This document shows, in pieces, positions 1 to 32,000 of a DNA stretch of 32,000 nt. The stretch is from Okeania sp. (GTDB lineage Bacteria; Cyanobacteriota; Cyanobacteriia; Cyanobacteriales; Microcoleaceae). A program made the position numbers and the translations under genes. Within the stretch, counting starts at the first letter, position 1. Each line of letters starts with the position of its first letter. Location of the stretch: positions 30,001-62,000 of the forward strand of contig NZ_JAYKGW010000061.1 of the NCBI RefSeq assembly GCF_035285525.1, read 5' to 3'. The notes beneath the pieces are model-generated. The model worked only from the letters and a program-made list of their open reading frames with translations. It did no database searches and was not told the DNA's origin.

Positions 1-262
1 TGAGACGAAAACGAGCTAAACCTTTAACACCATAAGCGCTATCAAGTTCCCAGTTTTGCTCTAAGGTTTTCCGCTGCATATTATTGAGCATTTGGAAAAT
101 GAGGGTTTGTACTTCTATTGGTTCCATATTTTCCCCAAATTGAGGTTGAGGAGTCAACTGACCGCTAATACGGAAAAAAATCGGCGCTCTTGCTTGAATA
201 TGAACATCAGAACCACCTTGTTCTACTAGGGATTCTAAAACATCCTCAATCATTAAAGACAT
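1..262 (-). CDS. pilT: Type IV pilus retraction ATPase PilT, N-terminal 87 codons (gene continues beyond the left edge)
   Basis: The reverse complement of 1-262 starts with ATG at 262. It reads MSLMIEDVLESLVEQGGSDVHIQARAPIFFRISGQLTPQPQFGENMEPIEVQTLIFQMLNNMQRKTLEQNWELDSAYGVKGLARFRL and is open to the window edge. This is the typical PilT N-terminus. It lies downstream of pilB on the same strand (pilB-pilT order). Confidence 0.85.
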   Translation of the reverse strand, partial: MSLMIEDVLESLVEQGGSDVHIQARAPIFFRISGQLTPQPQFGENMEPIEVQTLIFQMLNNMQRKTLEQNWELDSAYGVKGLARFRL

Positions 263-293
263 AAATTAAACCTCCGCTTTATTCAGTTAAATA

Positions 294-325
294 GGGAGTA
301 GGGAGTAGGGGAGTAGGGAGTAGGG
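294..325 (+). repeat. (GGGAGTA)n heptamer STRR-type array, five G3-4 tracts
   Basis: Read directly: GGGAGTAGGGAGTAGGGGAGTAGGGAGTAGGG, in the pilB-pilT spacer. Confidence 0.95.
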
Positions 326-370
326 AACAGTTATCAGCTATTAGTTATCAGTAAAACATTAACTCATACC

Positions 371-592
371 AATTCCCATCCATTATTGCTATACTTGATG
401 AATACTTCAGTTATCAAGTAATTAGGACAAACCAAGTTATTTTTTGCCAATTTCGGATAGGTTAATGTTAATTTTTATGATGCTTACTTCTCCCCCACTC
501 CCTTACTCCCCTATGGACGTTGCATAACAAAAATGCTAACATCCCTACCCTGCTCAATCAAATGTAGAAAAGTTTTTGAGTATTTGGTATTA
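371..592 (+). repeat. Dispersed repeat family E, copy 1 (~220 bp), inverted relative to copy 2 at 23963-24151
   Basis: AATTCCCATCCATTATTGCTATACTTGATGAATACTTCAGTTATCAAGTAATTA...GCTCAATCAAATGTAGAAAAGTTTTTGAGTATTTGGTATT aligns with the reverse complement of 23963-24151. Copy 1 carries an extra ~37-bp internal segment (about 512-548). Confidence 0.85.
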
Positions 593-839
593 GCGGGACT
601 TACACAAAAAAGTAGCAATAAATAGGCTCAAATATAGATATCCAGAGGCTTTTACGTCGAAAATGTATAGTCCTTTTATTACCAAGGGTTCTAGACATTT
701 TTAGAGCTTTGACGTAATTCTCTTACCTAGACTGACTTTGAAGCATTTTTCTGCCCACAAAATGTGTAAGATTTTTCAGTTATCAGTTCCTCCCCACATT
801 CCCGACACTCCCCACACTCCCCACACCTCCCAAACTCTC

Positions 840-3011
840 CTACTCAAAACGAGGGGTGGTACAATAAGGACAGTCTACCCACTCTGGTTGCAATTCAGCG
901 TTACAAGACCTACATATCAGATTTTCTCTAGCTTGGCGTTTCATTTCTGCCTCTAAACCAGAATCAGTAAATGTTACCCGTTCCACCTCCTCAAAAGTTG
1001 TATGACCTTCTCGTACCAAATTCAAACTATACTGCAATAGAGGAATCATTCCCTCTTCTACCGCAACTTCCTTAATTTGTTCTGTTGGCGCTCTTTGAGT
1101 AATTAAAGTTTGTAACCGCTCCGTAATTTTCATAAATTCATAAACACCAACACGACCTTTATAACCAAGACCATTACACTTGCGACATAATTCTCCCCTT
1201 TCCTTTAAATCTTCCCGTTGTTCAACTGGTATAGTATTTGCCCTATAGTATGTAAACTCCTCCTCCTGAGAAGGAACCATACCATAACGACGAAACTCAT
1301 CAGGTTCAGGTTTATACTTAGCTTTGCATTGACTGCAAACCCGACGCATCAGACGTTGTGCCACCACACCTAACAAGGCTGCTGAAACCATGAAAGATTC
1401 TACTCCCATTTCATCAAGACGAGCGATCGCCCCCGCAGCATCATTAGTATGGAGGGTTGTTAAAACTAAGTGACCAGTTAAGGCGGCTTCAATGGCTGTT
1501 TTTGCCGTTTCCTTATCTCGCGTTTCTCCCACTAGCAAAACGTCAGGGTCTTGTCGGAGAAAGGCGCGGAGGATACTGGCAAAGGTTAAGTCTTTTTCCC
1601 GAATTACTTGACATTGAGTAATTCCTGGTAAGGCATATTCAATGGGGTCTTCTGCGGTACTAATATTAATACCAGGGTCATTTCGTTCTGCCAAAATCGA
1701 ATATAGAGAGGTAGATTTACCAGAACCAGTTGGCCCCGTCACTAGAATTAATCCAAATGGACGACTAGCAGTTTCCCTCACGAGTTCCAAAGTTGGTTTA
1801 TGTGAAATTAATTTATCTAATCCCAGTTGGGTACTAGAGCTATCCAAAATCCGCAAAACTATTTTTTCACCATACCGACTTGGTAAACTATTTACTCGGA
1901 AGTCAATTGTACGTCCCTTAAATATTTTGCGGATACGACCATCTTGTGCTTGCCGTCGTTCAGCAATGTCTAAATTTGCAATAATTTTAAATCGGGAAGT
2001 AATGGCTGCAATAACTTTTTTGGGAAATCTAAAATACTCTTGTAATACCCCATCTTTACGCATCCTAATTTGGATAAATTCTTCTTGGGGTTCCACATGA
2101 ATATCAGATACTCCCTCAGTTAGTGCCTTGACTAAAATAACATTTACTGCTCTAATAACTGGTGCATCTTCGGCAGCAGCGATACTTTCAGCAATGTCTT
2201 CGCCTTGTTTTTGGTCGTCAGCTTCTTCTAATTCAGCTTTATCAAAGAAACCAGAATCTAAGTCTAGTTCTTTTTGTTCTGCTTCTTTTGCCTTAGCAGT
2301 TTCTCTCTTGGTTTGTTCTTCTGAGTAATAATTAATGAGACTGTCAAAATCTTGTTGAGTAATAACCAATCTTTGTAAAGTTAATCCATTGTTATGCCTC
2401 AAGATATTTTTCAGGTCATCCAAAGCTTGAAGATCGTCAGGGTTAACCATTCCCACCATCATATATGGTTCCTGACTTTCATAATCTTTTACCAGTTCTG
2501 CTGGTATAGAATCTCCAGCACATTTTTCTAATTCCTCAATAAATTGAGCCTCGGAACTGTTACTCTGGGCTAAAGCTTTCAGCATTTGCCTTTGATTCAT
2601 AATTCCTGTCTCGACAACCTTATTTGCCAGATCAGTTTCATGGCTAAATAATGGTATAAATTTATTCCGACGACAAGTTTCTACTGGGATTATTTTGTCT
2701 ATTAAATAATATACCTGTTGTTCTGGAATTGGGGTAATTTCTGGGTCAAAAGCAGCTACACCATAGAGAATCATTAACTCAAATAGCTGTTGCTTTTTAT
2801 ACTGCCTAATTAATTCTGGGGGTAAGGGTTGGCCTATTACAGTTTCTAATACATCTGTCAGTGATTTACCCGTTTCACGACTTTCAACTTGGCATTGTTT
2901 GAACTGTTCAATGTTGACGTAGCCGGCTTGAACCAGTTTATTTCCAAAGGGAGAAAGATGACTGAGGGCAACTATAGCGGTTCGTGAATTGAGTGAAGAG
3001 GTTTGGGCCAT
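840..3011 (-). CDS. pilB: Type IV pilus assembly (extension) ATPase PilB / GspE family
   Basis: 723-aa ORF with Walker A GPTGSGKST, Walker B DVLLVGETRD, His box TGHLVLTTLHTND and the GspE tetracysteine CSQC...CRKC. It has a long N-terminal T2SSE_N-like region. pilT follows downstream. Confidence 0.93.
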   Translation of the reverse strand: MAQTSSLNSRTAIVALSHLSPFGNKLVQAGYVNIEQFKQCQVESRETGKSLTDVLETVIGQPLPPELIRQYKKQQLFELMILYGVAAFDPEITPIPEQQVYYLIDKIIPVETCRRNKFIPLFSHETDLANKVVETGIMNQRQMLKALAQSNSSEAQFIEELEKCAGDSIPAELVKDYESQEPYMMVGMVNPDDLQALDDLKNILRHNNGLTLQRLVITQQDFDSLINYYSEEQTKRETAKAKEAEQKELDLDSGFFDKAELEEADDQKQGEDIAESIAAAEDAPVIRAVNVILVKALTEGVSDIHVEPQEEFIQIRMRKDGVLQEYFRFPKKVIAAITSRFKIIANLDIAERRQAQDGRIRKIFKGRTIDFRVNSLPSRYGEKIVLRILDSSSTQLGLDKLISHKPTLELVRETASRPFGLILVTGPTGSGKSTSLYSILAERNDPGINISTAEDPIEYALPGITQCQVIREKDLTFASILRAFLRQDPDVLLVGETRDKETAKTAIEAALTGHLVLTTLHTNDAAGAIARLDEMGVESFMVSAALLGVVAQRLMRRVCSQCKAKYKPEPDEFRRYGMVPSQEEEFTYYRANTIPVEQREDLKERGELCRKCNGLGYKGRVGVYEFMKITERLQTLITQRAPTEQIKEVAVEEGMIPLLQYSLNLVREGHTTFEEVERVTFTDSGLEAEMKRQARENLICRSCNAELQPEWVDCPYCTTPRFE

Positions 3012-3236
3012 AACTGATAAAAAATTTCTCCTTAATCTAATCTAAAGTATTCCTATATTTTTGATAAAATTTGCACCCATTTAATAGATTGTTAACTTGA
3101 TTGATTTTTTAAGTATCTTAAGTATCTACAATTAGCTTTTTTGAGGTTTAATAGGGAAATTATAAGTCCTAAGTCTCAATTCTCTATTAAACTTAAGGCT
3201 AGAAATTAGTAAACTACTGTAATAATTTTAGCAGTC

Positions 3237-3375
3237 TATAGAAATCCTATTTTACTTCTGTATAAAAATTTCACTACTTTTCAGGAATGGGGATAGAGGT
3301 AATGGTCAATGGGTAAGACTTTCGGATTTTATTTCTAGTTTTTGATTACCGGCAACATAACCACGGATTGCTATA
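3237..3375 (+). mobile_element. MITE-like element, family C (TIR TATAGCAATCCTATTT / AAATAGGATTGCTATA), copy C1
   Basis: Starts TATAGAAATCCTATTTTACTTCTG and ends CCACGGATTGCTATA. The internal TTTCGGATTTTATTTCTAGTTTTTGATT is shared with copy C3. Confidence 0.75.
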
Positions 3376-3404
3376 TATAAATACTTTATTTATTACTTGA
3401 GATA

Positions 3405-3508
3405 GTTAAGTATAATTGACTATTAAAAACAAAGATTTAAACTACGAAAATGTATGGTTAAGTAAAATTAACTATTAAAAACAGAAGTTTAGACTACGAA
3501 AATGTTTG
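3405..3508 (+). repeat. 52-bp tandem duplication (2 units) upstream of pilB
   Basis: GTTAAGTATAATTGACTATTAAAAACAAAGATTTAAACTACGAAAATGTATG is followed directly by GTTAAGTAAAATTAACTATTAAAAACAGAAGTTTAGACTACGAAAATGTTTG. Confidence 0.9.
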
Positions 3509-3621
3509 GATTCATAGTTTCATAATTAGGTATGATGTAGAAATTTATTTATAGCCTAATGATTTTTCCTACCACAAGTTTAAGGCCATAAAGTTAGCTA
3601 TAAAGAATTATGTATTATAAC

Positions 3622-3716
3622 ATGACTTACTCAGCGACCCTAGATATGGTGCTTAAAACTATTGCGCAATCGTTTCTTAAGGCTGTATTGTATATAGTAC
3701 CTTTGCGTAAGTCCTG
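3622..3716 (-). mobile_element. MITE-like element, family A (TIR CAGGACTTACGCA), copy A1
   Basis: The reverse complement aligns along its length with 8175-8270. It has the right TIR TGCGTAAGTCCTG (3704-3716), a degenerate left TIR ATGACTTACTCAGC, and the shared core CTAGATATGGTGCTTAAAACTATTGCGCAAT. Confidence 0.8.
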
Positions 3717-3759
3717 TATAATTAATTTTTTAATTTTTCTTGGAAAAGCCAAAAAATTA

Positions 3760-3899
3760 TATAGCAATCCCATTTTATTCGTGTTAAAAATCTTACTGCT
3801 TTTTAGGGAACACTTAACTGGTAAGAGTTAAGGTTCCGGAGCCATCAGTTTTTTGATCTACTTTTTGATTGGTCACAACCTATTACACAGATTTCTATA
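3760..3899 (+). mobile_element. MITE-like element, family C, copy C2
   Basis: Starts TATAGCAATCCCATTTTATTCGTGTTAAAAATCTTACTGCTTTTTAGGGAACA and ends TCACAACCTATTACACAGATTTCTATA. It is collinear with 31875-31997. Confidence 0.8.
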
Positions 3900-3918
3900 G
3901 ATTTAAAATTATTAATTA

Positions 3919-5655
3919 TTAATTCTTAATTACCTTAAGACAATTAGCATCCAAAACAAATAAACTATCATTCTCAAAGACAGTACAAATAGATATAGTC
4001 TTTGCCAAAGCCGGAATATTTCTTAACTGTAAAAAAGTAACTGCTTCCTGTGCAGACTCATATTGCATTAACCAACTATTATTCTCAACATATTCTGGGG
4101 TAAAAGCACCACGATGTATCATCCAAAAATCAATTCCATACTTCTGAATAAAATCTTTCACATCTTTTAAATCTGAACTATATTGAGCAACAATTAAATC
4201 TATAACTCGTTGGCGAAATTGACTATAATAACCAACTTGATAAGGAATAGCATATTCTCTACCTAACAAGATAGAACGTTGAGAAAATGTAGGCAAGAAA
4301 TTTGCCTCTTCCTCCACAGAAGCAATCATAATATCTTCAGGTTGTTGTTGAAAAAATTCATATAAATTTGTAGCCTTACCTAATTTATATCTAACTAGAG
4401 GAAAACCTTTGACAAAAGCAGGATATAACACCAGAGATGCCACAATTAAACCTGTTAAAACTAAAGAAATAATTCCCCGAAAATTAATAGGAGACTTTTC
4501 TCTATTTTCTGCCCAACTTAACAACGCATCAATAATCAAAGTTAGAGTTATCGCTGTTGCCAAAGCAATAATTATTCGGAAACTTAATCCTGTATATCTA
4601 CTGGGAAGATGTAGTCGAAAAAGTAAAGCATGAGCAATCAAAAACATTCCCAAAGATGAAAGTAATAAATGCACTAATAACCAAATACGATTCGTAATAT
4701 TTTTAATTAAAGGAAAAGCAGAATTAAAAGATAATAAAAACGGCAATAATAATCCGGCACATTGAGTAGCAGGAGTGAATAAAGACTTAGGAAACATCCC
4801 ACTACGTTTGCCAGTTAACCAAAAATCTTTAGGATGAACATGAAAAAATGTACTTCTGCCATTTGGATAAAACTCCCTTAACTTCATCGCTGCTTCTCGA
4901 CTAATAGCAGGTCCGTATTCTGAAGAAGTTAAAGCATAAGGTAATAAAACTAAAAATGCCGTACTTAAACCAACTCCACAAAGTAGAAAATCCTGTTTTT
5001 CTAATGATAGTTGAAACCTGCCATTTCTCCAAGAAATTAATCTCAAAATTAACATTCCCGAAGCCACAAAAACATACTGGGGATAAAATAATCCAATCAG
5101 AGTTATCGCTATTCCCATTCTGACAAAAGAACCACGAATTAAATAATATAAAAAAGCCATAAAAAATGGATAAACAAAAGCTCTAGGAGTAGCCGAAGCC
5201 ACATCATCTTTCATCCAAATAGCTTGATTCATTACCAAAGTAGAAATAAATCCTGCCAGAGGAACTGGTAAAATTTCCAGACAGATTCTAAAAATATAAT
5301 AAGTACAAATTAAGCCTAAAATAAAAGGAATAATTTTTGCTAAAAAAAACGGATTAATTCCGATAAATGCTGCACTTTTATAAAGCCAAGTATATCCTGC
5401 GGGAGCGACAGACTGAAAATAGTCAGCAATTAAATCATTAGGAAATAAATCAGGATTAGAAAAACGCTGCATCCAAAAAATATGTTGTCTAGCATCATCT
5501 TGAACACTAAGACTATTAGCAAAAGCTTTTTTAAGTACTAAAAAACCATAAAGGACTGCAAAAGTTATGCTGAGACTAAACCAAAATATTATTCCTTTTT
5601 GCGTTTTTTGATTTATAGGATTAGTTAAAAATTTATGTAAATTAGAAATTAACAT
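3919..5655 (-). CDS. Hypothetical polytopic membrane protein (about 12 or more hydrophobic helices plus a soluble C-terminal domain); possibly a GT-C-fold glycosyltransferase
   Basis: 578-aa ORF. The N-terminal ~400 aa are dominated by hydrophobic helices, with an acidic DD motif (SVQDDARQH) in the first predicted loop, as in GT-C enzymes. The C-terminal ~170 aa are hydrophilic. The functional call is inference only. Confidence 0.75.
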   Translation of the reverse strand: MLISNLHKFLTNPINQKTQKGIIFWFSLSITFAVLYGFLVLKKAFANSLSVQDDARQHIFWMQRFSNPDLFPNDLIADYFQSVAPAGYTWLYKSAAFIGINPFFLAKIIPFILGLICTYYIFRICLEILPVPLAGFISTLVMNQAIWMKDDVASATPRAFVYPFFMAFLYYLIRGSFVRMGIAITLIGLFYPQYVFVASGMLILRLISWRNGRFQLSLEKQDFLLCGVGLSTAFLVLLPYALTSSEYGPAISREAAMKLREFYPNGRSTFFHVHPKDFWLTGKRSGMFPKSLFTPATQCAGLLLPFLLSFNSAFPLIKNITNRIWLLVHLLLSSLGMFLIAHALLFRLHLPSRYTGLSFRIIIALATAITLTLIIDALLSWAENREKSPINFRGIISLVLTGLIVASLVLYPAFVKGFPLVRYKLGKATNLYEFFQQQPEDIMIASVEEEANFLPTFSQRSILLGREYAIPYQVGYYSQFRQRVIDLIVAQYSSDLKDVKDFIQKYGIDFWMIHRGAFTPEYVENNSWLMQYESAQEAVTFLQLRNIPALAKTISICTVFENDSLFVLDANCLKVIKN

Positions 5656-5710
5656 TTAGAGGGAATAGGGAACAGGGAAAAGTAGGCTAAAAAAAGGTTT
5701 CAGGATTTAG

Positions 5711-5822
5711 AGCAGATTTCATTTTGGTGATATACACCTCTGGGAGCTTTGCGTCTCCCTGCTTACAAAGATTTTATTATTAAATCTGTACTTCTTATAC
5801 TTGGAATTTGCTATGTCAAGGA
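5711..5822 (+). mobile_element. MITE-like element, family D (TIR ACAGCAGATTTC), copy D1
   Basis: AGCAGATTTCATTTTGGTGATATACACCTCTGGGAGC...CTTATACTTGGAATTTGCT is collinear with copy D2. Confidence 0.65.
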
Positions 5823-5867
5823 TTAGGAAGTAGGGGATAAGAAGTAGTGTAAGAATTACAGCGGATT

Positions 5868-5966
5868 CTACTTTGGTAAGGTACATCCACGGTAGTTTTC
5901 CGGCTCGCATTGGTAAGTTAACTTTAACTATTAATATCTCTATTTCTTATGCTTGAAATCTGCTGT
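5868..5966 (+). mobile_element. MITE-like element, family D, copy D2
   Basis: ACAGCGGATTCTACTTTGGTAAGGTACATCCACGGTAG...CTTATGCTTGAAATCTGCTGT. The ends are inverted complements of each other. Confidence 0.7.
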
Positions 5967-6455
5967 AATTGATAATGTAGTCGAAAAAAGTGCCAGCTTT
6001 TAGGTCTCTCAGATTCAAAAAATTAGCATTATGTACCTGACTTGTAAACTTCGCCAAAAGTTTTAGATTACCTAGCTTTTAGCATTTAATAATTTACTTG
6101 ACAAAACTCCTAAGACCTAAATAGAGGTATTTTTTCATTATTAATTATCCATTATCAATTTCCAGAAAAAAGGGAACAGGGAACCAGAACTAGGAAACAG
6201 GGAAAAAGAATTGATAACTTCCTATAGGATAATTGATTTTGCTTTTTATTTTTGCAGATGTCTATTATCAATGGTGAGGTACACCTGCTAAACTAAACAC
6301 ATCGAACTTACCCAAAGGTACTATATATAGATTTTTTTAACTATTGCGCAATAGTTTTCAACACTATATCCAGGGTCATTGAGCCTGACACATTTAATTA
6401 GTTAGCCCTAATTATCCATTATCAATTATGCATTATCCATTACTATACCCCTTTT

Positions 6456-6836
6456 ATGGAACTACCAATAGAAAGAATAAAACTATCTAAAGTCGCCAAA
6501 GAACAGTTAATTAAACTGAAACGTAACACTAAAATTGAACAATGGAATATCCTTTGCCGTTGGTCATTCTGTCACTCTTTGGCAGAACCTAGCATTCCTA
6601 CTCTAGTACCAATTCCTGCTGATAGTAATTTAGAATTAACATGGAGAACCTTTGGTGGGGAATATTCTGATATTTTGTTATTAGCTCTCAAACAACGTTG
6701 CTATAATGATGGTATGGGTATAGAGCGAGAAACCTTGGCCACTCAATTTAGACTGCATCTACATCGAGGTATTGGATATCTAGCTGGTAATCAAAATATC
6801 AAAAAGATAGAAGACTTAATCCGAACTGCTGTTTAG
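6456..6836 (+). CDS. dndE: DndE-like small protein (DNA sulfur modification protein DndE family), orphan
   Basis: 126-aa ORF. The N-terminus RIKLSKVAKEQLIKLKRNTKIEQWNILCRWSFCHSLAEPSIP and the C-terminal QFRLHLHRGIGYL match the pattern I recognise for DndE-family proteins. No dndA-D or dptFGH-like neighbours are present. Confidence 0.65.
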   Translation: MELPIERIKLSKVAKEQLIKLKRNTKIEQWNILCRWSFCHSLAEPSIPTLVPIPADSNLELTWRTFGGEYSDILLLALKQRCYNDGMGIERETLATQFRLHLHRGIGYLAGNQNIKKIEDLIRTAV

Positions 6837-6977
6837 TAGCTGAATACTTAAGCTATTTGTTCATAATTACATCTCTACTCATTAATTAAAAATAGTAGTA
6901 ATTATTTGAATCAAATAAGTTAATTAAGAAGGTATTCTAATCATTAATTTGAAGTTGAAACAGCTAGGTTAATTAAT

Positions 6978-7130
6978 GAATAATAGATAATAGATAATTA
7001 ATAATTATTTCTCCTTTTTAGGGAGAGGATTTAACCTTAAGGAAAATATTTATTTTATCCCCTTGAAAGGGGATAATTTTAACATAAATTATTTAATTAT
7101 TAATTATTAATTATTCGGTAACGCTATGTG
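6978..7130 (+). repeat. Dispersed repeat family H, copy 1 (contains the small hairpins TCTCC..GGAGA and TATCCCC-TTGAAA-GGGGATA)
   Basis: AATAGATAATAGATAATTAATAATTATTTCTCCTTTTTAGGGAGAGGATTTAACCTTAAGGAAAA...ATTATTTAATTATTAATTATTAATTATTCGGTA aligns with the reverse complement of 28391-28572. Confidence 0.75.
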
Positions 7131-7279
7131 CAATTTTTCCCAACCTAATAAATTTAGTGAGTTCTGAAAATAAGCTTTCCAGTCTTATGACTATAAGTTG
7201 TTATATTTCCCTAGAAAGTTGCACACTGCGTAGGTTAATCAAAAATCAATGTAGATAAGAAGGAAATAGGAAGATAATT

Positions 7280-7714
7280 ATGGGAGTTAATTCTAATAAT
7301 AAATATGTCAATATAATGGAAAAAATGGTAGCAGAGGAAGTAACTCGTCAAATTGCTGTACTTCCGAAAAAGTTAGCTAAATATATTAAGCAAACTGATG
7401 TAGAAACTTATGCTCTAAACCGTCTTCCACCTTTATATGCTTCTAGTAAGGAAGGCTGGAATTTCCAAACTAAAAAAGCAGAGGAAGATTATGAAGAGAA
7501 AATTGCTGTAGCAGTACGTCATGCTCTGGCTGCAATACAAAGAGACCTTCTGAAAAGCTCCACTCCTATTTTTAAAGACGAACATCAAAAAGCATCTTCT
7601 TCAAAGTCCGAAGCAGAAAAAAGCCAACCAAATACCTGGCGTCATGGTCGCTACTATCGCTTAGGGTCTGCAAACAAATATGGCAGTGACTGGTCAGGTA
7701 TTTACAGGGTCTAG
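7280..7714 (+). CDS. ComFB-family protein (late competence development ComFB domain) with a disordered C-terminal tail
   Basis: 144-aa ORF. The core NIMEKMVAEEVTRQI...DVETYALNRLPPLYASSKEGW matches the ComFB signature (ALNRLPP.Y..S..G). The C-terminal ~50 aa are S/K/E-rich low complexity. Confidence 0.8.
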   Translation: MGVNSNNKYVNIMEKMVAEEVTRQIAVLPKKLAKYIKQTDVETYALNRLPPLYASSKEGWNFQTKKAEEDYEEKIAVAVRHALAAIQRDLLKSSTPIFKDEHQKASSSKSEAEKSQPNTWRHGRYYRLGSANKYGSDWSGIYRV

Positions 7715-7985
7715 CTCAAAGTTCAATAAGCGAAAAGGTGTACAAAAAATAATCTGTAAATATTTAAGTGCGCACATTGCTATAAATAGGGTTTACTGAA
7801 AAAGTCTTTTTGTTATAGTAGGGAGTAATAGCTTGTCAAGACTAAAATTGTGGATTAGGAACGAGCGACAAGGAAAGACTTCTCCCCCAACTCCTCTCCT
7901 GTGAGGAGAGGGGAGAATTCCTCTCTTCCCTTTCCTCTTATCCCCTTTCACGCCTATCCATTACCCACATTTTTCTTAACATAAG

Positions 7986-8095
7986 CAGGACTTACCCATG
8001 AACACTATTGGTAAGGTGTGTTTCGCTACGCGACATGTAAAGCGTATCTCGTAACGCACCAAGACTCTACATATAGTGCCTTTGCGTAAGTCCTG
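7986..8095 (+). mobile_element. MITE-like element, family B (same TIR as family A, different core), copy B1
   Basis: CAGGACTTACCCA...TGCGTAAGTCCTG. The internal GTGTTTCGCTACGCGACATG is the reverse complement (1 mismatch) of 9945-9964 in copy B2. Confidence 0.8.
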
Positions 8096-8174
8096 AGCAG
8101 GTTTGACAAAAGTGACAAGTTATGTACAAATTTGGGAGCGACTTTTTCGGGAGAAAATTGTATTGAAAAATACA

Positions 8175-8270
8175 CAGGACTTACGCCCAGGTACTATTAT
8201 ATATATATAGTTAAAAAACTATTGCAACCTAGTTTGAAGCACTACATCTAGGGTTGCTGCGTAAGTCCTG
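8175..8270 (+). mobile_element. MITE-like element, family A, copy A2 (intact TIRs, putative 5-bp target duplication ATACA)
   Basis: CAGGACTTACGC(8175-8186)...GCGTAAGTCCTG(8259-8270), flanked by ..AAAAATACA| and |ATACACTTTT. It interrupts a family-G repeat whose uninterrupted paralogue is at 25540-25580. Confidence 0.85.
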
Positions 8271-8812
8271 ATACACTTTTTTTTGAGGATTGTAGACCTG
8301 AACTTCCCCTTTGACAAAACGGCACAATGTATGCTTTACAAGATATAACTTCGATTGTCCACCTGCATTTACTGGGTACAATCTAAATAGGGTTTGCGCT
8401 TCTTTAGTCTGATGGTGGAGGTAGGAAGTAAGGAGTAGTGAAGAGTTAGGAGGAACGGGGAGTTTTAGAAGAAGTGGCGTTAATAATTGGTGGGATGATT
8501 TTTTATAGGGGTGATACCCATTACTTACTCTGGTTAAATATTTAGAGGTATTAGAAACAGATTACTTTGAAAATTTCATCCCTTGATTTACCAACGCCGA
8601 AAAAGTAGTTATTCATAATTCCCCCTTAGTTTTTCTGTCATAATTATCCTAAAATCCTCACTTTTTCGGCTCCATCAACCAAAAAGTTGGTACTTTTACG
8701 ATTCCTGATAAATCAGTACCTAAAATTCTGTAAACGTTTATCTGTCAATGCTTTTAGAATTATTAATTAGCTATTCCTAGATATATTTGGTAAAGGTTTG
8801 GTCAGTCAACCC

Positions 8813-9649
8813 CTACCAAATACTATTGTAAGTCTTAGATAACAAGGGGAAAAAATGCCCTACTGGACCTTGACCTGCACCAATTTCCAAAGCATATTTT
8901 AAAGCATTCGTAACATAATCTTTGGCTAATTTAACACTAGAAAATAAGTCTTCTCCTTTTGCCAAATTAGCTGCGATCGCTGCTGAAAGAGTACAACCTG
9001 TTCCATGAGTATTAGTAGTCTCAACTTTAGGAGTTGTTAAAGTTGCAAAATTTTCCCCATCAAACCAAATATCGGTTCCGCGCAAATTATCCTGGAGAGC
9101 GCCTCCCTTAACTAAAACAGTTTTTACCCCTAATTTATGGATTCTTTCAGCAGCCAGTCGCATATCGTTAATGTCATTAATATCTAAATTCCCCAAAATC
9201 TGGGCTTCATAAATATTAGGAGTAACAATACTGGCTTTTGGGAGTAAAAAATCTCGTAAGGCTCCCACTGCTGAATCATCAATTAACTGAACACCTGCAC
9301 GGGATACCATTACTGGGTCTACGACTAATGGTGTTAACTTTAAGGTCTCTACCGCTTCAGCTACAGCTAAAATGATTTCTTGGTTGAGTAACATTCCGGT
9401 TTTAGTTCCGTGAACACCTATATCTTTAACAACGCTTTCAACTTGAGCTTTGACTGATTCTGGTGACAAAGCATCAACTCTATTTACTCCTAAGGTATTT
9501 TGAGCAGTGATGCAAGTCAATGCACTTGTACCATGAACACAGTGGAAAGCAAAGGTTCGCAAGTCGGCCTGAATACCTGCTCCACCACCACTGTCAGAAC
9601 CAGCAATAGTTAAAGCAATAGGAATAGTCGATGCTATTAAATCAGCCAT
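8813..9649 (-). CDS. thiD: Hydroxymethylpyrimidine/phosphomethylpyrimidine kinase ThiD
   Basis: 278-aa ORF with the ThiD/PfkB-type motifs GSDSGGGAGIQADL and THGTGCTLSAAIAA. Confidence 0.93.
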   Translation of the reverse strand: MADLIASTIPIALTIAGSDSGGGAGIQADLRTFAFHCVHGTSALTCITAQNTLGVNRVDALSPESVKAQVESVVKDIGVHGTKTGMLLNQEIILAVAEAVETLKLTPLVVDPVMVSRAGVQLIDDSAVGALRDFLLPKASIVTPNIYEAQILGNLDINDINDMRLAAERIHKLGVKTVLVKGGALQDNLRGTDIWFDGENFATLTTPKVETTNTHGTGCTLSAAIAANLAKGEDLFSSVKLAKDYVTNALKYALEIGAGQGPVGHFFPLLSKTYNSIW

Positions 9650-9754
9650 AAGAGTTTATATTGTAGGAAGCAGGAAATAGTTGGGAAAACATTTTTATTC
9701 TAAAGTTCATTGTCAGTTTATGCTTTAACTAATTCTTTCTTTGGTATACTATAT

Positions 9755-10019
9755 CAGGACTTACGCATTAGACATCTCCAAAAATAAAAAATTAAATCAA
9801 TTATCGGACATAAATCATTTATTCTTTCCCCCTACTCCCTAATCCCTACTCTCTACTCCCTCTTTTCTGGAGATATCTATTGGGAAACAGTATTGGGCCT
9901 CTGAGATTGCTGTCGGTCCGGAATGCTCCCCATTCATGTCGCGGAGCGAAACACTATCGCTTGCTAACGCCAAGCTGCCCTGAGGCAATGACGGAATCAC
10001 GTTATTTTGCGTAAGTCCT
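9755..10019. mobile_element. Longer MITE-like element, family B, copy B2 (~265 bp), abutted by the IS5-family remnant
   Basis: CAGGACTTACGCA (9755-9767) ... TGCGTAAGTCCT (10008-10019). It contains an internal inverted repeat TAGACATCTCC/GGAGATATCTA and a C-rich heptamer array (CCCTACT-type) at about 9830-9870. Confidence 0.75.
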
Positions 10020-10020
10020 A

Positions 10021-10978
10021 TATAGAACCCCTAAAGGTATCTTTTCCATCCCAGGTTATAATAGGTAGCGATCGCGCTCTTCTTTAAGCAAGAGGTGGGT
10101 AAGTCGCATATTCAAGTAGTTTAACAGATTAAGAATGGGTCTTAATTGAACTATCCCATACCAAAAAAAAGAAAACTTGCCCCACGATCAGGAAGTAAAA
10201 GACAAATATTGGATGGTCTACTCTATCAATTAAAGAATGGTTGTAATTGGTCTGATACAATAAAGATTTACCTCCTTACTCCACAGTATTTTAGCATTAT
10301 AAACAGTGGCTATAATCAGGTGTAACCCTTGGAAATTAGAGATGTATTGCACTCTCAAGTACGTCAACAGGTAAAAAAAGCGCTCCGGGACAACTTTAAT
10401 AATCATTGATTTACTTATCTATCAAAAATACCTGTAATGCTAGTGTCAAGTCCAAGGGATTCTGTTTCTTATCAGCTACTAATGGAATTAAGAGACATTT
10501 AGCAGTAGATAGTTTAGGCTTTCCTTTTTTTTTGCTCTGTAGCACATGCATCATCAGTTTCTGATGATGACGGATTAATTGAAATGTTATCAGATCATAT
10601 TAACTACTTTAAGTCTAAACCTGTAAACCTTCATAAAATCACTATTTTACTTAATAATGGATACCACTCCGAAAAAATTACACAGGAGTTAAAGAAAATT
10701 AATAAGCGCAATGATGAGCAAGATTAGGTTTCAACTTTTCCCCAAACCATCAAAAGTGGAGAAAGAAAAACCAGGAAAAAGGGGTTTGGTTCCAGTTCAA
10801 GCTAGATGGGTCATAGAAAGAACGTGCCTCCTGGATGAAAAGGTGTAAAAGCTTGCCTAAAAATTTTGAAAGAAAGGAAAATGTCACTGCTAAGATTAAT
10901 CTTTAGTTTGATTCGACTAATGCTCAAGAGATTGGCAAGCGCCTAACTTTTTAAAGATACGATTAGGGGTTCTGTATA
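10021..10978 (+). mobile_element. Decayed IS5-family (DUF4096/DDE_Tnp_1-type) insertion sequence; the transposase is a pseudogene
   Basis: Imperfect terminal inverted repeats TATAGAACCCCTAA (10021-10034) and TTAGGGGTTCTGTATA (10963-10978). Internal frames give PKKRKLAPRSGSKRQILDGLLYQLKNGCNWSD, then ..IKNTCNASVKSKGFCF..ATNGIKRHLAVDSLGFPFF.., then ..RWVIERT..WMKRCKSLPKNFERKENVTAKINL. These are spread over several frames with multiple stops and frameshifts. Confidence 0.75.
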
Positions 10979-11087
10979 AATAATTTAAGGAAATTAGATT
11001 TCCAAAAGATTGCTTTGATTTTGCTTGGGGTTTGCGTATGGAACTCTGTTAGTGAGGCAAGGGAACAGGGAGTAGGGAGTAGGGAAC

Positions 11088-11480
11088 GGGGAACAGTTTA
11101 GACTGTTTGCTACGGCTAAATTTTCTGATAGTTAGGGTAAAAATTATTCCGTTTTGAGACGACAATGGCTAAAAATTAGGACTTTTACGGTTCCCAATAA
11201 ATCAGGACTTAAAAAGACTAAAACTTTTACCTGTAAACAGTTTGATCTTTAATCAGCAAGCCCTACTTAGGGTTTGCTGATTAAGTCTTTTAGGGAAGGA
11301 AGAGAACAGGGAACAGTTTAGACATTCTGTCATGGCTAATTTTTCTGATTGTTAGTGCCAAAACTCTGCCTTTTGGAGACGAAAACGGCTAAAAACTGGG
11401 TACTTTTTCCGGATAGAAAAGGGCTAAAACCTTTGTTGAATAGTGTTTTTATATTTAATGAGCAAACACTATTTATTAGG
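11088..11480 (+). repeat. Dispersed repeat family F, two tandem ~190-200-bp units; the second unit ends in a hairpin overlapping the ftsZ stop codon
   Basis: Both units share GGGAACAGTTTAGAC..CTGT..GGCTAA.TTTTCTGAT.GTTAG...GAGACGA.AA.GGCTAAAAA.T.GG.ACTTTT.C...AAAACNTTT. Partial F modules also occur at 8676-8750, 13085-13520, 13735-13800 (-), 5975-6040 (-) and 22905-23005 (-). The unit 2 hairpin is AATAGTGTTT-N15-AAACACTATT (about 11439-11473). Confidence 0.75.
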
Positions 11481-12767
11481 ATTAGTTGGATTTCGTCGCT
11501 TTTGCAGAAAGTCTGGTATGCTTAATCCTGGTGTTTTTTTCTGTGATTCAGAGGTTGAAGGAGATGTATAATTCTGATTTGTACTAGGATTATGAGCTAT
11601 ACCAGGTACTGGTCGTCTTCCTGGCACTTTTTCTTGGATGGGTTGAGGTTGTGCTTCTCCACTAAAACCTGTGGCTATAACTGTTATTTTGATTTCTCCC
11701 TGAAGCTTTTCATCAATTACTGCTCCAAATATAATGTTAGCATTAGGATCGACCACTTCATAAATAACTTCGGCAGCAGCGTTAACTTCATGTAAGGTTA
11801 AGTCTGTACCTCCTGTAATATTAAATACTACTCCTCTGGCTCCTTCTATGGAAGATTCTAGTAAGGGAGAAGAGATGGCTGCATTTGCTGCTTCTCTAGC
11901 TCTGGATTTACCAGAACCCATTCCTATTCCCATCAACGCTGAACCTGCATCGGCCATGACTGCCCTCACATCAGCAAAGTCAACATTGACTAATCCTGGT
12001 ACGGTAATAATGTCTGAAATTCCCTGTATACCTTGACGTAAGATGTCGTCTGCTATTCTAAAAGCTTCTTGTACGGGAGTTTGGTCATTGATAACGGATA
12101 GCAAGCGATTATTGGGTATGACTATTAATGTATCTACTCTGGTTTGGAGTGCGGAAATTCCTTCGTCTGCTTGAGTAATTCGGCGTCGTCCCTCGAATGT
12201 AAAAGGGCGAGTCACTATACCGACAGTCAAGGAACCTGCTTCTTTAGCAATCTCAGCTATAACTGGAGCAGCACCAGTACCTGTACCACCTCCCATTCCT
12301 GCGGTAATAAATACTAGGTCGGGATGGTCTAAAGCATTAGCTATTTCATCTCTAGATTCTTCTGCTGCTTTTTGCCCAATGGCAGGATTACCCCCTGCCC
12401 CCAAACCTCTAGTCAGTTTTTGTCCAAGTTGGAGGCGTTTGGGAGCATGGGACAATGTTAAGGCTTGGGCATCTGTATTAACTGTCCAAAATTCTATACC
12501 AGAGACTTCACTAGCAATCATGCGGTTAACAGCATTGCCCCCACCACCTCCGACACCAATTACTTTGATTTTGGCCGCATTACTTGGCACAATATTATCA
12601 CTCCTTGATTCTTCTTCTGTTATACCTCTGGAGTCATAATTTTGTTCTCCATGAATCCCGAGGTTATTACGAAATGGATTAGCAACATTTTTTGGCAATG
12701 GAAAATCTCCTTGTCCTTGCAATTGGGGACTTTCATGGTTGACCCCTTCTTGATTATTGACTATCAT
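11469..12767 (-). CDS. ftsZ: Cell division GTPase FtsZ
   Basis: 432-aa ORF with [13 protein letters not shown], the tubulin signature [20 protein letters not shown] and the C-terminal conserved peptide [11 protein letters not shown]. It has the cyanobacterial-type N-terminal extension. Confidence 0.97.
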
Positions 12768-13977
12768 TATTAGGGATGGTTAATATAAAGTTTTTTACTT
12801 TTACTATAAGTTAGTTTATAGCTAACCAAGATGGCTCTGGGAAAATATTAGTCAGTCATATTCTAAGATATGTTGCACTATAATCCAACCAGCTCAGAGT
12901 TTTTATTCATTTTTATTAAATAAAGATTATATACTGGAACTTTACTGTATATTATATCGTCTTTATCCTAATTTATATAAGTCTTTCCCATAGCCATAAC
13001 GTATATAGCAGTCCTATTTTAGGGAGTAGGGGAATAGGAAAGTATTTTTTTTGCCCAACTATGCGCCTAAAATGGTAGCTTGAGGAGTATAGTTGAGCTG
13101 AAAACCAGGTACTTTTTCTAGACCTAAAAAGGCTAAAGCATTTACATAATCACGACTTACGCAGCGACTCTAGATAGGGCTTACTGAAAAAGTCTTTTTT
13201 CAGAAGTAGGGGAGTAGAGGAACACGAAAGTAATTTTTTGATTTTTCCGGAACCGTGCATTAAGCAGCTCAAAACCAGGTACTTTTTCTCTACCTAAAAA
13301 GGTTAAAACCTTTATCTGCCAATATTTTTAGGTTTAATCAGCGAATTTATAGATAGGGTTTGCTGAAAAATTCTTGATCAGGAGATAGGGTGATGGGGAG
13401 ATAGGGAGGTAGAAAGTAATTTTTTTTGCCCAACTATGCGCCCAAAATGCCCTCCTTTTTAAACCTTTTTGACCTAAAAGCTGACATAAAATTCCTAAAA
13501 GCTTTGCCTGTAAATGCCTACTTTTTTAGCAAGTCCTAGATGTAGTGCTTAAAACTATTGCACTGGTAGTTTTTCAACTGTATAATATATAGCAATGTGC
13601 GCACTTAATATTTACAAATTGCAGGAGGTGTCCAAGTAGCTCATAGTCTTATATTATCGGCAATTTATTCTCCCTATTGTCTGTTGCCTGCGCGCAGCGC
13701 TATAGTACATTTGCGTAAGTCCTGATACTAAAGGTTTTAGTAACTTTACGTTGGGAAAAAGTACCAGCTTTTAGGTCAAAAAGATTAAAAAAGTTAGCAA
13801 TAAATGTCTCACCCTTGACAGAAAAATTAATTCCTCTAGAATTTTTATTCTTCCTGATTCTGTACGGACGTTGCATCCAAGGTCTTTGCGACTCCCTACC
13901 TTCACCACAGTATTTTTGACACGAATAAAATAGGATTGCTATATCTACAATTTTATTTTTATCTTACTCCCTACTCC

Positions 13978-14787
13978 CTAGTCCTTATTTAATTGAATTA
14001 AAGGAGAATCTGGATTTTTGAGGTCGATATAAGATGTTTGACGAACATCAATTTTATTTGGTAATTCTCGCATTTGGTCTAGAATATTTAGTTGTTCAGT
14101 AAATTTAGAGCTGTAAGGTCCGAGATGTACTAATCCTAATTCCGTTGTCAGAATTAAATTTCCTGGATCTTGCCAATTAATTTCAAATACTTTTACAGGA
14201 CTACTGCTTAAACCTTGGTATAAAGAATACCAATATTCACGATATTGTTCAGTAAAACCAATTACTTTTAGGGTAGGTAAAGACCTAGTTCTTTCTATAG
14301 CGGAAAAGCTTTCTAAAGGTATCCAATTGCCATAGGCATCTAACCATCCCATTTTTTGGGAGTTACCAGTACCTACTTTATTTTTGAATTTAGTAATTGC
14401 TACGGGACGTTTTTCTATAATCTCAATTCTTAAGCTTGGGGGAAATAAATGACGGCTTATTTTGGCTTTGGCAATTGGACTATGTGATTCTAATTTTTGA
14501 GCTAATATTTGTGGTTTAATTCCCCAAATAGACTGAGGATAATCTAATGAAATTAGGGATAATATGGCTCTGTCTGAAAGTAGTTGGTTTCCTTCTATCG
14601 TTAATTGTTCGGGTTTAGTTATTAGCCAAACTGGCTGAGTAATTGCCCATATTAGACCTGTTCCTATACCAGCAGTTGCTAGTATTTGCCAGATTATTAC
14701 TACTAATTTTAAACGTCGTTGATGTCGTAATTTTTGTCGCCGACTTACTAAGTCTGATTGAGAAACCGATTCAATATTATTAGTCAT
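13978..14787 (-). CDS. ftsQ: Cell division protein FtsQ/DivIB (single N-terminal TM plus POTRA-like domain)
   Basis: 269-aa ORF. It has a basic N-terminus (RRQKLRHQRRLK) followed by one TM helix (LVVIIWQILATAGIGTGLIWAI) and a periplasmic domain. It lies upstream of ftsZ on the same strand, as in other cyanobacteria. Confidence 0.85.
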   Translation of the reverse strand: MTNNIESVSQSDLVSRRQKLRHQRRLKLVVIIWQILATAGIGTGLIWAITQPVWLITKPEQLTIEGNQLLSDRAILSLISLDYPQSIWGIKPQILAQKLESHSPIAKAKISRHLFPPSLRIEIIEKRPVAITKFKNKVGTGNSQKMGWLDAYGNWIPLESFSAIERTRSLPTLKVIGFTEQYREYWYSLYQGLSSSPVKVFEINWQDPGNLILTTELGLVHLGPYSSKFTEQLNILDQMRELPNKIDVRQTSYIDLKNPDSPLIQLNKD

Positions 14788-14793
14788 TTCAAA

Positions 14794-14828
14794 TAATGGA
14801 TAATGGATAATGGATAATGGATAATGGA
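14794..14828. repeat. (TAATGGA)5 heptamer array immediately upstream of the ftsQ start codon
   Basis: Read directly: five perfect TAATGGA units at 14794-14828. The ftsQ ATG is at 14787 on the minus strand. Confidence 0.95.
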
Positions 14829-15053
14829 TAATTAATGATTGAAAAGGCTGATAGATAAAGTCGTCTTTTGCTGATAACTAAAAACTATTGCCGCTCCGTA
14901 CTCCCCTACTTCCTACTCCCCTACTCCCTAAAAAGGGGGGTGAGAACAATTGATACTCTTGCCCCTAAGTATTGCCATATATCTTGACCAGCTTAAAAGA
15001 ATCTTAGAAAATAACACTCAACAATATTAGAAAATACTAATTTTTTTTGAGAC

Positions 15054-16427
15054 ATGGGAACACAACTATTGAGTGACTTAGATTTAGTTAGATTTTATAA
15101 AGCTTGCAACCCAAGCAAAACTCTGATAGTAGGAAATCCTGATGACAAACAATATTATATAGATTTTGCTAGTGTTAGAGGTACTGATATTATCAGAGAA
15201 TTAGAGAGAACTATTACCTTATTATCTGGAAATCAGCCTACTTGTCAATTATTTACGGGTCATATAGGTTGCGGTAAATCTACCGAGTTATTTCGACTCA
15301 AAGATAAATTAGAGAAACAAGGATATCATGTAGTTTACTTTGAGTCTTCTGAAGATTTGGATATGGGAGATGTAGATGTTAGTGATATTTTATTAGCGAT
15401 CGCTCGTCAAGTTAGCGAAAGTATGGAAAAGGCTCAGATTAAAATGCAATTGGGTTATTTCCAAAAGTTGTTTTCCGAAATCTCCGAACTGTTGCAGACT
15501 CCTATTGAACTGGCGACCGAAACGGAAATCTCTGTGGGAATTGCCAAAATTACTGCTAAAACTAAGGATTCCCCCAGGTTACGTTCTCAGTTAAGACAAT
15601 ATTTGGAACCCCGAAGTAGCACTATTTTAGAATCTATTAATAAGGAATTGTTTGAACGTGCGAACATGGAGTTGAAACGTCGGGGTAAAAACGGACTGGT
15701 GGTTATTGTTGATAATTTAGACCGGATAGATAATTCTCCCAAGTCTTGGGGACGGACTCAACCAGAGTATTTGTTTGTAGACCGGGGTGAACAACTGAAG
15801 AAATTGAATTGTCATGTGGTTTACACCATTCCCTTGACTTTAATGTTCTCTAATGATTATGGCAGATTATCTAGTAGATTTGGGGTGAAACCAAAAATTT
15901 TACCGATGGTTCCGGTGCAAACTAGGTCGAGAAAGTTGGCTACGGGGTCTGATTTTTCGGGAACTCTTGACTATGAACCTGGTATGAATTTGTTAAGGGA
16001 GATGGTTCTGACTAGAGCTTTTCCGAATGTTCCTTCTGCCGAACGTCTGGAATTAATCCCTGCTTTGTTTGATAGTTCGGAAACTTTGGATAGACTTTGC
16101 CGTATTTCTGGGGGTCATATCAGGAGGTTGTTGATGTTGCTTTATAGTTGTTTGCAACAGGAAGACCCTCCTTTTTCTGCTGAGTGTTTGGAGGGTGTGA
16201 TTCAGGAGTATCGGGATGATTTAATTAGGGCGATTACTGCTGATGAGTGGGAGTTGTTGTTTAGGGTGGTGGAAAATCAAAGGGTGACTGGGGAGGAGGA
16301 GTGTCATACTTTGTTGAGGAGTATGTTTGTTTTTGAGTATCGAGATAAGAGTGGTCATTGGTTTGGGATTAATCCTTTGTTGGCGGAAACTAAAAAATAT
16401 ACTACTTGGGTTAGTTGTAATTGTTGA
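15054..16427 (+). CDS. Stand-alone P-loop NTPase (Orc/Cdc6- or STAND-like AAA layout) with no recognisable effector domain
   Basis: 457-aa ORF with Walker A GHIGCGKST (about nt 15257-15283) and Walker B LVVIVDNLDR. The C-terminal half is helical and possibly winged-helix-like. It is co-oriented with the giant NTPase gene downstream. Confidence 0.85.
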   Translation: MGTQLLSDLDLVRFYKACNPSKTLIVGNPDDKQYYIDFASVRGTDIIRELERTITLLSGNQPTCQLFTGHIGCGKSTELFRLKDKLEKQGYHVVYFESSEDLDMGDVDVSDILLAIARQVSESMEKAQIKMQLGYFQKLFSEISELLQTPIELATETEISVGIAKITAKTKDSPRLRSQLRQYLEPRSSTILESINKELFERANMELKRRGKNGLVVIVDNLDRIDNSPKSWGRTQPEYLFVDRGEQLKKLNCHVVYTIPLTLMFSNDYGRLSSRFGVKPKILPMVPVQTRSRKLATGSDFSGTLDYEPGMNLLREMVLTRAFPNVPSAERLELIPALFDSSETLDRLCRISGGHIRRLLMLLYSCLQQEDPPFSAECLEGVIQEYRDDLIRAITADEWELLFRVVENQRVTGEEECHTLLRSMFVFEYRDKSGHWFGINPLLAETKKYTTWVSCNC

Positions 16428-16554
16428 TAGTTCAGGGAGTAGGGAGTAGGGTGCGTTACATTTCATTAGCGCACTACTGTTCCTAATATTTCTACCTGGG
16501 TTAGTTGTAATTGAATTAATAAATAATTGATTTTTAGGGAACCGTAAAAGCTTT

Positions 16555-17140
16555 GTAGGGGTGGGTTTCACTCTTAAGGTAAGGGTTTTGACACTCAGCT
16601 ACCCAAACCCCCCACTCACATTTATCCCATATAAGGAGCGCGGGTTTGGGTAAGTTGGGGATGGCACGGGGAAGTCTTTGATTAAACCGGCTCCTATGTA
16701 ATTATTAATTATTAATTGAAATAGTAGGGGCGGGTTTCACTGTTAAGCTGGCGGTTTTGACAGTGAGCTACCTAAACTCGCCCCCCCCCACCCACATTTA
16801 TTTGTCAATATCATATAAGGAGGGCGGGTTTGGGTAAGTTGGGGATGGCACGGGGAAATCTTTGATTAAACCGACTCCTATGTAATTATTAATTATTAAT
16901 TGAAATAGTAGGGGCGGGTTTCACTGTTAAGCTGGCGGTTTTGACAGTGAGCTACCTAAACTCGCCCCCCTAGCATTGGGTAAGCTCAATCCCCCACCCA
17001 CATTTATCCGTCAATATCATATAAAGAGGGCGGGTTTGGGTAAATTGGGGATGGCATCGGGAAATCTTTGATTAAACCCGCCCTTACATATTTACCCGCC
17101 AATATCATATGTCAATAATTAATAACTAATAACTGAAAAG
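16555..17140 (+). repeat. Tandem array of a ~170-185-bp unit (3 full units plus a partial fourth) filling the spacer between the two NTPase genes
   Basis: Units start at GTAGGGG at 16555, 16724 and 16908. Each holds two long hairpin modules: GGGGCGGGTTT-CACTGT..ACAGTG-..AAACTCGCCCC, and GGGCGGGTTT..N36..AAACCCGCCC (perfect in unit 3: 17028-17037 / 17074-17083). An AATTATT heptamer run follows. The array ends 9 nt before the giant gene's ATG. Confidence 0.9.
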
Positions 17141-17148
17141 AAAGGGTC

Positions 17149-20100
17149 ATGAAAGATTTGGAAGAAAGTATTGTTTATAATCGGCGATCGCTGAAAAGAT
17201 TAATTAGGTCTTTGACTATTTCTCAAGGGCAGTTTTCGTTGGTTTTAGTTGGTTGTAATTATGAATATTTGCAGCAAATAATGATGGCTGAAGTCAGAAA
17301 GTTATCATCTGTGGAGTTGCAAGAAATGGCTTTGCCAACAACTGTGAATAGTTTGTATAGAACCATTGACGAACAATTAGAAAGGTTTCCTAATTCTGCT
17401 GCTGTAATGGTTTTTGATTTACGAAAAGTAGAGAGAGTTGATGAGTTATTAATATCTACTAATCAGGTCAGGGATGAGTTTCGGAAGAAGTTTAATTTTC
17501 CTCTGGTTTTGTGGGTGACGGATGGGTTGTTGGCTAAGTTAATTAGGTTAGCTCCTGATTTTAAAAGTTGGGCAGCGGCTACTATTAAGTTTGAGTTAGG
17601 AACTTCTGATTTAATTCATTTATTAAGGCTAGAGGTTGAGAGTTATTGGGTAAGTGAGTCTGCTAATCAAAAACAATGTTTAATTCCTTTGGTTGACCAA
17701 TCTGTTATGCTTTTGCCTTATTCTTCTGAAGGGTTGTCTAATAGTAAACGTGAAGAGATAGGGTTGGCTCTGGAAGATTTAAAGGGTCGTGGGGAGAATT
17801 TAGAACCTATTTTGGCGGCAAATATAGAGTTTCTTTTGGGTCGAGATGACTATCACAATGAAGAGATAAATTCTGCTATTGATCATTATCAAAGGTGCCT
17901 AAGTTTGTGGAGGTATGAGGTTAGAGAACAATGTTATTTGTATCAACCAGAGTTTCCACAGTTACCAGTTATTAGCAAGACTTTTATTCTGGAACAACAG
18001 GGGATTGTTTTGTATAATATTGCTTTGTGTTATTGTTTGCTGTCTACTCAAAATATTTTAGATAATTCTCAAGAGTTAGAAAGGGCTAAACTGATACTGC
18101 TAGAGGCAAAACAACTTTTTGAAAAGGTTAATAGTTTTACTTTGGTTGCTGAAGTAACTACTACTTTAGGAGGGGTGGTAAAACAGATGAGGTGTTGGCA
18201 AGAGTTAGAAGATTTGGCTTTGGCAGGAATAGAGTTGCATCAAAAGTATGGAAATGAGTTACAAGTAGCGCAAGATTATGGTTTTTTGGCGGAAGTTGCT
18301 CTCCAAAGGTTAAATTGGAGCGCGGCTCAGAGGTTGTCTGAAAAGGCGTTGAATATTTTGTTTTATGCTAAGGATGTAATTTTACCGACTGCCAAAAATA
18401 AATATTTATTATTATTGGCTAAAAGTCTGAAAAATTTATATCGTCAAGTTGAGGCTATTGAATATTTAGAAATAGCTGAGGCTACGGAAAAACAGGCGGT
18501 GGAAAATAGTTTAAAGTTTCAAAAAAATAGAGACCCAAAACTTTATATTGAGATTTTGACGGAGTTGCGCTCGCTTTATTATGAGCAAGGCAGATATTTA
18601 GAGGCATTTCGTTTAAAAAGAGCTTCTAGAGAGGTTGCTCATCAATACGGACTTTTGGCTTTTATTGGTGCATCTCAGTTGCAACCCCAAAGGGGAGTGG
18701 GGGAGTGGGGGAGTGGAGGAGAGGTGGAGATGTGGAGACGGGGGGATTCAGGGATGGGGAGTGTGAAGTCTGTTTCTGCTTTTTATAATTTACCTGTGGA
18801 AATAACTGCTTCTAGTCGGCAAGAGGATATTAATAATCTTGTGGAAAGAGTCTGTCGGGATGATTATAAGTTGACTATTATTCATGGTCGTTCTGGTGTG
18901 GGAAAAAGTTCTTTGGTTAATGCTGGTTTGATTCCGGCTTTAAGTAATATGAGTATTTCGGCGCGAGATACGATGATATTGGTGGTTCAAACATATAAAG
19001 ATTGGTTAGGAACGTTAGGAAGTTCTCTAGAGAAGGCTTTACAAAAAAGAGGTTATTACGGTTATCAGTCACCAGTTAATGGTTGTCAGTCAAGTCAAGA
19101 GTTAGGCTCTCATAATAGGGTTCCCTTAAGGTCAGAGGCTGAAAAAATTATTCCCTATTTGTCTGATATTACGGAGGAGTTTAATTCTAGAGAGTCGTCT
19201 ATTTTGGAGCAAGTTAAAAGGAACGGGGAGAATAGTTTATTAACGGTAATAGTGTTTGACCAGTTGGAGGAGTTTTTCTTTATTAGTAATGGCAGTGTGG
19301 AGAGGGAGGCGTTTTATAGGTTTATTTGTGATTGTTTAAATATGCCTTTTGTGAAGATGATTTTTTCGATGAGGGAAGATTATCTACATTATTTGTTGGA
19401 GTGTGATTTTATTGGCTATTTAGATGTTATTAATAATAATATTTTAGATAAACAAATTCGTTATCATGTGAGAGATTTTTCTAAGAAGGATGCTTATAAT
19501 GTTATAGAATGTTTGACTCGGAGGAGTTGCTTTAATTTAGAACCTCAATTAATTAATGCTATTGTTGAAGGTTTGGCGGATGAGAGGGAGCAAGTTCGCC
19601 CTATAGAGTTACAAGTAGTTGGCAGTCAACTCCAGGAAGAGAAGCCACCAATTAAAACTTTAGAACATTTTCAACAAAAGTTTGGTATTAATCCGAAAAA
19701 GGCAAAGGCTAGATTAATTAAAAAGTTCTTGGAGCAAGTAATAATAGATTGTGGTGAGGAGAATGAGGAGGCTACTATGCAGGTTTTGTATGCACTGACT
19801 AATGAGAATTTAACTAGAGCCAGTCGTACTGAGAAAGAGTTGTTAGAAATAGTTCAAAGATGTATGGAACCGACAAATTTTCTGATAAAAAGTCAGTCTG
19901 GCGATTTTGCTATAAGTCAGTTTAATTATTCGGAAGAAACGAAAAAGTTACTAGATTTAATTTTAGAAATATTAGTAGATTCAGGACTATTATTTGTTCG
20001 CCAAGAGTTTCAGGAAAAATACTATCAGCTAGTTCACGATTATGTAGTAAAACCAATTAGGAATAGGTTTAATTTAGAGGAGAGATTGCAGAGGGCAGAG

Positions 20101-22743
20101 GCAGAAATAAAAAAGGTTGAGATTGCTAAGAATCAGGCAGAAACTGATAAAATAATTAGTCAAAATCAGTTAAATATAGTATTAAAAAGACAGTTGACGG
20201 CGGCGATAGTCGGAATTATATTAATGTCATTTTCTACTATTACGACTTTAGGTTTTTGGCAAAAAGCTATTTTTCAAAAGGAAGTGGCTCAAGCTCAAAG
20301 ACAGTTAGCAAATGCTCAAAAACATCGAGCCGATATTAATAGTATGACGGCTCTTTCGGAGGCTTTATATTTCTCTGGTTATAAGTTTGATGCCCTCATC
20401 GAAAGTATTAAAGCAGGTCAAAAATGGCAAGAAATCAAACAATTATCAATAGAAAATGACCTCTCAAAAGATACAGAATATCGTATAGCAGCTTCCCTAC
20501 AACAAGCAATTTATGGAGTCAATGAATACAATCAATTAGTAGGACATAGCGACGTAGTTTGGAGTGTCATATTTCATCCTGAAAAAAAATTAATAGCTTC
20601 GGCGAGTGCAGATAAAACGATTAAAATATGGAGCAAACAAGGCAAACTAGAAAAAACTTTGACTGACCATACGGACAAAGTTAGCAGAATAAGTTTCAGT
20701 CCTAATGGTCAATATTTAGCTTCGGCTTCCCATGATAAAACGGTAAAAATATGGAACTTTGAACGATTAGAAAATAAACCTATTTCTCTCAAAAGTCATC
20801 GTGATGCGGTAGTCACGGTAAACTTCAGTCCGAACGGTCAAATATTAGCGTCAGGTTCCCTAGACAAAACGATAAAAATTTGGAGCCAAACAGGAATATT
20901 ACTCAGAACAATTAAAACTAAAACAATTATTCAATGGGTAAATTTTCATCCTAATGGCAATATTATAGTTGCTGCCAATCAAAACGGAACAATACAACTA
21001 TGGAATCTCAAAGGGCAACTTTTAACTACTATAAAACATCAAGATAATAATAGTAATCACGCCGTTTATAGCGCTAACTTTTCTCCCGATGGCAAAAAAT
21101 TAGTAACGGCAAGTAGAGATAAAACTATCAAAATTTGGAATTTTTCGGGCAACAAATTGACTTTGAAAAAAACAATAACCGGACACAAAGAACAAATTAT
21201 TAGTGCAGTCTTTTCTCCAGACGGCAAAACTATAGCTTCCTCAAGTATAGACAAAACTATTAAAATTTGGGCTTTAGACGGAACCCTCTTAAAAACCTTC
21301 CTTGGTCATGGAGACACGGTTACTCAAATTAACTTCAGTCCAGATAATCAAACATTAGTTTCAGCTAGTTATGACAAAAGCATTAAACTGTGGAATCTCA
21401 AAAATAGTTCTCTCAATATTCTCAAAGGACATAAACACAGAATTCTTAATGTCACTTTCAGTGCAGATGCTCAAATATTAGCTTCTGCATCCCAAGATAA
21501 TACTATTAAACTTTGGAGTTCCACAGGCAAACAATTGAACACTTTGAGAGGTCATACAGACAGAGTATCTAGCGTCAGTTTTAGTCCAGACAGTCAGATA
21601 CTCGCCTCCGGTAGTTATGACAATACAGTAAAACTATGGTACTTCAACACTCCCCAAAAAAACTGGAGAAAAGAATCAATAAACGAACCTCAAGATTGGC
21701 AATCAGACCACCAAAATAATCAATATTATTTAGAGAATAAAAAGCATCAAAAAAATCAACATTACAACCTAGAAAAAAAAAACAATTGTTTTGTCAGACT
21801 GAGTAATTTTTGTCTGATATCCTTAAACACAACTATCCCCTTTTTTCCAGCAAATCTTTATTCGCCATCACATCAGTTTTCTGAAGAAGAAAAATATTCC
21901 AACTTAATTGAAATTACAGTTGATACTCAACTAAAAACTTGTAGTAAAACAAGATGTTTTCCTAAATCAAATTATCCCCCCTTACCCCCTTTAAAAAAAG
22001 AAGAAACTTATCCAAACCTTCCTCTCAGGAATATCGACCTGGTTGGACATACAGACAGTGTAATGAGTGTCGCTTTTAGTCCTGATAATCAAATTATTGC
22101 CTCTGGTAGCAAAGATAAAACCGTAATGCTATGGAACCGGGAAGGTAAGTGGTTGAAAACTTTACCTGGACATAAAAAATGGGTAAGTAGTGTCAGTTTC
22201 AGTCCCGATGGTAAAATTCTTGCTTCCGCTAGTGATGATGGTACGGTAAAATTATGGACTAATAAAGGTAAATTGCTCAGAACTATCAATGCTCATAATA
22301 GTTGGATTTTAGGAGTAAGCTTTAGTCCAGATGGTCAGGCGATCGCTACTGCTAGTTATGATAATACCGTTAAGCTTTGGAGTCTTGATGGTAAACTACA
22401 GAAAACATTTTTGAAAGGAGCTAGTGATAGTGTCACCAGTGTCAGCTTTAGTCCAGATGGTCAGGTTTTGGCTTCGTCTAGTTATGATGGTAAAGTCAAG
22501 CTCTGGAGTCTGAATGATGGTAGTTTATTAAAAACATTAAGTGGTCATCAGGATAGCGTTATGAGTGTCAGTTTTAGTCCTAATAGTAAATTGTTAGCGT
22601 CTGGGAGTAGAGATAAGACTATTATTTTGTGGGACTTGGCATTAGATGATTTATTAGAAAAAGGTTGTATTTGGGTAGATAATTATTTACGGACTAATCC
22701 TCATGCTTTTCAGAGCAATGGTGAACTTTGTGGAAATAAGTAG
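17149..22743 (+). CDS. Giant multidomain STAND-type NTPase: N-terminal alpha/beta module + TPR-like helices + P-loop NTPase + coiled coil + single TM helix + 14 WD40 repeats
   Basis: 1864-aa uninterrupted ORF. Walker A is IIHGRSGVGKSSLVNAGLIPAL (about aa 578-599) and Walker B is LLTVIVFDQLEEFF (about aa 700). The hydrophobic helix LTAAIVGIILMSFSTITTLGFW lies at about aa 1015-1037. There are nine WD40 units (aa ~1131-1497), then a ~130-aa low-complexity insert, then five more WD40 units. It ends with LDDLLEKGCIWVDNYLRTNP, the typical tail of cyanobacterial NTPase-WD40 proteins. Confidence 0.9.
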   Translation: MKDLEESIVYNRRSLKRLIRSLTISQGQFSLVLVGCNYEYLQQIMMAEVRKLSSVELQEMALPTTVNSLYRTIDEQLERFPNSAAVMVFDLRKVERVDELLISTNQVRDEFRKKFNFPLVLWVTDGLLAKLIRLAPDFKSWAAATIKFELGTSDLIHLLRLEVESYWVSESANQKQCLIPLVDQSVMLLPYSSEGLSNSKREEIGLALEDLKGRGENLEPILAANIEFLLGRDDYHNEEINSAIDHYQRCLSLWRYEVREQCYLYQPEFPQLPVISKTFILEQQGIVLYNIALCYCLLSTQNILDNSQELERAKLILLEAKQLFEKVNSFTLVAEVTTTLGGVVKQMRCWQELEDLALAGIELHQKYGNELQVAQDYGFLAEVALQRLNWSAAQRLSEKALNILFYAKDVILPTAKNKYLLLLAKSLKNLYRQVEAIEYLEIAEATEKQAVENSLKFQKNRDPKLYIEILTELRSLYYEQGRYLEAFRLKRASREVAHQYGLLAFIGASQLQPQRGVGEWGSGGEVEMWRRGDSGMGSVKSVSAFYNLPVEITASSRQEDINNLVERVCRDDYKLTIIHGRSGVGKSSLVNAGLIPALSNMSISARDTMILVVQTYKDWLGTLGSSLEKALQKRGYYGYQSPVNGCQSSQELGSHNRVPLRSEAEKIIPYLSDITEEFNSRESSILEQVKRNGENSLLTVIVFDQLEEFFFISNGSVEREAFYRFICDCLNMPFVKMIFSMREDYLHYLLECDFIGYLDVINNNILDKQIRYHVRDFSKKDAYNVIECLTRRSCFNLEPQLINAIVEGLADEREQVRPIELQVVGSQLQEEKPPIKTLEHFQQKFGINPKKAKARLIKKFLEQVIIDCGEENEEATMQVLYALTNENLTRASRTEKELLEIVQRCMEPTNFLIKSQSGDFAISQFNYSEETKKLLDLILEILVDSGLLFVRQEFQEKYYQLVHDYVVKPIRNRFNLEERLQRAEAEIKKVEIAKNQAETDKIISQNQLNIVLKRQLTAAIVGIILMSFSTITTLGFWQKAIFQKEVAQAQRQLANAQKHRADINSMTALSEALYFSGYKFDALIESIKAGQKWQEIKQLSIENDLSKDTEYRIAASLQQAIYGVNEYNQLVGHSDVVWSVIFHPEKKLIASASADKTIKIWSKQGKLEKTLTDHTDKVSRISFSPNGQYLASASHDKTVKIWNFERLENKPISLKSHRDAVVTVNFSPNGQILASGSLDKTIKIWSQTGILLRTIKTKTIIQWVNFHPNGNIIVAANQNGTIQLWNLKGQLLTTIKHQDNNSNHAVYSANFSPDGKKLVTASRDKTIKIWNFSGNKLTLKKTITGHKEQIISAVFSPDGKTIASSSIDKTIKIWALDGTLLKTFLGHGDTVTQINFSPDNQTLVSASYDKSIKLWNLKNSSLNILKGHKHRILNVTFSADAQILASASQDNTIKLWSSTGKQLNTLRGHTDRVSSVSFSPDSQILASGSYDNTVKLWYFNTPQKNWRKESINEPQDWQSDHQNNQYYLENKKHQKNQHYNLEKKNNCFVRLSNFCLISLNTTIPFFPANLYSPSHQFSEEEKYSNLIEITVDTQLKTCSKTRCFPKSNYPPLPPLKKEETYPNLPLRNIDLVGHTDSVMSVAFSPDNQIIASGSKDKTVMLWNREGKWLKTLPGHKKWVSSVSFSPDGKILASASDDGTVKLWTNKGKLLRTINAHNSWILGVSFSPDGQAIATASYDNTVKLWSLDGKLQKTFLKGASDSVTSVSFSPDGQVLASSSYDGKVKLWSLNDGSLLKTLSGHQDSVMSVSFSPNSKLLASGSRDKTIILWDLALDDLLEKGCIWVDNYLRTNPHAFQSNGELCGNK
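18692..18766 (+). repeat. G-rich STRR-like repeat segment translated in frame inside the giant gene (linker before the P-loop domain)
   Basis: GGGGAGTGGGGGAGTGGGGGAGTGGAGGAGAGGTGGAGATGTGGAGACGGGGGGATTCAGGGATGGGGAGTGTGAAG encodes GVGEWGSGGEVEMWRRGDSGMGSVK. It resembles intergenic arrays at 8411-8460, 13381-13415, 22743-22806 and 25108-25135. Confidence 0.8.
21644..22038 (+). other. About 130-codon AT-rich low-complexity in-frame insert between WD40 blades 9 and 10
   Basis: It has no WD40 signature and an N/Q/K/P-rich translation (NTPQKNWRKESINEPQDWQSDHQNNQYYLENKKHQKNQHYNLEKKNN...PPLPPLKKEETYPNLP). Homopolymers are A7 (21656-21662), A7 (21749-21755), A10 (21773-21782) and A7 (21993-21999). A hairpin-like GTCAGAC..GTCTGAT lies at about 21793-21818. 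Confidence 0.8.
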
Positions 22744-22806
22744 GGGAGTAGGGGAGTGAGGGAGTGAGGGAGTAGGGGAGTGAGGGAGTGAGGGAGTGAG
22801 GGAGAG
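22743..22806 (+). repeat. (GGGGAGTA/GGGAGTGA)n array starting within the stop codon of the giant gene
   Basis: Read directly: TAGGGGAGTAGGGGAGTGAGGGAGTGAGGGAGTAGGGGAGTGAGGGAGTGAGGGAGTGAGGGAGAGG. The TAG stop at 22741-22743 is part of the first unit. Confidence 0.95.
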
Positions 22807-23119
22807 GTTTAGCCAACTTCTTGTCAAAAGCGATCGCTTACTTGCCAGACCCTGAAATGGCTGAAACCTAGATATATCAAGAAAAAGTTTGATTTTAGCT
22901 AAAAGCATTATTCTATAAAGTTTTGACCTTATTTTTAGTCTGTTTTTTCCTCAAGTCCAGTGACTCGCGGGAGCAAGATGCACGGTTCCCGAAAAATCCC
23001 ACTATAATAAATAATTGTATCATTCACCTCTTTAAGAAACTGGGTTGCTCTCAGGGAGTAGGGTTAGTTATCCAATAAATCTTGTTTCTTAATAATCCAA
23101 AGCAAATAGATTTATATTA

Positions 23120-23197
23120 CCTTTTCTTCCTTCTTCTTTCTTCCTTCTTCTTTCTTCCTTCTTCCTTCTTCCTTCTTCCTTCTTCCTTCTTCTTTCT
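23120..23197 (+). repeat. (TTCTTCC/TTCTTCT)n heptamer microsatellite, a 78-nt pure polypyrimidine tract ending 3 nt before the rsmG ATG
   Basis: Read directly: only C and T occur from 23120 to 23197, in about 11 heptamer units. Confidence 0.95.
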
Positions 23198-23200
23198 ACA

Positions 23201-23950
23201 ATGAATGACAATAATAAACAAACTTTACCAGAAATGAATGATGTTTGGCAAGAAACATTAAATTGGCAGCCAACAACACTACAAAAAGAACAATTTCAAA
23301 AACTTTATGAATTAATTATTATTGGCAATAAAAAGTTAAATTTAACTCGAATTACTAACCCGGAAGAATTTTGGGAAAAACATCTTTGGGATTCTCTTCG
23401 AGGGATTAAATTTATCTTAGAAAATCAAATAAATTGGCAAGAGAGAAAAAAGGTTATTGATATTGGTACAGGGGCTGGTTTTCCTGGATTACCAATTGCA
23501 ATTACTCTACCTCAATATGTTGTTAATTTACTTGATTCAACCCATAAAAAAATTAGTTTTATTGAAACAATATTAGCAGAATTAAACATTAAAAATGCTT
23601 TAACTATAACTAACAGAGTTGAACAAATAGGTCGTCTATTTCAATATAGAGAAAACTACGATACTGCACTTTTAAGAGCCGTTGCACCTACAGTTGTCTG
23701 TGCTGAATATGCTTTACCATTATTAAAAATAGGTGGAATAGCAATTTTGTATCGAGGAAATTTCACAACTGATGAACAAGCAAATTTGTCAGAAGTTGTC
23801 AAAATTTTAGGAGGCGAAATAGAGACTATTGAAGAATTTAAAACTCCTTTAAGTAAAAGTATTCGTAATTGTATATATTTGCTAAAAGTAAGAAAAACTC
23901 CCATACATTATCCCCGTGCAGTTGGTGTACCTACTCAAAAACCGCTTTAG
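23201..23950 (+). CDS. rsmG: 16S rRNA (guanine527-N7)-methyltransferase RsmG (GidB)
   Basis: 249-aa ORF with the SAM-binding motif VIDIGTGAGFPGLPIAI, plus LLDS..KK..F and RAVA motifs typical of RsmG. The true start could be a downstream ATG (for example 23234). Confidence 0.9.
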   Translation: MNDNNKQTLPEMNDVWQETLNWQPTTLQKEQFQKLYELIIIGNKKLNLTRITNPEEFWEKHLWDSLRGIKFILENQINWQERKKVIDIGTGAGFPGLPIAITLPQYVVNLLDSTHKKISFIETILAELNIKNALTITNRVEQIGRLFQYRENYDTALLRAVAPTVVCAEYALPLLKIGGIAILYRGNFTTDEQANLSEVVKILGGEIETIEEFKTPLSKSIRNCIYLLKVRKTPIHYPRAVGVPTQKPL

Positions 23951-23962
23951 GGAGTAGGGAGT

Positions 23963-24151
23963 AATACCATTTCTCAAAAAGTTTTCTACATTTGATTGAG
24001 CTGGGGAGCAGGGAAGTAAGGGAGTGGGGGAGAAGTAAAAATCATAAAAATCCACATTAACTTAGCTAAAGTTGGCAAAAAATGATTTGATTTGCGTTAA
24101 TTATTTGATGACTGAAGTATTCCTCAAGTATAACAATAATCTATGGGAATT
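23963..24151 (-). repeat. Dispersed repeat family E, copy 2 (inverted relative to 371-592)
   Basis: The reverse complement reads AATTCCCATAGATTATTGTTATACTTGAGGAATACTTCAGTCATCAAATAATTA...GCTCAATCAAATGTAGAAAACTTTTTGAGAAATGGTATT. Confidence 0.85.
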
Positions 24152-24400
24152 GAGATAAGGAGTAGGGAGTAGGGGAGAGATGTTTGCTTCATTCATTAAA
24201 AAAGCAGGGAACTGAATACTTGCAGTCTTATTTTCTGAATTTATCTTTGAATCCTTGTATAGAAATAATAAAGCCGGATAAATTTCAGTTACAAAGATTA
24301 TTTTTAACTTTTAACTTTTGACTTTTGATTTTTGACTTCCGCATAGCCCGATAAAATCCTGTTTATTAATTCTACTGCAAGTATATTTCAAAGAAAATTT

Positions 24401-25090
24401 ATGATTAACCAAATTATGGAAATGGAAATAGACGAACTATTAAGACAATATGCAAAAGGAGAAAGAAATTTCAGTGGCCTATACTTAATAGAAGCATATT
24501 TGGAAGGAGCCAACTTAGAAGGAGCTAACTTTTTTGAAGCAGACTTAACAGGTGCTAACCTTAGCAAAGCCAACCTCAATCGAATAAACTTGACTAAAGC
24601 GAATCTCAGTGGAGCAAACCTCATTGGAGCCGATTTAAGTGAAGCAAATTTGTCAGATGCTATTTTAGTAGGAGCTAAACTCAATAAAGCAGATCTAACA
24701 AAAGCAAAATTTACCAAAGCAGATTTAAGTCTTTCTAATTTTAGTCAAGTTAATATGGTAGATGCTGACCTCTCCAGAGCTATTCTCTATGAAGTAGACT
24801 TGCATGGAGCTAACTTATACGGTGTTAATCTCCGACGAGCTATTCTTAATAAAGCTGACTTAATAGGAGTTAACCTGGCTAGAGCTGATATGTCAGGAAC
24901 AGACTTAATTGGAGCAAATCTGATGAGAGCAGACTTGACAGAAGCTATTTTAAGTGCTGCTGATTTAGCTGAGGCTAATCTTTTAGGTGCTAATATTTCT
25001 GGTATTAATTTGGATAGAGCTGCTCTCGAAGGAACAACTATGCCGGATGGTACAAGTTATGAAGAGTTTAGTATAGGGTTGACTGAATAA
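24401..25090 (+). CDS. Pentapeptide-repeat protein (cytoplasmic, no signal peptide)
   Basis: 229-aa ORF made almost entirely of A(D/N)LXX pentapeptides (ANLEGANLEGANFFEADLTGANLSKANL...). Confidence 0.9.
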   Translation: MINQIMEMEIDELLRQYAKGERNFSGLYLIEAYLEGANLEGANFFEADLTGANLSKANLNRINLTKANLSGANLIGADLSEANLSDAILVGAKLNKADLTKAKFTKADLSLSNFSQVNMVDADLSRAILYEVDLHGANLYGVNLRRAILNKADLIGVNLARADMSGTDLIGANLMRADLTEAILSAADLAEANLLGANISGINLDRAALEGTTMPDGTSYEEFSIGLTE

Positions 25091-25372
25091 AGTCTTTTGG
25101 TTGAGGTAGGGAGGAGAGAGGATGGGGAAGTGTGAGCAGAATTTTCGCCCATTTTTTGTATAAAAAAGCACGCTTGTCTTGAGATTTTCTGCTGAACAGA
25201 ACCTATCGCTCACCCCTTTGTTAAAAACCTACTCTTGTAAAGCCCCTGAAGGAACTCCTGAAACCCTTGTGGGAAAACCCCTAGCCCCTCCCAGGAGGTG
25301 AAGGGGAGCAGAGACTAGGGGAGAAAGGAGTAACAATCATAGTCGCTAAGTAAAAATATTTAAGCGATCGCC

Positions 25373-25690
25373 AAAAAACGTGTTTTTTCATACACTTTTC
25401 TCCCGATTTATTGGGAACCGTCAAAGCCGAACCAAGACTTATAGATAACTTGTCATTAATGCCGAAGTTTTATGTTCAGAAATGTGTTGATCAAGCATAG
25501 CTTTGTCAAGGGGAAGGAGGGGGAGGAAAAATCCTGTCTACAGTTATCAAAAAAATATATTTTTCAATACACTTTTCTCCCAAAAAACCTTTGAGAGGCT
25601 TGTCTATAATTTATCTATGTTTATCAAGTTTTATGCTCAGAAATGTGTTGATAAAGCATAGCTTTAAAAGAAGGGAAGGGGGAATTTTCT
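25373..25690 (+). repeat. Dispersed repeat family G, two tandem ~145-175-bp units
   Basis: Both units contain AAAAAA..T.TTTTTCA(A)TACACTTTTCTCCC and the conserved GTTTTATGYTCAGAAATGTGTTGATMAAGCATAGCTTT followed by a GGGAAGG run. An inverted copy, split by MITE A2, lies at 8096-8360. Confidence 0.8.
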
Positions 25691-25888
25691 CTGCTTTCTG
25701 CCTTACATTCATGGGTAATCTCTTTTTTCAACCAGATTTAGTATTACTTGTTTCCTAAATATAGATTAAATTTTATTCTTTAATTCAGAAAATTTTTTAT
25801 AATACAGTAAATTCCAGATTAATATGATAATATTGGGAAAAATACTTTTTTTAAGTTCCCCTCTAAATCACTTTCCCTATTTCCTAAA

Positions 25889-26656
25889 ATGAGATTCAAC
25901 ATCTTTTCTACTGTTTTAATTTTCACTACAATTTCTCCTATTTTTCCAGCCATTGCTGAGAATATCCAACATACACAAAAATTATTATCTAGCAAACAAT
26001 GTCCTAATTGTGAATTAACTGGTGCTGGTTTGGTATTAGCAAATCTTCAAGGTGCTAACTTAGAGGGAGCTAATTTGAGTGGAGCTAATCTCAGTCGTGC
26101 GAACTTAATAGGGGCAAATTTATCTGGGGCAAATTTGGCTGGAGCAAGTTTATTTGGGGCGAATTTAACGGGTGCAAATTTAACAGGTGCGAATTTAGCT
26201 GGTACAGATTTAAGAAGTGCTTATTTAACTGGTGCTAATTTAACAGATGTTGACCTAAAAAATACTTTTTTATTAGGTGTTATTGGATTGTCTTCTGATG
26301 TTGGTGAAGCTGAAGATTTTTATCGGTTAGGCATTGCTGAAGCTAAAGCCGGACATTATAAAGATGCTGTCAAATATTATAATCAAGCTATTAGTTTAAA
26401 ACCTGATTTAGCTGCTGCTTATTTTGCCAGAAGTATGGCTCTTGCTGACCTGGGAAGTCTAGAAAGGGCGCTGGTAGATGCAGAAAAATCTAGGGAAATT
26501 TTTATTTCTAAAGGTAGCCAAGAGGGTGAAGAATTATCACAAACTTTAGTAGAAATTATTGACTTACGTTTAAATCCTCCAGAACCAAAAAAGCCTAATC
26601 AAATTGTACATGCTATTGGTTCGTTACTTCCTTCTTTATTAAGATTAGCGTTTTAA
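25889..26656 (+). CDS. Secreted pentapeptide-repeat protein with a C-terminal TPR-like domain
   Basis: 255-aa ORF with an N-terminal signal-like segment (MRFNIFSTVLIFTTISPIFPAIA). About 20 pentapeptide repeats follow (GANLEGANLSGANLSRANLIGANL...). It ends with TPR-like helices (YRLGIAEAKAGHYKDAVKYYNQAISLKPDLAAAYFARS). Confidence 0.88.
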   Translation: MRFNIFSTVLIFTTISPIFPAIAENIQHTQKLLSSKQCPNCELTGAGLVLANLQGANLEGANLSGANLSRANLIGANLSGANLAGASLFGANLTGANLTGANLAGTDLRSAYLTGANLTDVDLKNTFLLGVIGLSSDVGEAEDFYRLGIAEAKAGHYKDAVKYYNQAISLKPDLAAAYFARSMALADLGSLERALVDAEKSREIFISKGSQEGEELSQTLVEIIDLRLNPPEPKKPNQIVHAIGSLLPSLLRLAF

Positions 26657-26783
26657 TCAACTTTTCAGTGATTAGTTATTAGTTGTTAGTTATTAGGGAT
26701 TTTGGAAATACTAAAGTTTAATTTTTTCATCTTCTGAAAATGAGTACAAATAATATCAAATTCGTATATTTTAGACTTTGACA

Positions 26784-26846
26784 AGAAACCGGGGTTGTGA
26801 ATAAAAATATCAGTCTGTTAAGGCATTTAAAACAAACCCGGTTTCT
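26784..26846. repeat. 10-bp perfect inverted repeat between convergent genes (possible weak bidirectional terminator)
   Basis: AGAAACCGGG (26784-26793) and CCCGGTTTCT (26837-26846) are separated by 43 nt and followed by ACGCTTTTT. The loop is large for a classical intrinsic terminator. Confidence 0.3.
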
Positions 26847-26918
26847 ACGCTTTTTCCTATCAATGAAATTTATTCAAAGTAAGAATTTAACTTTTAACTT
26901 CTGACTTCTAACTTTTGT

Positions 26919-28034
26919 TTAACCCCTTCCCGGTAAAAAACTACTACTCAACTTCTTAATAGCAGTATTAGCAATATCTGCATAACTTAATTCCCCACAC
27001 AAAATTTTACTCATTACCGTAGTAGCTGCTGGTAACTTAACTCCTACTTTATAAGCTACTTTAGGAAACCGATAAAATGCTCCTGCTAAACGACTCGCCC
27101 AAACCATATCTGCGCCCCATTCTTCATTAATTATTTGAGTATATTTTGACAGAGCATTTTTATTACCCCCTAAAGCTTCATCTATAGCTTCAGCAGCTTT
27201 GACACCACTAAAAATTGAAGGGCGAATACCTTCTGCTGATAAAGGGTCTGATAAACTTGCTGCTTCTCCTGCTAATACAGCATTTTGAGCGTGCAGATTT
27301 TTATCTCCATCCCACAATGAAATATAACCTTCTAATAATTTATCTTTACTTACATTTACACCAATTTGTTGAACATATTCCAGCAAATTTTGAGAGAGAT
27401 TTTTTACTTCTCCACCTCTAAAAGTAGCAATACTAATTGAATAAGAATCAGCCTTAGGAAAACCCCAAATATTTCCATTTTTAACTGAACCAAATTCAAA
27501 GGTAGCTGTTTGATTTGATTGATTTAATGGTGCTTCTAAAACTAGACTTTGCCGTTTTTTAGACTCTTTAAAACCTAACCATTTAGCCATCGGACCTTTG
27601 GCACCATCGGCAGCAATTAAATAACGACAAGTAAGAGGTTCTAGAGTTGTTTGAACTTCCCAATAATCGCTTTTAAATTTAATACCTGTAACTTCCGTTT
27701 TATCTCTTAATTCTGCACCTTTTTCTTGAGCTTTTTCGATGAGAAAATTATCAAAAATATCCCGTTTTACCATCCACATCGGAACAGGCAAATCTGCTTC
27801 TACAGGATCTTCTAATTTCCAGGTATAACGAATTTTTTCCACCATCAGAGAAATAGCCGGAGTTAAATCAAAATCAAACCATTGAGCGATGGCTGGAGAT
27901 ACTCCACCACCACAAGCTTTAATTCTAGGCCAAGATTCTTTTTCTATGACTAAAACGGAACGTCCTTTCTTTGCTAAATGATAAGCTGCTGTTCCTCCTG
28001 CTGGACCTGCTCCGACAATTATACAATCAAACAT
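26919..28034 (-). CDS. FAD-dependent oxidoreductase, geranylgeranyl reductase family
   Basis: 371-aa ORF with the N-terminal dinucleotide-binding motif DCIIVGAGPAGGTAAYHLAKKG and an internal LIAADGAKG motif. The size and motifs fit the geranylgeranyl-reductase-like flavoprotein family. The substrate is unknown. Confidence 0.82.
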   Translation of the reverse strand: MFDCIIVGAGPAGGTAAYHLAKKGRSVLVIEKESWPRIKACGGGVSPAIAQWFDFDLTPAISLMVEKIRYTWKLEDPVEADLPVPMWMVKRDIFDNFLIEKAQEKGAELRDKTEVTGIKFKSDYWEVQTTLEPLTCRYLIAADGAKGPMAKWLGFKESKKRQSLVLEAPLNQSNQTATFEFGSVKNGNIWGFPKADSYSISIATFRGGEVKNLSQNLLEYVQQIGVNVSKDKLLEGYISLWDGDKNLHAQNAVLAGEAASLSDPLSAEGIRPSIFSGVKAAEAIDEALGGNKNALSKYTQIINEEWGADMVWASRLAGAFYRFPKVAYKVGVKLPAATTVMSKILCGELSYADIANTAIKKLSSSFLPGRG

Positions 28035-28390
28035 TTTTTTTCTAACTTTAATATTGATATTTTTGGTGGTTTGGTAAAACGTGAAAAAGTTAATTGAGTA
28101 GGGGTATTTCCTAATAAAATAGATAGTTAATTAACTTATTAAAACTATCTATCTATAGAACTACCCTTTGTAAAAAAAAAGTGTAAGCATTGAGCTATTA
28201 GCACCTCAGCAGTCAACCAATAGTCAAGCAAACATACAAGACTGATTAAAATTAGCTGACGATATTTTTCTTTAGGTTTCACTTTTTAGATATTAATTTA
28301 TCCTTCAAAACAGGATAAATTAATAAGTCATAGCTGATGGCTAATAGTTGATGGCTAAATGCTTATGTAAAAGTTATGATTTTCTATTCT

Positions 28391-28572
28391 ACCGAATAAT
28401 TAATAATTAAATAATTCAGGTTCAAACTCTCCCTGGAAACGGAAAAAAGCAGTCGAGAGATAGCGAGGAGACCTCGCCATCTTTAAATTGACCAAGAGAA
28501 ATAATTTTTTTCCTTTAAGGGTCAATCTTCTTCCTAAAAGGGAGAAGTAATTATCAATTATCTATTAATGAA
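28391..28572 (-). repeat. Dispersed repeat family H, copy 2 (inverted, with an extra ~60-bp internal segment holding the hairpin GCGAGGAGACCTCGC)
   Basis: The reverse complement reads AATAGATAATTGATAATTACTTCTCCCTTTTAGGAAGAAGATTGACCCTTAAAGGAAAAA...ATTATTTAATTATTAATTATTCGGTA. Confidence 0.75.
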
Positions 28573-28797
28573 CTTTTCTTTTCTAAGATACTCCATTTTG
28601 AATGCCTTTGTCGATAAATAGAGGAGAGGGGTTTAAAAGTAAGGATTTCCAGCGGAATGCTGCGCAAACAGCTATTGTTCCTAGTTTTAGATAACAGTAT
28701 TATTAATTAATAGACGACAAATTAGAGTTTACTACACTGATCCCACCTTTATTTCTGATAGCTGAATCCTGAGATTAGCTGACAGATAATTGCTTAC

Positions 28798-29346
28798 TTA
28801 AACCGTCATAATATCCTTCTCTTTTGCTGCTAATAATTCATCAATTTTAGCGATGTATTTATCAGTTTTCTTTTGAATTTTGTCTTGCAAATCTCGTGAT
28901 TCATCCTTAGATATATCACTCTTTTTTTCTTGTTTCCTAACTGAATCTACTGCCTCACGACGAATATTCCGGATAGAAACTTTCCCCTCTTCAGCAAGTT
29001 TTGCTGCTAACTTAACCATTTCCTGACGACGCTCACTTGTTAGTGGAGGAATATTTAATCTCACAATAGAGCCATCATTGTTGGGAGTTAAACCAACATC
29101 TGACATATTAATAGCTTTTTCAATTAAACCAAGACTACTTTTATCAAAAGGTTGAATAGTAATTGTGCTAGCATCTGGGACACCAATATTTGCCATAGAC
29201 TTCAGTGGAGTTGGAGTTCCATAATACTCCACTATTACTCTGTCTAACAGAGAAATATTAGCTCTTCCAGTTCTAATAGTATTGAAGGAACTTTTAGTCG
29301 CTTCAATTGCTTTTTGCATCTTCTCTTCAGCTTCTTCTAGATTCAT
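28798..29346 (-). CDS. frr: Ribosome recycling factor
   Basis: 182-aa [31 protein letters not shown] and the rest are typical RRF. A GGAGG Shine-Dalgarno sits about 5 nt upstream of the ATG, inside the pyrH 3' end. Confidence 0.95.
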
Positions 29347-30061
29347 TTGAACCTCCTACAATAGTTCCTATTTTTTCTCCCATAACAGCTTTACGGATAT
29401 TACCCGAAACTGACAGGTTAAATACAATAATTGGGATATTATTTTCTTTACAAAGAGCGATCGCTGTACTATCCATCACCCGTAAGTCTTGAGCTAAGAC
29501 TTCGCTATAAGTTAGGGACTGGTATAGTTTAGCCTCTGGATTCTGATGTGGGTCAGAATCATAGACCCCATCAACTTTAGTGGCTTTAAAAATTACCTCT
29601 GCATCTATTTCTGCGGCTCTGAGAGCCGCAGTAGTGTCAGTGGTAAAAAAAGGATTACCAGAACCTGCACCAAAAACTACTACTCTACCTTTTTCTAAAT
29701 GGCGAATAGCTCGACGACGAATATAAGGTTCGGCCACTTCCTGCATAGAGATGGCTGTTTGGACTCTTGTTGGTACTCCTGTTTGTTCCAGAGCATCCTG
29801 TAAAGTGATGGCATTCATCACAGTGGCAATCATACCAACATAATCTGCTGTTGCCCTATCCATTCCTTTAGAGGCTGCTTTTACGCCTCTAAAAATATTA
29901 CCGCCTCCGACTACAATTGCCATTTGGATTCCTGTGGCCGCTACTTCGGCCACTTCTTGAGCAATGCCTTGGACTACTGCTGGGTCAATGCCGTAGCCAA
30001 GACCACCCATCAGGGCTTCGCCACTTAATTTGAGTAAAACCCGTTGATAACGTGTCCCCAT
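29327..30061 (-). CDS. pyrH: UMP kinase PyrH
   Basis: 244-aa ORF with [23 protein letters not shown] and [19 protein letters not shown] motifs. It overlaps the frr start by 20 nt. Confidence 0.95.
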
Positions 30062-30114
30062 GCTGTCAGTATTTTCTCAACTAAAGTTGCTTTCACAATA
30101 AGATACCAGATATC

Positions 30115-30485
30115 AGTTATTAGTTAAAAGAGGGAGTAGGGAGTAGGGAGTAGGGAGTAGGGGGGGAATAATAGATGTCTAGTTATTAGTCAAAAGAGGG
30201 AGTAGGGAATAGGGAGTAGAGGCAAATAATATATTTCTAGTTATTAGTTATTAGTTATTAGTTAAAAGAGGGAGTAAGAAGTAGGGGCGAATAATAGATG
30301 TCTAGTTATCAGTTATTAATTATTAGTTAAAAGGGGGAGTAGGTAGTAGGGAGTAGGGAGGAATAATAGATGTCTAGTTATCAGTTATTAATTATTAGTT
30401 AAAAGAGGGAGCAGGTAGTAGGTAGTAGGGAAGAATAATAGATGTCTAGTTATCAGTTATTAATTATTAGTTATTAGTTTTAAAT
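30115..30485 (+). repeat. Minisatellite: about 5.5 tandem units of 58-72 bp, built from nested heptamers (TTATTAG)n and (GGGAGTA)n plus a constant AATAATAGATGTCTAGTTAT core
   Basis: Units start at AGTTAT at 30115, 30181, 30239, 30304, 30376 and 30448. The last two full units are 72 bp and nearly identical. Confidence 0.9.
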
Positions 30486-30536
30486 TATCAGTATTTCTAT
30501 AATTTTCTCCTGAATCATGACTCCCAACACACAGAA

Positions 30537-31505
30537 CTATAGATTTTGTTGATGCTCTTTTTTTCGACTACAATAAATCAATAAAAGCATCAATAAACCC
30601 ATCCCAAAAATGTATTTAAAAATATTTGGTATTAATGGATTTGGAGAGAAAAAACCTTCAACAATTCCAGCAATAACTAACAATCCGACTACACCAAAAA
30701 TTAATTGTGCAGCTTGGAAACCATAAAACTTTAAAGCATCAACTCGACGATATTTACCCGGAAATAAAATTGCTCTTGCTATTAATAAACCAGCTCCACC
30801 AGCGAAAAATATAGCAGGTAATTCTAAAGCGCCATGAGGAAATACAAATGCCCAAAAAGGAAATGCTAAATTATGCTGACCAACTAAAGCGCTTATTGAC
30901 CCAATTAATAATCCATTAAATACCAATAAATAAATTGTGTAAACACCACCACTAATACCACCAGCAACTACACTAAATGAAACCCGTAAATTATTAATTA
31001 TAATATTACTAGAAGCTAGAGGTTCAATTCCTACTATTGACCCCATCCATAATTCCTGGCGATCGCGTACCTGAGAAATTAGAGATTCTGGTACTACTAA
31101 AGACATAAACACTGGGTCTTGCCAACTATACCACCAAGCTACCAGTCCAGCCACTAAAAAAAATGCTGTCCCTACCGCAGTATAAGCCCAAGTTTCTTGT
31201 ACAATTGCGGGAAATCCCCATTGACAAAATTCCCAAACTGCTAGCCATTCTTGCTTTCGTTTTCCTTGATAAATTTGAGTGTAACTACGAGCGGTTAACC
31301 TTTGTAAGTCTTGTTCCAAAATAGTTCCCACTTGATGGGTTTTAGCACGAGCTAAATCTGCTGATACAGAACGATACAAACTCGCCATTTCTTGAATCTG
31401 AGTTGCGGACAATGATTTTAATCCTTTGTCTTCCACTTTTCTTAATAGACTGTCTAAATGTTTCCAATTTTTTTCCCGACGACGAATCCAACGATTAATA
31501 TTCAT
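30537..31505 (-). CDS. SpoIIM/DUF95-family integral membrane protein
   Basis: 322-aa ORF. It has a soluble helical N-terminal ~100 aa followed by about 6 TM helices. The layout and motifs (FPHGALELPAIFFAG) resemble stage II sporulation protein M-like proteins common in cyanobacteria. Confidence 0.75.
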   Translation of the reverse strand: MNINRWIRRREKNWKHLDSLLRKVEDKGLKSLSATQIQEMASLYRSVSADLARAKTHQVGTILEQDLQRLTARSYTQIYQGKRKQEWLAVWEFCQWGFPAIVQETWAYTAVGTAFFLVAGLVAWWYSWQDPVFMSLVVPESLISQVRDRQELWMGSIVGIEPLASSNIIINNLRVSFSVVAGGISGGVYTIYLLVFNGLLIGSISALVGQHNLAFPFWAFVFPHGALELPAIFFAGGAGLLIARAILFPGKYRRVDALKFYGFQAAQLIFGVVGLLVIAGIVEGFFSPNPLIPNIFKYIFGMGLLMLLLIYCSRKKEHQQNL

Positions 31506-31570
31506 TAAGCTTTCCTCATAGTCATTTTTTCTACCTTAAGATCGGAGTAAAATTTAGGTAAGCATTCAGT

Positions 31571-31707
31571 TATAGCCATCCTATTTTATTCATGTCAAAA
31601 ATCTTCCCTTTTTTCGGGAATAGGTATGGAGGCAATAGGTAATGGGTAAAAGTTTCGGAACTTATTTCTAGTTTTTGATTTGTTACAACCTATTTAGGAT
31701 TGCTATA
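31571..31707 (+). mobile_element. MITE-like element, family C, copy C3
   Basis: TATAGCCATCCTATTTTATTCATGTCAAAAATC...ACAACCTATTTAGGATTGCTATA. Confidence 0.8.
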
Positions 31708-31874
31708 TTAGGCATCAGCTATTCCTGGGGAATGCTGCGCCAACAGCAAATCCTATTTAAACTTTAAAATTTATTTAAATGAATATAACTTTTAAAGTTG
31801 GCTTTGATAGCAAGATTCTATTTCCCTCAACTAATTCCCTCAACTAATTAAGATTTTATCTAAAACTAAAATAA

Positions 31875-31997
31875 ATATCGCAATCCTATTTTATTTGTGT
31901 ACAAAATTTCATTGCTTTTTAGGGAACAGGGAACAGCCCGGAGTTTCAGTTTTTTATTTATTTCTTAATTAGTCACAACGTATTTAGAATTGCTATA
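31875..31997 (+). mobile_element. MITE-like element, family C, copy C4
   Basis: ATATCGCAATCCTATTTTATTTGTGTACAAAATTTCATTGCTTTTTAGGGAACAGGGAACAG...TCACAACGTATTTAGAATTGCTATA. Confidence 0.8.
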
Positions 31998-32000
31998 GAT

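Follow-up and report, generated by a model that had tools for sequence, protein, structure and literature searches.

Present thinking treats bacterial STAND or NLR-like NTPases almost exclusively as immunity proteins, gained and lost along with mobile islands. Does this reading also suit a pair of co-oriented P-loop NTPase genes located next to ftsQ in the cyanobacterium Okeania sp.? A first-pass annotation had taken the pair for a candidate undescribed conflict or signalling system. The window, i.e. the whole stretch of 32,000 nucleotides that was analysed (positions 30,001 to 62,000 of contig NZ_JAYKGW010000061.1), contains the following features, numbered from its first letter:

11469-12767, minus strand: ftsZ (Pfam Tubulin/FtsZ_C), downstream of ftsQ and within the conserved neighbourhood
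13978-14787, minus strand: ftsQ (Pfam POTRA_1), divergent from gene 1
15054-16427, plus strand: gene 1, an open reading frame of 457 aa
16428-17148, plus strand: intergenic spacer between gene 1 and gene 2, a structured tandem repeat of 721 bp
17149-22743, plus strand: gene 2, an open reading frame of 1864 aa coding for a multidomain STAND protein
23201-23950, plus strand: rsmG/GidB (Pfam)

Both reading frames are real and co-oriented, with the positions and lengths that the first-pass annotation had given. All four Walker A and Walker B strings reported there were located in the two proteins, and Pfam agrees with the flanks, divergent ftsQ on one side and rsmG on the other. The intergenic region shared by ftsQ and gene 1 is 266 bp long. 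No k-mer that might represent a shared regulatory motif is common to this region beyond single clades in 17 taxa, and a scan for consensus promoters and terminators gave background level only. Other genes of the window code for PilB-like, DndE, ComFB, ThiD-like kinase, pentapeptide, RRF and UMP-kinase-like proteins; no MoxR, vWA, EACC1 or caspase genes are present in it.

Gene 1 codes for a soluble P-loop ATPase of Orc/Cdc6-STAND type, which consists of a nucleotide-binding domain, a helical lid and a C-terminal winged-helix-like hairpin (aa 426-439). Its catalytic motifs are located as follows:

15258-15284, plus strand: Walker A GHIGCGKST, aa 69-77
15696-15722, plus strand: Walker B LVVIVDNLD, aa 215-223

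The Walker A motif is identical in all 77 orthologues and paralogues, and residues I218, D220, N221, L222, D223 and R224 are invariant in an alignment of 37 sequences. Orthologues of gene 1 are 62-86% identical. Pfam matches barely exceed their cut-offs (given in brackets): ATPase_2 with 35.9 bits (33.2), NPHP3_N with 25.9 (24.8), AAA_22 with 27.1 (27) and KAP_NTPase with 23 (20). All four are partial matches restricted to the N-terminal half of the domain, and nSTAND5 scores 19.2, under its Pfam cut-off of 34. By its sequence, gene 1 thus belongs to AAA+/STAND-class P-loop NTPases, a membership at the level of class and not of any specific family. The AlphaFold2 model (pLDDT 86, pTM 0.87) retrieves Cdc6/Orc1, ORC4, Apaf-1, CED-4, PAB2304 and RdrA in Foldseek with E between 6e-6 and 1e-3 and query-normalised TM of 0.25-0.41. 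The best match, 2qby_A (E 6e-6), reaches TM of only 0.37-0.44 at 13% identity, and there is weak similarity to mS29. Searches of single sequences and profiles against PDB returned nothing useful.

Gene 2, whose full-length orthologues comprise 1600-1930 aa, combines a pseudo-AAA+ domain, TPR region, nSTAND1 module, coiled coil, one hydrophobic helix and 14 WD40 blades in this order:

17149-17667, plus strand: AAA+-like alpha/beta domain without Walker A, aa 1-173 (AlphaFold2 pLDDT 87)
17233-17262, plus strand: FSLVLVGCNY at the P-loop position of this domain
17716-18708, plus strand: helical TPR-like region, aa ~190-520
18694-18762, plus strand: Gly-rich low-complexity linker GVGEWGSGGEVEMWRRGDSGMGS within the open reading frame
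18817-19842, plus strand: nSTAND1 NTPase module, aa 557-898 (Pfam PF20703)
18886-18912, plus strand: Walker A GRSGVGKSS, aa 580-588
19246-19272, plus strand: Walker B VIVFDQLEE, aa 700-708
20080-20259, plus strand: coiled coil followed by the single hydrophobic helix
20194-20259, plus strand: hydrophobic helix, aa 1016-1037 (Kyte-Doolittle 19-residue mean 1.95)
20518-21645, plus strand: WD40 blades 1-9 (Pfam and blade register)
21646-22020, plus strand: low-complexity N/Q/K/P-rich insert of ~125 aa between blades 9 and 10
22021-22638, plus strand: WD40 blades 10-14 (Pfam and blade register)
22666-22731, plus strand: C-terminal motif CxWVxxYL...C with a conserved cysteine pair

The N-terminal alpha/beta module of the first-pass annotation does exist; this wording is too general, since AlphaFold2 and Foldseek point specifically to an AAA+-like domain that lacks Walker A. 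Its predicted fold matches RAD17-RFC, Skd3, RuvB, CbbX, ORC2/3, Sir3 AAA+, Hda and TnsC (E 2e-5 to 2e-3), and this part of gene 2 is, as judged from the model, a putative pseudo-ATPase. The degenerate P-loop is universal: orthologues keep F[SA]LILVRCNY without GK[ST]. Homology of the domain to the ATPase domain of gene 1 was considered and rejected. Because profile-profile comparison by hhalign assigns it a probability of 0.2% and BLASTP finds nothing, the domain is not a recent copy of gene 1. Stand-alone pseudo-AAA+ proteins of 165-170 aa also exist, one of them in an ordinary metabolic neighbourhood in Coleofasciculus (L082). In the adjoining TPR-like region, which is 29-70% identical in orthologues, Pfam detects TPR_12 (aa 334-403, E 2.3e-5). 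A GGGGAGTG octamer array within the open reading frame (TRF rows 18692-18743) gives rise to the Gly-rich linker that follows.

The nSTAND1 module is recognised with 86.6 bits (cut-off 27.1, E 3.5e-24), which bears out the view of gene 2 as a STAND-WD40 sensor. Both its Walker motifs are intact; G.SGVGKSS is found in 64 of 64 orthologues and D[QE]FEE is conserved. The hydrophobic helix has a counterpart at the corresponding place in 54 of 55 orthologues (mean 1.9) and is, from its sequence, probably a membrane anchor, for which the positive-inside rule favours neither orientation (flanking K+R counts 3.2 vs 2.8). WD40 repeats are detected by Pfam with E 1.3e-157 in 13 stretches, and manual registration resolves the 14 blades proposed earlier, 9 + 5 around the low-complexity insert, a number that would suffice for two complete propellers. 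The insert itself has no Pfam match, and none of such size occurs in Nostoc and Fischerella orthologues examined, in which the 14 blades are contiguous. Blades keep positional orthology (Nostoc vs Fischerella 76% on-diagonal, 49% off-diagonal), and mean identity between repeats within one WD40 protein is 43-52%, with 68-73% for the top pair of blades. The C-terminal cysteine pair is present in 52 of 57 complete orthologues.

As anticipated by the first-pass annotation, neither protein contains a recognisable enzymatic effector. Effector families such as nuclease, protease or TIR were not detected in gene 1 or gene 2 by Pfam, NCBIfam or PADLOC, nor were any matched by Foldseek with the two models (whole gene 1 and gene 2 aa 1-185). 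No effector gene was found in the conserved neighbourhood.

Whether the two genes belong together can be judged from their distribution. Synteny was evaluated in the best 80 species-level loci of a genome-collection scan, a sample biased towards close relatives. In 70 of these 80 loci gene 1 is immediately followed by gene 2 in the same orientation, so the expected co-occurrence across genomes is indeed observed. The gap between them ranges in other loci from -4 bp to ~2 kb and is in some just 42 bp; the 4-bp overlap occurs in two lineages, namely in locus L034 and in Acaryochloris plasmid pREB2. Whole-module paralogues occupy other loci as well as conjugative or mobilizable plasmids, and the pair therefore duplicates as a unit. 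This agrees with the proposed functional pairing. It would be very improbable indeed that the two are mere neighbours with independent functions and form no system. That interpretation could draw on the repeat-filled 721-bp spacer of the window and on loci where gene 1 has no adjoining gene 2 (L005, L036, L046, L037, L038 and L041), and is opposed by the common adjacency and orientation, by the overlap and by the joint duplication and plasmid transfer of both genes. We conclude that gene 1 and gene 2 constitute an undescribed two-NTPase STAND module.

The position of this module is likewise conserved. The arrangement ftsZ<-ftsQ / gene1->gene2 was found in 60 of the 80 best loci, including Okeania, Trichodesmium, Lyngbya, Limnoraphis, Microcoleus, Tychonema, Laspinema, Nostoc, Fischerella and Calothrix, and a separate look-up revealed the same order in Arthrospira. 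On the far side of ftsZ, Arthrospira also carries a metacaspase and an nSTAND1-pentapeptide gene. Divergent ftsQ is located 223-2457 bp from gene 1 in 66 of the 80 loci. The earlier expectation of a block beside ftsQ in related strains thus holds for most of them, and fails as to gene 2 in three ftsQ-linked loci where it is missing beside gene 1 (L005, L036, L046). Gene order is generally poorly conserved between cyanobacterial orders, and here the ftsQ-linked module occupies one locus in both Oscillatoriales and Nostocales. Since rsmG, the other neighbour, adjoins only in the closest Okeania, adjacency to ftsQ is unlikely to be due to chance.

Purifying selection acts strongly on both genes, and on gene 1 to a degree similar to ftsZ: dN/dS is 0.026-0.117 for gene 1, 0.028-0.095 for ftsZ, 0.12-0.25 for ftsQ and 0.12-0.16 for the WD40 region of gene 2. 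Identity of Nostocales proteins with those of the window is 63-65% for gene 1, 69-71% for FtsZ and 46-49% for FtsQ. The dN/dS of the WD40 region together with positional orthology of its blades gives no sign of arms-race diversification. Plasmid-borne paralogues share the high conservation of gene 1 (55-62% identity); this conservation therefore reflects in part the protein family as such and does not prove a housekeeping function. GC content of the block (0.34-0.40) is the same as in the flanks, and a horizontal-transfer signature was rejected on account of this flat profile.

We also examined the repeats in and around the block. The spacer is a structured tandem repeat, as the first-pass annotation had described it; it consists of ~3 composite units (period 184/206, 81-98% identity), each with GC-rich hairpins, and its RNA fold has a z-score of -3.5. 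That it might be a structured RNA belonging to the system was rejected: there is no Rfam match, and none of the 82 other loci contains the repeat, which makes it a local insertion outside the system. The spacer is a lineage-specific, MITE-like insertion between gene 1 and gene 2. Arrays of (GGGAGTA)n type flank the block (14894-14930, C-rich, and 22739-22804, G-rich) and had been taken for brackets delimiting an element. This had to be abandoned, as the same arrays follow many genes and occupy at least 12 intergenic sites of the window (32 matches vs 0.3 expected by chance). They are ordinary genome-wide heptamer arrays and were ruled out as element boundaries.

Relatives of the module provide a different picture from that of the ftsQ-linked copy. 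In unicellular Acaryochloris, copies on the conjugative plasmid pREB2 have HicAB, RelE/ParE, integrases and a NACHT gene as their neighbours. Among the paralogues located on chromosomes in general, the number of WD40 repeats differs, and some copies are truncated. Fusions to TIR (P0279, P0283) or to CHAT+TRADD-N (P0304) are seen in distant (outgroup) relatives of gene 1, which lends the family a conflict-system flavour. The module family is thus not purely housekeeping. Does it correspond to any known defence system? PADLOC-DB 2.0 yields only weak partial P-loop matches for gene 1 (PDC-S20, E 4e-7; mad8, E 8e-5), a WD40-only match for gene 2 and no system match for the pair; identity with a known defence system was therefore rejected, in line with the first-pass proposal of an undescribed system. 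PHROGs gave a single marginal match (gene 1, E 0.0035), and phage genomes contained no matches to the module. Full-text search for the pair, by Anabaena locus tags and by combinations of WD40, STAND and divisome, found no literature on it, and none of the papers searched mentions all3856 or all3855, by our inference the orthologues in Anabaena PCC 7120.

Comparison with described systems reveals partial likeness in each case. The module resembles the Apaf-1/CED-4 apoptosome in that a STAND NTPase is followed by ~14 WD40 blades, enough for two propellers, in its ligand-gated, NTP-dependent oligomerisation building a platform for partners (proposed for gene 2), and in the vicinity of gene 1 to both proteins in Foldseek. 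Unlike in Apaf-1, the NTPase of gene 2 is nSTAND1 (NB-ARC is not among Pfam matches listed for aa 501-1150, E up to 1), CARD or death-fold adaptor is missing from gene 2 and a caspase gene from the window, a pseudo-AAA+/TPR part is added at the N-terminus and a hydrophobic helix between NTPase and WD40, and a separate second ATPase, gene 1, is the presumed partner. Avs and other bacterial NLR-like defence proteins share a STAND NTPase with C-terminal repeat sensor, and some module paralogues occur, as they do, on plasmids among toxin-antitoxin and integrase genes. In contrast to Avs, the pair lacks a nuclease, protease, TIR or Sir2 effector at the N-terminus, its sensor consists of WD40 repeats under purifying selection, its locus is fixed in Oscillatoriales and Nostocales, and no Avs model is among PADLOC matches listed (E up to 0.1). 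The patchy, island or mobile-element distribution characteristic of Avs is not seen for the ftsQ-linked copy, though paralogues do occur on plasmids.

The definition of the nSTAND1 family comes from counter-invader systems in multicellular bacteria (Kaur, Iyer, Burroughs & Aravind 2021, PMC8195603), and gene 2 matches its profile well over threshold. The nSTAND1 proteins described so far begin with effector or adaptor domains, e.g. death-like domains, EADs, TIR or caspase, whereas the N-terminus of gene 2 is a degenerate AAA+ domain, and its dedicated ATPase partner and fixed ftsQ-linked locus set it further apart. The paper by Kaur et al. 2021 predicts, by sequence analysis, mixed active and inactive STAND assemblies from two-gene operons (GT4/HEPN). 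Such operons, as well as ORC/Cdc6 and RFC, provide a parallel for co-assembly, also predicted here, of an active ATPase with a relative whose P-loop has eroded, and Foldseek matches of the pseudo-AAA+ domain include the degenerate ring subunits ORC2/ORC3, Sir3 and RAD17. In gene 2, however, one polypeptide unites the inactive module with an active STAND module and sensor, GT4 and HEPN effectors are absent, and the pseudo-domain has no sequence homology to gene 1. MoxR-vWA ternary and EACC1-caspase systems (Kaur et al. 2020, PMC7159879) are similarly multi-component, NTP-dependent and enriched in multicellular bacteria; their hallmark genes are those absent from the window. The passages of PMC8195603 and PMC7159879 covered here describe no such two-ATPase pair, and those of the latter do not mention ftsQ.

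What then is the function of the ftsQ-linked copy? Most likely it is a fixed signalling switch. This reading is built on what was observed of domain organisation, of P-loops both intact and degenerate, of the pairing of the genes, their synteny and purifying selection, and of the absence of effectors, and the conserved place beside ftsQ-ftsZ suggests a built-in switch and speaks against a mobile anti-phage island. Our tentative main reading, with a probability of roughly 0.45, is an operon-like STAND switch (NLR/Apaf-1-like), vertically inherited in filamentous cyanobacteria in a fixed position divergent from ftsQ-ftsZ and acting by the following mechanism. Gene 2 would be a membrane-anchored receptor whose 14 WD40 blades, arranged in two propellers, recognise a conserved and probably endogenous ligand; should its one hydrophobic helix be a transmembrane segment, NTPase and blades would face opposite sides. 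Binding of the ligand would license NTP-dependent oligomerisation of the nSTAND1 module. The Walker-A-less AAA+ domain and TPR region might serve as a docking platform for gene 1, the active Orc/Cdc6-STAND-type ATPase with its winged-helix-like end, and gene 1 could form with the pseudo-AAA+ domain a mixed active/inactive ATPase assembly, as in ORC/Cdc6 or RFC. The output would be protein-protein or nucleic-acid binding and not an enzymatic effector, with cell division or filament integrity as its most likely target. It is synteny, i.e. the conserved divergent adjacency to ftsQ-ftsZ, that suggests the link to division.

A more far-reaching version, speculative and in our estimate unlikely, considers the ftsQ-linked pair to be core genes of cyanobacterial multicellularity. 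The membrane-anchored, Apaf-1-like apoptosome would read a periplasmic or septal self-signal by its WD40 blades and, together with the partner ATPase, gate division or trigger controlled death of single cells in the filament (necridia, fragmentation). Mobile conflict-type paralogues would in that case descend from an ancient cell-autonomous checkpoint.

The same anatomy could also belong to a conserved conflict or programmed-cell-death system, a possibility that we consider real though somewhat unlikely. The pair would then be a chromosomally fixed NLR-like device for abortive infection or allorecognition, in which WD40 blades sense an invader or damage and STAND modules oligomerise, leading either to clustering of membrane helices into a leak or pore (resistosome-like) or to recruitment by gene 1 of effectors encoded elsewhere, e.g. 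metacaspases. The origin of nSTAND1 in counter-invader systems, TIR and CHAT+TRADD-N fusions of gene 1 relatives, paralogues on plasmids in the company of toxin-antitoxin, integrase and NACHT genes, variable or truncated WD40 parts of chromosomal paralogues, the Arthrospira metacaspase and nSTAND1-pentapeptide gene across ftsZ and the conserved helix between STAND and WD40 all accord with it. The conflict half of the first-pass proposal thus retains support from the relatives, while its Avs-type antiphage form fits the locus poorly, given the fixed position, ftsZ/ftsQ-like selection, orthology of blades and host-like GC. Defence genes typically have a patchy, island-borne distribution. A copy kept at one locus in two orders, slowly evolving blades that remain positionally orthologous, a conserved neighbourhood without effector gene and failure of PADLOC to assign a system weigh against conflict or death as its function. 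Quite improbable, in our opinion, is a housekeeping factor for assembly or remodelling that has nothing to do with division. The pair would then be, for instance, an ATP-driven scaffold of some complex in the envelope, thylakoid or nucleoid, and its place beside ftsQ would be an inherited accident or reflect shared promoter architecture without functional coupling. Strong purifying selection with near-universal retention in sampled filamentous lineages would suit such a factor, as would resemblance of gene 1 to Orc/Cdc6 and mS29, which are assembly-type ATPases binding nucleic acid, the metabolic neighbourhood of stand-alone pseudo-AAA+ in Coleofasciculus and lack of a regulatory motif shared with ftsQ. 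On the other hand, adjacency preserved between orders is exceptional in our data set and hardly accidental, STAND plus WD40 is the design of a switch or sensor and not of a remodelling motor, and mobile paralogues are difficult to square with a pure assembly factor.

We return to the fixed signalling switch as the most likely reading. The module has kept its partner ATPase and its place at ftsQ-ftsZ in Nostocales and Oscillatoriales and evolves about as slowly as division genes. Since Anabaena PCC 7120, which carries the presumed orthologues, is genetically tractable, the question is directly testable. Under the rival conflict reading, the pair would represent a new two-NTPase defence architecture without canonical effector. 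If the module instead reports to the divisome or controls the fate of cells in the filament, it would be a bacterial NLR-type switch that serves development and not defence, and a new component of the poorly understood machinery of division and filament integrity in multicellular cyanobacteria.

Two open reading frames, gene 1 and gene 2, lie at the positions claimed by the first-pass annotation, with ftsQ on one side and rsmG on the other, and every motif quoted there was located in their products.

11469..12767, minus strand, ftsZ, beyond ftsQ as seen from gene 1
13978..14787, minus strand, ftsQ (POTRA_1 match)
15054..16427, plus strand, gene 1, 457 aa; Walker A GHIGCGKST (aa 69-77), Walker B LVVIVDNLD (aa 215-223)
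17149..22743, plus strand, gene 2, 1864 aa; Walker A GRSGVGKSS (aa 580-588), Walker B VIVFDQLEE (aa 700-708)
gene 2 aa 1-173, pseudo-AAA+ domain, five-stranded alpha/beta (AlphaFold2 pLDDT 87)
gene 2 aa ~190-520, TPR-like helices
gene 2 aa 557-898, nSTAND1 (Pfam, 86.6 bits)
gene 2 aa 1016-1037, hydrophobic helix after a coiled coil (Kyte-Doolittle mean 1.95)
23201..23950, plus strand, rsmG/GidB, other side of the gene pair

The window's proteins are 100% identical to those of an Okeania sp. metagenome-assembled genome, and the GC level of the block equals that of its flanks. Elsewhere in the window are a PilB-like T2SSE ATPase (840-3011), a 578-aa ORF without Pfam or PHROG match in the region of lowest GC, 0.30-0.33 (3919-5655, minus strand), a lone DndE-like ORF (6456-6836, E 3.7e-43; no further dnd genes detected nearby) and a ComFB-domain ORF (7280-7714). 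Two pentapeptide-repeat proteins lie 3' of rsmG (24401-25090; 25889-26656, the latter with a TPR tail); TRF picks up their coding repeats as 15- and 30-bp rows at 24503-24531, 24686-24728 and 26054-26246.

Two proposed checks, on co-occurrence of the genes and on the ftsQ neighbourhood in relatives, were run by a scan with the gene-1 alignment, one genome per species; of the first 600 pattern matches, 592 proved to be relatives. The best 80 of the at least 592 relative loci were fetched and searched by tblastn with gene-2 segments, FtsQ, FtsZ and RsmG. The order ftsZ<-ftsQ, gene1->gene2 is found in 60 of these 80 loci, and the pair lies elsewhere than at ftsQ in 10. Three loci have ftsQ and gene 1 on a flank that ends too early, and three (L005, L036, L046) lack gene 2 nearby. 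In L005, a Trichodesmium genome bin, ankyrin-repeat and unknown ORFs stand where gene 2 is expected; in L046 its place is taken by a convergent GH15/phosphorylase-kinase-like gene and WecG, both unrelated, and in L036 by other unrelated genes. Among the 80 loci, rsmG adjoins the pair only in the nearest Okeania. Gene 1 and gene 2 are thus a coherent two-gene module.

The ftsQ-linked order occurs in Okeania, Trichodesmium, Lyngbya, Limnoraphis, Microcoleus, Tychonema, Laspinema, Nostoc, Fischerella and Calothrix, and in Arthrospira platensis NCB002 (L081, looked up separately), where gene 2 is split into ORFs of 190 and 1546 aa; all these genera are filamentous. The 190-aa pseudo-AAA+ ORF and the remainder overlap by 23 bp (10001-15191 of L081), and the split may reflect a frameshift or a pseudogene, or be genuine. 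Beyond ftsZ, L081 encodes a metacaspase (Peptidase_C14) and an nSTAND1-pentapeptide protein (2101-5354). In Nostoc FACHB-892 the order runs on to psbO and then a sigma factor. In Anabaena PCC 7120 psbO is all3854, and we take all3853, alr3857 and alr3858 to be sigF, ftsQ and ftsZ; from these tags and the Nostoc order we infer that all3856 and all3855 are the orthologues of gene 1 and gene 2. Neither tag is mentioned in any paper found by literature search.

The spacer (16428-17148, 721 bp) was confirmed as a structured tandem repeat, with about three composite units (period 184/206), each carrying two GC-rich hairpins (e.g. GGGGCGGGTTTCACTGT...ACAGTGAGCTACCTAAACTCGCCCC; RNA fold z-score -3.5). 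It has no Rfam match and its repeat is absent from 82 other loci. Since the gap between the genes elsewhere runs from a 4-bp overlap (L034) through 42 bp (Nostoc) to ~2 kb, the spacer is regarded as a local insertion, and looks like a genome-specific MITE-like one. The G-rich and C-rich arrays said to bracket the block do exist; as boundaries they were rejected, because (GGGAGTA)n-type arrays adjoin many window genes, with 32 matches where 0.3 are expected, spread over twelve or more intergenic sites and on either strand (e.g. 292-326, 9830-9861, 11061-11087, 13966-13985, 14894-14930, 16434-16451, 22739-22804, 23948-23963, 30131-30426). Other heptamer arrays are ATAATGG x5.7 at 14793, TTCTTCC x10.6 at 23124 and TAGTTAT arrays. 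At 30183-30473, heptamer arrays are embedded in a tandem unit of 72 bp.

Gene 1 matches only generic P-loop entries in Pfam (ATPase_2, KAP_NTPase, AAA_22, NPHP3_N, each barely over cut-off) and no named family in NCBIfam. In its AlphaFold2 model (pLDDT 86, pTM 0.87) a nucleotide-binding domain of AAA+/STAND type is accompanied by a helical lid and a winged-helix-like C-terminal hairpin. Nearest in Foldseek are Cdc6/Orc1, ORC4, Apaf-1, CED-4, the archaeal ATPase PAB2304, RdrA and mS29, all in loose superposition (query-normalised TM 0.25-0.41).

The N-terminal module of gene 2, annotated at first pass as alpha/beta, is so in its model, but is more exactly an AAA+-like core without Walker A; its nearest Foldseek neighbours are AAA+ cores, degenerate ones included (RAD17-RFC, ORC2/3, Sir3, Hda, TnsC). 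Since FSLVLVGCNY occupies the expected Walker A position, and orthologues read F[SA]LILVRCNY with GK[ST] in none, this domain is a pseudo-ATPase. Judged by its motifs, the module combines two active-type P-loops with a degenerate one. Stand-alone pseudo-AAA+ proteins of 165-170 aa also exist (P0428-P0481), mostly ending ...APDFKSWAANPIRFE...ITA; one such gene, in Coleofasciculus (L082, 10001-10513), has ordinary metabolic genes around it, and neither gene 1 nor a STAND gene adjoins it. Within gene 2 an octamer array of GGGGAGTG (18692-18762) encodes the Gly-rich linker (GVGEWGSGGEVEMWRRGDSGMGS) that joins the TPR region to nSTAND1; repeats of intergenic type have thus colonised the ORF with its frame unbroken.

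The single hydrophobic helix is present as described, and the 14 WD40 blades (9 + 5) were reached by manual registration, Pfam giving 13 stretches. A low-complexity N/Q/K/P-rich insert of ~125 aa (21646-22020, aa ~1500-1624) splits blades 9 and 10; the orthologues of Nostoc and Fischerella lack this insert, their 14 blades being contiguous. Of 57 orthologues, 52 retain the cysteine pair of a C-terminal CxWV...C motif. In gene 2 the conserved hydrophobic helix is followed by a putative sensor of WD40 blades. Should this helix really cross the membrane, the blades must be extracytoplasmic, which the conserved cysteine pair fits; the positive-inside rule gives no orientation. No effector (nuclease, protease, TIR, Sir2 or other) was recognised in either protein by Pfam, NCBIfam or PADLOC, nor an effector fold by Foldseek on two models (whole gene 1; gene 2 aa 1-185), in agreement with the earlier reading.

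Between Nostocales and the window, identity is 63-65% for gene 1, 69-71% for FtsZ, 46-49% for FtsQ and 38-45% for the non-WD parts of gene 2. By Nei-Gojobori in five close species pairs, dN/dS is 0.026-0.117 for gene 1, 0.028-0.095 for ftsZ, 0.12-0.25 for ftsQ, 0.05-0.25 for gene-2 regions and 0.12-0.16 for the WD40 region; the sensor therefore evolves no faster than the remaining protein. Fast-evolving NLR sensors carry near-identical, shuffling repeats, whereas gene-2 blades are diverged (mean identity 43-52% inside one protein, 68-73% for the most similar pair) and positionally orthologous (Nostoc versus Fischerella 76% on the diagonal, 49% off; window versus Nostoc 54% and 46%). The chromosomal copy is fixed next to ftsQ-ftsZ and under strong purifying selection.

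Among 1.84 billion representative proteins searched, the gene-1 family comprises 365 clusters at E <= 1e-30. The named relatives sampled at 43-62% identity are all cyanobacterial; at 32-36% the family extends to Blastocatellia, Fimbriimonadaceae and Phycisphaerae. Some distant relatives are fused to TIR (P0279, P0283), to CHAT and TRADD-N (P0304) or to a second STAND/AAA_16+TPR module (P0246, P0255, P0287). Fusion to an N-terminal region of ~550 aa without its own Pfam match also occurs in this set, which includes P0245; a weakly similar Nostoc plasmid protein is labelled 'SAV_2336 N-terminal domain-related' by NCBI. In a neighbour-joining tree the fusions fall outside the core clade and module paralogues are nested within it. 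Chromosomal paralogues vary in WD40 number, some being truncated. On the conjugative plasmid pREB2 of Acaryochloris marina (L083, 8992-15791) gene 1 and gene 2 share a 4-bp overlap and are flanked by HicAB, RelE/ParE, a NACHT gene and two integrases; pseudo-P-loop, hydrophobic helix and the motifs of nSTAND1 are all retained in the giant protein. On Calothrix NIES-4101 plasmid4 (L084, 8995-16502) gene 1 is present in two tandem copies, together with a gene-2 relative whose pseudo-AAA+ domain is duplicated. These plasmid copies of gene 1 are 55-62% identical to the window's, so gene-1 conservation is partly a family trait and no proof of housekeeping; the module family is not purely housekeeping.

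Gene 2 belongs to Pfam nSTAND1 and is a WD40 protein, and the pair would operate as a switch of the Apaf-1 or NLR type. The pair differs from Avs/PADLOC systems in having neither model match nor effector; PADLOC assigned it to no system. PHROGs gave a single marginal match (gene 1, E 0.0035), phage genomes none. Gene 2 is set apart from the Apaf-1 family by lacking NB-ARC and CARD, and no gene of MoxR-vWA or EACC1 systems is present in the window. Kaur 2020 (PMC7159879) nowhere mentions ftsQ, and the accessible part of Kaur et al. 2021 (PMC8195603) describes no pair like this one.

We tentatively favour, at roughly 45%, an Apaf-1-like switch with output by binding, likeliest toward division or filament integrity. 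The WD40 propellers would bind a conserved, probably cell-made ligand, and nSTAND1 would oligomerise on NTP. The pseudo-AAA+/TPR end could then dock the gene-1 ATPase into a mixed active/inactive assembly, as in ORC/Cdc6 or RFC; Kaur et al. 2021 predict such an assembly for STAND operons that pair an active with an inactive gene product. Output would be binding rather than catalysis.

The main rival is a conflict or programmed-death system that has become fixed in the chromosome, acting by transmembrane-helix clustering or through effectors from elsewhere. Plasmid paralogues and the relatives with TIR and CHAT/TRADD-N speak for it. Against it stand ftsQ synteny and a WD40 sensor that evolves slowly and by orthology, and we consider it rather unlikely. 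A housekeeping role without link to division is more doubtful still. That the two genes, which recur together with and without ftsQ, are mere neighbours is very improbable.

This NLR-like module behaves as a core gene would, next to the cell-division genes of multicellular cyanobacteria, and it is testable in Anabaena.
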